A stretch of DNA of 39,084 bases from NCBI GenBank assembly GCA_016181465.1, contig JACOZG010000001.1, positions 1 through 39,084 of the forward strand. Reading direction: 5' to 3'. This document shows, piece after piece, positions 1 through 39,084 of the stretch. The notes below the pieces were generated by a model, which was given only the letters and a program-made list of their open reading frames with translations, did not search any database and was not told the DNA's origin. Positions within the stretch are counted from its first letter, which is position 1; every line of letters starts with the position of its first letter. The DNA comes from Candidatus Vogelbacteria bacterium (lineage in GTDB: Bacteria; Patescibacteriota; Minisyncoccia; Phycocordibacterales; JACOZG01). Made by a program: the position numbers and the translations under genes.

Positions 1-433
1 TATTATAGCACGGCATTATTTCCGCCGCCCCGCGCTAGAAAAGGGTTTTAAACAAAAAATATGTGCCATGAGAATGGAACGAGTGGTGGAAGAAATCATG
101 GCCGAGCCGGAAAAGAAAGCCGAGTTGTTGTGCCGTCAAGAGCCGGAGTGGCAAGAGAGATGAATAAAAAATGCCGTCGGAAGCTGTACGCCGACGGCAA
201 AATAAAAGACTTGGGAACTCCTGTGATGCTTGAGTGTTTATATGATTCCGCTCGAACCTACTTTAGCAAAAATTTCTGATAAGGAAAAGAAAATGTTTTT
301 GCTTGTCTCTGCCCTCAATGCTTCGGGCAGGCGGCGGGGCTTCGCTTCCGGCTCGGTCTCGGCGGAATTCCCCCCACACCCTCCGCCGCGCCCTCGCTTG
401 GGCTGGCAGATTTTTTGGCGACGGGCTTTCAGC

Positions 434-979
434 TTACGCTCTGAGTTGTCCAACCCAGAAACCAAATACAAAACCGAGAATAACTCCAACAATACTGCTT
501 AGTATAAAGCCGATTATAAACCGATTTATATTCAATTGGGGTACTTTGCCTTGCACATCCATAAGAAAATCCGGCGATTCATAGATTTTCTGTGAATTTG
601 AGCCGAGTGCAAAGTCTATAAAAATCTCGTGGAGACCAGCATCCTCAAATGTGTAGGGAAATTCTAACACTCCACCTTGTACCAAAATGTCGCTTTTCTC
701 GAATAGAAACTCTCTTTTTGCGCTGCCGATTCCGCCAAGTTTAGCAATGCGAATTTTGACAACAAGGTCTTCTGAAATGAGTTTGTTGATCTCAAGGTCA
801 ACAAATGAGATAAGCATTGCCGTTCTTTCTCCAACTCTCGGCGTGAAAGGCGAGCGGGCAAGATTGATAAAGTATTTACCTTCAACAACTCGCTGGTCGC
901 CGCCGTTTGCGGAAATAAGTGCGGGCGAAAGAAAAATAAGCAGAAAGAACGCCGTTAAAATTTTTGTCGAGAAGTCCAT
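434..979 (-). CDS. Hypothetical exported protein with C-terminal membrane anchor
   Basis: The ATG at 979 gives a signal-peptide-like N-terminus (MDFSTKILTAFFLLIFLSPALISA), a beta-rich middle and a C-terminal TM helix. Last gene of the left operon. Confidence 0.7.
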   Translation of the reverse strand: MDFSTKILTAFFLLIFLSPALISANGGDQRVVEGKYFINLARSPFTPRVGERTAMLISFVDLEINKLISEDLVVKIRIAKLGGIGSAKREFLFEKSDILVQGGVLEFPYTFEDAGLHEIFIDFALGSNSQKIYESPDFLMDVQGKVPQLNINRFIIGFILSSIVGVILGFVFGFWVGQLRA

Positions 980-983
980 AAAC

Positions 984-2624
984 TTATACTCCGCAATTGG
1001 CGCCGCTACGATCCTGCGGCACAAGGCCGAGCTTCTTTATCTCGCTGTCAATATTCGCGTACCATCCGCCAATACTTGAATAATCTTTACCCATGACTAT
1101 TTTCGGATCAACATTTTCCCAATCAATATTTTTGACTGCCTTGAAATACAGGGCCGTCTGGATGTAGTTGTGCGGGAACCAGAAAGAATTGAAGGCAAGG
1201 GCTTCTCTGTAAAGCTCGTCTTCGGTTAACCCCTGCGCCGCGCCAAGCTGAAGAAGTCCGAGCAACGCTGATCCATGATTGCAATCTTGATAAAAAGTTG
1301 AGTTGTTGCAACACGGCCGATATGCGTTTTGAGCAATTTTCGTGACTAATGCTTCTTGCTCCGGCATCAGCTCAACAATTTTGAATTTGTTAAAGTACGC
1401 GCCGCCGTTTTCTTCTTTGCCCAAATCCCAGCCGCCAGTAGAAGCAAAGTTGAAAAGGGATTTGCCATTGATAGGACTCTCTTTATTTGACGACATATAG
1501 TTTGCAAGTCCCAGCGGCCACAAGAGATTCACATAGTAGTTAGCGTTTTGTCTGGTCAAAAGAATCGGCTCTTGGGATGACTTATCAAGTACATCTTTTA
1601 GTTCAGTAGGGAGACCCCCGCGATCTTGATAAATTGCCGAGAACTTCTCGCGGTTAATCACGCCGTTTTGCACAAGTTTTACCATGCTGTCGCTAAGCAC
1701 AATTTTACTCTGAAATCCCTGTTCGGGTAGAACTTTTGCAATCACTTCGTCAATAAGTTTGTTGCCGGTTTGAGAGGTATTTGCGTTATAGAGCGTGTTG
1801 TCGTTGGGATTGACTATGCCGTTCTGACTCAACGCTTTGGCGATTATCGGTTCGGTTTTGATCATATTCCAGCTGACAAAAGTAAGCACGATAACTGCGG
1901 CAAGAAGTCCCAAGAGCCACGGCCGATCCGATTCTTTGAATCGGTGATCTTTCGGCACAGGACAAGTGCCGTCTCCGCACTCAAGTTTTTTGAGGTCTCT
2001 CCGCATGAGCCATACCGGCAAGGCCATGAGTCCAAACGAGAGTACTTTGAGCTCTAAACCTTGAAGTGGAAAGGCGGCAAGTCCTCCGGCGATTCCGATT
2101 GCGGAAAGTATGGTTGAGCCACAGACAGGGCAGGCGGAGGCCGCAATGCCGAAAATCGTTCCAGCCCCGCCACCGGCTTCGGTTTTTAATTTCGGCGGTC
2201 CATATTTTCTCCAGCGATAGACAAGGAGTGAAATATTAACACCGAATAATACGATCGCCCCAAAAGTAAGAATCACATACGGCCAGAAGTAGAGAGGCGT
2301 GCTGTAAGTGTTTGTTACAATGTTCGTAATTGCTGAATCAAGGCGGAGTACCCAATAGAGGACGAGGAAAAAGGCAAGCGATGAAACGATACCGATAAGC
2401 CCGTAGAAAAGTTTTGTCAGAAACTTAATGTCTTCCGGCTTGAGCCCGTCTTTTTTAGATTCGTCTTCTTGCGGGATTGCGTGCGCAGTTATTTCGATGT
2501 TGCAACTCTGGTGTTCTTTGCACCACACTTCGCATTTCTCGGCCCACTCTTTATCTTCGTATTGGAAGCCACACTCCTCGCATTGGTATAGCTCTTTGTT
2601 ATCTTTTTGAATTATTTTGACCAT
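984..2624 (-). CDS. Cys-rich multi-pass membrane protein, putative metal-binding
   Basis: 546-aa ORF with N-terminal CEECG..C..WC..H..C, a TM region with ACPVCG, CGDGTC, an extracytoplasmic RPCC..DCNHG domain and a terminal GANCGV. Confidence 0.8.
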   Translation of the reverse strand: MVKIIQKDNKELYQCEECGFQYEDKEWAEKCEVWCKEHQSCNIEITAHAIPQEDESKKDGLKPEDIKFLTKLFYGLIGIVSSLAFFLVLYWVLRLDSAITNIVTNTYSTPLYFWPYVILTFGAIVLFGVNISLLVYRWRKYGPPKLKTEAGGGAGTIFGIAASACPVCGSTILSAIGIAGGLAAFPLQGLELKVLSFGLMALPVWLMRRDLKKLECGDGTCPVPKDHRFKESDRPWLLGLLAAVIVLTFVSWNMIKTEPIIAKALSQNGIVNPNDNTLYNANTSQTGNKLIDEVIAKVLPEQGFQSKIVLSDSMVKLVQNGVINREKFSAIYQDRGGLPTELKDVLDKSSQEPILLTRQNANYYVNLLWPLGLANYMSSNKESPINGKSLFNFASTGGWDLGKEENGGAYFNKFKIVELMPEQEALVTKIAQNAYRPCCNNSTFYQDCNHGSALLGLLQLGAAQGLTEDELYREALAFNSFWFPHNYIQTALYFKAVKNIDWENVDPKIVMGKDYSSIGGWYANIDSEIKKLGLVPQDRSGANCGV

Positions 2625-2647
2625 AAAAATTGTGGTTAATATACTAA

Positions 2648-3994
2648 TTACGCCTCTTTGGCTACCTCTCTTATGGCCGCGATTCCCTTTTCGGCGTCCT
2701 TTAGCGTGTTGTAGAAGGCAAACGTGGCGCGTAGGGCTCCCTTAACACCCAACGAGTCAAAATCAGCTCCGTCTTGAAGCTCTTTAATTTTTGAATTATG
2801 CTCTTCTTGCGATACACCAAGCAACTGGGGAAGCAATAAATGCGCGCAGAAGCAGCCGTCGCGCACGCTGACTCCCAGCTTGTTGAGCTTCCGCGCTGTT
2901 TCCTCGTAATTTGTTGCCGACAAGCCAATATTAAAAGTAATCACGGCTATTCTTTCGTCAAAATCCTTGGGCCCATAGACCTCCACGCCGTTTATTTTCA
3001 AAATCTCTCCAAGAAAATACTCTCCCATGGCCCGGTCGTGGCGCTTAATGGCGTCCATGCCTATTTTGTTTAGAAAATCAATGACCAAGCCCCACTCTAT
3101 CACGCCTTCAAGATTCTGCGTGCCCGGCTCAAATCTCGCCGGGGACTCCTCGTAAGCCGTCTCGACTTTGCCGACGAGTTTCACCGCGCTGCCACCGCTG
3201 ATCTCATTGCCCAAATATTTATCGCTCTCTTTTTTTACAAACAACGCACCCATACCCATTGAGCCGTACATTTTGTGGGCGGAAACTCCCGCGAAGTCCA
3301 CGCTAAGTTCGTCAAGATTAATCGGTATGTGCCCCGCAGATTGAGCCATATCAAGATAAATAAGCGCGTTATCCGGCAGAATTTCCCTTATTTCTTTTAC
3401 TGGATTTATGACCCCAGTCACATTGGAGACATGCGCGAGCATCAACAATATTTTACCTGTCTGCCGGCGGCGATGCAGGCTCGCTTTGTTCTCGGCCGCG
3501 ATTTTACGCAAAGTGTCTAAATCCAGCCGCCCATCGGGCAACCTTACGGGAATATATTTCACATCTGCCACGGCTTTTTTCGCGTAGTTTCGCGCTGTGA
3601 GCACCTGAGAATTGTGCTCCATATCAGTGATAAGAAGAAGGTCGCCGGGCTCAAAGTTAAACCTTGACCCAAGCAGGTTGGACGCGGCTGTCGCTCCTGA
3701 AGTCAGAGCAATGTAATAATTACTGGCGCTAAAAAACCCGCTGATTTTCTGTTTTGCCTCCTCGTACCTTACCTGGTATTCCCTCGCCTCGTCTGAGTTT
3801 TCTGAATGATTGCTGCCCCTCAAGTGGTTTGTTCTGTAAACGTACATCCTGTCTATTACGCTTTTTGGCACCTGGGTTGTCGCGCCGTTATCCAGATAAA
3901 CCCTGCCGAGCTTGTCTAAATTGGGAAATTCCTTAGCGCGAATTTCTTTTATGCTCGGGAGAAGGCCGTGAAAATCTTTATTTTGCGCTGTCAT
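2648..3994 (-). CDS. Cysteine desulfurase / class V PLP aminotransferase (SufS-like)
   Basis: Motifs YLDNGATTQ, MEHNS, HVSNVTG, DMAQS, SAHKMYG (PLP Lys), RFEPGT and RDGCFCAH (catalytic Cys region). Confidence 0.9.
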   Translation of the reverse strand: MTAQNKDFHGLLPSIKEIRAKEFPNLDKLGRVYLDNGATTQVPKSVIDRMYVYRTNHLRGSNHSENSDEAREYQVRYEEAKQKISGFFSASNYYIALTSGATAASNLLGSRFNFEPGDLLLITDMEHNSQVLTARNYAKKAVADVKYIPVRLPDGRLDLDTLRKIAAENKASLHRRRQTGKILLMLAHVSNVTGVINPVKEIREILPDNALIYLDMAQSAGHIPINLDELSVDFAGVSAHKMYGSMGMGALFVKKESDKYLGNEISGGSAVKLVGKVETAYEESPARFEPGTQNLEGVIEWGLVIDFLNKIGMDAIKRHDRAMGEYFLGEILKINGVEVYGPKDFDERIAVITFNIGLSATNYEETARKLNKLGVSVRDGCFCAHLLLPQLLGVSQEEHNSKIKELQDGADFDSLGVKGALRATFAFYNTLKDAEKGIAAIREVAKEA

Positions 3995-4018
3995 ATTTAT
4001 GGTTCGTTGGCCATAATT

Positions 4019-4586
4019 TTAGTGATGGTGTTCGCTGTCGCCGCCGCAACCGTCCGAGAGATTCCAAACTTGGGTCACTTGCTCGCCAGTGAAGCCATGA
4101 TTTTTAATGAGATATTTTCCTAATCCACCGTAGACATACCATCTCCAACATTTGCAACAGCAAGGCCCTTTCTCGCTTGAATTTTGCATCGCATAGTCAT
4201 ACGCTTTCTGTTCGTCTGGCGTAAGCTCTAGGTCGTAATCCGACATAAGTTCTTTGGCGAGCCCGGCTTCGATGTCGTAAGGATCATCAGGAATTTTTTT
4301 GATGTTTTGGCTGGCAACAGATTTGAACTTTTCCAACCCTTCAACCTGTTCAGAATAGCGCTGGACGCTCATCGGACTGCAACAGGAACCTTGCAGACGG
4401 ACATCATCGGGCATGTCGGCTATTGAATCCCTAAACCCGCCCGAACATGATGAGTTGCCGTTCTTGGATAGGTAGTCAAACTTCGCCGCGAGAGCTTCGC
4501 TTACAACATGAGACGATGAGTCATTCTTTGATGATTGATTCGAGAAATGCGATAGCAACAATTGTAATTTGTAATTTTTTATTCAT
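4019..4586 (-). CDS. Cys-rich exported protein, 5' end out of frame
   Basis: Main ORF 4019-4561 has CS, CCSP, PCCCKCWRW and CGG..HHH. A signal-like MNKKLQITIVAIAFL starts at ATG 4586 in a different frame. Confidence 0.65.
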
Positions 4587-4646
4587 AGTAGATTTCTAAA
4601 GATTCAACAAACAAAATAAACTAAAATTGGCAAAAGCCCGCAAGTA

Positions 4647-5078
4647 TTAAATGTGTGCTGGTTCGTAAATTTTAGGATTGAGAATGCCGTCGGAAAACGC
4701 AACAAGAAAAGGGTCGAGAACTTTTGCGAAGTTGGCTCTACGATAAGCAAGGAATCGCACTGTAGATGCGGTTAGTTTTTTGAGTTGTGAAAATGGTTTT
4801 TTAATGAATGAGGCGAGAGTCGCGATCAACAACGCCACGGCCAGCGCAAGAAAATTCGTCTTTGTCGGTATGCCGAGAAATGCTTGTTGCCACTTGGTAA
4901 TATGCTCCGTAACATTCATTTGGCACATAGTTGCTTGACCCGCCATAAATGGACAGCCGGACATCTGGCCGTCTTTCGTCTCCATACTCATGCCCATCCC
5001 TAAAATACTCATGAAAGCGAACAAGACGAGGATAAAAATTATAAGATTTTCAGAAAGTTTTCCTCGCAAGTCGAGCAT
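4647..5078 (-). CDS. Met/Cys-rich membrane protein, first gene of the putative metal-associated operon
   Basis: Two hydrophobic segments flank MGMGMSM..MSGCPFM..MCQM..EH. Confidence 0.7.
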   Translation of the reverse strand: MLDLRGKLSENLIIFILVLFAFMSILGMGMSMETKDGQMSGCPFMAGQATMCQMNVTEHITKWQQAFLGIPTKTNFLALAVALLIATLASFIKKPFSQLKKLTASTVRFLAYRRANFAKVLDPFLVAFSDGILNPKIYEPAHI

Positions 5079-5241
5079 AGATTCACTGTATCACAAAGTT
5101 TGCTTGTGTTAAACAAATGGCAAGTAAAGAAAAGCGGCTCTTTTTCAAATCAAATCGGCGGTTTCGTGTCATAGTTCGCGTGTATGGCCACACAACACGC
5201 GAAACAAGCCCTCCGGCAAGGGGAACCCTTGCCATCAAAAA

Positions 5242-5291
5242 TGACCCCTACGAGATTTGAACTTGTGTTTTCGCCGTGAGAGGGCGATGTC
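5242..5291 (-). pseudogene. 3' fragment of a divergent tRNA-Glu(CTC)
   Basis: Minus strand GACATCGCC-CTCTCAC-GGCGA-AAAC-ACAAG-TTCAAAT-CTCGT-AGGGGTCA gives the anticodon arm, T arm and 3' acceptor strand. The 5' part is missing. Confidence 0.8.
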
Positions 5292-5342
5292 TCCCGATTT
5301 TGATTTATCAAAATCGAGGATCCTCGATTTTCTAAAACGCAA

Positions 5343-5414
5343 TGACGCGTACGGGAGTCGAACCCGTGTTTCTACCGTGAGAGGGTAGCGTCCTAGCCAC
5401 TAGACGAACGCGCC
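5343..5414 (-). tRNA. tRNA-Glu(CTC)
   Basis: Cloverleaf: acceptor GGCGCGT/ACGCGTC plus A, D arm, CTACC-CTCTCAC-GGTAG anticodon arm, GTTCGAC T loop. CCA is not encoded. Confidence 0.95.
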
Positions 5415-5445
5415 AATGCCTGTAGTGTATAATATTTGTCGAGAG

Positions 5446-6285
5446 ATGAGCAATGATGATTTAGTTTTTGAGGTGGTGCGGCTGGTGCCGCGAGGTCAGG
5501 TGACGACCTACGGCGCGATCGCAAAATTAACTGGCCTTGGCCCAAGAATCGTGGGCCAGATTCTGCACCGCAACCAGCGGCCCCGGAAAATTCCGTGCCA
5601 TCGGGTGGTGCGCTCTGACGGAAGTTTAGCCGCCGGTTATGCTTTTGGCGGCCCGACGGCGCAGAAGAAAAAATTGCTCGCCGAAGGAATAATCTTTAAG
5701 AACGGCTGTGTCCAGTTAAAAAATTTTTGTTTTACCCGGCCAAACCGGGCGCTTCAACGGTATTTTTTATTGCTTCGGCAATTCGACCGGCCGGCGGTCT
5801 GGCCCTGGTCGGGCGCGCCAGCCCACTCCGAAGAGGAAATCGTCATCGGCGCGATTTTAACCCAGCGGGTCAGTTGGCGCAATGTGGAAAAGGCGTTGAC
5901 TAATTTACGGACGGCGCGGGCGAATAAACTAGAGGCCTTGCGCCGGCTCGGCGAACAACAACCAGAAACATTGGAGCGCTTGATTCGACCTTCTGGTTTT
6001 TACCGCCAGAAAGCCAAGTGTTTACTGACACTGGCTCAATCAGTGACCCGGGCCGGCGACTGGCAGAAATGGCGGCGACTCGGCACCGCCCGGCTCCGCC
6101 AAACCATGCTTGATCTTAAAGGCATCGGTCCGGAAACAGCCGACACGATTTTACTTTACGCGCTCGGTCGGCCGGTGTTTGTGATTGACGAATACACGCG
6201 CCGTTTTGTCAGCTGGCTGGCCGAAAACCAGCAGGGGAGTCAGCCGGCGGCTTTTTGTTGTTGCAGAATCAGATTAACGAATTAG
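5446..6285 (+). CDS. Fusion of an MGMT/ATL-type DNA-binding domain and an endonuclease III-like HhH-GPD domain, C-terminus apparently truncated
   Basis: VTTYGAIA, PRIVG and IPCHRVV, then IGAILTQ, IRPSGFYRQKA, LKGIGPETADTILLYA and VIDEYTRR. The residues after YTRRFV look out of frame. Confidence 0.85.
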   Translation: MSNDDLVFEVVRLVPRGQVTTYGAIAKLTGLGPRIVGQILHRNQRPRKIPCHRVVRSDGSLAAGYAFGGPTAQKKKLLAEGIIFKNGCVQLKNFCFTRPNRALQRYFLLLRQFDRPAVWPWSGAPAHSEEEIVIGAILTQRVSWRNVEKALTNLRTARANKLEALRRLGEQQPETLERLIRPSGFYRQKAKCLLTLAQSVTRAGDWQKWRRLGTARLRQTMLDLKGIGPETADTILLYALGRPVFVIDEYTRRFVSWLAENQQGSQPAAFCCCRIRLTN

Positions 6286-7199
6286 TGCGCACGGTGGATC
6301 AAAAATTGACCGAATCCAGCCGGACGATTTTTGACTCGATGCGCAATCAATTCGGCGAATCGGCGAAAATTATCCGCGAGGTGACCGAACGCCTGACCAA
6401 GCTCGATGAGACTAATAAGCAGGTTGTCAGCTTTGCCGATCAACTTCAGTCGCTGCAAGACATTTTGAAGAATCCCAAACAGCGCGGGGTGCTGGGAGAA
6501 TATTATTTGGAGACCTTGTTAAAGAATGTTTTGCCGCCCGGCAGTTACCAAATGCAGTATCCTTTCTCCGACGGTACGATCGTTGACGCGGTGGTTTTTG
6601 TCAAAGATAAAATTATCCCGATTGATTCTAAATTTTCGCTGGAAAATTACAATCGCTTGGTTGAGGAACGCGATCCGACCGAGCGCGAGCGGCTAGAAAA
6701 ATTATTCAAACAGGACTTGAAAAACCGGATTGACGAAACCGCCAAATATGTCAAGCCCGAGGAACGAACGATGGATTTTGCCTTCATGTTCATCCCGCAT
6801 GAAGCGATCTATTATGACTTGCTGGTGGCGCAAGTCGGCGCCGTCAAGATTAACACCAGAGATCTCGTTGAGTATGCCTTTAAAGAAAAACGCGTAATCA
6901 TTGTTTCGCCGACTTCATTTCTGGCGTATTTGCAAACGGTCTTGCAGGGGCTGAAAGCGCTCCAGATTGAGGAATCGGCGAAAGAGATCCGAACGCGCGT
7001 GGAAAATCTTGGTCGTCACCTCGCCTCTTACGAAGAGTATATGAAGAAATTAGGCGGTTCGCTGGGCACGACGGTCAATCAATATAATCTGGCGTATCGT
7101 GAATTGAAAAAAGTGGATAAGGATGTGACCCGGATTACCGGCGAGAGTCCTGGTTTGGAGACGGTGGCGCTTGATAAACCGGCCTCTATTGAGGAATAA
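6255..7199 (+). CDS. rmuC: DNA recombination protein RmuC, N-terminal anchor apparently missing
   Basis: Coiled coil followed by NPKQRGVLGE, IPIDSKF, TMDFAFMFIPHE and IIVSPT. Confidence 0.9.
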   Translation: MLLQNQINELVRTVDQKLTESSRTIFDSMRNQFGESAKIIREVTERLTKLDETNKQVVSFADQLQSLQDILKNPKQRGVLGEYYLETLLKNVLPPGSYQMQYPFSDGTIVDAVVFVKDKIIPIDSKFSLENYNRLVEERDPTERERLEKLFKQDLKNRIDETAKYVKPEERTMDFAFMFIPHEAIYYDLLVAQVGAVKINTRDLVEYAFKEKRVIIVSPTSFLAYLQTVLQGLKALQIEESAKEIRTRVENLGRHLASYEEYMKKLGGSLGTTVNQYNLAYRELKKVDKDVTRITGESPGLETVALDKPASIEE

Positions 7200-7206
7200 T
7201 AGGATT

Positions 7207-7332
7207 ATGAAAAATTACGACAAAACCGGAGGGAAAAAGGGCAAACCGGCCTTTCGCACGCCGTCGTGGTTTAAAAACGCGCCTGGCAAGCAAAAAGGAT
7301 TTAAACCGGCCTTTCGCCGCCCGAGTGTTTAA
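7207..7332 (+). CDS. Small basic protein (41 aa)
   Basis: AGGA lies just upstream of the ATG. MKNYDKTGGKKGKPAFRTPSWFKNAPGKQKGFKPAFRRPSV fills the rmuC-recR gap. Confidence 0.6.
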   Translation: MKNYDKTGGKKGKPAFRTPSWFKNAPGKQKGFKPAFRRPSV

Positions 7333-7334
7333 GA

Positions 7335-7943
7335 ATGCCTGATGTAATTGAAAAATTGGTCGCGACGTTTCTGCGTTTTCCCGGGATCGGGCCGCGCCAG
7401 GCGCGGCGCTTTGTTTACCATCTCTTGACCCAAAATTCCGGCGCCGTGGAAAATTTGGCTAAAGATTTGCTGGCGCTGAAAAAACAAATTGGCCAATGCC
7501 AAAGCTGTTACAGATTTTTCGCGGCGACGGAAGCGTCGGCCCAAAGCGTCTGCGATCTCTGCCAAGATCCGGCTCGTGACTCTGGTTTCTTGATGATTGT
7601 TGAAAAAGACGCTGACCTTGAGGCGGTGAGAAAATCCAGTGAATACCAGGGGCGATTTTTCGTCCTGGGCGGCTTGTTGCCCATCCTTGAAGCTGAACCG
7701 GAAAAGAAAATCCGCCTTCGGGAGCTCCAAACCCGTCTCAAGGCCAGCCCGGGTCAACTGAAAGAAATTATTCTAGCTTTGGCGGCGAACGTCGAGGGCG
7801 ACAATACTGCTGACTATCTCCAGAAATTTTTAGCGCCCGCCGGTCTCAAAATTTCTGTCCTCGGCCGCGGACTGTCCACTGGCACCGAACTTGAATACTC
7901 GGACGCGGCCACACTGAAAAACGCCCTTAAAAATCGATCCTAG
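7335..7943 (+). CDS. recR: Recombination mediator RecR
   Basis: HhH motif FPGIGPRQARR, C4 zinc finger, and TOPRIM region EIILAL..VEGD.TA..GTELEY.D. Confidence 0.95.
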   Translation: MPDVIEKLVATFLRFPGIGPRQARRFVYHLLTQNSGAVENLAKDLLALKKQIGQCQSCYRFFAATEASAQSVCDLCQDPARDSGFLMIVEKDADLEAVRKSSEYQGRFFVLGGLLPILEAEPEKKIRLRELQTRLKASPGQLKEIILALAANVEGDNTADYLQKFLAPAGLKISVLGRGLSTGTELEYSDAATLKNALKNRS

Positions 7944-8241
7944 TTATTTTAACCTGCGTGTAGGGCTGACGATGCCCGCGTTTTACCCGATAACGAGTTT
8001 TCGCTTTATATTTGAGCACCACCACTTTCTTGGCTCGATTTTGGTCAATGATCTCGCCGGTCACTGTCGCACCGGCCACGATCGGGGTACCGATTTTAAT
8101 CTCTTCCCCGTCTCGCGTTAAAAGCACTTCATTAAAAATCACTGGTTTGCCAGTTTCAACATCCAGTTTTTCCACCCGGAGAGTCTGCCCCTCTGCAACG
8201 CGATATTGCTTCCCGCCGGTTTTAATCACCGCAAATTTCAT
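7927..8241 (-). CDS. rplU: 50S ribosomal protein L21
   Basis: MKFAVIKTGGKQYRV...GHRQPYT. Confidence 0.97.
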   Translation of the reverse strand: MKFAVIKTGGKQYRVAEGQTLRVEKLDVETGKPVIFNEVLLTRDGEEIKIGTPIVAGATVTGEIIDQNRAKKVVVLKYKAKTRYRVKRGHRQPYTQVKITRIDF

Positions 8242-8325
8242 GGCTTTAATCCTAACCCATTTCCTCGCCTTCAACCACTTGACAACAAAACTTAATTATG
8301 ATAACCTAAACGTAAACGCCACTGG

Positions 8326-8340
8326 CAAGGTTAAACCTTG
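8326..8340. repeat. Short palindrome CAAGGTTAAACCTTG (REP-like)
   Basis: Intergenic palindrome with a related copy at 10411-10431. Confidence 0.6.
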
Positions 8341-8390
8341 ACCGTCATCGCTAGCTTAAATGGCGATCAAGATCGGCGAACAGCTTCTCT

Positions 8391-9749
8391 TCAGAAACCG
8401 CCGAAGTCGCCTTTTTCAATACTCGTGAAGCAGACCCGTTTGTCGTCGAAATAAAGTTCAATCGAGCCAGTCGGGCCGTTCCGATGCTTTTCAATCATGA
8501 TTTCGGCGATATTTTTTTTGTCCGAGTCCTCATTATACTTATCCTCGCGGTGAATAAACATCACCACATCGGCGTCTTGCTCGATTGAGCCGGAATCCCG
8601 AAGGTCGGCCAGTCGCGGCCGGCCGCCGCGTTGTTCCACTTGCCGATTTAGTTGGGATAAGGCCAAAACCGGAATATCGAGTTCGCGGGCCAGGGCTTTC
8701 AACGAACGGGAGATCTCGGTGACCTGCTGGACTAACGAATCATTCTCTCGTCTTGGCGCCATCAGCTGCAAGTAATCAACAATGACGAGTCCCAGGTCGT
8801 GCTCGCTTTTCAACCGGCGGGCCACCGACTTCATCTTGGTGATATTGTTAGACGCGTCGTCGTCAATGAAAATCGGCGCTTTGGCCAGCACATCGAGCGC
8901 GTCACGGATTCTGGCAAATTCGTCATCCGCCGCCAGCCGGCCGGTGCGCAATTTCCACGAGTCCACATGGCTCTCGGCGGCGATCAGCCGATCCACGAGC
9001 TGTTGCGAGCTCATCTCCAGCGAAAAAATGCACACTGGCACATTCCGTTTGGCCACTTGTCGGGCAATATCCAGAGCCAGAGAGGTTTTACCCATTGACG
9101 GCCGGGCCGCGAGAATCACGAGATCAGAGCGCTGGAGTCCGGAAAGGCGATCATCCAATGTTTTGAAACCGGTGGCGAGACCGCGGATGCCTTCGCCGGA
9201 TTTGTGCAAACGTTCAAATCGTTCCCAGGCATCAACCAGTGTGTCTTTAATAGAAGTAAAAGTTTTTTTGGAAAAATTGACCAGGCCAAAAATCGTTTTC
9301 TCCGCTTTGTCAAAGATTGAGTCAATCTCTTCTTCTTCGCGGTAGCCAAGTTCGGACAAGCGCTCGGCCGAATCAATCAGCCGGCGTAATTGAGCTTTCT
9401 TGCGGACAATCTCGCCGTAATATTTTAAATTGCCGGCTGAAGGCACAACATTGACAAGTTCCACTAGATAGCTGGAGCCGCCGACGGCCTCGAGTTGTTT
9501 GGTTTCGCTTAAAGCCGAGGTTAAGGAGACTAGATCAATCGGTTCATTTTTATCAAAAAGTTTCAGCATCGCGCGGTAGATCCGGCGGTGGCGCTCGGAA
9601 TAAAAGTCGTCTGGCGCGATGACGGTGATCAGTTCGTTCAAGCCGCTCGGTTTGATCATAATCGAACCCAAGAGAGCCTGCTCGGCCGTCAGATCCTGCG
9701 GCGGCATGCGCAAAGTCGGCTTTACAAATGGGGCGTCAGTGGTAACCAT
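8391..9749 (-). CDS. dnaB: Replicative DNA helicase
   Basis: ARPSMGKT, FSLEMS, VDYLQL, LSQLNR and DLRDSGSIEQDAD. Confidence 0.98.
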   Translation of the reverse strand: MVTTDAPFVKPTLRMPPQDLTAEQALLGSIMIKPSGLNELITVIAPDDFYSERHRRIYRAMLKLFDKNEPIDLVSLTSALSETKQLEAVGGSSYLVELVNVVPSAGNLKYYGEIVRKKAQLRRLIDSAERLSELGYREEEEIDSIFDKAEKTIFGLVNFSKKTFTSIKDTLVDAWERFERLHKSGEGIRGLATGFKTLDDRLSGLQRSDLVILAARPSMGKTSLALDIARQVAKRNVPVCIFSLEMSSQQLVDRLIAAESHVDSWKLRTGRLAADDEFARIRDALDVLAKAPIFIDDDASNNITKMKSVARRLKSEHDLGLVIVDYLQLMAPRRENDSLVQQVTEISRSLKALARELDIPVLALSQLNRQVEQRGGRPRLADLRDSGSIEQDADVVMFIHREDKYNEDSDKKNIAEIMIEKHRNGPTGSIELYFDDKRVCFTSIEKGDFGGF

Positions 9750-9811
9750 AAGCCAATTGTAAATTGAAAATTGCTAAATTGGAAATTGCCCCCAGTGGAT
9801 GAGCAGGGGAT

Positions 9812-9838
9812 AAAGAAAGGGCCCGCCGGCGCGGGCCC
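9812..9838 (-). terminator. Intrinsic terminator
   Basis: GGGCCCGC/GCGGGCCC stem followed by TTTCTTT on the minus strand. Confidence 0.75.
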
Positions 9839-9863
9839 TCGAAGTGAGCGGGGGAGAAACAAA

Positions 9864-10274
9864 TCAGGTAAACAAGACACGATCGCTGACTTTTTTCAGA
9901 AAAGTGTCCGGCAACCTGATTCGCACTTCTTTTAAAGCTTTATAATCATCCTCGCCGCACCCTCGGAATCCACCATTGTGCACCCAGAAATGAGCAAGTA
10001 GTTCCAGGGTGATTTGGTACGTCTCCGGCTCTGTGTCGTTGACCTCGATCGCCTTGATTGAAATGACCTTTACATCGCCGCCGCCCGGACTGCCACTCCT
10101 AAGAAAGGGGCCGGAAGTCAATCCCTTCGGAGTAAAGTCAACCTTCACCCCATCAAAATCATTGCCCTCCAATCTGGGAAGATCCCCAAGACGCAAGTAG
10201 GCCTCGCGGCTGTGGACCAAATCCAGAACTTGCCTTAAGCCCTCGCCCGACACGCCGTCATACTTTACAATCAC
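9864..10274 (-). CDS. Orphan hypothetical protein (136 aa)
   Basis: AAGGAGG precedes GTG 10274. Has a promoter-like TTGCAA..TGCTATTAT upstream and a terminator downstream. Confidence 0.65.
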   Translation of the reverse strand: MIVKYDGVSGEGLRQVLDLVHSREAYLRLGDLPRLEGNDFDGVKVDFTPKGLTSGPFLRSGSPGGGDVKVISIKAIEVNDTEPETYQITLELLAHFWVHNGGFRGCGEDDYKALKEVRIRLPDTFLKKVSDRVLFT

Positions 10275-10410
10275 CAGGCACCTCCTTCGTTTTGCCCCGC
10301 CTCTGGTGGGGCTGTTCACCGAACGCGACGCGGGAACATCCCAACGTCAACCGAAATCATAATAGCACAAGGGCAAAATTATTGCAAGTTTTAATTCCAA
10401 ACCAAATTTA

Positions 10411-10431
10411 TATCAAGGTTCAACCTTGATA
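10411..10431. repeat. Short palindrome TATCAAGGTTCAACCTTGATA (REP-like)
   Basis: 10-bp arms around one central base; related to 8326-8340. Confidence 0.65.
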
Positions 10432-10511
10432 ATTCTGAAAAGTGTAAGGTTAAAAATGCCAAGTGTAAAACACATCAGTGGATTAGGGGTGAATAAAAAG
10501 TCGTTTGTTGG

Positions 10512-11813
10512 TTAGATGGTTTCAAGCAGAGGACCAGTTTCAGTGTCTTTAATCTTATAACCGACTTTTTGTATTTCTTGGCGCAAGGCATCGGCCCGCG
10601 GCCAATCCTGTTTTTGTCTGGCAATTTCTCGCTCGGCCGCCAGTTGTCTGACGGCTTCGGGGATGTCGGTTGGCTTGGCCGCGGCGGCCAAATCAAGTCC
10701 TAGCACCCGGTCAAAATCAAGCAGGGTCGCCAGTTTATCGCGCCGCTTTTCTTTATTATCCTTAGTCATAGCCCAAACCGTAGCCAGGGCCTGCGGCAGA
10801 TTCAAATCATCTTCCAACGCCCGATTGAAAGCGTGCTGGTATTTGGCAATGATTTTTCCGGTCCCACTGGCCCCGGCCCAGTCGCGCGCGAAATTCTGCA
10901 ATCGGGCGTAAGCCTTGGCCGCGGCCGCGAGCGCTTCCCAAGTGAAATTGAGCCAAGTTCGGTAATGAACCGTCAGCAGAAAATAGCGATAGGCAAGTGG
11001 ACTGATTTCTTGGGTCATCAAATCAGCCAGCCGCACAACATTGCCCAAAGACTTGGCCATTTTCTGATCGGCGATATTGACGAAAGCCGAGTGTAGCCAG
11101 TACCGCGCCAGAGGTTTACCGGTCAGGGTTTCGGACTGGGCATTTTCATTCTCATGGTGGGGGAAAATTAAATCGGTGCCGCCGAGATGAAGATCAATTT
11201 GCTCGCCCAGCGCGGCGGCGATCATGGCCGAACACTCAATATGCCAACCCGGCCGGCCGCGGCCGAACGATGCGTCCCAGACCGCCTCGCCGTCATCAGG
11301 TTTGTAAAATTTCCACAGAGCAAAATCGCCTTCCGTATCTGGCGTTTGGAATTGACCATAACCTGGAAAACTGGCGATTTTAAAGTAAATTCCATCTTCA
11401 GTCGCGTAAGCCGCGCCGCGCGCCAGCAGTTTTTCAATCAAGACGATCATCTGACCGATAAATTCTGTCGCCCGCGGCAAGGCCGCCGGCCGGCGGATAT
11501 TTAAGGCCGCGAGATCATCGAGAAAAGCCGTTTCGTAACGGGCGGTGAAATTGAGGAGTGTCTCGCCGGCCGCCCGCGCGCCGGCAATCGTTTTATCGTC
11601 AACATCGGTGATATTGATCACTTGGCGAACCGAAAAACCCGACCGTTCCAGCGTCCGCCGGACAAGATCGCTGGTCACAAAAGTCCGTAAATTGCCGAGG
11701 TGCGGTTCGTCGTAAACCGTCGGCCCGCAGGCATAAAACGAGACGGCGGCTGGCAATAAGGGTTTGAAAACTTCTTTTCGCCGCGTCAGAGTGTTGAAGA
11801 AAGTTAGAGCCAT
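10512..11813 (-). CDS. cysS: Cysteine--tRNA ligase
   Basis: YACGPTVYD.PHLGN, DFALWK, GRPGWHIECSAM, FPHHENE and KMAKSLGN. Confidence 0.97.
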   Translation of the reverse strand: MALTFFNTLTRRKEVFKPLLPAAVSFYACGPTVYDEPHLGNLRTFVTSDLVRRTLERSGFSVRQVINITDVDDKTIAGARAAGETLLNFTARYETAFLDDLAALNIRRPAALPRATEFIGQMIVLIEKLLARGAAYATEDGIYFKIASFPGYGQFQTPDTEGDFALWKFYKPDDGEAVWDASFGRGRPGWHIECSAMIAAALGEQIDLHLGGTDLIFPHHENENAQSETLTGKPLARYWLHSAFVNIADQKMAKSLGNVVRLADLMTQEISPLAYRYFLLTVHYRTWLNFTWEALAAAAKAYARLQNFARDWAGASGTGKIIAKYQHAFNRALEDDLNLPQALATVWAMTKDNKEKRRDKLATLLDFDRVLGLDLAAAAKPTDIPEAVRQLAAEREIARQKQDWPRADALRQEIQKVGYKIKDTETGPLLETI

Positions 11814-12727
11814 CGGCGGGAACGAGCCCAAGCTAACATCACAGCCATGATCAAAATCATGAGGCCGAGCACCGTCAAGTAGTCACGCGCCGGTCCGACG
11901 AACGGCAGATTAGTGTTCATGCCGAAGAACTGCACCACGATCGTGATCGGCAAAAAAATAAACGCCAGCACCGTGAGGAGCTTAATCGTTTCGTTTGTTT
12001 TGATGGACAGCAAGGACTCGTTGGTCTGTCGCAGATCAAGAAAGGTATCGCGATTGTTCTCAAGCATATTCCAGAGTTTCTCGTACTCGCCGGCAATGGC
12101 CGCAAGATAATACTTGAACTGATCGCCAAAGAATTCGCGGCCGGCGGCGAGCAGGGAATCGAGCGTGGGCCGGTGAGTTTTGAGCGCCCAGCGAAAATCA
12201 AGCAGGTTGCGATTGATGGCGGAAAGCGATTGGACCATTGCTTTTTGCTCATCGGCGAAGACTTGTCGCTCGGCCTGTTTCAGCGCGCCGTTGATGTAAT
12301 CTAATCCGACCGCGAGGGAATTATAAAGATGCTTGGTCAGAAAATAAAAAAGGTGGCCGGCGTTAACCTGATCGCGATTACCGGCCAAACGGGAGGCCGT
12401 AAAAGTTTTCAAGAATTCATCCAGCGCCTCAATCGGTTGGTAATGGACGGTCACCAGATAATGCCGGCCGATGATAAAATCAATTTCCTCGGCCTCGTAA
12501 CCCGGAGGAGATTTTTGGCCGTAACAAAGACCGCAGGCGGGAAAATGCAAAATCAGATAGATGAAATCGGTGTACAGATCAACTTTGGAACGAGCAGAGG
12601 GCGCCGTCAATTCAGCCGCCGCCAGCGGATGAATCTGGTAGTCGCCGGCGATTTGTTTGATTTCTTCCTCGGTCGGCCGCTCGAGATCAATCCAGACTAA
12701 ACCGTTATAGTCTTGCTTCCGCATCAT
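11804..12727 (-). CDS. corA: CorA family Mg2+/divalent cation transporter
   Basis: WIDLERPT, two C-terminal TM helices and the FFGMN signature. Confidence 0.92.
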   Translation of the reverse strand: MMRKQDYNGLVWIDLERPTEEEIKQIAGDYQIHPLAAAELTAPSARSKVDLYTDFIYLILHFPACGLCYGQKSPPGYEAEEIDFIIGRHYLVTVHYQPIEALDEFLKTFTASRLAGNRDQVNAGHLFYFLTKHLYNSLAVGLDYINGALKQAERQVFADEQKAMVQSLSAINRNLLDFRWALKTHRPTLDSLLAAGREFFGDQFKYYLAAIAGEYEKLWNMLENNRDTFLDLRQTNESLLSIKTNETIKLLTVLAFIFLPITIVVQFFGMNTNLPFVGPARDYLTVLGLMILIMAVMLAWARSRRWL

Positions 12728-12757
12728 ATTATTTATTATACTAATGAATAAACTTTG

Positions 12758-13987
12758 ATGCAAAAGATTTTTTACCGTTTGGGTTTAGCGCTGGTCATTG
12801 CCGCCGTTCTGGCGGGCACTTTTATCACCGGCGTATTTCTCGGTTATGCCGACCGTCCGGCGGTCAAACAAATCACCGCGCTGGCCAATCAAGAAACCGG
12901 CGAGCCAAAAGCGCTTGACTTCAGTCCGTTTTGGCGGGCCTGGCAGATTATTGATGAGAAGTATGTGGATAACGGTCCGGCTTCAAGCACGGATAACGAA
13001 ACCAAATTGCAAAAACGGGTCTGGGGCGCGATCGCCGGTATGGTCGACGCGCTCGGCGATCCCTACACCGTTTTCCTGCCGCCGGCGGAGAAGAAGAATT
13101 TTGAGGAAAATGTGAACGGCCAGTTCGGCGGCGTGGGGATTGAAATTGATTTACGCAATAAGATTTTAACCGTGGTTTCGGCTCTGCCCGAGACGCCGGC
13201 CCGGGCCGCCGGTATTCGGCCTAAAGATTTAATTATCAAAATTGGCGAGCAGAGCGCCGCCAATATGAGTTTGGAGGAAGCCGTCAGTTTGATCCGCGGC
13301 GAGATCGGCACCATCGTCAAATTGACTGTCGCCAGAGAGGGAGAGAAAGAACCGCTGGAGTTTAACCTGCGCCGCGCCAATATTATGATTCCCACGATCG
13401 AGGCTGAATTAAAAGACGGCGTTTTTATCATCAGACTTTTCAGTTTCAGCGGCCAGGCCTCGGCTGGTTTCCGAAACGGTTTGCGCGAGTTTGTGACCGC
13501 CGGAACGAACAAAATGATTCTTGATTTGCGCGGCAATCCCGGCGGCCTGCTTGAGGCCGCCGTGGATCTAGCTAGTTGGTTTTTGCCGGTCGGAGAACCG
13601 GTGGTGATTGAACGCGGCCGGGTCGGCGAGACCGAAAAGATTCACCGCAGTTACGGCTACGACATTTTCACCGACGAATTGAAATTGGCGATTCTGGTGG
13701 ATGGCGGTAGCGCCTCGGCGGCCGAGATCTTGGCCGGCGCTCTCGCCGAATACGGCCGAGCCGTCCTGGTGGGGGAGAAAACTTTCGGCAAGGGTTCGGT
13801 GCAGGAATTGGTCAATGTGACAGACGACAGCTCGCTTAAAATCACCGTGGCCAAATGGTACACGCCAAAAGGAGTGAGTATCTCGGATAACGGACTGACG
13901 CCGCAAGTGATCGTCGAACGCGGTAAAGACGACACTGAAGAAAACGACACCCAGCTCGCCAAAGCGATTGAAATTCTAAAACAATGA
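12758..13987 (+). CDS. S41 C-terminal processing protease with PDZ domain
   Basis: LGDPYT, FGGVGI, LDLRGNPGG, SASAAEI and TFGKGSVQ. Confidence 0.95.
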   Translation: MQKIFYRLGLALVIAAVLAGTFITGVFLGYADRPAVKQITALANQETGEPKALDFSPFWRAWQIIDEKYVDNGPASSTDNETKLQKRVWGAIAGMVDALGDPYTVFLPPAEKKNFEENVNGQFGGVGIEIDLRNKILTVVSALPETPARAAGIRPKDLIIKIGEQSAANMSLEEAVSLIRGEIGTIVKLTVAREGEKEPLEFNLRRANIMIPTIEAELKDGVFIIRLFSFSGQASAGFRNGLREFVTAGTNKMILDLRGNPGGLLEAAVDLASWFLPVGEPVVIERGRVGETEKIHRSYGYDIFTDELKLAILVDGGSASAAEILAGALAEYGRAVLVGEKTFGKGSVQELVNVTDDSSLKITVAKWYTPKGVSISDNGLTPQVIVERGKDDTEENDTQLAKAIEILKQ

Positions 13988-14006
13988 ATATAGAACAAAG
14001 TCAAGA

Positions 14007-14034
14007 TTGACGAAAGTCAGGGGTTGGATATACT
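14007..14034 (+). promoter_or_regulatory. Sigma70-like promoter
   Basis: TTGACG-16 bp-TATACT. Confidence 0.6.
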
Positions 14035-14222
14035 GATTTGGTCTTTTCACAAATTGAACACGTGCGCGCCGCAGGACGCAAAATTCCTGTTTCCAATGTA
14101 CTTGTACTCCGTACTTGGTACGACGTACTTGTCCAAGTCCAAAGTCCGGGACCCAAGTGATAATTTAATTTATCAGGCGGGTCTCTTTTTTTATTGAGTT
14201 CGATGTTCGATATCGAAAAAAC

Positions 14223-14270
14223 AAAAATCTAACCAACTATTTCCGATCGTGAGAAGATGGTTAGATTTTT
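14223..14270. repeat. Palindromic element with CGATCG core (solo copy)
   Basis: AAAAATCTAACCA-ACTATTTC-CGATCG-TGAGAAGA-TGGTTAGATTTTT, homologous to the copies at 21098 and 21750. Confidence 0.9.
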
Positions 14271-14345
14271 TTGTTCATATCATTCATATAGAATAATGAT
14301 TTTGTCAAGTAGGCGGGGACGGGGGAATGAGATAAGATTTAAGCC

Positions 14346-14792
14346 ATGAAAATTGTGCTTCTGGATGATGTCGCCAAGGTAGGAAAACGATTTGAAATCA
14401 AGAATGTCGCTTCTGGCTACGCCAGGAATTTTCTTATTCCTAAGGGCTCGGCCGCGCTGGCCAATCCGGCAATCCTCAAACGGGTTGAGTTGATGAAACA
14501 TAAATATGAGGTCGAACTAAACAAGCGCCGGGCCGAAGCCAGCCAAGTCATCAATCAATTAGCTGATTCAATCATTGTCATCGAGGCCAAAGCTAACGAG
14601 CAGGGCCATCTTTTTGAAGGCCTTGATCGCGCCGCCATTGCCGCGGCCGTCAAACGCGAGACTAAACTTGATCTGAACCCGGAGTGGCTCCAGCTGGAGC
14701 GGCCGCTCAAGGCGATCGGCGATTATGATTTGGCCATTGCCCAGGGCGACAGCCAAAGCCGAATCAAGGTTAGAGTACAGACACTTCTTTAG
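14346..14792 (+). CDS. rplI: 50S ribosomal protein L9
   Basis: [11 protein letters not shown]....[18 protein letters not shown] and LKAIG. Confidence 0.95.
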
Positions 14793-15042
14793 CTATCCGC
14801 ACCTTGGAATTATAAAGCAGTTTCCGGCGATCACGGAACTGAACGCGGCCGGACTTCAGGGCGAAAATGGTATGGTCAAGTCCGAGGCCGACATTCTGGC
14901 CGGCCAAGTATTGGGTTCCGCGCTGGCGCACGATGATGGACCCGGCCCTAGCCAATTCGCCATGCGCCAATTTAACCCCCAGAAACTTCGGCTGGGAGTC
15001 GCGTAAATTTTTAGCCGTGCCGCCGGCTTTTCGATGAGCCAT
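14770..15042 (-). CDS. rpmA: 50S ribosomal protein L27
   Basis: [22 protein letters not shown] and DHTIFA. Confidence 0.97.
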
Positions 15043-15044
15043 AT

Positions 15045-15410
15045 ATGGATAGTATAAAAAATCGTTGGGATAAAATCAAGCCCTGGCTAGGACCAGTCAA
15101 TTTTTTGCTTTTAGCGGTTTTAAGTTTTGGCCTTGGCCGTTTGACAAAAATAGACGAGTCGAGAGAGCCAGTCAGAATCGAATCAGCCGGCCTCGCGGCC
15201 CAAGTCGCCGGGTCAGAACCGCCGGAAATTAAAACCGATAGACAATCGGGACAATTGGTCGGCTCAAAAAACGGGGGCAAGTACCATTACCCCTGGTGCG
15301 CCGGCGCGGCGCGAATTAAAGAAGAAAATAAAATCTGGTTTCAGGACACCGAAGAAGCCAAGCGGGCAGGGTATACCCCGGCCGCCAATTGCCCGGGCCT
15401 CGCCCAATAA
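15045..15410 (+). CDS. Membrane-anchored protein with Ada-type metal-binding-like domain
   Basis: N-terminal TM helix, then [25 protein letters not shown]....A..AGY.PAANC. Confidence 0.8.
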
Positions 15411-15449
15411 ACAATGTCGCACATTATATCTTTGACGACTAAGTTAGGC

Positions 15450-15911
15450 CTAAACGGCCCGACTCCAACATTCTCGGCTCCAGACCCAGGGCGCTCGGCC
15501 GTAAGCGCTCATCAACCAGATAGCATATTCAACATTGCCAGCGGCGGTATAGATATCGAACCCAAGCTCGCGACTCTTCTCCAAATGGTACTGCTCGTTG
15601 ATCTGGAAGACGCCGACATCATGCCGGTTACGTTCGCCGCGCAGAACCTCGCCGGTCTTCTTGTCATATTGCCGGAAACGACTTTCGCAGCGCGCGATCG
15701 CCAAAGCCAATCGCGAGTTAATTCCGTATTCGCGGCTTTTTAATTCAATCAATTCCGGCGCCGTTGGTTCTGGCGCGTTGTCAAACACTAGGATATCGGC
15801 CTCGGTTGGCGCGAGGGCGATAACTTTAATCGTCAATTGGTTATTGTCGTCTCGGGCGGCTATAGTCGGAGCGGAGGTTACAGCCGTCGAAGTCAGTTGA
15901 GCCGCGGCCAA
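15450..15911 (-). CDS. Lytic transglycosylase (SLT/lysozyme-like), start uncertain
   Basis: IARCESRF (catalytic Glu), DVGVFQIN, GNVEYA and PWVWS..CW. Confidence 0.8.
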   Translation of the reverse strand: MAAAQLTSTAVTSAPTIAARDDNNQLTIKVIALAPTEADILVFDNAPEPTAPELIELKSREYGINSRLALAIARCESRFRQYDKKTGEVLRGERNRHDVGVFQINEQYHLEKSRELGFDIYTAAGNVEYAIWLMSAYGRAPWVWSRECWSRAV

Positions 15912-16012
15912 AAGACCGGCGACGCCGATTCGAGTTAAGGTATAAATGGTAGAAAAAACTAGGCAATTTCTTACCTAGTTTGTCAAATTCACTTAATAAT
16001 TAAGGACCAGCC

Positions 16013-16156
16013 CTATCTTAGCATACTGTCTAACGATTGTCGAATGGTGCCCCACCATTCCCCGACCAGCGCCCGCAGGTCAATTTTATAGTAAGTGAGA
16101 ACTGCGACAATGATGATAACCAGTAAAAGAGTTTTGATGAATCCTCGCTGCGTCAT
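16013..16156 (-). CDS. Small membrane protein (47 aa) with prepilin-like N-terminus
   Basis: MTQRG-FIKTLLLVIIIVAVL; the ATG follows the M23 gene stop directly. Confidence 0.65.
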   Translation of the reverse strand: MTQRGFIKTLLLVIIIVAVLTYYKIDLRALVGEWWGTIRQSLDSMLR

Positions 16157-16157
16157 G

Positions 16158-17423
16158 TTATAAGTATAACATCGGGTCAAGATAAGCCCCAGGGTCGGCC
16201 AAGGGCAGAATGACCTTGGCGCCGGCGCAGGAGCGAAAAGCATATTCATCAATCCGGAGACCCTGCGTGGCGTAAACTGTCAGATGCAGATGAGGGCCAG
16301 TGGAATAGCCGGTCTGACCGCTGTAGCCGATAATTTCCCCGACCGACACCGTCTGGCCCTTGGCGACCTTAATGAGCGATAGATGGGCATACAGAGTGCT
16401 TAGGCCGTTGCCGTGATCAATCAAGACCCATTTGCCGTAGGAAGCGCCGCGGCAAACGAGATCGGTGTCTCCGGTGCCGAGGACGATGCCGGCTTCGGCG
16501 GCCATAACCGGCGTGCCGACGGCGGCCCTCAAATCAATGCCATTGTGCGATCCAGAAACATAAAGCCGCTTGGCGTCGACGGTTTGACCGAAATTCTGGG
16601 TGATGAAAATGTTCGTGAGCGGCCATTTAAGCACGCCTCGACCGGCCACCGGCAATTTGCCGAGATCAATGGTAATCCGCAATTGAGATTCAAGCTGGAA
16701 CAATTCTTGTTCAAAGTCCTCTTTACGCGCCACGGTTTCGGCTAAAAGTTTTTTATAATTCGTTTCTTTATTCTTGGTTTGATTAAGCAAACGGTCTTTC
16801 TCGGTCTGATTATCCTTGGCAATTTGACGCTGATCAGCCAGACGCTCCTTGAGGCCAGCCAGCCGAGCGCGTTCTGTCTCTGTCGCTGTTTTCGTGGCTT
16901 CCAGATCTGTTTTGAGCTCAACCACTGCGTCAATATCTTGTTTGAGTTGGCGATCAAAGGCGGCGAACGCGCTTAACTCGGTCCAAGCATCAGACAAACG
17001 ATCATAGCTAAGCACGAGCTCAAACAGTGATTGGTTCTGAAGTTTCCGCCATTGCCGCAAACTTTCGGCCACGGCCGCGCGGCGACGTTTAAGCGTCAAG
17101 TCTTTATCGCTGATCGCCAGCGTCAATTCCTCAATGGTTAGGTCAGTTTTGCCGATTTGCTGTTCGGTTAACTTAATATCGGACGCCAGTTTCTGACGGG
17201 TCAGTTCAAGCCGCGCGATCTCGTTTTGCAAATTTTTACTCGTTTTGGCGACGGCTCGCAGTTCTTGCTGGTAAGCCTCAATTTGAGTTTCCAGTTTTTT
17301 GATTTCGACATTGTGATCGTTGATTCGACTGCGGATTTCTTCCACGGTCGCGGCCCGAGCGCTCGCCGCGACGAGAACCATGACGCCGACCGCCAACACC
17401 CGTTTAAGCCAAACTTGCCGCAT
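16158..17423 (-). CDS. M23 family peptidoglycan endopeptidase with coiled-coil N-terminus
   Basis: Signal peptide, long coiled coil, HNGID, LYAHLS and STGPHLH. Confidence 0.93.
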   Translation of the reverse strand: MRQVWLKRVLAVGVMVLVAASARAATVEEIRSRINDHNVEIKKLETQIEAYQQELRAVAKTSKNLQNEIARLELTRQKLASDIKLTEQQIGKTDLTIEELTLAISDKDLTLKRRRAAVAESLRQWRKLQNQSLFELVLSYDRLSDAWTELSAFAAFDRQLKQDIDAVVELKTDLEATKTATETERARLAGLKERLADQRQIAKDNQTEKDRLLNQTKNKETNYKKLLAETVARKEDFEQELFQLESQLRITIDLGKLPVAGRGVLKWPLTNIFITQNFGQTVDAKRLYVSGSHNGIDLRAAVGTPVMAAEAGIVLGTGDTDLVCRGASYGKWVLIDHGNGLSTLYAHLSLIKVAKGQTVSVGEIIGYSGQTGYSTGPHLHLTVYATQGLRIDEYAFRSCAGAKVILPLADPGAYLDPMLYL

Positions 17424-18627
17424 AGTCGAGTCGGGCCAGAGTTTCGGCCTGACCCAGGATCGCCGCCACCAGAAACGGATCAGCCGACTTTTCCCGACCG
17501 GTCAAGGCGGCGCGGAAAGGCCAGAGCACTTCTCCCCGACCGGCGCTGTCGGCATAAGGCATGATGGCGGCTTTCAGGCGATCGGCTTGGAAATCATTGG
17601 CCGGGATTGATTCGATTAAAGCGCGGAGTTTGGAGAAATGTTTTTGATTTCGGAGCAAGATTTTATCATAGGTCGGCCGGCGGAAAAAATAATTAAACTC
17701 AGTCTCAAGTAATTCCGGGATTTCGGACAAAGTCGTGACCCGGTCTTTCAAAACCGGCCAGAACTTTCTGCCTTTTTCCGGTATCAAGTCGAGGGGTGAA
17801 TTTTTAAGATACTCCCGATTAAACCAATTGAGTTTTTCAAGATCGAAAACAGCCCCGGATTTCTGCACCTTGTCAAGGGAGAACAACCGGCCGAGCTCGG
17901 CGAGCGAGAAAATTTCTTGGTCCGTGTCCGGATTCCAGCCGAGCAAAGCCAGATAATTGTTCAGGGCTTCGGGCAAATAGCCGCGCTCACGATACTCCAA
18001 CGCGGAAACCGCGCCATGACGTTTAGACAATTTTGAGCGATCCGGCGCCAAAATCAAGGGGATGTGAGCGTAGGCGGGACGTGTGGCGCCGAGCGCTGCC
18101 TGAATTAAAATTTGCCGCGGCGTGTTGGAAATGTGATCTTCGCCGCGGATGATATGAGTCACTCCCATTTCCCAGTCATCCACCACCACCGCCAGATGGT
18201 AAAGCGGCTCGGTCAAACTCTTGGCAATGACGAAGTCGCCGAGCTCGCTGGTGTTGAAAGTGACCTCGCCGCGGATTAGATCCGTGAAGGTGACTGACCG
18301 ACCTGGGTTACGCAAGCGGATAGCCGTCTCCCCCTCTCGCTGGTAAGCCAGATCGCCAGCGACTAATTTTTGCAGAGGTTGTTTGTAAATTTCAATTCGT
18401 TCTGATTGCCTAAAAAATTCATCGTAACTTAAATCGAGCCATTTTAAACTCTCGATGATATTTTTTTCAAATTCCGGTTTTGACCGTTCGCGATCAGTGT
18501 CTTCGATACGCAAAATAAACCGGCCGGCGGTTCTTTGAGCAAATAGATAATTAAAAAGCGCTGTCCTGGCGCCGCCTAAGTGCAAGGGGCCGGTGGGACT
18601 GGGAGCAAACCGGACAATAACCGACAT
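17404..18627 (-). CDS. gltX: Glutamate--tRNA ligase
   Basis: RFAPSPTGPLHLGG, LRIEDTD, IRGEDH and KLSKRHG. Confidence 0.97.
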   Translation of the reverse strand: MSVIVRFAPSPTGPLHLGGARTALFNYLFAQRTAGRFILRIEDTDRERSKPEFEKNIIESLKWLDLSYDEFFRQSERIEIYKQPLQKLVAGDLAYQREGETAIRLRNPGRSVTFTDLIRGEVTFNTSELGDFVIAKSLTEPLYHLAVVVDDWEMGVTHIIRGEDHISNTPRQILIQAALGATRPAYAHIPLILAPDRSKLSKRHGAVSALEYRERGYLPEALNNYLALLGWNPDTDQEIFSLAELGRLFSLDKVQKSGAVFDLEKLNWFNREYLKNSPLDLIPEKGRKFWPVLKDRVTTLSEIPELLETEFNYFFRRPTYDKILLRNQKHFSKLRALIESIPANDFQADRLKAAIMPYADSAGRGEVLWPFRAALTGREKSADPFLVAAILGQAETLARLDYAASLA

Positions 18628-18685
18628 AATACGTTTATTCTAGCAATCAACTGATTTTTAAGGAAATTAAATAGATTTTCTTTTT

Positions 18686-19822
18686 TTACCTCTCGTGGCT
18701 CAAGGCGAGCTTAATCAATTCTTCGGCAATGAGACGCGCCGCCTGTGGTTTGGCGAAACTTTTGGCCGCGGTGCGCATCGCTTCAAGTAATTTAGGGTTT
18801 CCGATGAGACGATCAATTTCTGACACCAGCACCGAAGGCAGAAAATTATTCTGCTCAATCACGATTGCCCCGCCGGCCCGCGCGTAAGTGAAAGCGTTGC
18901 TCCGTTGGTCGTGGCTGACAGTCTCTGGAATCGGCACCAGAATCGCCGGTATCCCCCACTGGGCGAGCTCAAAGATCATCGAGCCGGCGCGGGAAACCGC
19001 AAGCGTGGCCGCGCCGGCGGCCATCCGCAGCGCCGAACTGTCAAGATAAGCAAAAAGTTTGTAACGGGCGGCGAGCTCATTTTTTTCCAGCACGATCCGT
19101 GTCCGCTTTTCGACGACGTCACGACTGACCGCGCCGGTTTGATGAATCACATTGTACCGTTTTACTAATTCCGGCAAAGCGTCCACCACCACCTCATTGA
19201 TGACGGCCGCGCCCTGCGAACCGCCGGTGACGAGAATGACCGGCAGATCGGGCGCCAGCCCCAGAAATTCTCTCGCGCCCTGCGTCAGCGGATAGTGAAG
19301 CAAACTTCTGATCGGATTGCCGGTAACGGCGATGGCCGCTTGCCGTTTTGGTCCAAAGGCGTCGGCCGCTTCGGCATAAGACAGAGCGATGCGGACAGCG
19401 AACTTTCCGGCCCAGAGATTAGCCCGCCCGGGGCGGGAATCTGACTCGTGAATCACGAGCGGTATGCCGAGCACCCGCGCGGCCAAAACCGTCGGCAAAC
19501 TGACATAGCCGCCTTTGCTCAAAACGACATCCGGGTAAATTAAGTAAAGTCGAATCAGGGCTTTGATTGTTCCCCAAACGATCTTCAAAAGGTCAAAAAA
19601 ATTCAGCAGAGAAAAATAACGCCGCCATTTGCCCGAGCGAATTCGTATAAATTCGATATTATTCTCAAATAAAGCCCGCTCGTCATAAGCCGTGGTGGAA
19701 AAAAGATAAAGTCTGACATTAACCAGTTTGCGTTCTCGGACAATGACGTTGACGGCCTCGGCGATCGCGACAATCGGGTAGAAGTGGCCGCCGGTGCCGC
19801 CGCCGGTAAAAACGATTTTCAT
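18686..19822 (-). CDS. murG: Lipid II N-acetylglucosaminyltransferase MurG
   Basis: GGGTGGH, KGGYVS, GNPIR, GGSQGA, SRAG and DQRSNA. Confidence 0.97.
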   Translation of the reverse strand: MKIVFTGGGTGGHFYPIVAIAEAVNVIVRERKLVNVRLYLFSTTAYDERALFENNIEFIRIRSGKWRRYFSLLNFFDLLKIVWGTIKALIRLYLIYPDVVLSKGGYVSLPTVLAARVLGIPLVIHESDSRPGRANLWAGKFAVRIALSYAEAADAFGPKRQAAIAVTGNPIRSLLHYPLTQGAREFLGLAPDLPVILVTGGSQGAAVINEVVVDALPELVKRYNVIHQTGAVSRDVVEKRTRIVLEKNELAARYKLFAYLDSSALRMAAGAATLAVSRAGSMIFELAQWGIPAILVPIPETVSHDQRSNAFTYARAGGAIVIEQNNFLPSVLVSEIDRLIGNPKLLEAMRTAAKSFAKPQAARLIAEELIKLALSHER

Positions 19823-20922
19823 CTTAAAGATTTAGCATGATGTCTGGAAATATTCAGAATAATACCACAACCGACGAGGGAAAACAGGAGTGAACTGCCG
19901 CCGTGACTAATAAAGGCAAGCGGTATGCCGGTCAAAGGCAAAAGTCCCAGCATGGAAGCGATATTGATGAGGGCGCCGGTTGAAATTAAAACGACAATGC
20001 CGACGATTAACTCCGAGCCGAAACGATCGGCCGTGCGGCGTGCCAGCCCGAGCCCCCAAACGACAAAAGCGACAAAAATACCGATAATGAACAGCCCGCC
20101 GATTAAACCGAATTCCTCGCTGGCGACGGCGAAAATTGAATCACCAATCGGCTCCGGCAAATAATGGAATTTTTGGACACTGCGGCCAAAGCCACGGCCC
20201 CAGAGTCCGCCCGAGCCAATGGCAATCAGCGACTGATTAATTTGATACGATGAGGTTAAAAGATTTTCAGTCGGATTGAGAAAAGTCAAGAAGCGCTCGC
20301 GGGCGTAGGGCTTGACAGCGATCACCGAGCCGCCGGCCGCCAGGGCTAGAAGTAAAACTACAAACACTTGCCGCCACGGGCCGCCGGCAGCGAAGAACAT
20401 AGCCAAGGCCGCCGCGATCAAAACAAAAAAGGTTCCTAGGTCTGGTTCAGCGATGAGCGTAGCGCCAGTCACGCCGACAATCAAAAAGAAAGGTAGTAAG
20501 CCGTATGGCCAATCGGCCAACTGGATCTTGGTCCGCGAAAGCCAAGCGGCCAAATAGACGACGAAAGCGAGTTTCAACAGCTCCGAGGGTTGGAAGGTGC
20601 GCGTGCCGAGGGAAATCCAGCGCTGGGCGCCGCCGGAGGCAAAACCTAAACCGGGCACGAAAACCAATAAACTCACAACGAGCGAAACGAGAAATAGCGG
20701 CAAAGCCAGACGTCGCAAGTGGCGATAATTGAAATGGCTGACGGCAATCATCGCCGCTAAAGCGCCGATAAGAATAGCCAGCTGATTGAAAACAATCCGA
20801 CTGTAACTGGCGCCGTCTCGGTTCAAGAGACCAAGCGAGGCCGAGGAAAAAATAAAAAAACCGATTAAGGTAACAATCAAAATAAAAAAGAAGAAACGGC
20901 GGTTGCTCGCAGGGCGGCGCAT
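19819..20922 (-). CDS. ftsW: SEDS family peptidoglycan glycosyltransferase FtsW
   Basis: GAQRW, FQPSE, EPDLG, YQINQSLIAIGSGG, LPEP..D and PLTGIPLAFISHGGSS. Confidence 0.93.
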   Translation of the reverse strand: MRRPASNRRFFFFILIVTLIGFFIFSSASLGLLNRDGASYSRIVFNQLAILIGALAAMIAVSHFNYRHLRRLALPLFLVSLVVSLLVFVPGLGFASGGAQRWISLGTRTFQPSELLKLAFVVYLAAWLSRTKIQLADWPYGLLPFFLIVGVTGATLIAEPDLGTFFVLIAAALAMFFAAGGPWRQVFVVLLLALAAGGSVIAVKPYARERFLTFLNPTENLLTSSYQINQSLIAIGSGGLWGRGFGRSVQKFHYLPEPIGDSIFAVASEEFGLIGGLFIIGIFVAFVVWGLGLARRTADRFGSELIVGIVVLISTGALINIASMLGLLPLTGIPLAFISHGGSSLLFSLVGCGIILNISRHHAKSLR

Positions 20923-20962
20923 GGTAGAATAATAATAACACTCCCCTCTCGATTTTACTAAC

Positions 20963-21136
20963 GTGGCTTGCCAGAAATGCGAGTGCGATCTCCGTGCCAC
21001 ATCCGATCGCTGTCCAGAATGCGGCACGACCGCCTCGAATTACCCGGGGCGGTTTTTAGTTTCGAGGAGCCAAAAAGATTGCAATTTTCCACAAAATAAA
21101 TCTAACCATCTTCTCACGATCGGAAGAAGATGGTAA
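20963..21136 (+). pseudogene. Zinc-ribbon fragment or small ORF (CQKCECDLRATSDRCPECG)
   Basis: In-frame double CxxC motif at 20969-21025; possible GTG start at 20963, giving 57 aa. Confidence 0.5.
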
Positions 21137-21141
21137 CATTT
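21098..21141. repeat. Palindromic element, left of the PaaX-like gene
   Basis: AAATCTAACCATCTTCTCA-CGATCG-GAAGAAGATGGTAACATTT. Confidence 0.9.
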
Positions 21142-21172
21142 TAATAATAAAAATATAGAAGAGTAAAAGAAA

Positions 21173-21751
21173 ATGAGGAAGATGAAAAAGGGAACTAAGA
21201 AAATTATTAGCCCGACCAAACTAAAAGTTCTGCTCCTTTTCGGTTCAGGGGTGATGCTCGGTCTGACCAGATCACCGAAACAATATTTCAAACTCGTCCG
21301 CACCACAACCAAACTTTGGCACTTCATTGACGAAACTTATTTACGCCGGCTGGTGAAAGAATTTTACGAAGACCGACTGGTGGATTATCGCGAGAGAGAT
21401 GACGGTAAAATTGAGGTAGTGATAACCGAACGCGGCCGTAATACCTTACTCCGTTACGATATTGACCGGTTGGAAATTAGACCCTCGGCGCGCTGGGACG
21501 GCAAATGGCGCATTGTCATTTTCGATATACCAGAACGATTGCGAACCGGCCGCGATGCCTTGCGTCAAAAATTACGCGAGTTAGGTTTTCAAAAATTGCA
21601 AGAGTCGGTTTTCATTATCCCCCACCCTTGTGCGAACGAAATAAATTTTCTGATTGAATTTTTCGATCTCCGTTATTTTGTTCGTCTTTTAGAAACGGAT
21701 AAAATCACTAATGAAGCCGAACTCCTGCTTAAATTCAAACTCCGTAAATAA
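21173..21751 (+). CDS. PaaX-like protein: winged-helix region plus Cas2-like ferredoxin-fold domain
   Basis: ITERG wing, then WDGKWRIVIFDIPE..R..RDALRQKL..LGF..LQESV. Lies opposite in orientation between mraY and ftsW. Confidence 0.85.
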   Translation: MRKMKKGTKKIISPTKLKVLLLFGSGVMLGLTRSPKQYFKLVRTTTKLWHFIDETYLRRLVKEFYEDRLVDYRERDDGKIEVVITERGRNTLLRYDIDRLEIRPSARWDGKWRIVIFDIPERLRTGRDALRQKLRELGFQKLQESVFIIPHPCANEINFLIEFFDLRYFVRLLETDKITNEAELLLKFKLRK

Positions 21752-21794
21752 ATCTAACCATCTTCTTCCGATCGGAAATAGTTGGTTAGATTTT
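21750..21794. repeat. Palindromic element, right of the PaaX-like gene
   Basis: AAATCTAACCATCTTCTTC-CGATCG-GAAATAGTTGGTTAGATTTT, overlapping the stop codon. Confidence 0.9.
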
Positions 21795-21814
21795 CAAATT
21801 TTTGAAAAACTGGA

Positions 21815-22885
21815 TCAGCGGCCGACGAGGGTGATAATCATCCCGATCACCGCGGCGATGATGCTAATAATCCAATAGCGCATCACCACCTTGTATGGCG
21901 GCCAGCCGATCGCTTCGAAATGGTGATGTAGGGGCGCGACGAGAAAAACCTTTTTGCCGTGTCTAAATTTTTTAGAACCGAGTTGAATGACATTAACAAC
22001 CACCGTCGCGAAAAGCGGCAAGGCGATAATCGGCAAAACAACCACTGACTCGGTCAGGAAAGCCAAAATCGTCAAGGTCGTAGTTAAACCCAAGATTCCG
22101 GTCTCGGACATATAAAATCTCGCCGGCGGGATGTTGAACCACAAAAAAGCCAAAATACTGCCGGTCACCACGGCCGCGAACGCCGCCAGATCAATTTGGT
22201 TTTGGAAAAAAGCGATGCCGGCGTAAGCGCCGAAAATAATCGCCATCACGCCGCCGGCGAGTCCATCAAGTCCGTCAATAACACTGCTGGAAAATAAAAT
22301 GATCATTACCGCCACAAAGAACGGGATGATTAGCCAACCGATTGTCAGTTCACCCAAAAATGGCAGGTCAACCGTGGAGAGGCCGAGTTTGTAATAAAAC
22401 CACCAGGCGCCGACGAGGCCGAGCAGGGCGACTAAGATCAAACGTTTCTTAAAAGATAGGCCGCGGTCGCCCCTGGCTGATTGCCAACCCCTAATTTCTA
22501 AAATATCGTCAATCAAACCAACCAATGAACCAACCAGCAAGGTAAAAAACGGCAGCCAGGTTTGATTGCGGCTTAGAAAATTAAGTTTGACCGCGAGCGG
22601 CGTGGGCCAAAATCTGGCCGACAGCCAGAAACCGAAAATCGTCAAGGCCGTGCTGACCCAAATAATGACGCCGCCCAAACGGGGCGTCCCGACCTCGCGC
22701 TCTTTGTGGAGCTGATTGAAAATCGGTGTGTTTCGGCCGTCCGGAGCGATCTTACCGGCCTGTTTTTTCCACAGCCGATATTTATAAAGATAGTGGGTCA
22801 GAATCGGAGTAATGATTAAACCGATGAAAAAAGCAACGGTGCTGGGCGCGAAAACTTTGAAAATATTGACGATCTCGGTGGTCAT
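21815..22885 (-). CDS. mraY: Phospho-N-acetylmuramoyl-pentapeptide transferase
   Basis: GTPRLGG, GLIDD, DGLDGLA, FLWFNIPPARFYM and APLHHHFE. Confidence 0.96.
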   Translation of the reverse strand: MTTEIVNIFKVFAPSTVAFFIGLIITPILTHYLYKYRLWKKQAGKIAPDGRNTPIFNQLHKEREVGTPRLGGVIIWVSTALTIFGFWLSARFWPTPLAVKLNFLSRNQTWLPFFTLLVGSLVGLIDDILEIRGWQSARGDRGLSFKKRLILVALLGLVGAWWFYYKLGLSTVDLPFLGELTIGWLIIPFFVAVMIILFSSSVIDGLDGLAGGVMAIIFGAYAGIAFFQNQIDLAAFAAVVTGSILAFLWFNIPPARFYMSETGILGLTTTLTILAFLTESVVVLPIIALPLFATVVVNVIQLGSKKFRHGKKVFLVAPLHHHFEAIGWPPYKVVMRYWIISIIAAVIGMIITLVGR

Positions 22886-23748
22886 AGAAAATACTGAATT
22901 GTCGCCAGCCAGATTTTTTGCAAGTCCTGGAAACGGCCTGGCTCGGTTGATCCGAGCACCACGATGATGATTGGCTGATTCAAACCTCGGTCAAACACGA
23001 CAGCGACACTGCCGCCGCCGCTGGCGGTGTAACCGGTCTTGGAAGCGATGAGGCCGGGAATTTCTTTAGCGGCGAGGTTAGTATTGGTTAGATGATAGCG
23101 AATGCCGTCAACGGCGACCGGTTCAAAGTCCGCCAAACTGGTGGCGGCGAGCAATTCCGGCTGACGCGACAGAATTTGAGCGAAGAGGCGCGCGATATCG
23201 CGCGCCGTGCTGATGGCGCTTGGCTCGCTCTCGGTTAAATCCAAACCGGTGGCATTCGTAAATCGCGTCGCTTCGAGGTCAAGCTCGCGGGCCAAAGCAT
23301 TCATTCGATCAACTAAGGGTTCAGCCATCACTTCTTCGGCGGTGCGGGCGATCGCCGCCGCCGCCGCGTTAGACGAAGAAACTAAAGTGTAATCAACGAG
23401 GGTCGGTAAACGCCAGGCGCGGCCGATAAAATTAATCGTGGTTTCCGGCGGCAGGATGTCGACAGCGGCCAAGGCCGTCATCACTTTGGTCAACGAGGCG
23501 ATCGGCAATGGCTGATCCGGATTTTTGGCAAACAGAATTTGTTTTTGATTCAAATCATAAACCAACGCCGAAGCCGCCTCAACCGTGAGAGCAGAGAAGG
23601 GGTCTGGTTTCGCCGCCGGCGAGAAATTTTTTACCGCCGCCGGTGTAATTCTCTGACTGAAATCCACCAGAGCCAGCAAGAGAAAAAATAAGGCCGCCAG
23701 ACCGGTTAACCATTGATAGCGGCTACTGATTGGTTTGAAGGAAATCAT
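22882..23748 (-). CDS. D-alanyl-D-alanine carboxypeptidase (peptidase S11)
   Basis: SxxK (ASLTK), SxN (SSN), KTG and an N-terminal TM helix. Confidence 0.9.
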   Translation of the reverse strand: MISFKPISSRYQWLTGLAALFFLLLALVDFSQRITPAAVKNFSPAAKPDPFSALTVEAASALVYDLNQKQILFAKNPDQPLPIASLTKVMTALAAVDILPPETTINFIGRAWRLPTLVDYTLVSSSNAAAAAIARTAEEVMAEPLVDRMNALARELDLEATRFTNATGLDLTESEPSAISTARDIARLFAQILSRQPELLAATSLADFEPVAVDGIRYHLTNTNLAAKEIPGLIASKTGYTASGGGSVAVVFDRGLNQPIIIVVLGSTEPGRFQDLQKIWLATIQYFL

Positions 23749-24259
23749 CAATTTGTTTTTTGACCGCCTCGTATTCCGGCAATTCATCGAGTCGGACGAG
23801 TCCTAAAAGAGACATTGATTCAAAAGTCGGCTGGTAGAATGAGCTCCGGGCGTCATTGGGGTTGGATTTTTTCTCAATTAAGCCGCGGACTAATAAGTGG
23901 CGCAGGGTAAAGCTTGAATTTACGCCGCGGAGGTAATCAATTTCTGATTTGGCCACCGGGCCGCGGTAAAGCACGACTGTTAACGTTTCCAAGCCGGCGC
24001 GGCCTAGGTCGGCGGACAATTCCTCTTTAGTCAAACGGGTCAACAAATCTCCAAGCTCGGGCGCCGTACCGAGCGTCACCTCGTCGTCTTTGACGACGAG
24101 CCGGACGCCTCGATCAGAAAGCTTTGCGGTTAGACCCTCGAGACCGGTTTTAATCTCGGACTCCCCCACTGCTAGAGTTTCAGCCAATTTACTGACCCTT
24201 TGCGGTTCAGCTTTCCAAAAAAGCAAGGCCTCCAGTTTTTCCTCCAATTCTAACACCAT
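23723..24259 (-). CDS. scpB: SMC-Scp complex subunit ScpB
   Basis: LEALLF, LETLTVVLY..PV....IDYLRGVNS and L..RGLI. Confidence 0.93.
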   Translation of the reverse strand: MVLELEEKLEALLFWKAEPQRVSKLAETLAVGESEIKTGLEGLTAKLSDRGVRLVVKDDEVTLGTAPELGDLLTRLTKEELSADLGRAGLETLTVVLYRGPVAKSEIDYLRGVNSSFTLRHLLVRGLIEKKSNPNDARSSFYQPTFESMSLLGLVRLDELPEYEAVKKQIDDFLQTNQ

Positions 24260-24287
24260 CAAGCGCATTATAGCTTAAGTTCTGAAC

Positions 24288-24341
24288 AAAAAAAAGGACC
24301 CCGAGCCAGTTGCGTACCGAAGTACCAACCAACTCGGGGCC
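24288..24341 (-). terminator. Intrinsic terminator of the small orphan unit
   Basis: Long GC stem with a TTCG loop followed by T8 on the minus strand. Confidence 0.8.
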
Positions 24342-24358
24342 TTCACACGCCGGACAGG

Positions 24359-24448
24359 TCACGTCCGCTTGTCGCTGTCGTTGTCCTTGCAGTTGAAGTC
24401 AGCATCGTTCAGAAGATGGGACACAGGACCCGCTCTTGTCTTGCGCAT
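24359..24448 (-). CDS. Small orphan peptide (29 aa)
   Basis: GGAGG 7 nt before the ATG; MRKTRAGPVSHLLNDADFNCKDNDSDKRT. Confidence 0.5.
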   Translation of the reverse strand: MRKTRAGPVSHLLNDADFNCKDNDSDKRT

Positions 24449-24527
24449 AGGGATGCCTCCGTAGGAACAACCCTTGAGTGAACAACTCCCGAACATTCAA
24501 GAGATGCCACCCAATTGATCCACCTAC

Positions 24528-24557
24528 ATTATATGCATATCCCAGATTTTTTGTCAA
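24528..24557 (-). promoter_or_regulatory. Consensus sigma70 promoter
   Basis: TTGACA-18 bp-TATAAT on the minus strand. Confidence 0.75.
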
Positions 24558-24599
24558 CCATTTTGGCAAGAGGATACTGGGGATAAGTTAAAAAATGGC

Positions 24600-25328
24600 T
24601 TAATAGCGCGGGATTCCGGCCTGCTTGCTTTCGATTTTGATCTCGTCAAAATGATCTTTTTGCTCGACTTCCACCAAACCCTGTTTGCAGAGTTCAAGCA
24701 GGGCCAGAAAACCGACAATGATGTTGATTTTTTCCTTTTTATCTCTGATAAATTCGCTGAAATTCATCTGGAGGGCCGTTTGCACTCGGCTGGTCAGATT
24801 TTTAACCATCTCTTCTAAACTCATGATTTTTTTAACTGTGGCGCGCGGCAGGGAGGCGGTGTTAACCGGCAGGGCCGCGAGCAAATTTTTCATTGCTGCT
24901 AAGAGATTAGAAGTGGTTAGCTCGGCGCTGGGGGAAAAAATGACCGTTTCCGACCGCCGCGGTGACGGAAAAAAGATCGGCCGTTGGCCGAACTGCCCGC
25001 CGAGCGCCAGGGCCGCCTGGCGGATAACTTGATAGAGTTGGAGACGGCGTTCCAGCTCATTGATATCGCCGCTTTCTGATTCGTCAACCGTCAAGGACGG
25101 CAAAAGGGAAATTGATTTAATCAGCATCAAGGTGGAGGCGACCACTAAAAATTCCGCCAGTATCGCCATGGTCGGCGACTCGCGTTCTTTAACATAATTT
25201 AAAAAATCGTCGGCCACTTGGGCGAGCGACACCCGATTGATCGCCAACTGCCGCTTTTCCACCAGTTCCAGCAAAAGCGGCAAGGGCCCTTCAAACTCAT
25301 CCACTCTGACGGCAAATGGTTCGGTCAT
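24600..25328 (-). CDS. scpA: Segregation/condensation protein ScpA
   Basis: FEGPLPLLL, EFLVVASTLMLIKS.LLP and FLALLEL. Confidence 0.94.
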   Translation of the reverse strand: MTEPFAVRVDEFEGPLPLLLELVEKRQLAINRVSLAQVADDFLNYVKERESPTMAILAEFLVVASTLMLIKSISLLPSLTVDESESGDINELERRLQLYQVIRQAALALGGQFGQRPIFFPSPRRSETVIFSPSAELTTSNLLAAMKNLLAALPVNTASLPRATVKKIMSLEEMVKNLTSRVQTALQMNFSEFIRDKKEKINIIVGFLALLELCKQGLVEVEQKDHFDEIKIESKQAGIPRY

Positions 25329-26716
25329 CGAGAATCAATTTTTAGTTTTAATTCTTTGAGTTGCTCGGGGGTGACGGCGGCCGGCGCGCCCATCAAGAGA
25401 TCCCGGCCCTCGCCGGTCTTAGGGAAAGCGATGACTTCGCGGATGTTCGGCTCGCCAGCCAGAATGCTAACCAACCGATCGAGTCCCCAGGCGATCCCGC
25501 CGTGCGGCGGCGCGCCTCGGGCCAAAGCTTGGAGCAGGTGCCCGAAGTTCCGGGCAATGGCGGCGGCGTCATAGCCCAAAATTCGAAAAACCGCCCGCAG
25601 GGCTTCCGGCCGGTGATTGCGGATACTGCCGCCGCCGATCTCTGACCCGTTCAAAACAATATCGTATTGACTGGTGATAATCTCGCCGATTTTCTCCCCT
25701 TTCAATAGTTGCTCCATGAATTCCGGTTTTGGCGCGGAAAACGGATTATGGGTAAAGGTCCAAGCGCCGGTTTCGGTTTTTTCAAAAAACGGAAAATCAG
25801 TAATCCAGCAAAAAGCCAGAGTCTGGCTGTCATTTTTGTTCGGCCGCAAATCCGGACGATCACTGCCGTATTCATCCATCGCTTCACGATAAGTCAGACG
25901 CGGAAAGGGCGTTTGTAAAATCTTTTTTCCCGGCAATAATTCTTTGACCAAAGCGATGAGCAAGGTCTCGTTCAAAATCATCACTTCCTCCTGTTCGACG
26001 AACGCCATTTCCAAATCAAGCTGGGTAAATTCCGGTTGACGATCGCCGCGGGTGTCTTCATCGCGGAAACAGCGCGCGATCTGAAAATATTTTTCCACGC
26101 CGGCGACCATCAAGAGTTGCTTGTACTGCTGGGGCGACTGCGGCAGGGCGTAAAACTGCCCGGGTTGGAGCCGCGACGGCACCAGGTAATCCCGCGCGCC
26201 CTCGGGCGTGGTTTGAGAAAGAATCGGCGTTTCCACTTCGATGAACCCTCTCTCCGACAGATAATCGCGGATAAATTTGACCAAGCGATGACGGAAATGA
26301 AGATTTTGCTGGAGGCGTGGTCGGCGGAGATCGAGATAGCGGTACTCGAGACGAATTTCTTCAGCGAGCTCGCGGCCGTCAGTCTGAAGATCAAACGGCG
26401 GCGTTTCGGCCTGATTTAAAATCTTAATCTCTCCAACTTCAACCTCGAGGTCGCCGTTGGCGATTTCAGAATTAACCATCTTCTCCGGCCGCTTCTTGAT
26501 CTGGCCAATGACCTCAATCACCCACTCCGGCCGCAATTTGTCGGCGGTTTCGTGAACCGGCCCGGGACCGACCACCAACTGGACCTTGCCCGACCCGTCG
26601 CGGAGATCAAAAAAAATCAGTTGGCCGTGATCCCGCCGCACATCCACCCACCCGGCGAGAGTCACCGTCTCACCAATCCGGTTTTTTAAATCCTCAATCC
26701 TGGTCCGGTTTTGCAT
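25325..26716 (-). CDS. aspS: Aspartate--tRNA ligase (short form lacking the GAD insertion)
   Basis: OB fold, RLEYRYLDLRR, PEGARDY, LPQSPQ, CFRDED and PPHGGIAWGLDR. Confidence 0.96.
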   Translation of the reverse strand: MQNRTRIEDLKNRIGETVTLAGWVDVRRDHGQLIFFDLRDGSGKVQLVVGPGPVHETADKLRPEWVIEVIGQIKKRPEKMVNSEIANGDLEVEVGEIKILNQAETPPFDLQTDGRELAEEIRLEYRYLDLRRPRLQQNLHFRHRLVKFIRDYLSERGFIEVETPILSQTTPEGARDYLVPSRLQPGQFYALPQSPQQYKQLLMVAGVEKYFQIARCFRDEDTRGDRQPEFTQLDLEMAFVEQEEVMILNETLLIALVKELLPGKKILQTPFPRLTYREAMDEYGSDRPDLRPNKNDSQTLAFCWITDFPFFEKTETGAWTFTHNPFSAPKPEFMEQLLKGEKIGEIITSQYDIVLNGSEIGGGSIRNHRPEALRAVFRILGYDAAAIARNFGHLLQALARGAPPHGGIAWGLDRLVSILAGEPNIREVIAFPKTGEGRDLLMGAPAAVTPEQLKELKLKIDSR

Positions 26717-26731
26717 AAATAAAGTTTAACA

Positions 26732-28117
26732 CTATTTTGCTGGTTTTTCTATCAATTCTTCAACCTTTCTTTTGGCTTCCTCTAGCAATTGTTTCGCCTG
26801 CTTCTGCGCCTCGTGCGATTCACGCACCAGCTCCGCTATTCTTTGCTGGGTATCTTTTCTAACGATTGGAATTTTAAATTTTCTCAAGTTTTTTGCGTAG
26901 ATATATGGCTGTGCAAGGCCGCTTTTATCTCTCTCTGCTTGCATTCTTCCAACTACAGAGTTCAAACAAAAACCTAGAAAAATAGGATCAATTTTTGTCG
27001 CATCGGCCCTAATCAAATTTATGAAACTTCCAATTGCAATATCTTCGCTTTCCAAATAATTATGACAATACCCCAAATTAGCACCGACGGAATAATATAA
27101 AATATCGTTTTTCTTTACCAAATATGGCTTGTTCTTCTTTTCTTCAAAAAAAGATTTCGATACCCTTGGTTCATTATCAGCGGTCAAAAAGGAATAATCT
27201 ATTGATTTATCGCCGATCCATTTTTGAGAAAAAAATCTTACCTCCCCGTTTTCTGAATACGGAGGTTGAACACCGTTATTTATAAAGGTGGTCAAATCTT
27301 CCAAAAATTTCCACCCGATGGAATACTTTTCAATCTTTTCAATAACATCCTGAAATTTCGGCTGGAAGTATTCTGCGTCCATTCTGCTCGCCTTTTTGAC
27401 TTTGGACAGATTCACAACATTCCACAATTCCCCGCCTGCCTCGAAATCTTCCAATCCCAACTTCCCCAAAAGCACCTTTTCTGCTTGAGAGTAAAAATCT
27501 TCCGCTTTTCCCCTTTCCTGAAAAGCATCTGCCGCAATTTTGTCTACCTCTTGTATTTGCGCTACATTTGGACATGGAACAACAAAGGTCTTTATTTTGT
27601 CTATAAACAAATTGAGTTGCACATTGCCAGTAGACTCACGCACAGATTGAAATCTGCCGTACTTACTGTTCAAGAAGGTAGATAAAAAGTATGGGGAAAT
27701 AAGTTGATTGTTATGCAATCGGATTATTCCAACATGACGGTCAGCGTTTGCTGGAAGCATTGATTGGTCCACAACCGCGGCATTTCCTATCGTTCCAACT
27801 GATGACAAAAGTACATCTCCAATTTTTAGCGCTGTTCGTTTATTAACATTGTGTTGCTTTTCGGACATAAATTGTTCAACGCTTTCAAAATAGTTATCTT
27901 TAGGAGCTTGCGCAGAAAAACACCTGATGTTGCTGTCAGGATCATAATCAATAGATGCATGTATACCATCGGTAATAAATGCTAATTCGTCCAACAATTT
28001 TATTTTTTGTTTTCTTAACTTTTCGTTCAACAGAAGATACTCTGGCTGGTAATATTCCGCATCCAGCCGCTTCGCGCCTTCGAGTTGAGATTTTTGGATT
28101 GTTGAAAAAACAGCCAT
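26732..28117 (-). CDS. Restriction-modification specificity (S) subunit
   Basis: Two TRD-like halves, each opened by R(L/M)DAEY(Y/F)QP, with helical spacers. Confidence 0.88.
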   Translation of the reverse strand: MAVFSTIQKSQLEGAKRLDAEYYQPEYLLLNEKLRKQKIKLLDELAFITDGIHASIDYDPDSNIRCFSAQAPKDNYFESVEQFMSEKQHNVNKRTALKIGDVLLSSVGTIGNAAVVDQSMLPANADRHVGIIRLHNNQLISPYFLSTFLNSKYGRFQSVRESTGNVQLNLFIDKIKTFVVPCPNVAQIQEVDKIAADAFQERGKAEDFYSQAEKVLLGKLGLEDFEAGGELWNVVNLSKVKKASRMDAEYFQPKFQDVIEKIEKYSIGWKFLEDLTTFINNGVQPPYSENGEVRFFSQKWIGDKSIDYSFLTADNEPRVSKSFFEEKKNKPYLVKKNDILYYSVGANLGYCHNYLESEDIAIGSFINLIRADATKIDPIFLGFCLNSVVGRMQAERDKSGLAQPYIYAKNLRKFKIPIVRKDTQQRIAELVRESHEAQKQAKQLLEEAKRKVEELIEKPAK

Positions 28118-28119
28118 GG

Positions 28120-28755
28120 TTAATGGAGGTCGTCGGAAATCTGAATAAGCCCTGCTTTTAGTAAAATCTTTGTTGTGTTTTGTATAACGCTATAAATCAC
28201 CTTAACATTCATATCGGCTTTGGCCGTGGTATCAATTGATTCTCCATAAAAATGCGCGGGAGTGTGACGATAATTTCTCAAAAAACTTTTCATTTCTTTG
28301 ATCCTGTCCTTAACGTCTCGTTTCTCGTAAGTTGTCAACTTAGCTGTGGCATCCGCCTTCTTCTCAAGTTCCTTCAGCAACTTATCAACGTGTTTATCAA
28401 TTTTCTCTTCATCAAAATAATAAGCTCCTGCTGTATCGTTGTTTCCTGAAGACGGTAAAGCTAAGTCTTTGGCAACCTGAAAAAGAAAACCTTCTAGCGC
28501 TTTATATGCAGGCGCGGTCGCAAACGAATAATCATTAAAATATAGATCTCCTCGGTCGCGCAAAACTTTGTGGATACACATGGAATCCATAAGGTGGTTT
28601 AGTACTTTCTCGCTCAGGTAGAAAAGGACCGTTTGATCGAAAGTGCTGTCAAGACTGTCTCTCTGCTGATGGCCGCGAGCCCTTCCGAACACTTCCTCTT
28701 GGCTCCAATCTTTGCCAGATGGCAAGCGCTGATTCAATCGATAATATTTACTCAT
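28120..28755 (-). CDS. Putative HEPN ribonuclease resembling the RnlA/LsoA C-terminal domain
   Basis: DYSFATAPAYKALEGFL and an Rx4H motif (RHTPAH) in a helical protein. Confidence 0.6.
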   Translation of the reverse strand: MSKYYRLNQRLPSGKDWSQEEVFGRARGHQQRDSLDSTFDQTVLFYLSEKVLNHLMDSMCIHKVLRDRGDLYFNDYSFATAPAYKALEGFLFQVAKDLALPSSGNNDTAGAYYFDEEKIDKHVDKLLKELEKKADATAKLTTYEKRDVKDRIKEMKSFLRNYRHTPAHFYGESIDTTAKADMNVKVIYSVIQNTTKILLKAGLIQISDDLH

Positions 28756-29306
28756 ACAGTTATTAGTTTTGCTCCATCTTCCACTATTTTTTGATCGATC
28801 TGCGTGACGAGTCCCAAGTCTTGAGCCGCTACTGAACCTAGCACAGCTCCACCGCGCATCAATTTTTGGATTTCCTCGATTTCCTTTTTACATGTTTCTG
28901 CTATAACTTTCGCAATATTTTGTCTATCGATCCGCAGTCCTTCGACCCACTCAACCAATGTTGTCTCCGATAAATTGAGGGGTTGGGAAGTATTTCTAGA
29001 GATATCGTGAATTATGAATCTAGCATTAGGTACACTGATTCTTTTAGTACCCGCGCAAAAAATTACCGCAGCTATGGAGTCTACACTACCGAAATTTACG
29101 GTTTCTATTTCTTCCACCGGAATACCTTTAAGGTAGTTAAAAACACTCAAGCCAGGGTCCACAAATCCTCCAGGAGAAGAGACTAGAATGCGGAAACGCT
29201 TTACACCTTCTCGAAATTCTCTTTCAACACACTGAATCAACGCTTCGGCGGACTGATTGTCCACCTGCTTCATAAAACGAATGGTGGTTTTTTGATTCGC
29301 GGGCAT
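28752..29306 (-). CDS. ClpP-like (S14) serine protease
   Basis: SSPGGFV, GSVDSIAAVIF (Ser), KR..PNARFIIH (His) and A.DLGLV. ATG 29306 lies 7 nt after the upstream stop. Confidence 0.85.
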   Translation of the reverse strand: MPANQKTTIRFMKQVDNQSAEALIQCVEREFREGVKRFRILVSSPGGFVDPGLSVFNYLKGIPVEEIETVNFGSVDSIAAVIFCAGTKRISVPNARFIIHDISRNTSQPLNLSETTLVEWVEGLRIDRQNIAKVIAETCKKEIEEIQKLMRGGAVLGSVAAQDLGLVTQIDQKIVEDGAKLITV

Positions 29307-29313
29307 ATGACGT

Positions 29314-31266
29314 TTAGAGATTAAGTTTCTGTTCCTTTGCAAACTTCGCGAAGCCTTCTGCGATGGCGTCGAGGTCGTGGTCGAGCACTTTGCGACCTTT
29401 GCCGTCATGAACGTAATTTCCGTTTCGATCCTTTTTGTAGACATAATCTCCGGAATTATCTTTACCACCTTTTTTCGACACGGCCATAAAAATTGGATAG
29501 TCGACTTGTGATTCACCAGCCTCCTTCCCCCATTTTTGCAAGAACAGGACGCTGGTCTTTACGCCGGCGTGAGGTTTAAAAGTATTTCCATGCAATCCGA
29601 CTACAGCTAAAATTCTAGCTTTATCAAATAAATAATCTCGAATGTATTCTGCTTGTGTGTTATTCAAAATACCTTGCGGCAAAACAATCGCCATTCGCCC
29701 GCCGGGTCGAAGCATATCAAGTGCCCGTTCAATAAAAAGAATATGCCGCTCGACATTATTGCGGAGCTTACCGCTTTCCTTTTTTGCCAACTCATACTGA
29801 CGCAAAAGTCCTTGTTCCGGATTTTCCCCGGCAAAGGGCGGATTGGTCAACAGAATATCAAAATTCAGATGCCGATAGGTCAGATAATTTTCTTTATCGC
29901 TCTCGTTATTATCAAGAGTTTGCAGTAAAGATTTAAGCGCCACACGCGCCTCCTCGGCCTCCGTGCCCGTCCACTCCCGAGCGTCCAGTGAATCCCGCTT
30001 GAAAATGTGGTGCTTGCCGTCGCCGGCAATAAGCATGAGCGCCTGCGATATCCGGCGCATATTGTTATCAAAGTCAGTACCGAAAAGGTGTTTGGCCGCA
30101 TAGGCCTTTTTTGCTGGCTCGCTTTTAAGAAAATGATCCCAAACATGATACATCGTATGAAGCAGGAATCCGCCGGAGCCGCAGGCGGGATCTATCACAT
30201 ACTCGTCTTCTTTCGGACCGAGCATTTTAACGCACATTTTAACAACATGGCGCGGTGTGAAATACTGACCTCTGTTTCCTCTTGAAACCTCGGTAATAAG
30301 ATGCTCAAACGCCGCGTCAATAATTTCGTATTCTCCCTGCCCCAACTCAAACAATCGAATATCTTCCATAAACGGAACACAGATGTTAAGACGAGACGCG
30401 GTGAGCTTGATGTGGTCAGAAAGCTCGAATGTATCGGGCCACTCTTTGATTGCGTCCTTAAAAAGTCCGTTAACAACTTCATAGGTTTTCTCCGGATCTT
30501 TATATCTCCTAAACAAGATCTCTTTATTTCCTCTTTTATGGATGGCTAACTGCTCATCATAGAGCTTGGCGTAAATGAGCTTGAAAATTTCCTCAAACAC
30601 ATTCTCGCCGGAACCAGCCAGCGCTAGTTCCTCTATCCGTTTTACAATCTTAATGAAATCAAATTTGGGAGTTAAATCATTCCAGGTCTTTTTAATTTCA
30701 AACAGATCGTCCACAGTCTGATCAGCCGTGGGAATCTCGCTCAACGACTCATACTCCCGCGGATATGGGCGGTACAAAATTACTTTATCTGTGCCGTTTG
30801 ACCAAACGCCAATCTCCGAACCCTCGGCGCTTAAATATGCCTTTAATTGTTCCTGCCCCTTCTTTTCGCTTGGCGCTTTGACCTCAATAATAATATACGG
30901 CGTTATCTTATCTTTTTTGTAAACAACAATATCTGCCGCCTTAGCGTGAATTTCCCGTCCGAAATGAACACTCTTTTCCGTTTCCATCCGTTCCAGTGGA
31001 TATTTATAGTGAGTATAGAGTTTATGGAGCCAAAGCTGGCGAACGATTTCTTCCGGCTTCCCTATATTTTTCTTCGCGTCAAAAACCAAACGCTTTTTGT
31101 CACTCTTCAGATCGGTAATGAAAAAGCGATTCGGTTCGTCCTCGGTGATTTTAAGTGCTGTTTCGAATACCACATTTTCAAATTCCTTGAGCCCGTAGAG
31201 CAGTTCGTTGTCCTTAAAAATTTTCCCGATTATTTCTCCAGCTTTGTTTAGTTTTTTGGTAGGCAT
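29314..31266 (-). CDS. Fused restriction endonuclease / N6-adenine methyltransferase (Type IIG/IIB-like)
   Basis: N-terminal PEEIVRQ..ADIVV..IEVK nuclease motif, GQYFTPR, DPACGSGGFL and NPPF. Confidence 0.92.
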   Translation of the reverse strand: MPTKKLNKAGEIIGKIFKDNELLYGLKEFENVVFETALKITEDEPNRFFITDLKSDKKRLVFDAKKNIGKPEEIVRQLWLHKLYTHYKYPLERMETEKSVHFGREIHAKAADIVVYKKDKITPYIIIEVKAPSEKKGQEQLKAYLSAEGSEIGVWSNGTDKVILYRPYPREYESLSEIPTADQTVDDLFEIKKTWNDLTPKFDFIKIVKRIEELALAGSGENVFEEIFKLIYAKLYDEQLAIHKRGNKEILFRRYKDPEKTYEVVNGLFKDAIKEWPDTFELSDHIKLTASRLNICVPFMEDIRLFELGQGEYEIIDAAFEHLITEVSRGNRGQYFTPRHVVKMCVKMLGPKEDEYVIDPACGSGGFLLHTMYHVWDHFLKSEPAKKAYAAKHLFGTDFDNNMRRISQALMLIAGDGKHHIFKRDSLDAREWTGTEAEEARVALKSLLQTLDNNESDKENYLTYRHLNFDILLTNPPFAGENPEQGLLRQYELAKKESGKLRNNVERHILFIERALDMLRPGGRMAIVLPQGILNNTQAEYIRDYLFDKARILAVVGLHGNTFKPHAGVKTSVLFLQKWGKEAGESQVDYPIFMAVSKKGGKDNSGDYVYKKDRNGNYVHDGKGRKVLDHDLDAIAEGFAKFAKEQKLNL

Positions 31267-31267
31267 A

Positions 31268-31903
31268 TTATTTTATCGGTTGCCAATAATTGTTTTTAAG
31301 GATTGAAATTATTTTTCCTTTCAACTCCATCTCGTGGGTAAAAGGGATAAGTTGATATTTTGGATTTTCCGGCTTGAGATACACGTACGGCGGTTTGTCA
31401 TCGGACATAAATCGCTTGATCGTGCCTTCGTCGCCAATTTGAGCATAGACAATTTCGCCGGACACAAATTCCTTTTTAGTTTGAACCAACACCGCATCGC
31501 CATCATCAATGCCCGCATTGATCATTGAGTCGCCTGAAACTTTTAGCATAAACACTTCTTCGATTAATCTGGAAACTTCTTGAGAAACGGGTCGCCACTC
31601 GCCGGAAATTTCGATGGCTTCGGCGGGCATACCCGCCGTCGTTACGCCGAGGATTAGAACGAGCGGCGGCAAGTTAAGCAATTTGTAGCCGAGGGGCAAG
31701 ATTGCCAGAGTTCTTGCCCCCGTCTCTTTTTTAACGATTTTTAACTGCCTTAATTTTTCAAGCAGGTCCGCGACTGACTGATTGGAAGAGACACCGAGAT
31801 TCTCTCGCATTTCTGCAAAAGTTGGCGGATAGCCAGATGATTTGATAAAATCATAAATTACCCCAAGAAGTTGTTTTTGCCTTGCCGTTATTAACTTTTC
31901 CAT
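31268..31903 (-). CDS. lexA: LexA-family repressor with S24 autoprotease
   Basis: TARQ..GYPPT..E HTH, Ala-Gly cleavage site (TAGMP), GDSM Ser and TIKR Lys. Confidence 0.9.
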   Translation of the reverse strand: MEKLITARQKQLLGVIYDFIKSSGYPPTFAEMRENLGVSSNQSVADLLEKLRQLKIVKKETGARTLAILPLGYKLLNLPPLVLILGVTTAGMPAEAIEISGEWRPVSQEVSRLIEEVFMLKVSGDSMINAGIDDGDAVLVQTKKEFVSGEIVYAQIGDEGTIKRFMSDDKPPYVYLKPENPKYQLIPFTHEMELKGKIISILKNNYWQPIK

Positions 31904-31909
31904 ACTTCA

Positions 31910-31937
31910 ATCATACCCGACTATTTATTCGGGTCAA
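31910..31937 (-). promoter_or_regulatory. Promoter with overlapping inverted-repeat operator
   Basis: TTGACC-16 bp-TATGAT, 6 nt before the ATG; ACCCGA-N8-TCGGGT at 31915-31934. Confidence 0.75.
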
Positions 31938-31972
31938 TAATCTTTAGGCCTAAATTGTGGATAAGTGACGAA

Positions 31973-32953
31973 TTACCTCAAACTTACCCCCACCGCCCGG
32001 CGCACCGTCTCCATCTTCGCGCTCGCTCGCGCTCGCGCCTTTTCACTGCCGTGGCGCAAGATTTCCACCACGCGGCCGGGGTCGGTGGCGATCCCCCGCC
32101 GCTTCTCCCGCAAGGGCGCGAGATACTCGTTCATATTATTGAATAAGATCTCTTTTGATTCACGATAGCCGATTTCGCCGTTCACATAGCGGCGCTTCAA
32201 GTCCGACAAATCTTTGGCGCTGAAAAATCGGTGCAAAGCAAAAACATTGCACTCCTCGGGATTTTTCGGCTCTTTCTCCCCTTTTGAATCAGTGACAATG
32301 CTCATCACCAATTGCTTCAATTCTCGTTCATCGGCAAAAAGCGGAATGGTGTTGCGATAACTTTTAGACATTTTTTGACCGTCAAGACCGATGACGGTTT
32401 TCACTTGATCGAAAACCAATGCTTCCGGCAATTTGAAAATCTCGCCGAAAGCGCGATTGAATTTTTCGGCCGTGTCGCGCGCGATCTCCACATGCTGTTT
32501 TTGATCAAGGCCGACGGGCACAACATCGGCATCGTAAAGCAAGATGTCCGCGGCCATGAGCAGAGGATAAGTAAAGACGCCGACATTGACCTCTTTGTTT
32601 TTCGCCAGCGCGTCTTTGTAGGCATGGGCCCGAGCTAAATACGGCATGGTCGTCAAACAATTGAAAATCCAGGCGAGTTCCGTATGCTCGGGCACGGCTG
32701 ATTGCTGAAAGATCACGACTTTTTCCGGATCAAGTCCGATCGCCAGATAATCAATCGCCACATCTAAAATATCTTGCCGTAAGACCGTAGCGTCCGCGGT
32801 GCTCGTCAGCGCGTGGTAGTCGGCAATCATAATAAACGATTCGTATTCGTCCTGGAGATCGACAAATTGTTTCAACGCGCCGAAATAATTGCCAATATGC
32901 GGTCGGCCAGTGGGCTTAACGCCGGAGAGAAGAATTTTTTGCGGATTGGACAT
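31973..32953 (-). CDS. trpS: Tryptophan--tRNA ligase
   Basis: SGVKPTG.PHIGNY, YPLLMAADIL, VPVGLDQ and KMSKS. Confidence 0.97.
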   Translation of the reverse strand: MSNPQKILLSGVKPTGRPHIGNYFGALKQFVDLQDEYESFIMIADYHALTSTADATVLRQDILDVAIDYLAIGLDPEKVVIFQQSAVPEHTELAWIFNCLTTMPYLARAHAYKDALAKNKEVNVGVFTYPLLMAADILLYDADVVPVGLDQKQHVEIARDTAEKFNRAFGEIFKLPEALVFDQVKTVIGLDGQKMSKSYRNTIPLFADERELKQLVMSIVTDSKGEKEPKNPEECNVFALHRFFSAKDLSDLKRRYVNGEIGYRESKEILFNNMNEYLAPLREKRRGIATDPGRVVEILRHGSEKARARASAKMETVRRAVGVSLR

Positions 32954-32989
32954 CAACCAATCATAACAATTTAATTAGTAAATCAAAAT

Positions 32990-33018
32990 TTGACAGATTA
33001 TTGAGTTTCTGCTAGCAT
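32990..33018 (+). promoter_or_regulatory. Sigma70-like promoter
   Basis: TTGACA-17 bp-TAGCAT with an extended TG. Confidence 0.65.
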
Positions 33019-33050
33019 TACATATAGTTGCTTAACCATTGTGGTTAAGC

Positions 33051-33070
33051 CCTGCCTGGCGGCAGGCAGG
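33051..33070. repeat. GC-rich palindrome CCTGCCTGGCGGCAGGCAGG
   Basis: 8-bp inverted arms; a degenerate relative lies at 3456-3480. Confidence 0.75.
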
Positions 33071-33104
33071 CGTTTTTTGGCCCTTTGTCAAAGGAGACAA
33101 AGCA

Positions 33105-33840
33105 ATGAAGTGGAAGAAAACATTGGGAGTGGCGGTTGTGGTGGCGATGGTCGGGTGGTGGGGATCGGCCAAGGCCGGTCCGGTGGTGGATCAACATTAG
33201 CGAGTCGAGCAGTTTCACCAACAGCTCTCCAACGCAAGGGCAAGCCCAAGGGAGCTTCGGCGGTCAGTTCGTGGCCACCGACTTGCAGTCTTCGTTGTCG
33301 ATTTGGTTGAATCCAGATCCGCAACCCGGAAACCTCGGGCAGTTCAGCTTCTCAAGCTCGGCCAACGGATTTATCCCAGAACCGGGTCAGAACTTGGACG
33401 CGTTCCTCAACAACCAACTCAATACGAACAGCTCGCTTCGGATTAACCAGGTGACAACAGAACCAAGCCCGGACGGCGATTACATCAATTACATTTTCAA
33501 TCCGGAGCTCTCCCTGTACGGCAACGGCAGTTCGAAGTTGTACCAATTCCCGGACACACCGCCGCTTTGGAGCAACTTCTACAGTAACGTTTACGTTGAA
33601 GGCGGAATGGTGACTAACATCTCGACTGACATCGAGCGCAACATCTGGTCCGGGGACGGCGCGCCACCGCCGTGGTTGAGCGATCTGCGCCTCAACTTCT
33701 ACGCGAGCGGCGTGATTACGGCGGGAAACTTTACCATCGTCCCCGAGCCGGCATCACTAGCGCTCTTGAGCGCTGGTGGAGTCGCGATGATCTACCGCAA
33801 ACGTCGTCTCTCGCGCCTCCGACTCAACCCGATCGGCTAA
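33105..33840 (+). pseudogene. PEP-CTERM sorting-domain protein, frameshifted after the signal peptide
   Basis: AAGGAG and ATG 33105 give a signal peptide that stops at TAG 33198-33200. The +1 frame ends in VPEPASLALLSAGGVAMIYRKRR. Confidence 0.8.
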
Positions 33841-33877
33841 TCGGCCAATTGGTCTGATTCGCCGCCGCGGAACTCTC

Positions 33878-33929
33878 CCGCCGTCAATTGTGCAACACTC
33901 GGTGTTGAACACAGTTGACGGCGGTTTTT
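33878..33929 (+). terminator. Intrinsic terminator
   Basis: CCGCCGTCAA...TTGACGGCGG long stem followed by T5. Confidence 0.75.
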
Positions 33930-34022
33930 GTTTCTATGAGGTAGTATTGCGGAAAAAGTTCTTGTCTCTTATCCTTCTTTTAGAGTTGATTAACCCTGGT
34001 CCTTTTGTAAAGGAGACTTCCA

Positions 34023-34325
34023 ATGACGATGAGACGGGTGTTGGTGATCTTATCCAGTTTGGCGATCGCCGGTTGCGGTTCGGGAATCGGACAGCCGACG
34101 GCGGCGGATGAGTGGAGCCGTATTGTCACCGATTGCCGCGAGGTCGGCACCGAAGCCGACCTCTGGCGATTGAGAAATACGGTGCGAGAAACACGGAGTT
34201 ATGGCTACTCGCGAGATGAGGTGGCAGGCGTGGCCTATAATGGCTGCAACCAGGGTTGCTGGGACTACCGCTGCATCGCCACCTGTTCTGATTGTGTTCG
34301 GGCGATTGTTGATCTGGAATATTGA
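34023..34325 (+). CDS. Cys-rich putative lipoprotein, orphan
   Basis: AAGGAG RBS, lipobox IAGC, C-terminal CxxxCxxxxCxxxCxxC. Confidence 0.75.
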   Translation: MTMRRVLVILSSLAIAGCGSGIGQPTAADEWSRIVTDCREVGTEADLWRLRNTVRETRSYGYSRDEVAGVAYNGCNQGCWDYRCIATCSDCVRAIVDLEY

Positions 34326-34339
34326 GAGTCAAAAGTGAG

Positions 34340-34383
34340 AAAACGCCCCGCCCCTCGAGTTGCCTCGGGGCGGGGCGTTTTTT
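34340..34383. terminator. Bidirectional terminator
   Basis: AAAACGCCCCGCCCC/GGGGCGGGGCGTTTT between convergent ORFs. Confidence 0.85.
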
Positions 34384-34399
34384 AACACTCCCGACACTA

Positions 34400-34795
34400 T
34401 TACCGGCGTCCGGCCAGAAGGGTTTGCCGGGTGAGCGCCGCGTGGATCCGGGTGATTGTTTGGTTGAGAGCCATCCGCTGGGCCTGACCAATGGCGCTTG
34501 AAGCGTAATCGGCCTTGGTCTTGGTTTTACCCCAAGTGGTTCGCACGGTGGTGGTGCCGATGGCCGTAAAACTGCCCTCGGCGGTAAAAGAATCCAGCAG
34601 GCGTCCGGTCGTCGGTTCAACGATCTGCACCTCCAACCCGACCATCCCCAAATGTTTGGTTTCGCTCGCCGAGCGAGTGCCGTGCGCGTAAGCGGCGTAA
34701 TCAATGACGATTACATTGCCCACTCTCTGCAACGCGGAAACAAGTTGCGCCGCCACGCCCGGACCAATCTGTTCGCCCGGGTTCAATATCGGCAC
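34400..34795 (-). pseudogene. CsgG/HfaB-like protein fragment
   Basis: GPGVAAQLVSAL..VG.V.VID and VGLEVQIVEPTTGRLL.SFTAEG. No signal peptide or clear start, and the middle part seems missing. Confidence 0.5.
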
Positions 34796-34845
34796 GACGG
34801 GCGGCGAGACAGGCGCGATCGGCTGAATCGCGCCCGCGTTTTCGA

Positions 34846-35031
34846 TTACTTTTTCAAAAATTCTTCTGTCGACACGCCAACCTGGTCAATAATTGAATCG
34901 AGCGTTCCAACTTTGATTTCCTTATGATGGGGCACCACACAAGTCCTTTTGAGATTTTCGCTCCACCAGATTTCGTGTGTCCCCTTGGTATGTCGTCGAA
35001 AGGCAAAACCGAACTTTCTTAATTTCTTAAT
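34846..35031 (-). CDS. hicA: HicA family mRNA interferase lacking a canonical start codon
   Basis: IKKLRKFGFAFRRHTKGTHEIW....TCVVPHHKEIKVGTLDSII; not in the supplied ORF track. Confidence 0.8.
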   Translation of the reverse strand: MKKLRKFGFAFRRHTKGTHEIWWSENLKRTCVVPHHKEIKVGTLDSIIDQVGVSTEEFLKK

Positions 35032-35234
35032 ACTGGCTCTTTCGACAACAGGGGGATAGTTAAGTCCTCCTCAAGATAGATTTCGATGAGAGTGTTGGCG
35101 ACAGCATAAAGCTCTTGGAGCGCTTCCCCAACAGTATCGCCTTGAGCATAACAGTCCTTCCACGTCGGGCAGAGCGCTAAATAACCGCCGTCTCCTTCCT
35201 TCTGAACTTTGATTGTCAATTCATATATCTTCAT
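35019..35234 (-). CDS. hicB: HicB family antitoxin
   Basis: MKIYEL..EGDGGYLALCP.W.DCYAQGDTVGEAL. Confidence 0.88.
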   Translation of the reverse strand: MKIYELTIKVQKEGDGGYLALCPTWKDCYAQGDTVGEALQELYAVANTLIEIYLEEDLTIPLLSKEPVLRN

Positions 35235-35274
35235 ACTGAAAATAATAACAAACCCGCCCTTATCTTGCAACTTG

Positions 35275-36915
35275 TTACACCTCCACAATAAACCTCGACC
35301 CCTTCCCCGCCCCTTCGCTCTCGGCCCAAATTTTGCCGTTGTGCGCTTCCACAATTTGCTTGGCCACATAGAGCCCGAGGCCGGTGCCCTGGATATTGAT
35401 TTTGCCGGCGCCGTCGGCGCGGATAAATTTTTGAAAAAGTTTTGGCATCACGCCAGCCGGAATGCCAACACCCGAGTCAACCACGGTTAAACGAACCTTT
35501 CCATCTTTACGTTCCAGCGCCACATTGATCCAGCCTGCGAGCGTGTATTTAACCGCGTTGTCAATCAAATTGCCAACAACTTGCGCCAATTTCCCCGGGT
35601 CGCCGGTAAATTTGTAATCCGTGTCCGGCGCCGGCCCGAAACTAAATTGCAAACCGCGCTTCTCAATGCTCGGCCGCAGTTCAGTCACCACTTTATTAAC
35701 CATCTCTCGAAAATCAAATTCCTGTTTTTCATACTTCATCGTGCCGAGTTCAATCCGGCTAATGTCGAGGAAATCTTCAATCACCTGAACCAACTTCTGA
35801 CTGGATTGAAAGATAATATCAATCGCCTCACGGGCTTTCTCCTCAACCGGGCCGAACGAATTTTCCAGAATCATTGAAGTATAACCCTTGATGGCGGTGA
35901 GTGGCGCGCGCAGTTGATGCGTCGCCATGGACACAAACTCGGTTTTCATCTTATCCAACTCCTGCAATTTCTCGTTAGCCACCCACAATTTGTCGTTAGC
36001 GTGCCCTAACTCGCGCATCAGTCCCTCAATCTTCTCCCGTTGATTGACCTCCTTTTTGACCGAGCGGATGAGAAAGATGCCGGCGACCACCACTAACGCT
36101 AGAGTCAAACCGTTAACTAACCAATCAGTGAGCGTCTTGGACAGTAAAGTCGGAATCAGAATCACGAGCCACAAGGCAAAAACCAAAAGTTGGGTGGCAA
36201 TAACTTTGATGTTAAAAAGATGATGGCGAGTAATGGCGTAGGCGGTAATTCCAAGAAACAGAAGTACATAAAGTGGGGTAAGTGGTACAAAAAAGGTTGA
36301 TCCTAAAATTATTATTGGCAACAAAACAGTAAACACAATTAATAGAAACAACGCGGATAGCGCAAAAAAGACTAGTTTGATTTGGTTCTTTTGATTTGGT
36401 TCATTGAAACGATATGTTTTTCGTAATAATTCAACAACTGCCGAAACACTAAAAAAAGTTGACAATATGGTAAATGGGATAATACCCCAACCTGTTTCGA
36501 TTCCGGCCAATCCTTTTTCTACATCTACATCCTTGAAAGAAAAAGGTGATAAATTAATTAAAATTACAACGAATGTTACTAGATACAGTGTGTTTAAGAT
36601 TTTCCTAGAAATAAACGGGCGATTTTCCGGTATGACTTTTGCTAAAAGCAAGAAACCTAAACTCATTAAGATGGCAAAACTTATACTGGAACGAGCAAGT
36701 ATCAAAAATAGATTTTTATTTTCCAAAACTGTTGGCAAGAAAGCAGTGTAATTAGCACCTAACCAAAGTATTATGCTTAACCCCAAAAAAGAAAAAGCTC
36801 TGTTGCTATGAGATTTTCTATTTGAAAAAAAAACCCCTATAACCAGGATTAAACTTAATAATTGACTTATTAAGAAAATAAGAGAAAGAAGGGGGGTAAA
36901 AATTACCTCTATCAT
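35275..36915 (-). CDS. Sensor histidine kinase with multi-TM (HisKA_7TM-like) input domain
   Basis: Many TM helices, H box ATHQLRAPLT, NLIDNAVKYT, DSGVGI and GTGLGL. Confidence 0.95.
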   Translation of the reverse strand: MIEVIFTPLLSLIFLISQLLSLILVIGVFFSNRKSHSNRAFSFLGLSIILWLGANYTAFLPTVLENKNLFLILARSSISFAILMSLGFLLLAKVIPENRPFISRKILNTLYLVTFVVILINLSPFSFKDVDVEKGLAGIETGWGIIPFTILSTFFSVSAVVELLRKTYRFNEPNQKNQIKLVFFALSALFLLIVFTVLLPIIILGSTFFVPLTPLYVLLFLGITAYAITRHHLFNIKVIATQLLVFALWLVILIPTLLSKTLTDWLVNGLTLALVVVAGIFLIRSVKKEVNQREKIEGLMRELGHANDKLWVANEKLQELDKMKTEFVSMATHQLRAPLTAIKGYTSMILENSFGPVEEKAREAIDIIFQSSQKLVQVIEDFLDISRIELGTMKYEKQEFDFREMVNKVVTELRPSIEKRGLQFSFGPAPDTDYKFTGDPGKLAQVVGNLIDNAVKYTLAGWINVALERKDGKVRLTVVDSGVGIPAGVMPKLFQKFIRADGAGKINIQGTGLGLYVAKQIVEAHNGKIWAESEGAGKGSRFIVEV

Positions 36916-36921
36916 CGACTT

Positions 36922-38466
36922 TTAAAATTTAAATTCTTCTTTTCGTATTAATTCAATCACGCTTTCTATATCTACACGCATATTTCTATCTTTTTCCAAA
37001 AATGCCACTTGTTTTCTAATAAGCGCATGCACTTTTTGAGAAACTTTGCTCGTCTTTCCAATCCCCCGAATTTCCAATGCCTGTGTAGCCGACAAAAAAA
37101 CAATGGCAGTGAGCCGTTCTAAATTTTTTACAGCCTCGTAAAAATCAATAGCCGCGTGTGTTCCCAAACTATTAACATCTTGATTATCTCCTTCAGTTGG
37201 TATCATAAAATTTTGTTGTGAGTGCGCTAATTTTCTATTTTGAACCGCGAGTGCGGCTGAGAGTATTTGTATAGACTTGAAACCGTGATGGGTATTTTCT
37301 TCTATCACTAAATTATCCGGCAGGCCGCCACTTTTTCGAGAATTGTACAAATTAGCTAATATTGCATGAATCCAAGACGATGCTTGTGCTATATCAATTT
37401 TCATTATGTCCGCCGCTTCTGTAATGTAATAGCCCATAAAATTTGCAGTGTGGTAAATAGTGGATTGTTCATCAAATATAGGATTATCATTTGCTGAATT
37501 CATTTCATCCTCTATCCACTTAGTGGCTGTCTGCAAATTTTCATAAAAGGGACCGAAACCGTGAGCTAATGCTCGTAATGAATAATAATCCTGAAGACCT
37601 ATCCCTTTATTTAGAGCTTTTTTATTATTGGTTCTAATTAAACTACTGCCTGCCCATTGATCTCTAACGAAACCAGCCACCTTTTTTTGTCCATCGTGAT
37701 GTTTCTGAAGGTGGACGAATGGTTTATACCCATCATCGTAAATACGCAGAGATTCTAGGGTCATAGCAATACCGCGGAGGAGTTGAGGGAAAATTATTTT
37801 TAAATCATGCATTGCTAAAGAAGAAATCGCCGTCATAAAAGAAGTGCCATTCATCAAGGCCAATCCATCTCTTGACTCGATACTCATTAACTTAATACTG
37901 AATTTTTTAAAAATATCATGTGTCTTTTTCTTTTCATTACCCAATAGCGCGTATTCACTAAAACCAAATAAAACAGAGGCAATGGCTGATAATGGTATTA
38001 AATCGCCACTGGCGCCTATTGAACCATAACGATAAATAATGGGGTGAATATGGTAGTTGAGAAATTTTACAAGCATATCTATAATTTCTGGCCTCACGCC
38101 GGAACAACCACGAGCTAGACTGTTAGCCCTCAAAAGCATGGTTGCTCGTATTACATCTATTGATACAATATCACCCAAACCACATTCAAAAGATTTAATG
38201 AGGTTTTCTTGTCTTTCTCTGATAGATTGTCGATATATCTTATCTTCGGCCCCTAGTTTGTTATCAAAGATATGTCCCTGGCTACCAAACTGTGTAGATA
38301 AACCATAAATAGGTATCCTTTTCACTTGCAATTGTTCTAGAATTTTATAAGATCTTTCTGCTAATTTCTTATCCTTAAACAGAACACTGGCCATATTACG
38401 GGCTACCTCATGACACTCATCGAGTTTTAGATATTTTTTACCATCTATGATTATTGACTTCTTCAT
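36922..38466 (-). CDS. Aromatic amino acid ammonia-lyase (HAL/PAL/TAL family)
   Basis: IYGLSTQFG, GSIGASGDL (MIO motif), NGTS, QDYYSLR, NDNP and NQDVNS. Confidence 0.93.
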   Translation of the reverse strand: MKKSIIIDGKKYLKLDECHEVARNMASVLFKDKKLAERSYKILEQLQVKRIPIYGLSTQFGSQGHIFDNKLGAEDKIYRQSIRERQENLIKSFECGLGDIVSIDVIRATMLLRANSLARGCSGVRPEIIDMLVKFLNYHIHPIIYRYGSIGASGDLIPLSAIASVLFGFSEYALLGNEKKKTHDIFKKFSIKLMSIESRDGLALMNGTSFMTAISSLAMHDLKIIFPQLLRGIAMTLESLRIYDDGYKPFVHLQKHHDGQKKVAGFVRDQWAGSSLIRTNNKKALNKGIGLQDYYSLRALAHGFGPFYENLQTATKWIEDEMNSANDNPIFDEQSTIYHTANFMGYYITEAADIMKIDIAQASSWIHAILANLYNSRKSGGLPDNLVIEENTHHGFKSIQILSAALAVQNRKLAHSQQNFMIPTEGDNQDVNSLGTHAAIDFYEAVKNLERLTAIVFLSATQALEIRGIGKTSKVSQKVHALIRKQVAFLEKDRNMRVDIESVIELIRKEEFKF

Positions 38467-38473
38467 ATTTTAT

Positions 38474-39084
38474 TTAACTAATTTTACCCAGAAACATTCT
38501 CGGTTTTTTACCGGCAATTTGAATCATTGATTTTTTTCTTACTTGAAACATTGTTGGATTTTGAAATTCAAATAAAAGAATGTTGGGCTCCACTATTTCT
38601 CCGTAGGTCCCATGTAACTTCCGAAATTCTGAACTAAAGTTAAGCAAATTCTTAGTGATAGATTTTTTGATTATTAGCTTGTTCCTCTCTGTAATACTGA
38701 TACCTTTAGCAAGTTCAACCCTTATGAATAACTTTTGTTTTTTTAACTCACCTTCAGTGTAAGTTACGTAGGCGCCTGTTACTAAATTTATTGTATTATC
38801 GGTTTTTAAACCACCATAAATATATTTAGGAAAAATATTTATTGCATAAAATAAAATCATTACATCTAATCTACCAGTTAAAATTAGAAGTGGTTGTTGA
38901 GTTTGTTTAGTTACTAAAGGCATAGTTTTTGCGTATAGCCTATTTTTCCCGAAAAGGTTTTTCAATTCAGTGAAAGAAAAAACGCGCCCAGTATCTTTTA
39001 TGCCATATCGCACAAGCGGTATACCACCGTTAGTGGTTAGTAGAAGTTCTGACTTTTGCTCTTCAAAATAAATTATAGATGGAT
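38474..39084 (-). CDS. Phenylacetate-CoA ligase-like adenylating enzyme, C-terminal part (runs off the window)
   Basis: The frame is open to the window edge: YFEE..ELLLTT..GIPLVRYGIKDTG, then LTGRLD, INIFP and a terminal GKKPR. Confidence 0.75.
   Translation of the reverse strand, partial: PSIIYFEEQKSELLLTTNGGIPLVRYGIKDTGRVFSFTELKNLFGKNRLYAKTMPLVTKQTQQPLLILTGRLDVMILFYAINIFPKYIYGGLKTDNTINLVTGAYVTYTEGELKKQKLFIRVELAKGISITERNKLIIKKSITKNLLNFSSEFRKLHGTYGEIVEPNILLFEFQNPTMFQVRKKSMIQIAGKKPRMFLGKIS

Follow-up and report, generated by a model that had tools for sequence, protein, structure and literature searches.

Between mraY and ftsW of Candidatus Vogelbacteria bacterium lies a small gene whose product resembles both PaaX and Cas2, and which carries a 44-bp palindrome at either end. 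The locus raises the question of what such a unit is: a DNA-binding protein with its own sites, a gene that moves by way of its palindromes, a protein that multiplies them, or a gene that happens to lie between two cis elements. We addressed this question starting from a window of 39,084 nt, i.e., the whole stretch of DNA that was analyzed (GCA_016181465.1, JACOZG010000001.1, positions 1-39,084, forward strand), which is contig 2 of a 644-kb host genome in 48 contigs that is 91% complete. The host is an ultra-small, CPR-like groundwater bacterium. The surroundings of the gene are the cell-wall and cell-division (dcw) cluster, and the gene is antisense to both of its neighbors, as a sequence-only reading of this DNA had described. 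The features to which we refer are as follows.

14225-14268, no strand: solo palindrome with the class Ia consensus, between an S41 protease gene and rplI
19819-21027, minus strand: ftsW (ORF; FTSW_RODA_SPOVE, 1e-88), left border of the conserved DNA
21028-21057, plus strand: terminator-like hairpin left of L, from the terminator scan
21098-21141, no strand: L, the upstream 44-bp palindrome, made up of a 19-nt half, the CGATCG center (21117-22) and a 19-nt half
21131-21139, plus strand: gene-proximal arm of L, extended -10-like TGGTAACAT, facing the mini-PaaX gene (by eye)
21173-21751, plus strand: mini-PaaX gene, a 192-aa ORF
21750-21793, no strand: R, the downstream 44-bp palindrome, in the same orientation as L and hence a direct repeat
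21815-22885, minus strand: mraY-type gene (Glycos_transf_4, 3e-21), right border of the insert

L, R and the solo palindrome have the same architecture, in which a 19-nt half is followed by CGATCG and the reverse complement of a 19-nt half. L ends 31 nt before the start codon of the mini-PaaX gene, and R shares 2 nt with its stop codon and is separated from the stop of mraY by 21 nt. Folded as single-stranded DNA, L reaches -8.5 kcal/mol (z -4.2) and R -11 kcal/mol (z -5.1). The half-sites are about 27 bp apart, which is wide for the operator of a simple dimeric winged-helix protein. In four other paralogs the arms equivalent to the -10-like arm of L read, by eye, TGGTATAAT, TGGTATAGT or TGGTATCAT; a simple two-hexamer scan did not call the L arm as a promoter. 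One strand of L was called terminator-like by the terminator scan. Searches against Rfam with the palindromes, an array on contig 19 and an insert on contig 15 gave no family match, and tRNAs alone were matched.

We then asked how far the palindrome extends beyond this locus. It repeats far beyond chance. The outer 11-mer, with at most one mismatch, occurs six times in the window against an expectation of 0.89 (1 of 100 shuffles reached six), and exact copies in the whole genome number 16, compared with 1 for the reversed control. Among the 353 genomic CGATCG hexamers, 29 are palindromic at 11 or more of the 19 flank positions, where the mode of the background is 4; by the same criterion, seven control hexamers gave 3 of 1085. 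The genome holds about 40 palindromes in total, 16 of which flank paralogs of the mini-PaaX gene and about 25 of which are solo, and about 11 copies belong to class Ia, the class found around the window gene. The clear copies all lie between genes, many of them 0 to 30 nt from the stop codons of housekeeping genes, and on contig 19 three palindromes separate two small genes, giving two units. The class-I pattern has 17 matches in the host genome and 0 to 2 in 30 relatives, an unusual burst. The host genome also has a genuine RAYT/REP family with other palindromes, and a link between our palindromes and these RAYT/Y1 genes was rejected for that reason.

The sequence-only reading had seen in the solo palindrome an empty site. 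Much of the geometry behind this idea was reproduced. When both strands are compared, the reverse complement of 14225-14268 is the left half of L joined through the center to the right half of R; the centers of L and R are 652 bp apart, in agreement with the proposed circle of about 650 bp; and the junction of that circle would be the 30-bp palindrome read from the sequence. What did not survive was the designation of 14223-14270 as an exact empty site. The solo palindrome is one of three identical copies (44/44; C2:14225, C19:6845 and C19:7715) of the consensus 44-mer of a dispersed family; the two consensus halves of class Ia recur as the left half of L and the right half of R. Joining halves at the center yields an existing third copy in 7 of 52 non-identical class-Ia pairs, one of which is L with another solo copy, and so the relation is a general property of the family and not the mark of an empty site. 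Within class Ia, every combination of the outer and inner parts of a half is found as well. Because these parts assort, the modularity is general in the family and not specific to the center.

We next considered the protein. The 192-aa product consists of a hydrophobic N-terminal helix, a winged-helix-like part and a Cas2-like ferredoxin domain (residues about 106-190). Its Pfam matches are PaaX_M (2.3e-23), which represents the Cas2-like domain in the middle of PaaX, and, weakly, Cas2 (PF09827; 8.3e-5), and it scores 25.5 bits against TIGR01573 (Cas2; cut-off 24.5). A PDB sequence search gave nothing significant, with one chain at E 0.13. An AlphaFold model built on an 18-row alignment has a mean pLDDT of 72: the Cas2-like part is modeled as beta-alpha-beta-beta-alpha-beta at pLDDT 85-95, and the N-terminal part as three helices and a beta hairpin at pLDDT 50-70. 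In Foldseek, E. coli PaaX (8a39) ranked first with E 1.9e-4 and was the sole match with E ≤0.001, followed by VapD, Rv0674 and several Cas2 structures (Cas2 at ranks 5-9). Two residues at the end of the first strand, D118 and E121, do not vary across 18 sequences. A homodimer is predicted with an ipSAE of 0.45, compared with 0.00 for the best of three controls; among proteins of solved structure, 20 of 30 that are pairs and 1 of 23 that are single chains attain this value. Contact agreement between runs is at least 93%, partner pLDDT is at least 75, and the predicted interface lies in the Cas2-like domain, through its sheet. Because Cas2 and PaaX dimers have already been solved, this pass may reflect likeness and not an independent result. 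On the basis of these models, we call the gene product a mini-PaaX, with a predicted winged-helix part and a Cas2-like, dimer-making domain but without the C-terminal domain of PaaX.

PaaX is the phenylacetyl-CoA-responsive repressor (E. coli W, PDB 8a39; Pfam PF07848, PF20803 and PF08223). The mini-PaaX resembles it in having an N-terminal helical or winged part followed by the Cas2-like middle domain, with 8a39 as the best fold match, and, as the models suggest, probably also in acting as a dimer on palindromic DNA. Unlike PaaX, it is only 192 aa long (about 110 residues shorter), scores 31.5 bits against the PaaX equivalog TIGR02277, whose cut-off is 264.55, and matches that model only over residues 102-168. 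No PaaX_C was found by Pfam in the mini-PaaX or anywhere in the host genome; PaaA and PaaC were not found in the 91%-complete genome; and the neighbors are cell-wall and cell-division genes. We therefore agree with the sequence-only reading that this is not a phenylacetate regulator. A further difference from PaaX is the presence of eight paralogs, each with its own bracketing palindrome, and of dispersed solo copies. With Cas2 and VapD the protein has in common the ferredoxin-like fold, a dimer, here predicted, that forms via the sheet and a conserved acidic residue where strand 1 ends; it differs from them in that the Cas2-like domain is fused to an N-terminal part of DNA-binding type. No Cas1 family match was obtained in the host genome, and there is no CRISPR repeat array in the window.

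The bracketing of the gene is not confined to the mraY/ftsW locus. The host genome encodes eight PaaX_M genes with pairwise identities of 26-73%, which, at eight copies per 644 kb, make up its largest family of DNA-binding-type proteins. Every one of the eight has an upstream and a downstream palindrome of its own version, and the center reads CGATCG in six of them, CGACCG in the contig-23 gene and CTATCG in that on contig 6. Arms of one type are common to the genes on contigs 17 and 26, whose proteins are the most divergent, and the contig-23 gene has its own arm type with six solo copies. To these eight loci we added the 10 complete loci of relatives, excluding an eleventh that was a partial match at a contig start, and found that all 18 of the resulting homolog loci are bracketed, including 10 of 10 from relatives. 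In 18 of 18, the distance between the end of the upstream site and the start codon is -5 to +31 nt, and that between the stop codon and the beginning of the downstream site is -3 to +59 nt. The hexamer center is equal in both bracketing copies at 17 of the 18 loci. At three loci the center is asymmetric, and it has the same orientation in both copies, which indicates that the bracketing copies are direct repeats.

The sequence of the palindrome also follows that of the protein. Arms from one locus have a mean identity of 0.68, those from different loci one of 0.44. Arm similarity tracks protein identity (Mantel r 0.54, reached by 0 of 5000 permutations), although the test overstates this somewhat because the loci are related to each other. 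The co-variation of the palindromes with the protein family, which the sequence-only reading had proposed to look for, was thus borne out. The gene-proximal halves of the two copies are more alike than the distal halves at 13 loci, equally alike at 3 and less alike at 2, with summed half identities over the 18 loci, added by hand, of 245 and 206, respectively. Copy number is patchy, with 0 to 9 mini-PaaX genes per genome in a dataset of 31 genomes and 0, 2, 1, 2 and 0 in five congeners. We found no description of a mini-PaaX/palindrome module in the literature at the level of titles and the openings of abstracts, and a mini-PaaX gene bracketed by direct copies of its own palindrome is, at that level, apparently an undescribed module.

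To determine whether the unit is an original part of the dcw cluster, we compared the mraY/ftsW junction in relatives. The mini-PaaX unit is missing from this junction in five of five congeners, which include the sister genome, G004. In four of the five, mraY and ftsW abut at a distance of 2-15 nt (gaps were taken from match coordinates, and one junction was read as sequence). A metagenome scan with MraY gave 80 loci, 58 with both genes and 22 without ftsW within reach. The mraY-ftsW gap in the 58 is ≤122 nt at 48 loci and 1.0-2.0 kb at 10; a mini-PaaX homolog was present in none of the 58, and a palindrome in none of the 22 gaps of >40 nt that were scanned. The best match in the same scan was 81% identical, so that it contained no strain-level variant of the locus among near-identical strains. 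The junctions in congeners and metagenomes identify the mini-PaaX unit as a lineage-specific insert in the dcw cluster, in line with the earlier suggestion that the gene is not fixed at this place. The companion suggestion, that relatives would carry an empty site here, may apply to one genome at most: the empty junction has no palindrome in four of the five congeners, but the sister genome has one.

For the sister genome, stretches were reassembled and the host flanks were mapped onto them. Its mraY shows 83.9% nucleotide identity to the host as far as 21819. On the other side, homology stops at 20962, within the ftsW ORF; relatives align with ftsW from residue 35, and its true start is probably near 20925. 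The order in the sister is mraY, one palindrome of the same class with the center CGGCCG, a terminator, a 194-aa gene on the other strand and ftsW. One feature of the sister genome is to be added to those above.

L013 1474-2058, opposite strand to mraY: 194-aa ORF of the sister genome, absent from the window

The terminator-like hairpin left of L is 89% identical over 28 nt (21030-57) to L013 1418-1445 of the sister, and it is a remnant of the 194-aa gene, which in the sister is still present between the hairpin and ftsW. The flanks of the sister palindrome are orthologous to the outer flanks of L and R. By eye, its left half matches the left half of L at 17 of 19 positions and that of R at 15 of 19, and its right half matches the right half of R at 15 of 19 and that of L at 12 of 19. 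As an L/R hybrid it has 6 arm mismatches, compared with 8 as a plain ortholog of R, a margin of 2 nt. This palindrome is weakly compatible with a single exchange at the center, which could have been an insertion in the host or a direct-repeat deletion in the sister.

Other loci were compared with the sister genome in the same way. At the four other paralog loci that could be evaluated (contigs 23, 17, 26 and 11), unit and palindrome are both missing from the sister; on contig 23, a stretch of about 740 nt that takes in the two sites corresponds to just 10 nt in that genome. The contig 12 unit has an ortholog in the sister, and the loci on contigs 6 and 28 fall outside this comparison. The intergenic DNA of the host differs widely from that of the sister. 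Four solo sites allowed a clear comparison (on contigs 4 and 15 and two on contig 25), and all four lie in host-specific segments of about 280-1110 nt, 11-51 nt from one segment edge. None of the four is a bare insertion of the 44-bp palindrome; the segments carry promoters, ORFs and terminators, and the one on contig 4 is a precise 1110-nt cassette (promoter, ORF, terminator and palindrome) that abuts the 3' end of a tRNA gene. The sister itself retains solo sites of two classes without matching paralogs, among them class-Ia-like sites, and it has no close homolog of the window paralog. Two further spots were seen in these comparisons. A dprA-adjacent spot is occupied in two congeners by paralogs that are only 32% identical and is empty in the sister. 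Another, vacant in the sister, carries a mini-PaaX unit in the genome G002 and a solo palindrome with a small gene in the host.

Taken together, these data lead us to favor, by a modest degree over all other possibilities, a self-contained, high-turnover module of a DNA-binding protein and its cognate sites, in which the protein would act as a dimer on the palindromes and control its own gene through the upstream copy. Most likely, the mini-PaaX dimer binds its own 44-bp palindrome. L carries what may be a -10-like arm near the start codon, and since the upstream copy holds this arm, binding there would control the gene's own transcription. R, which adjoins the stop codon, would offer the protein another site to bind and/or act as a terminator hairpin or an insulator, and the solo copies between other genes would likewise be bound. 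The palindrome-gene-palindrome unit as a whole would be an accessory module with a high turnover; as the bracketing copies are direct repeats, an exchange between palindromes could plausibly add or remove the gene. As expected for an autoregulated factor, a palindrome is found at the gene's own promoter region at all 18 loci and the site co-varies with the protein, which is predicted to form a dimer. Several observations nevertheless have no explanation under a plain regulator: that each locus has a downstream copy, that the copies are direct and have matched centers (17 of 18 loci), that D118 and E121, acidic residues of the Cas2 type, are invariant, that solo copies are so numerous in the host relative to the 30 other genomes, and that solo copies lie in lineage-specific insertions. 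The low confidence of the modeled winged-helix part also weighs against a regulator, as do three features of the sequence: the class-Ia-like solo sites that the sister keeps without a close homolog of the paralog, the wide half-site spacing, and the putative -10-like arm that the simple promoter scan missed.

A second possibility is a mobile gene. A circle of about 650 bp with one near-perfect palindrome would enter or leave the 6-bp center of a resident palindrome, by conservative site-specific recombination or, equivalently, by transposition with a 6-bp target duplication, with attL/attR-like hybrids as the outcome. Catalysis would fall to the Cas2-fold protein or to a recombinase of the host. 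We consider this one-gene cassette a minority possibility, although it ranks closest behind the DNA-binding module. It would account for L and R being direct repeats, for the identical 6-bp center in both copies at nearly all loci (including the three asymmetric ones), for the greater likeness of the gene-proximal halves and for the invariance of D118 and E121, and it would fit both the turnover at the dprA-adjacent spot, with divergent paralogs in two congeners and none in a third, and the sister's single palindrome at exactly the mraY/ftsW position, with its hybrid-like halves and orthologous flanks. That palindrome, however, is almost equally good as a plain ortholog of R, and the four other evaluable loci in the sister have no palindrome where the unit is absent. 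The hybrid relation is common in the family and its modularity extends beyond the center. When outer and inner halves were joined and compared with solo sites by eye, class Ia fitted, C26 fitted partly and C23 failed, the upstream distal half of the C23 class being unlike the solo type. The paralogs are all old (at most 73% identical), and there is no recombinase in or beside the unit, the one tyrosine and one serine recombinase of the genome being on other contigs. Neither an L-R joint nor a back-joint was present in Logan contigs from four runs of one study, three of which may be the source; such contigs drop rare forms, and this result says nothing about rare circles. The loose contig ends at palindromes in the same data derive from sequence flanking other copies in the genome. 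Integron cassettes with attC and the Xer-type sites (arm, 6-bp center, arm) used by integrative elements offer parallels, in that imperfect palindromes bound single-gene units, direct repeats have a common 6-bp center, and three sites on contig 19 separate two small genes. Here, in contrast, none of the arrays has an integrase next to it, each arm measures 19 nt and the empty loci mostly have no site. The fuller version, in which a one-gene mobile element of CPR bacteria encodes a winged-helix/Cas2-fold protein that recognizes a long palindrome and moves its own gene via palindrome centers, alone or with a host recombinase, we rate as unlikely by a similar, slightly larger measure. It would make the solo palindromes docking sites or scars, and it perhaps extends to other single-gene cassettes that end in the same palindrome.

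REP/REPIN elements and the RAYT gene together form the REPtron, and the sequence-only reading had offered this type of system as an alternative, with the protein multiplying its palindrome through the genome. The parallel holds insofar as a gene lies between cognate palindromes, solo copies are dispersed between genes and each class is specific to a gene copy; a spread of the palindrome would also suit the three copies that are identical at 44 of 44 positions amid intergenic DNA that otherwise differs so much from the sister, the 17 class-I matches in the host, and the presence of all four comparable solo sites in host-specific insertions. It fails on several points: the mini-PaaX has no HUH/Y1 domain, the bracketing copies are direct and not inverted, none of the four insertion-borne solo sites came without a larger segment, another palindrome family goes with the five Y1 transposase genes of the genome, and the sister keeps solo sites of two classes whose paralogs it does not have. 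A selfish system of this kind is accordingly quite improbable in our view. Least probable is that the palindromes are mere cis elements unconnected with the protein, such as bidirectional terminators or promoters, which bracket the genes by coincidence or shared intergenic ancestry. The many copies close behind housekeeping genes, the stable hairpins (z -4 to -5) flanked by A/T runs and the terminator-like strand of L are in keeping with this, but it does not account for the bracketing of every homolog locus by its own version or for the co-variation of arms and protein. Moreover, classic GC-rich terminators adjoin the palindromes at several loci, so the palindromes are not the sole terminators there.

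CPR/Patescibacteria have tiny genomes in which almost no regulators or mobile elements have been characterized. The family described here is usually labeled 'Cas2' or 'PaaX', yet its genes come with two copies of their own long palindrome at 18 of 18 loci, and the mini-PaaX and its palindrome make up a protein/DNA-site pair in these bacteria that can be tested. The mraY/ftsW locus provides a natural pair of states, occupied in the host and with a single palindrome in the sister, within an otherwise rigid cell-division operon, and the state in the sister is the best natural material for testing whether the gene moves as a cassette or the palindrome multiplies in a REP-like manner. If the palindromes are operators, the module opens CPR gene regulation to study. 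If they are recombination sites, the unit would be a new minimal mobile element built on the Cas2 fold, and the Cas2 fold would then be tied to DNA mobility outside CRISPR.

Class-Ia palindromes, the CGATCG-centred class found around the window's mini-PaaX gene, also end units that carry one small ORF each, and these units lie at two loci of the Candidatus Vogelbacteria genome (G000):

contig 19, 6845-8575 (locus L025): single-ORF units with a class-Ia palindrome at the end
contig 4, 1127-2236 (locus L078): single-ORF unit with a class-Ia palindrome at the end

On contig 19, beside alaS, three palindromes are present with two of the units between them. The ORFs of the contig-19 and contig-4 units encode products of 211, 179, and 282 aa, all of membrane or secreted type, and each unit has a promoter-like region and a GC-rich terminator of its own. 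Against the sister genome (G004), the unit on contig 4 is a cleanly bounded insertion of 1110 nt, which directly adjoins a tRNA gene at that gene's 3′ end. Similarity among the units extends into the flanks outside the palindromes. A shorter insert lies on a further contig:

contig 15, 7716-8003 (locus L077): insert of 280 nt, flanked by frr and an RseP-type gene

This insert, which is missing from the sister genome, consists of a near-consensus promoter (TTGACA, 17 nt, TATAAT), followed by ∼110 nt, a terminator, and a palindrome. It had no match in Rfam, and it may be a small RNA gene.

At the left border of the mini-PaaX unit in the window, we noted one additional reading frame:

20963-21136, + strand: 57-aa ORF with two CxxC pairs, running from the ftsW upstream region into the L palindrome (the left of the two bracketing the mini-PaaX gene)

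The ORF crosses a terminator hairpin before it reaches L. It lies at the position of a gene for 194 aa in the sister genome and may be either a remnant or a frame that is open by chance. Within the mini-PaaX coding region itself, window positions 21565-21614 are taken up by a tandem duplication of 24 nt, which is imperfect and has 2.1 copies with 81% matches. The N-terminal helix of the protein is markedly hydrophobic in 18/18 homologs of alignment A1, and in the window's protein (P0001) this stretch, residues 14-31, is predicted as a helix with a pLDDT of ∼60. It looks like a membrane anchor, an odd feature in a soluble DNA-binding protein.

Mini-PaaX units were further compared at an intergenic spot adjacent to dprA:

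G000 contig 26, 307-976
congener G003, locus L007
G004 contig 7, ∼15934-16022

The spot is occupied by mini-PaaX units in two congeners and empty in the third. The two units belong to different clades (32% identity) and different palindrome classes; the spot is a possible hot spot for insertion.

G000 has five genes for Y1 transposases of the RAYT type (contigs 45, 42, 44, 11, and 36), and their palindromes form a family of their own that differs from the CGATCG palindromes. Since Y1-type copies adjoin some CGATCG palindromes (e.g., contig 38, ∼1760-1790, and contig 25, ∼19430), two palindrome systems coexist in this genome. The sister genome has a further long palindrome family, of which two members with a CGCGCG centre (contig 2, 57556-57599 and 59963-60006) bracket ∼2.4 kb. 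A related palindrome with a different centre lies 3′ of a ychF-type gene (G004 contig 4, ∼11330-11370), at the exact spot held in G000 by a palindrome of class II, another CGATCG class; thus, one palindrome family replaces another at this position.

Follow-up and report, generated by a model that had tools for sequence, protein, structure and literature searches.

A LexA-led restriction-modification cassette with a solo HEPN protein and a truncated ClpP-like peptidase in a Candidatus Vogelbacteria genome

The inserted island

The window, a stretch of 39,084 nucleotides of Candidatus Vogelbacteria DNA, carries an island of low GC content between trpS and aspS. The features discussed here are, in window positions:

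32956..31973: trpS flank; the island is inserted at the trpS 3' end
31956..31964, minus strand: TTATCCACA motif at the upstream end of the island
31910..31937, minus strand: sigma-70-like promoter, TTGACC-16 nt-TATGAT, the top promoter match of the region (10/12)
31916..31933, minus strand: 18-bp palindrome CCCGA-N8-TCGGG in the promoter spacer, a putative operator
31268..31903, minus strand: LexA-like repressor, 211 aa, with a winged-helix DNA-binding domain and an S24 self-cleaving peptidase
29314..31266, minus strand: restriction-modification (RM) fusion, 650 aa, with an N-terminal PD-(D/E)xK nuclease and a gamma-type N6-adenine methyltransferase
28752..29306, minus strand: truncated ClpP-like serine peptidase, 184 aa (PF00574; start read as ATG)
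28120..28755, minus strand: solo HEPN protein of the RnlA/LsoA class, 211 aa, with R163-x4-H168 (Pfam, profile and fold)
26732..28117, minus strand: S subunit, 461 aa, with two target-recognition domains
26717..26730, minus strand: relic of the ancestral trpS 3' end and of the spacer before the aspS ATG (comparison with locus L061)
26716..25325: aspS flank, directly beyond the island
26731..31985, minus strand: the whole inserted island, about 5.25 kb, delimited by its low GC and by its junctions

The five genes are tightly packed on the minus strand, with 1 nt between the LexA-like and RM genes, 7 nt between the RM and ClpP-like genes and 2 nt between the HEPN and S genes; an ATGA overlap joins the ClpP-like and HEPN genes. 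This bears out the initial annotation, made from the sequence letters, which had described five co-directional genes with gaps of at most 7 bp or an ATGA overlap, in an AT-rich island between trpS and aspS. GC content is 0.38-0.46 in the island against ~0.50-0.53 in the flanks, and in three of five genomes of the same genus (G401, G402 and G403) the trpS stop lies no more than 13 nt from the aspS start; in a fourth (G404) the contig terminates at trpS, and in the fifth (G405) an N6_N4 methylase gene occupies the same spot. The island entered within the last codons of trpS and provides a new trpS 3' end. On comparison by eye, the relic next to aspS agrees with the trpS end and following spacer at L061, a locus of the same genus, apart from a one-base deletion. 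The insertion is real, and the island is a small mobile RM cassette of a kind typical of CPR bacteria, with their tiny genomes. Upstream of the cassette promoter, six of the 11 loci have an exact copy of the TTATCCACA motif, which we take to resemble a DnaA box, and three more have a copy with a single mismatch; the motif is enriched across the genome as a whole and so not particular to the island.

The regulator and the restriction-modification enzyme

The leading gene product matches the Pfam families LexA_DNA_bind and Peptidase_S24, and scores about 136.4-136.9 bits against TIGR00498 (cutoff 110.95). Together with the Pfam matches of the RM proteins given below, this supports the earlier description of a LexA-led RM operon. 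Ala90-Gly91, Ser126 and Lys163 are invariant in all 11 cassette copies; as far as sequence can tell, the protein thus retains every residue required for RecA-stimulated self-cleavage, and recA was found in the genome. The other lexA of this genome, on contig C27, has a higher TIGR00498 score (183.9 bits) and a product 32% identical to the cassette protein, which rules out the latter as SOS master regulator of the cell. It reads instead as a dedicated, cassette-specific paralogue of the housekeeping LexA. In the phylum sample the cassette-type LexA gene is always followed by an RM or methylase gene (8/8); for the class sample this order was confirmed in 11 of 12 cases, L163 being the one outside the count.

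Six nt separate the end of the predicted promoter's -10 hexamer from the LexA-like ATG; the mRNA may therefore be leaderless. The full 18-mer palindrome in the promoter spacer occurs only once in the genome, and most of the 11 cassette promoters have, as judged by eye, a CYGAC-N6-GTCRG palindrome or a near-variant at the same position. A strict search with this operator pattern, which also misses the window's own variant of the palindrome, found no regulon. We suggest that the LexA-like protein probably binds the palindrome within its own promoter.

The RM fusion matches the Pfam families HSDR_N_2 and N6_Mtase and the PADLOC MTase_I model PDLC03034 (E 1e-162), and its nuclease motif (D112, E128, K130) is unchanged in all 13 homologues compared. 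Its nearest solved sequence is RM.BsaXI (8w0p, E 1.2e-30), the match covering the methylase part only (residues 218-585). The S subunit matches Methylase_S (Pfam) in two stretches and Specificity_I in PADLOC. Nuclease and methylase on one chain with a separate S subunit is the Type IIB architecture, as in BsaXI and BcgI, and by sequence comparison the pair is closest to BsaXI, nearer to Type IIB than to Type I. A Type I reading was rejected, as a separate HsdR helicase-nuclease subunit was found neither in the island nor, using TIGR00348, in the 91%-complete assembly. The double-sided cleavage of a bipartite site by BsaXI and BcgI is for the cassette enzyme a prediction; to our knowledge, neither a LexA-type leader nor a cargo slot has been reported for the known enzymes. 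The RM fusion also resembles MAD2, and the S subunit MAD5, of the MADS system; membership was rejected since the scores (314.6 vs 720 bits for MAD2, 123.4 vs 400 bits for MAD5) are far below the NCBIfam cutoffs, and the MADS models gave no match to the LexA-like, ClpP-like or HEPN proteins.

The HEPN and ClpP-like proteins

The HEPN protein scores 27.0 bits against Pfam RnlA-toxin_DBD (PF19034), exactly equal to the cutoff of 27. Its RHTPAH motif spans R163-H168; both of these residues, and E88 as well, show no variation across the 29 aligned homologues (48-86% identity), and members of the family are about 200 residues long. Searching PDB sequences with the family profile gave LsoA as sole match (E 5.6e-6). 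An AF2 model (pLDDT 79.9) is helical only, and VIA-align of this model against 48,161 chains placed RnlA first (7aex, Z 11.0, 145 aligned, rmsd 3.5), followed by LsoA (5hy3, Z 10.9) and RnlA again (6y2r, Z 10.4), with other HEPN domains ranking after these at Z <=8.6; Foldseek alone returned nothing at E <= 0.001, while giving RnlA/LsoA probabilities of 0.91-0.97. Pfam, sequence profile and fold all support a solo RnlA/LsoA-class HEPN with an intact Rx4H motif (for the role of Rx4-6H in RnlA, see PMC8266594). The RnlA-like HEPN fold proposed at first for 28120-28755 is thus present, and PADLOC names no system for either the HEPN or the ClpP-like protein, in agreement with the initial view that the combination is not a named one.

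In E. coli, RnlA-RnlB and LsoA-LsoB are two-gene toxin-antitoxin modules, while the HEPN gene studied here lies within an RM operon. It belongs to the same subfamily and keeps Rx4H; in the alignment to the LsoA profile, through which the RnlA positions were read rather than from RnlA itself, invariant E88 falls at the presumed position of RnlA Glu258 and invariant K85 at that of Arg255, a putative Arg-to-Lys difference. RnlA_toxin_N and the TBP-like N-terminal domains (NTD, NRD) of RnlA and LsoA are absent from the 211 residues, both by Pfam and in the model, and Pfam gave no match to an ATPase domain. No RnlB-type antitoxin adjoins the gene, its neighbours being the ClpP-like and S genes, and nothing that might inhibit the HEPN protein, as an antitoxin or otherwise, was identified; minimal cassettes, with gaps of a few bases between RM, HEPN and S genes, have no room for one. 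[quoted passage not shown] The locus raises the question of how a solo HEPN of this class is kept harmless when it has no antitoxin.

The ClpP-like protein matches Pfam CLP_protease (PF00574) at 72.3 bits (cutoff 20.2). Its Ser and His are invariant in the family, while the column of the triad Asp holds Gly, Arg or Thr (Gly in the window copy), and alignment with the genome's own ClpP shows that about 20 N-terminal residues are missing. A canonical ClpP (MEROPS S14) is ruled out, as there is neither a Ser-His-Asp triad nor the N-terminal axial loops. The nearest solved protein is PpClpP1 of Pseudomonas plecoglossicida (9UXT), with a profile score of 112.8 bits vs <=75.6 for canonical ClpPs and a Foldseek TM of 0.90/0.91 over 183 columns at 23% identity. 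PpClpP1 likewise has about 183 residues, no axial region, Ser and His, and a non-acidic third residue; this is a proline (Pro151, aligned with our glycine), and PpClpP1 is a chromosomal paralogue whereas the gene here sits in a defence cassette. Sequence and model both point to an N-truncated, PpClpP1-like Ser-His paralogue. PpClpP1 has been studied as a partner of ClpP2, and is described as having low activity and acting by mixing with canonical ClpP (PMC12900304). On one viral contig (L173), a relative of the ClpP-like gene lies between two ORFs that are putative DNA methylases by motif.

The slot between the RM and S genes and its interpretation

Two sets of cassettes were compared: 14 distinct BsaXI-like cassettes seeded with the HEPN protein, and 15 more LexA-RM-S cassettes seeded with the LexA-like protein, 6 from a 401-genome phylum sample and 9 from a 401-genome class sample. 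The order LexA-RM-HEPN-S is found in 10 of the 14; the remaining four contigs are cut within the RM gene. The gap between RM and HEPN genes is empty in nine of the HEPN cassettes and holds unrelated genes in two (DUF3800; a 182-aa protein). In L010 it holds a Trypsin_2 peptidase (E 1.6e-19), 5 nt upstream of the HEPN gene and non-homologous to the ClpP-like protein, and in two, the window and L050, the ClpP-like gene. Among the LexA-seeded cassettes, neither the window's HEPN type nor its ClpP-like type occurs (0/15); one slot is without cargo, NYN and DUF3800 are each present in two, and the others include DUF6119, DUF4145, a weak AbiU2-like protein, DUF2806 and proteins without a family. L162 carries a SMODS/AGS_C and SLATT_4 pair, so multi-gene systems fit the slot. 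From these comparisons the RM/S junction reads as a hypervariable slot at which accessory defence effectors are exchanged; HEPN, as one among many alternatives, is not obligate cargo.

We therefore favour, with confidence slightly above even, a Type IIB RM carrier under a LexA-type regulator, with a hypervariable cargo slot that here holds an HEPN RNase and a truncated ClpP. The first line of defence would be the BsaXI/BcgI-like enzyme, fusion plus separate S subunit, with basal transcription supplying methylation and restriction. DNA damage or RecA filaments during infection would lead to self-cleavage of the LexA-like protein and step up expression across the operon, and on failure of restriction the HEPN RNase would halt translation as a PrrC-like second line; the ClpP-like protein would be optional extra cargo, on which the RNase would not depend for its gating. 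Of this picture, the genes present, their domains, their conservation and the insertion event are observed, whereas binding to the operator, SOS induction, toxicity of the RNase and the target of the protease are inferred.

PMC3710099 connects at least 16 HEPN clades with RM systems, draws the PrrC analogy explicitly and regards embedded HEPN proteins of the PrrC type as a second line once restriction is defeated. The layered defence proposed at the outset fits this literature in its general form, as well as the SMODS and SLATT pair in the same slot. The parallel drawn with PrrC in a Type I locus fits in part: in the EcoprrI Type Ic locus an HEPN RNase gene also lies within an RM operon, but PrrC has an N-terminal ABC-type ATPase, in a fusion of ABC/Rad50-like ATPase and HEPN that is likewise seen in RloC, and accompanies an hsdMSR system, whereas here a 211-aa solo HEPN accompanies a Type IIB-like RM without hsdR, headed by a LexA-type repressor. 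The RptR island of enteropathogenic E. coli is likewise an RM operon headed by a small repressor that binds its own promoter, with a toxin system lodged between the RM genes (PMC12255303). Its RM is of Type I and its repressor has no self-cleaving peptidase domain, while the cassette repressor has S24 peptidase; its cargo is DarTG2, a DNA ADP-ribosylating toxin-antitoxin pair with its own antitoxin (PMC12255303). Our best reading is that the cassette belongs to the known kind of toxin embedded in RM, as a new version.

The ClpP-like and HEPN proteins could instead form one two-gene effector, with the protease gating the RNase as proposed initially; on a block of RM or on DNA damage it would activate the RNase or eliminate an inhibitor. 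The ATGA overlap in the window, the 1-nt spacing in L050, the peptidase directly upstream of HEPN in L010 and the capacity of the slot for multi-gene systems all point this way. Peptidases occur in 3/14 HEPN vs 0/15 non-HEPN cassettes (one-sided chance ~0.10 by our own arithmetic, in samples that are not comparable and with related genomes that are not independent), which leans towards a protease-HEPN link that the carrier reading treats as incidental. Against this, the two genes occur together in only the window and L050, the other 12 of the 14 lacking the combination; genes of the ClpP-like subfamily are found by themselves, distant from any RM or HEPN gene, in three other CPR genomes and on six viral contigs; and the nearest solved relative is the low-activity paralogue mentioned above. 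The pairing claimed initially is thus not obligate, and we consider gating unlikely, with L010 as a hint towards it. A little less probable still is a damage-triggered two-tier module in which restriction of incoming DNA, or its failure, would give RecA filaments, self-cutting of the LexA-like protein and a boost of the operon; in the more elaborate cassettes, a truncated ClpP with a wide pore, or else a peptidase of the trypsin type, would then license the antitoxin-free HEPN effector, riding in the plug-in slot of the Type IIB RM, to arrest the cell.

We find it more doubtful again that the ClpP-like protein serves the carrier, either by degrading the RM enzyme when this turns on unmodified DNA of the host, as in restriction alleviation, or by clearing cleaved LexA-like fragments and so completing induction. 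There is precedent for both, in the degradation of EcoKI HsdR by ClpXP (PMC4231737) and in the need for ClpX to inactivate the self-cleaved CI repressor in S. aureus (PMC10584840); the gene also begins 7 nt after the RM gene, and the L173 relative has its two putative methylase neighbours. However, the carrier can do without the ClpP-like gene, which is present in just 2 of 29 BsaXI-like cassettes compared; the protein is short of the N-terminal part through which canonical ClpP docks unfoldases, and the 91%-complete assembly yielded no clpX match above cutoff.

Very improbable, in our view, is that the HEPN protein is no toxin but a non-lethal RNA-binding or RM-accessory protein, with the cargo as passengers that have no role in defence. 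The missing TBP-like domains and antitoxin would fit this, as would distant relatives of about 170 aa in other CPR families, whose conserved surroundings are not RM loci (in family f21, for example, in 5/5 genomes); the invariance of R163, H168 and E88, the patchy distribution (no close homologue in the other 400 phylum genomes searched) and the recognised defence or toxin domains in the slot elsewhere argue against it. Type II antitoxins are typically labile autorepressors, and the LexA-like protein is the only partner retained when the RM type differs (L006 has LexA, two N6_N4 methylases, an HNH/AlwI-like nuclease and HEPN; L039 has a LexA-methylase fusion divergent from HEPN, and L053 a divergent LexA-like gene), but that it binds and silences HEPN and frees it on self-cleavage is the least credible reading of all, as the two genes are non-adjacent, 2 kb apart, and the same LexA-like family leads 15 cassettes without the window-type HEPN, from which its conserved job would be regulation of the carrier.

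CPR bacteria have few recognised defences, and this cassette packs several layers into about 5 kb. The carrier reading puts a single RM system with a signal-responsive repressor next to a slot in which RNases, peptidases, a cyclic-nucleotide system and many uncharacterised genes replace one another, and makes the locus a simple setting for asking if a LexA-type protein couples restriction to a DNA-damage signal. We suggest that the slot can serve as a discovery tool, its genes being strong candidates for new defence effectors; those without a family include proteins of 301/273, 182/183, 160/159 and 190-323 aa.

The island and its insertion site

Five genes run on the minus strand between trpS and aspS, where the initial annotation had placed them, and the family of each is backed by Pfam:

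31903..31268, minus strand: LexA-like gene
31266..29314, minus strand: restriction-modification (RM) fusion gene
29306..28752, minus strand: ClpP-like gene, listed as a GTG ORF that overlaps the RM gene
28755..28120, minus strand: HEPN gene, with an ATGA overlap with the ClpP-like gene
28117..26732, minus strand: S gene

The ClpP-like gene likely starts at an ATG 7 nt past the RM stop, rather than at the overlapping GTG. GC content is 0.38-0.46 across the five-gene island as against approximately 0.50-0.53 in the flanks; the source assembly comprises 644 kb in 48 contigs and is 91% complete. The aspS start lies no more than 13 nt from the trpS stop in three of five genomes of the same genus; of the remaining two, one has a contig that stops at trpS, and the other (G405) carries an N6_N4 methylase gene there. 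In a comparison with the same-genus locus L061, a copy of the ancestral trpS end and spacer, minus one base, is preserved at the right junction of the island. Because this junction retains the ancestral sequence, we take the island, which extends from about 26731 to 31985, to have gone into the last trpS codons, supplying their replacements. No convincing terminator was seen between trpS, the island and aspS, and read-through into and out of the island is therefore possible in both directions.

Several members of the family have gaps of at least 200 nt between trpS and aspS (L058 and others), and the junction looks like a recurrent insertion spot. The window has a second stretch of low GC (0.33-0.37) at 35275-39082, possibly acquired as well; its genes encode a histidine kinase of the 7TM type, an aromatic amino acid lyase and a protein of 179 aa that matched no family.

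A cassette family with a variable cargo slot

The RM fusion joins an HSDR_N_2 nuclease domain, in which D112, E128 and K130 are unchanged in 13/13 homologues, to an N6-adenine methylase. Among solved structures it comes closest to the RM subunit of BsaXI, a Type IIB enzyme (E 1.2e-30), and no hsdR was found in the 91%-complete assembly. Judged by sequence, the fusion and its two-domain S protein are best read as a BcgI/BsaXI-like system. Membership of MADS was considered and rejected, as the RM and S proteins match its models far below their cutoffs.

Related cassettes were collected by seeding with the LexA-like protein in a phylum and a class sample of 401 genomes each, a phylum-sample score of 245 bits or more defining the cassette type. 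In the phylum sample this type occurs in 8 other genomes, all 8 with an RM gene directly after it (6 BsaXI-like with S, 2 N6_N4 methylases). The class sample yielded 12 others: 9 BsaXI-like with S, 2 LexA-methylase fusions, and one locus (L163) with a gene set that matches neither the RM nor the S queries. Neither this HEPN nor this ClpP-like protein is encoded in any of the 15 BsaXI-like cassettes found in this way (tblastn, E <= 1e-4); their slots between RM and S contain other genes or, in one case, nothing.

Contents of the RM-S slot in the 15 LexA-seeded BsaXI-like cassettes (without a count: found among the 15)
NYN: 2/15
DUF3800: 2/15
Empty: 1/15
SMODS/AGS_C, SLATT_4 and a 192-aa protein: L162, a locus of genome G443, 2713-5258
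DUF6119
DUF4145, a HEPN family
Weak AbiU2-like protein
DUF2806
Relatives of the unknowns of L005 and L043
Several proteins without a family

As the cargo differs from one cassette to the next, we take the conserved unit to be the LexA-like, RM and S genes, and the RM-S junction to be a hypervariable cargo slot.

Seeding with the HEPN protein gave 8 genome and 20 metagenome loci, or 24 distinct loci including the window once copies were merged (L036 = L006; L051 = L009; L044 = L045 = L046; L047 = L049); ORFs in related loci were called by a simple custom script, so that their gene starts are approximate. A BsaXI-like RM gene lies upstream of HEPN in 14 of the 24, and a LexA-like gene is visible in 10 of these 14, the other four contigs being cut inside RM. 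Between RM and HEPN, nothing is found in nine of the 14 cassettes and a ClpP-like gene in two (the window and L050; 46% identity), with Trypsin_2 (L010), DUF3800 (L040) and a 182-aa protein that weakly matches PBECR3 (L043) in one each; the ClpP-like and HEPN genes are thus not an obligatory pair. Peptidases were seen only beside HEPN, in 3/14 as against 0/15 cassettes, which hints at an association, with a chance of about 0.10 by our own arithmetic and samples that were gathered differently. Unknown genes of 161-301 aa occupy the gap between HEPN and S in four loci (L005, L037, L038, L047). HEPN also occurs with other LexA-led RM genes, namely two N6_N4 methylases and an HNH/AlwI-like nuclease in L006 and a divergent 500-aa LexA-S24-methylase fusion in L039, and without a nearby RM gene in five loci (L011, L012, L042, L052, L054).

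That RM operons can harbour toxins is established: PMC3710099 describes PrrC and at least 16 HEPN clades, and PMC12255303 a Type I system that contains DarTG2 and is controlled by the repressor RptR. The present cassette differs from these in having a LexA-type, self-cleaving repressor, a Type IIB-like carrier, a solo HEPN RNase of the RnlA/LsoA class with no antitoxin and, for a single cassette family, an unusually diverse slot. Among the genomes sampled the family was found in CPR bacteria only. A word search of the open-access literature returned no description of a LexA-led RM operon or of a ClpP-like protein with HEPN, which leaves absence unproven. The gene order and families of the initial annotation stand and its interpretation stands in part; the locus matters mainly for its cassette family and the cargo slot that this family carries, rather than for a ClpP-HEPN pair.

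Several features of related loci are recorded here. In L162, the SMODS/AGS_C nucleotidyltransferase, the two-TM effector SLATT_4 and the 192-aa protein form a CBASS-like module within a LexA-led RM operon. DUF3800 proteins sit in the slot of three cassettes (L140 2672-3472; L141 4647-5594; L040 3483-4358), and two of the three show a faint RnlA_toxin_N match below the cutoff (E 0.011-0.016). Single chains of 478-544 aa that fuse a complete LexA (DNA-binding and S24) to an N6_N4 DNA methylase occur at L039 3587-5089, L168 5653-7287 and L169 5483-6919; such a fusion of self-cleaving repressor and methylase is unusual. In some cassettes the LexA-like and RM genes are separated by a conserved small ORF (127-137 aa) for which Pfam gave no match: L037 3640-4044, L160 7996-8379 and L165 761-1174.

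The LexA-like repressor and its promoter

The LexA-like protein passes the NCBI lexA model (136.9 bits, cutoff 110.95); a second lexA in the genome, 32% identical to it, scores higher (183.9 bits), and recA is also present. Ala90-Gly91, Ser126 and Lys163 are unchanged in 11/11 cassette copies. The best promoter match in the region, TTGACC-16-TATGAT, belongs to the LexA-like gene, with an 18-bp palindrome occupying its spacer; judged by eye, a comparable palindrome takes the same position in most of 11 cassette promoters. Genome-wide, the operator pattern CYGACN6GTCRG found three sites per strand, equal to the reversed-control count, and missed the window's own variant. No similar palindrome was seen upstream of recA; upstream of the housekeeping lexA, the contig extends for just 43 nt.

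The -10 hexamer ends 6 nt ahead of the LexA-like ATG and no Shine-Dalgarno sequence is present (window 31903-31915), so the mRNA may be leaderless; cassettes L005, L009 and L047 have a GGAGG leader instead. Further upstream, TTATCCACA (window 31956-31964) occurs in 38 copies in the 644-kb genome as compared to 2 for the reversed control, 27 of the 38 outside ORFs of at least 100 aa. In the cassette promoters it precedes the -35 box by 20-35 nt, as an exact copy in 6/11 loci and with a single mismatch in 3 others. It could be a DnaA-type site or an element that lies close to CPR promoters in general.

The HEPN and ClpP-like proteins and their possible roles

The RnlA-like HEPN fold proposed for 28120-28755 was borne out: the predicted model (pLDDT 79.9) has its nearest folds in the RnlA and LsoA HEPN domains (Z 10.4-11.0), followed by further HEPN proteins. 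This ranking comes from a wide search with VIA-align, used because Foldseek found nothing in the PDB at E <= 0.001. Against PDB sequences, the profile of the family (56 close homologues and 48 representative clusters) has LsoA as its sole match (E 5.6e-6), and R163 and H168 are invariant (29/29 aligned homologues). The protein is without the TBP-like domains that RnlA activity requires according to PMC8266594; RnlB is absent, and no antitoxin gene was found in the cassette. PHROGs and NCBIfam gave no match for HEPN, and PADLOC assigned none of the LexA-like, ClpP-like and HEPN proteins credibly to a family (best weak matches E 0.003-0.03). Relatives in public records come from Parcubacteria, Saccharibacteria, Berkelbacteria, Staskawiczbacteria and related CPR groups; searches of plasmids and viral contigs gave no match, and one of 400 other genomes of the phylum distant matches only (<=31 bits).

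Distant relatives of about 170 aa (L014, L018, L019, L023) share a DYSF..FP.AKA.EGFL stretch and have a membrane protein (about 215 aa) as their neighbour in conserved contexts without RM; they are present in 5/5 genomes of family f21.

The ClpP-like protein retains Ser and His, has lost Asp and lacks about 20 N-terminal residues. Both by sequence and by fold its nearest solved protein is PpClpP1 (9UXT), reported as N-truncated and wide-pored, with low activity and no ClpX binding, and as forming mixed tetradecamers with a canonical paralogue (PMC12900304). The source genome also has a canonical clpP; no clpX above cutoff was found in the 91%-complete assembly.

We suggest that the LexA-like protein would repress the operon at the palindrome until RecA-stimulated self-cleavage removed it, that the Type IIB-like enzyme would restrict incoming DNA, and that the HEPN RNase would form a second line, as proposed, by analogy with PrrC, for HEPN genes in RM operons (PMC3710099). 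The ClpP-like gene would then be an optional extra. Three roles are possible for it. The peptidase might gate the HEPN RNase, as first proposed; it might control the RM enzyme, by analogy with ClpXP-dependent restriction alleviation (PMC4231737); or it might clear fragments of the LexA-like repressor, much as ClpX does for a staphylococcal CI repressor (PMC10584840). A complex prediction for the LexA-like and HEPN proteins scored 0.05 against a mark of 0.32, without controls, and speaks neither for nor against binding.

The closest homologues of the ClpP-like protein (P0104-P0111) are 55-71% identical to it, and its subfamily is common in non-CPR bacteria at about 45% identity. In three other CPR genomes the subfamily is solitary, lacking RM and HEPN neighbours, and it also occurs on six viral contigs. 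A plasmid search returned mainly canonical ClpP, along with one stand-alone gene (28% identity) on an Enterobacter phage-plasmid. On the high-GC viral contig L173 (4180-7410), a relative with 46% identity is flanked by two ORFs that we read, by motif, as putative DNA methylases.

Follow-up and report, generated by a model that had tools for sequence, protein, structure and literature searches.

The closest described systems are the oxazolone clusters: OxzAB of Pseudoalteromonas rubra, TyzACB, and TrzAS of Mycobacterium tuberculosis, which according to the available text of two papers act on N-acylated aromatic amino acids (PMC12856293, PMC10404671). In these clusters, as far as that text goes, a FeeM/LuxI-fold acyltransferase makes the N-acyl amino acid from acyl-CoA. 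The portions available of the oxazolone-pathway literature (PMC12856293 and PMC10404671 included) make no mention of a ligase, a kinase or CPR bacteria. Another related arrangement is found in flexirubin FlxA/FlxY and in PAL/TAL plus CoA ligase starter modules, where a MIO lyase stands beside an enzyme that activates aryl acids. To our knowledge, CPR bacteria (Patescibacteria) live on a minimal metabolism, and the means by which they sense partners or hosts are almost wholly undescribed. Here we describe a Patescibacteria locus in which the same pairing of lyase and activating enzyme is followed by a membrane sensor histidine kinase.

The window, that is, the whole stretch of DNA analysed (39,084 nt), is an entire contig (G000:C2) of the source genome G000, that of a groundwater bacterium, which measures 644 kb, has a housekeeping gene content and is 91% complete. 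The locus comprises the following features:

38474-39082, minus strand (feature running to the contig end at 39084): 3' part of a PaaK-like adenylate-forming ligase, C-terminal 202 aa
36922-38466, minus strand: MIO lyase, 514 aa, PF00221
35275-36915, minus strand: membrane sensor histidine kinase, 546 aa, with HisKA_7TM, HisKA and HATPase_c
36208-36876, minus strand: HisKA_7TM sensor domain of the kinase (aa 14-236), GC3 about 0.28
35281-35949, minus strand: kinase core (HisKA aa 323-390, HATPase_c aa 438-545), native composition
36080-36240, no strand: breakpoint in composition and similarity within the kinase gene (around aa 226-278), from GC3 and identity to the same-genus genome G004
36150-39084, no strand: low-GC segment holding the ligase and lyase genes plus the kinase's sensor part, about 28-39% GC versus about 51% for the genome

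The three ORFs are separated by 7 bp (ligase-lyase) and 6 bp (lyase-kinase), in line with the tightly packed, co-directional trio reported by an initial annotation of this DNA. The upstream part, which that annotation placed outside the window, is absent from it; more exactly, it lies off the contig, since window and contig are one. The order ligase-lyase-kinase recurs in G004, in a record 98.9% identical to G004 (L014) and in a metagenome contig (L100), and the arrangement is therefore real and conserved rather than a chance run of ORFs. We infer that the three genes form the downstream end of a putative operon. The module includes no exporter gene, and no response regulator adjoining the trio was found in a domain scan of the window proteins or a search of G000.

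The lyase matches PF00221 with 408 bits (residues 13-485 on profile positions 1-466). We take Ala152-Ser153-Gly154 (GASGD, 151-155), present in 120/120 homologues, to be the MIO triad, and Tyr54 (IYG) and Arg298 (YSLR), which align with SgTAM chains and relatives, to be the catalytic tyrosine and the carboxylate-binding arginine. SgTAM and bacterial TAL/PAL are the best solved relatives (about 202 bits), and like them the window enzyme keeps the catalytic Tyr, the MIO triad and the Tyr/Arg/Asn-Gln motifs. Unlike SgTAM, whose chains have a phenol-binding His at the substrate-selectivity position, it has Phe93; of the 120 best homologues, 67 have H here and 51 have L, with two sharing F. Work on RsTAL is said to have established a His/Phe selectivity switch whereby a hydrophobic residue (Phe) denotes a phenylalanine-type enzyme, so that the substrate would most likely be phenylalanine, giving a cinnamate-type acid. 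This reading turns on a single residue, and the enzyme could be an aminomutase. Scores on the phe_am_lyase (236.6 bits, cut-off 519) and Phe_D_beta_mut (266 bits, cut-off 800) models are both below cut-off. The subfamily is marked by the motifs TQFG, NFMG and NQDVNSLG, the first two contrasting with TGFG/TGYG and NFHG in the known enzymes among the sequences aligned. These features assign the lyase to a distinct, uncharacterised subfamily of predicted MIO aromatic amino-acid lyases/aminomutases. Aromatic lyases are rare across the phylum (10/401 genomes).

The obvious competing identity is a plain histidase of a hut pathway. A histidase model is the best NCBIfam match of the lyase, yet one far under its cut-off: the two hutH models give 321.3 bits (cut-off 539) and 337.3 bits (cut-off 524), against 662 and 668 bits for a histidase paralogue in G004 that passes both. 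The substrate-site motifs are SF and NQD in the window lyase versus SH and NQED in that true histidase. Neither hutU (PF01175) nor hutI (TIGR01224) was detected in any of five genomes, namely the 91% complete source genome and four relatives, with positive controls. HutH was accordingly rejected, and the aromatic ammonia-lyase of the initial annotation, together with its remark that no other hut genes are visible, is borne out as far as hutU and hutI go.

The ligase fragment corresponds to about residues 291-491 of a protein of about 491 aa, the 5' part being cut by the contig end. It is 75% identical to full-length homologues and 86% to the G004 orthologue. A Pfam scan of the fragment gave no match, the AMP-binding model included, and identity with the PaaK phenylacetate-CoA ligase equivalog TIGR02155 was rejected (11-48 bits, cut-off 646). 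The family profile matches the PaaK structure 2Y4O (E=6e-22), and an AlphaFold model of the G004 orthologue (pLDDT 87.7) has PaaK1 as its top Foldseek match (E=3e-21; TM 0.61/0.70), followed by AjiA1, NatL2 and ClxA, all of them entries that hold aromatic acids or their adenylates. Set against PaaK1/2, BT_0428, NatL2, AjiA1 and ClxA, the cluster ligase is alike in fold, in its SSGSSGxP loop and in its invariant Asp and C-terminal Lys, at an identity of about 16%. G88, G91, D320 and K483 are invariant in 47 family sequences, and the Asp and Lys fall within the part of the alignment covered by the window fragment. On profile and model grounds, the ligase is a predicted member of the PaaK-like clade of ANL adenylate-forming enzymes. 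The "CoA ligase" of the initial annotation thus stands as a PaaK-clade enzyme predicted to adenylate aryl acids, but CoA as the acceptor is unsupported, the near folds including PaaK-family AMP-ligases. NatL2, AjiA1 and ClxA presumably act without CoA. The enzyme may simply form a CoA thioester.

The ligase is present in 43 of 401 sampled genomes of the phylum, or about one tenth, and we surveyed 38 of the 42 non-self positives (all except G136, G138, G243 and G402). In 32 of these 38 loci a co-directional kinase of the same type follows within four genes downstream; three more (G180, G248, G363) have it 4.4-6 kb downstream, which brings the total to 35/38 within 7 kb. Of the 38 loci, 29 have ThiF-like genes and 21 have genes for nitroreductase-type flavin oxidases; 12 carry single-domain response regulators, 8 Trp-dehydrogenase (ScyB)-like genes, 4 FlxA/TAL-like lyases and 3 aminotransferases, the family names resting on three to four representatives per cluster. 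The ligase-kinase neighbourhood spans many families of the phylum, with genes on the same strand and often few bases apart. At the genome level, the 7TM sensor is found in 40/43 ligase-positive versus 62/358 ligase-negative genomes, counts in which kin are not independent. Fuller versions of the locus exist in G710 (ThiF-ligase-lyase-oxidase-..-kinase), whose lyase is of the window's subfamily and 51% identical, and, within the same family as the source genome, in G001 (ThiF-oxidase-ligase-kinase) and in G013 and G009 (lyase-ligase-ThiF-oxidase-..-kinase). By these comparisons the window trio appears to be a reduced form of a cluster widespread in Patescibacteria, with a strong predicted link to the kinase. 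The initial annotation had named two outcomes that would speak against it, a plain histidase accompanied by hutUIG or a kinase adjacency that is not conserved; with adjacency kept in 32/38 loci, the lyase scores and motifs against a histidase and no hutU or hutI found, neither was seen.

The recurrent partners indicate the chemistry. On the model NF005901 'Rv1355c family', the ThiF-like proteins align to positions ~36-348 (288-298 bits) and the flavin oxidases to positions ~375-713 (178-190 bits): each of the two genes is homologous to one half of the oxazolone synthase of mycobacteria, TrzS (Rv1355c). Related Patescibacteria clusters hence share a ThiF-like protein and a flavin oxidase with OxzAB, TyzACB and TrzAS, but differ from them in that a PaaK-like ATP-dependent ligase replaces the acyltransferase, an aromatic amino-acid lyase, dehydrogenase or aminotransferase is often added, and the cluster terminates in a 7TM histidine kinase. 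Because the partners are homologous to an oxazolone synthase, the likely product is an N-(aryl-acyl) amino acid or an oxazolone rather than the aryl-homoserine lactone initially proposed, and the cluster probably makes a small aromatic molecule of acyl-amino-acid type. The suggested check for a LuxI or acyltransferase gene gave the same answer: tblastn with two NAS/autoinducer-synthase-fold queries found no LuxI/NAS-type synthase in G000, and the window proteins scanned gave no Autoind_synth match. A search of the G000 assembly (91% complete, contig ending inside the ligase) found neither a ThiF-like nor an oxidase gene, so that this genome may lack the oxazolone steps. In G004 an oxidase lies 5 kb upstream of the module and ThiF on another contig; 11 genes flanking the module in G004 are all likewise missing from the G000 assembly.

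These partners also bear on a catabolic or salvage role, in which lyase and CoA ligase would feed Phe/Tyr carbon in as cinnamoyl- or coumaroyl-CoA and the kinase would sense the amino acid. Such a role would suit an enzyme pair that forms the opening half of known phenylpropanoid routes and a ligase whose fold is best matched by the catabolic CoA ligase PaaK. However, there is no downstream hydratase, dehydrogenase or thiolase in the window or the G004 locus, the partners that recur are ThiF-like and flavin-oxidase genes, and the 644-kb genome is one of housekeeping content; we consider this role very unlikely. As for flexirubin-type starter modules, four loci have a cluster lyase that reaches 610-615 bits with the FlxA model, and at two loci (L045, L046) the ligase gives a weak FlxY match. 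The window lyase is about 30% identical to these FlxA-like lyases and belongs to another MIO subfamily, and, unlike flexirubin-type modules, the locus has no polyketide or other downstream genes.

All three kinase domains exceed their gathering thresholds (HisKA_7TM 37.3 versus 28.6, HisKA 63.2 versus 26.9, HATPase_c 96 versus 26.4), and hydropathy peaks extend across aa 12-290. Ligase, lyase and kinase sensor domain constitute a low-GC, recombining segment with its boundary inside the kinase gene. Across the breakpoint, GC3 climbs from about 0.28 to about 0.6 and nucleotide identity to G004 falls from 97-100% to 60-85%; over the low-GC segment, G000, G004 and L100 show a mosaic pattern of identity. 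The sensor domain has 95% protein identity to G004 and only 29-33% to same-family kinases, while core identity tracks kinship (G004 77%, G015 74%, G001 70%, G710 48%). When the same-genus pair G000/G004 is compared with G001, identity is 30-32% in the sensor and 70-72% in the core. Low GC3 in the sensor part characterizes 9/9 orthologues checked, so that composition alone is no proof of foreign origin.

A sharp GC switch within one gene might also arise from an assembly chimera. This was ruled out: the junction is present in G004, L014 and L100, and Logan contigs from 4/4 DNA runs (one study) span the composition switch without difference. We give hardly any credence to the histidase or chimera reading, which is refuted as far as sequence can tell. 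Alternatively, the segment may have no functional tie to the kinase ligand, the kinase being a conserved resident gene with a hotspot for variable low-GC cassettes on its 5' side. The kinase core is found in 25/26 relatives and the ligase in 6/26, G003 and G002 carry other genes upstream of the kinase (ATP-grasp, AdoMet-decarboxylase-like, EamA), and a transposase (rve) lies immediately upstream of the L100 island, all as a hotspot would have it. A lineage-specific hotspot would not, however, place the ligase beside the kinase in 35/38 loci across many families, and the genes are co-stranded and often few bases apart. This explanation is decidedly unlikely in our view.

Closer to the initial annotation is a self-signal loop: the released cluster product would be the ligand of the adjacent kinase, serving quorum or host signalling, and synthesis genes and receptor would co-diversify as pherotype loci. 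Synthesis genes and kinase are fixed neighbours in 32/38 loci, the variable segment takes in both enzyme genes and, of the kinase, precisely the sensor domain, the core being conserved, and ligase and sensor divergence co-vary when the core is controlled for (partial r 0.27, p~0.0015, 30 loci). N-acyl oxazolones have been likened in structure to acyl-homoserine lactones in the available text of one paper (PMC12856293). However, the co-variation stems from long GAF-containing kinases (n=14, r 0.67) and is absent in short kinases, the class of the window kinase (n=16, r 0.04, p 0.34). The sensor domain has its closest relatives in G111 and G320 (38%), the ligase in G710, G358, G422 and G015 (37-40%), so the two are not simply co-inherited, and the module lacks an exporter gene.

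Loci where the kinase occurs without the ligase cut both ways. Among 16 of them, taken from the top of the kinase-sensor match list, three carry, immediately upstream of the kinase, an N-acyl amino acid synthase of the FeeM/autoinducer-synthase fold, two of these also with ThiF, which favours the loop; no ligase locus has such a synthase gene, and the ligase can apparently replace the acyltransferase in such clusters. The other neighbours include UbiA prenyltransferases (4), PlsC-type acyltransferase pairs (2) and methyltransferases (3), among others. The survey of biosynthetic genes beside this kinase called for by the initial annotation shows ligase, ThiF and oxidase recurring, and other enzymes in ligase-negative loci. 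Since the kinase type occurs in 62/358 genomes without the ligase, beside other enzymes, the cluster product is not necessarily its ligand. We regard the self-signal loop as possible but doubtful.

The explanation that we prefer, and to which we give an even chance of being right as a whole, is an aryl-acyl amino acid or oxazolone-type cluster with a dedicated 7TM sensor. The MIO lyase would deaminate an aromatic amino acid, most likely phenylalanine, to a cinnamate-type acid. The PaaK-like ligase would adenylate an aromatic carboxylic acid and hand it to an acceptor, most likely the amino group of an amino acid, yielding an N-(aryl-acyl) amino acid. From there, most related clusters would go on to an oxazolone-type molecule by means of a ThiF-like ATP-dependent cyclase and a flavin oxidase, homologues of the two TrzS/OxzB halves. 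The 7TM kinase at the putative operon end would be the dedicated sensor, either controlling the pathway or responding to a lipophilic or aromatic ligand tied to it. The low-GC segment of ligase, lyase and sensor domain would be exchanged among close relatives and fused in-frame to the resident kinase core.

One of few CPR histidine kinases is now tied to a recurrent small-molecule gene set (43/401 genomes), itself part-homologous to a recently discovered oxazolone pathway. The locus offers a candidate, open to experimental test, for a signal or envelope metabolite of CPR bacteria. It also points to a PaaK-like ligase that takes the acyltransferase's place as a new partner in oxazolone-type chemistry, to an uncharacterised MIO lyase subfamily, and to a case of enzyme genes and a sensor domain changing hands together, the latter joined to a conserved kinase core. 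A broader proposition, which we put forward tentatively and think rather improbable, is that Patescibacteria hold an undescribed form of small-molecule signalling, with an N-(aryl-acyl) amino acid or oxazolone, produced by lyase, ligase, ThiF and flavin oxidase, as the ligand of the adjacent kinase, and exchange of synthesis genes and sensor domain as a single cassette giving rise to pherotype-like groups among co-occurring episymbiont strains. The agr locus of Staphylococcus and comQXP of Bacillus are polymorphic quorum-sensing loci. They use peptide pheromones, whereas no peptide gene is present here; the likeness is one of pattern only, a variable region extending over signal-synthesis genes and sensor next to a conserved kinase core.

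The contig, 39,084 bp long and one of the 48 that make up the 644-kb, 91% complete genome assembly (G000), ends within a group of three minus-strand genes:

38474-39082, minus strand: ligase fragment, ORF of 202 aa, open at the contig end
36922-38466, minus strand: lyase, ORF of 514 aa
35275-36915, minus strand: histidine kinase, ORF of 546 aa

The intergenic gaps measure 7 and 6 bp, and the same order recurs in the same-genus genome G004, in agreement with the three-gene arrangement reported in the initial annotation. Promoter-like and terminator-like sites between 34000 and 39084 are no more frequent than in shuffled sequences (9 versus 11.6 and 5 versus 5.2, respectively), so that we infer co-transcription of the trio from gene spacing only. 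Neither the low-GC ends of G000 contigs C27, C44 and C46 nor a whole-genome search yielded the absent 5' portion of the ligase gene, and none of the Logan sequence pieces reaches beyond position 39084. The contig of a record 98.9% identical to G004 (L014) stops, at its position 1, at the identical base within the ligase gene. Several variants, branching at 36306-36335, 37028-37057 and 38047-38076, co-occur among the Logan pieces; the assemblies were probably broken by strain mixtures with common recombined stretches.

The ligase fragment corresponds to the C-terminal part of a protein of about 491 aa, and neither the fragment nor its full-length homologues match any Pfam model. A profile of the family (47 sequences) matches PaaK structures with E=6e-22, and the G004 orthologue, modelled with AlphaFold (pLDDT 87.7), is closest in fold to PaaK1 (E=3e-21, TM 0.61/0.69), followed by BT_0428, AjiA1, NatL2 and ClxA, structures whose entries contain aromatic acids or the corresponding adenylates. 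On the strength of these profile and fold matches, the protein is assigned to the PaaK clade as an aryl-acid adenylating enzyme, with CoA or another molecule as acceptor. The family extends to Nostocales cyanobacteria and actinomycetes at 32-36% identity (proteins P0203-P0241, labelled 'phenylacetate--CoA ligase family protein'). Where lyase and ligase homologues come in pairs with matching contig sizes (981549, 10447, 12304), the two genes probably share a contig.

The second enzyme, an aromatic lyase matching PF00221 over its full length with 408 bits, falls below all curated NCBIfam cut-offs, the best match being histidase at 337 versus 524 bits. In an alignment with relatives and with solved chains of tyrosine aminomutase, it retains the Ala-Ser-Gly triad and the loop Tyr, as well as the Tyr/Arg and Asn-Gln motifs, the last of these reading NQD as against NQED in the genuine G004 histidase. 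Its Phe93 aligns to a His of tyrosine aminomutase, a position that reportedly, from published work on RsTAL, sets the preference for tyrosine or phenylalanine. At this position the top 120 homologues in the database, which show about 50% identity and are in many cases labelled Patescibacteria, with some from Legionella or Aquicella, carry His (67), Leu (51) or Phe (2), the two Phe-bearing proteins being that of the window and an 83% identical relative. The MIO motif is common to all 120 and an NFMG motif to 118 of them, marking out a coherent, uncharacterised MIO subfamily to which the window lyase belongs. Models for urocanase and imidazolonepropionase, with working positive controls, each gave no match in any of five genomes (G000, G004, G001, G013 and G009, all of the same genus or family).

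Of 401 genomes sampled evenly across the phylum, 43 carry the ligase family. Regions of about ±7 kb were collected around 38 of the 42 non-self matches (all but those in G136, G138, G243 and G402); neighbouring proteins were clustered, and each cluster was named from three to four representatives.

Genes accompanying the ligase (number of loci)
Kinase of the same type, downstream on the same strand within four genes: 32/38
Kinase 4.4-6 kb downstream (G180, G248, G363), further loci: 3/38
ThiF-like protein: 29/38
Nitroreductase-family protein: 21/38
Single-domain response regulator: 12/38
ScyB-like aromatic amino-acid dehydrogenase: 8/38
FlxA/TAL-like lyase: 4/38
Short-chain dehydrogenase: 4/38
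Aminotransferase: 3/38

The ThiF-like and nitroreductase-like proteins match, respectively, the N-terminal half (288-298 bits) and the C-terminal half (178-190 bits) of the NCBIfam 'Rv1355c family' model. In the family to which the window belongs, gene order is ThiF-oxidase-ligase-kinase in G001, lyase-ligase-ThiF-oxidase-..-kinase in G013 and G009, and lyase-ThiF-ligase in G015. A genome of the same class, G710, has ThiF-ligase-lyase-oxidase-..-kinase, with a lyase of the same subfamily, 51% identical to that of the window. In the light of these related full clusters, that of G710 included, the trio reads as a phylum-wide cluster in reduced, or else incompletely assembled, form. No publication describing this cluster was found in the literature searched, supplementary files lying outside that search.

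The G004 locus is informative about what lies past the contig end. It carries the complete module, its genes ordered and spaced as in the window, with a ligase of 491 aa, a lyase 92% identical and a kinase 86% identical to those of the window. The divergent genes upstream encode a lyase that scores as a true histidase, a GNAT and an AstE/AspA-like protein; farther upstream come genes for an M48 peptidase and an oxidase of the nitroreductase type. The ThiF-like gene is on a separate contig, beside ribosomal protein L9. Synteny between G000 and G004 reveals an inversion with breakpoints between S41 peptidase and oxidase and between L9 and ThiF. The oxidase, M48, AstE-like, GNAT, histidase and ThiF genes, together with five genes past ThiF, are all absent from the 91% complete G000 assembly. 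The simplest reading is a single unassembled block past the contig end, so that the lack of ThiF and oxidase applies to the G000 assembly and need not apply to the genome. The G004 histidase (with the GNAT and AstE/AspA-like genes at 8782-12030 of locus L012) scores 662 and 668 bits, above both hutH cut-offs; it directly adjoins the ligase module and stands without the rest of the hut pathway, neither hutU nor hutI being found in that genome.

The kinase comprises a HisKA_7TM sensor (aa 14-236), two more hydrophobic segments, HisKA and HATPase_c. Its sensor part was detected in 102 of the 401 genomes, namely 40 of the 43 ligase-positive and 62 of the 358 ligase-negative ones, counts that include related, non-independent genomes, so that a Fisher p-value overstates the association. 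The ligase is thus nearly always accompanied by this kinase, whereas the converse is false. At 16 kinase loci without ligase, taken from the top of the list of sensor matches, the neighbours are mostly enzymes for lipophilic or acylated small molecules: UbiA prenyltransferases (4), PlsC-type acyltransferase pairs (2), methyltransferases (3), an AMP-binding ligase (1) and others. This fits a candidate sensor for membrane-associated small molecules, not necessarily for the product of the cluster. Self-signalling, in which the cluster product is the ligand of the adjacent kinase, would be in keeping with the conserved adjacency; we consider it unlikely. Ligase and sensor divergence are correlated over 30 loci once the kinase core is controlled for (partial Mantel, partial r 0.27, permutation p~0.0015), a co-variation confined to long, GAF-containing kinases (n=14, r 0.67); by the same test the short-kinase class, to which the window kinase belongs, has none (n=16, r 0.04).

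The kinase gene is itself a mosaic. The final 3 kb of the contig has 28-39% GC versus about 51% for the genome, and kinase residues ~240-270, right behind the 7TM domain, mark a step in GC3 from ~0.28 to ~0.6. The same switch occurs in G004, L014 and a metagenome contig (L100), and is bridged by contigs of four sequencing runs. Composition was nevertheless rejected as proof of foreign origin: in all nine kinase orthologues (L012, L100, L102, L104-L108, L138), whatever the genome, GC3 is 0.25-0.44 in the sensor half versus 0.50-0.67 in the kinase half, so that low GC3 is a gene-internal pattern. It is the pattern of identities, rather than composition alone, that argues for a foreign origin. 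Protein identity in the kinase core tracks kinship (G004 77%, G015 74%, G001 70%, G710 48%), whereas for the sensor G004 (95%) is followed by the distant G111 and G320 (38%), same-family kinases reaching only 29-33%. Nucleotide identity between G000 and G004 is 94-100% over the 3' lyase and sensor region versus 59-88% in the kinase core, and the three lineages represented by G000, G004 and L100 are mutual mosaics. In L100, the low-GC ligase-lyase-kinase island has an rve-family transposase (247-858) immediately upstream. A common donor of sensor domain and ligase was rejected because the nearest relatives of the two differ, and scans of genomes and metagenome contigs with the ligase returned the same lineage only (L013, from G004, L014, L100 and L101), with no donor among them for the low-GC segment.

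A second low-GC block, at 26600-31903, has a set of genes in one direction (an HsdS-like specificity subunit, an RnlA-DBD-like protein, a ClpP-like protease, a large N6-methylase with HSDR_N, N6_Mtase and Eco57I domains, and a LexA-like S24 protein), and may be a defence or mobile region. The start of G000 contig C27 joins a LexA-like domain and a DNA methylase within one 478-aa open frame. Elsewhere in the window, a protein of 192 aa that has a PaaX central (Cas2-like) domain (21173-21751, plus strand) is encoded amid the cell-wall genes MraY, FtsW and MurG, 13 kb away from the module. A 234-aa protein (33136-33840, plus strand) bears a C-terminal PEP-CTERM motif (21.8 bits versus a cut-off of 20.7), unusual in a minimal genome.

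What the cluster may produce is suggested by TrzS (Rv1355c), the mycobacterial enzyme to whose two halves the ThiF-like and oxidase genes are homologous. The variable accessory enzyme, whether MIO lyase, aromatic amino-acid dehydrogenase or aminotransferase, is always of a type that removes an alpha-amino group; it would provide an aryl acid, which the ligase would join to an amino acid. A gene of the FeeM/autoinducer-synthase fold occurs in no ligase locus and lies directly upstream of the kinase in three of the 16 ligase-negative loci (L109, L110 and L124, from G053, G415 and G436); two of these three also have ThiF, and L110 has a response regulator downstream. These loci support a putative non-orthologous replacement of acyltransferase by ligase. 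Gene content thus points to chemistry of the N-acyl amino acid or oxazolone type, with the ligase in an unprecedented role. The initial annotation had proposed an aromatic lyase and a CoA ligase, outside any hut locus, making an aryl signal such as an aryl-homoserine lactone for the neighbouring kinase: the enzyme types, the conserved kinase adjacency and the non-hut context hold, while the homoserine-lactone product finds no support.

According to the published accounts (PMC12856293, PMC10404671, bioRxiv 10.1101/2020.06.11.147165), TrzS turns N-acyl tryptophan into an oxazolone, the equivalent reaction on tyrosine and phenylalanine derivatives is carried out by TyzB/TyzC and OxzB, and an acyltransferase of the FeeM/LuxI fold supplies the N-acyl amino acid. 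Compared with the TrzS, Tyz and OxzB systems as described there, the Patescibacteria clusters have a PaaK-like ligase in the place of the acyltransferase.
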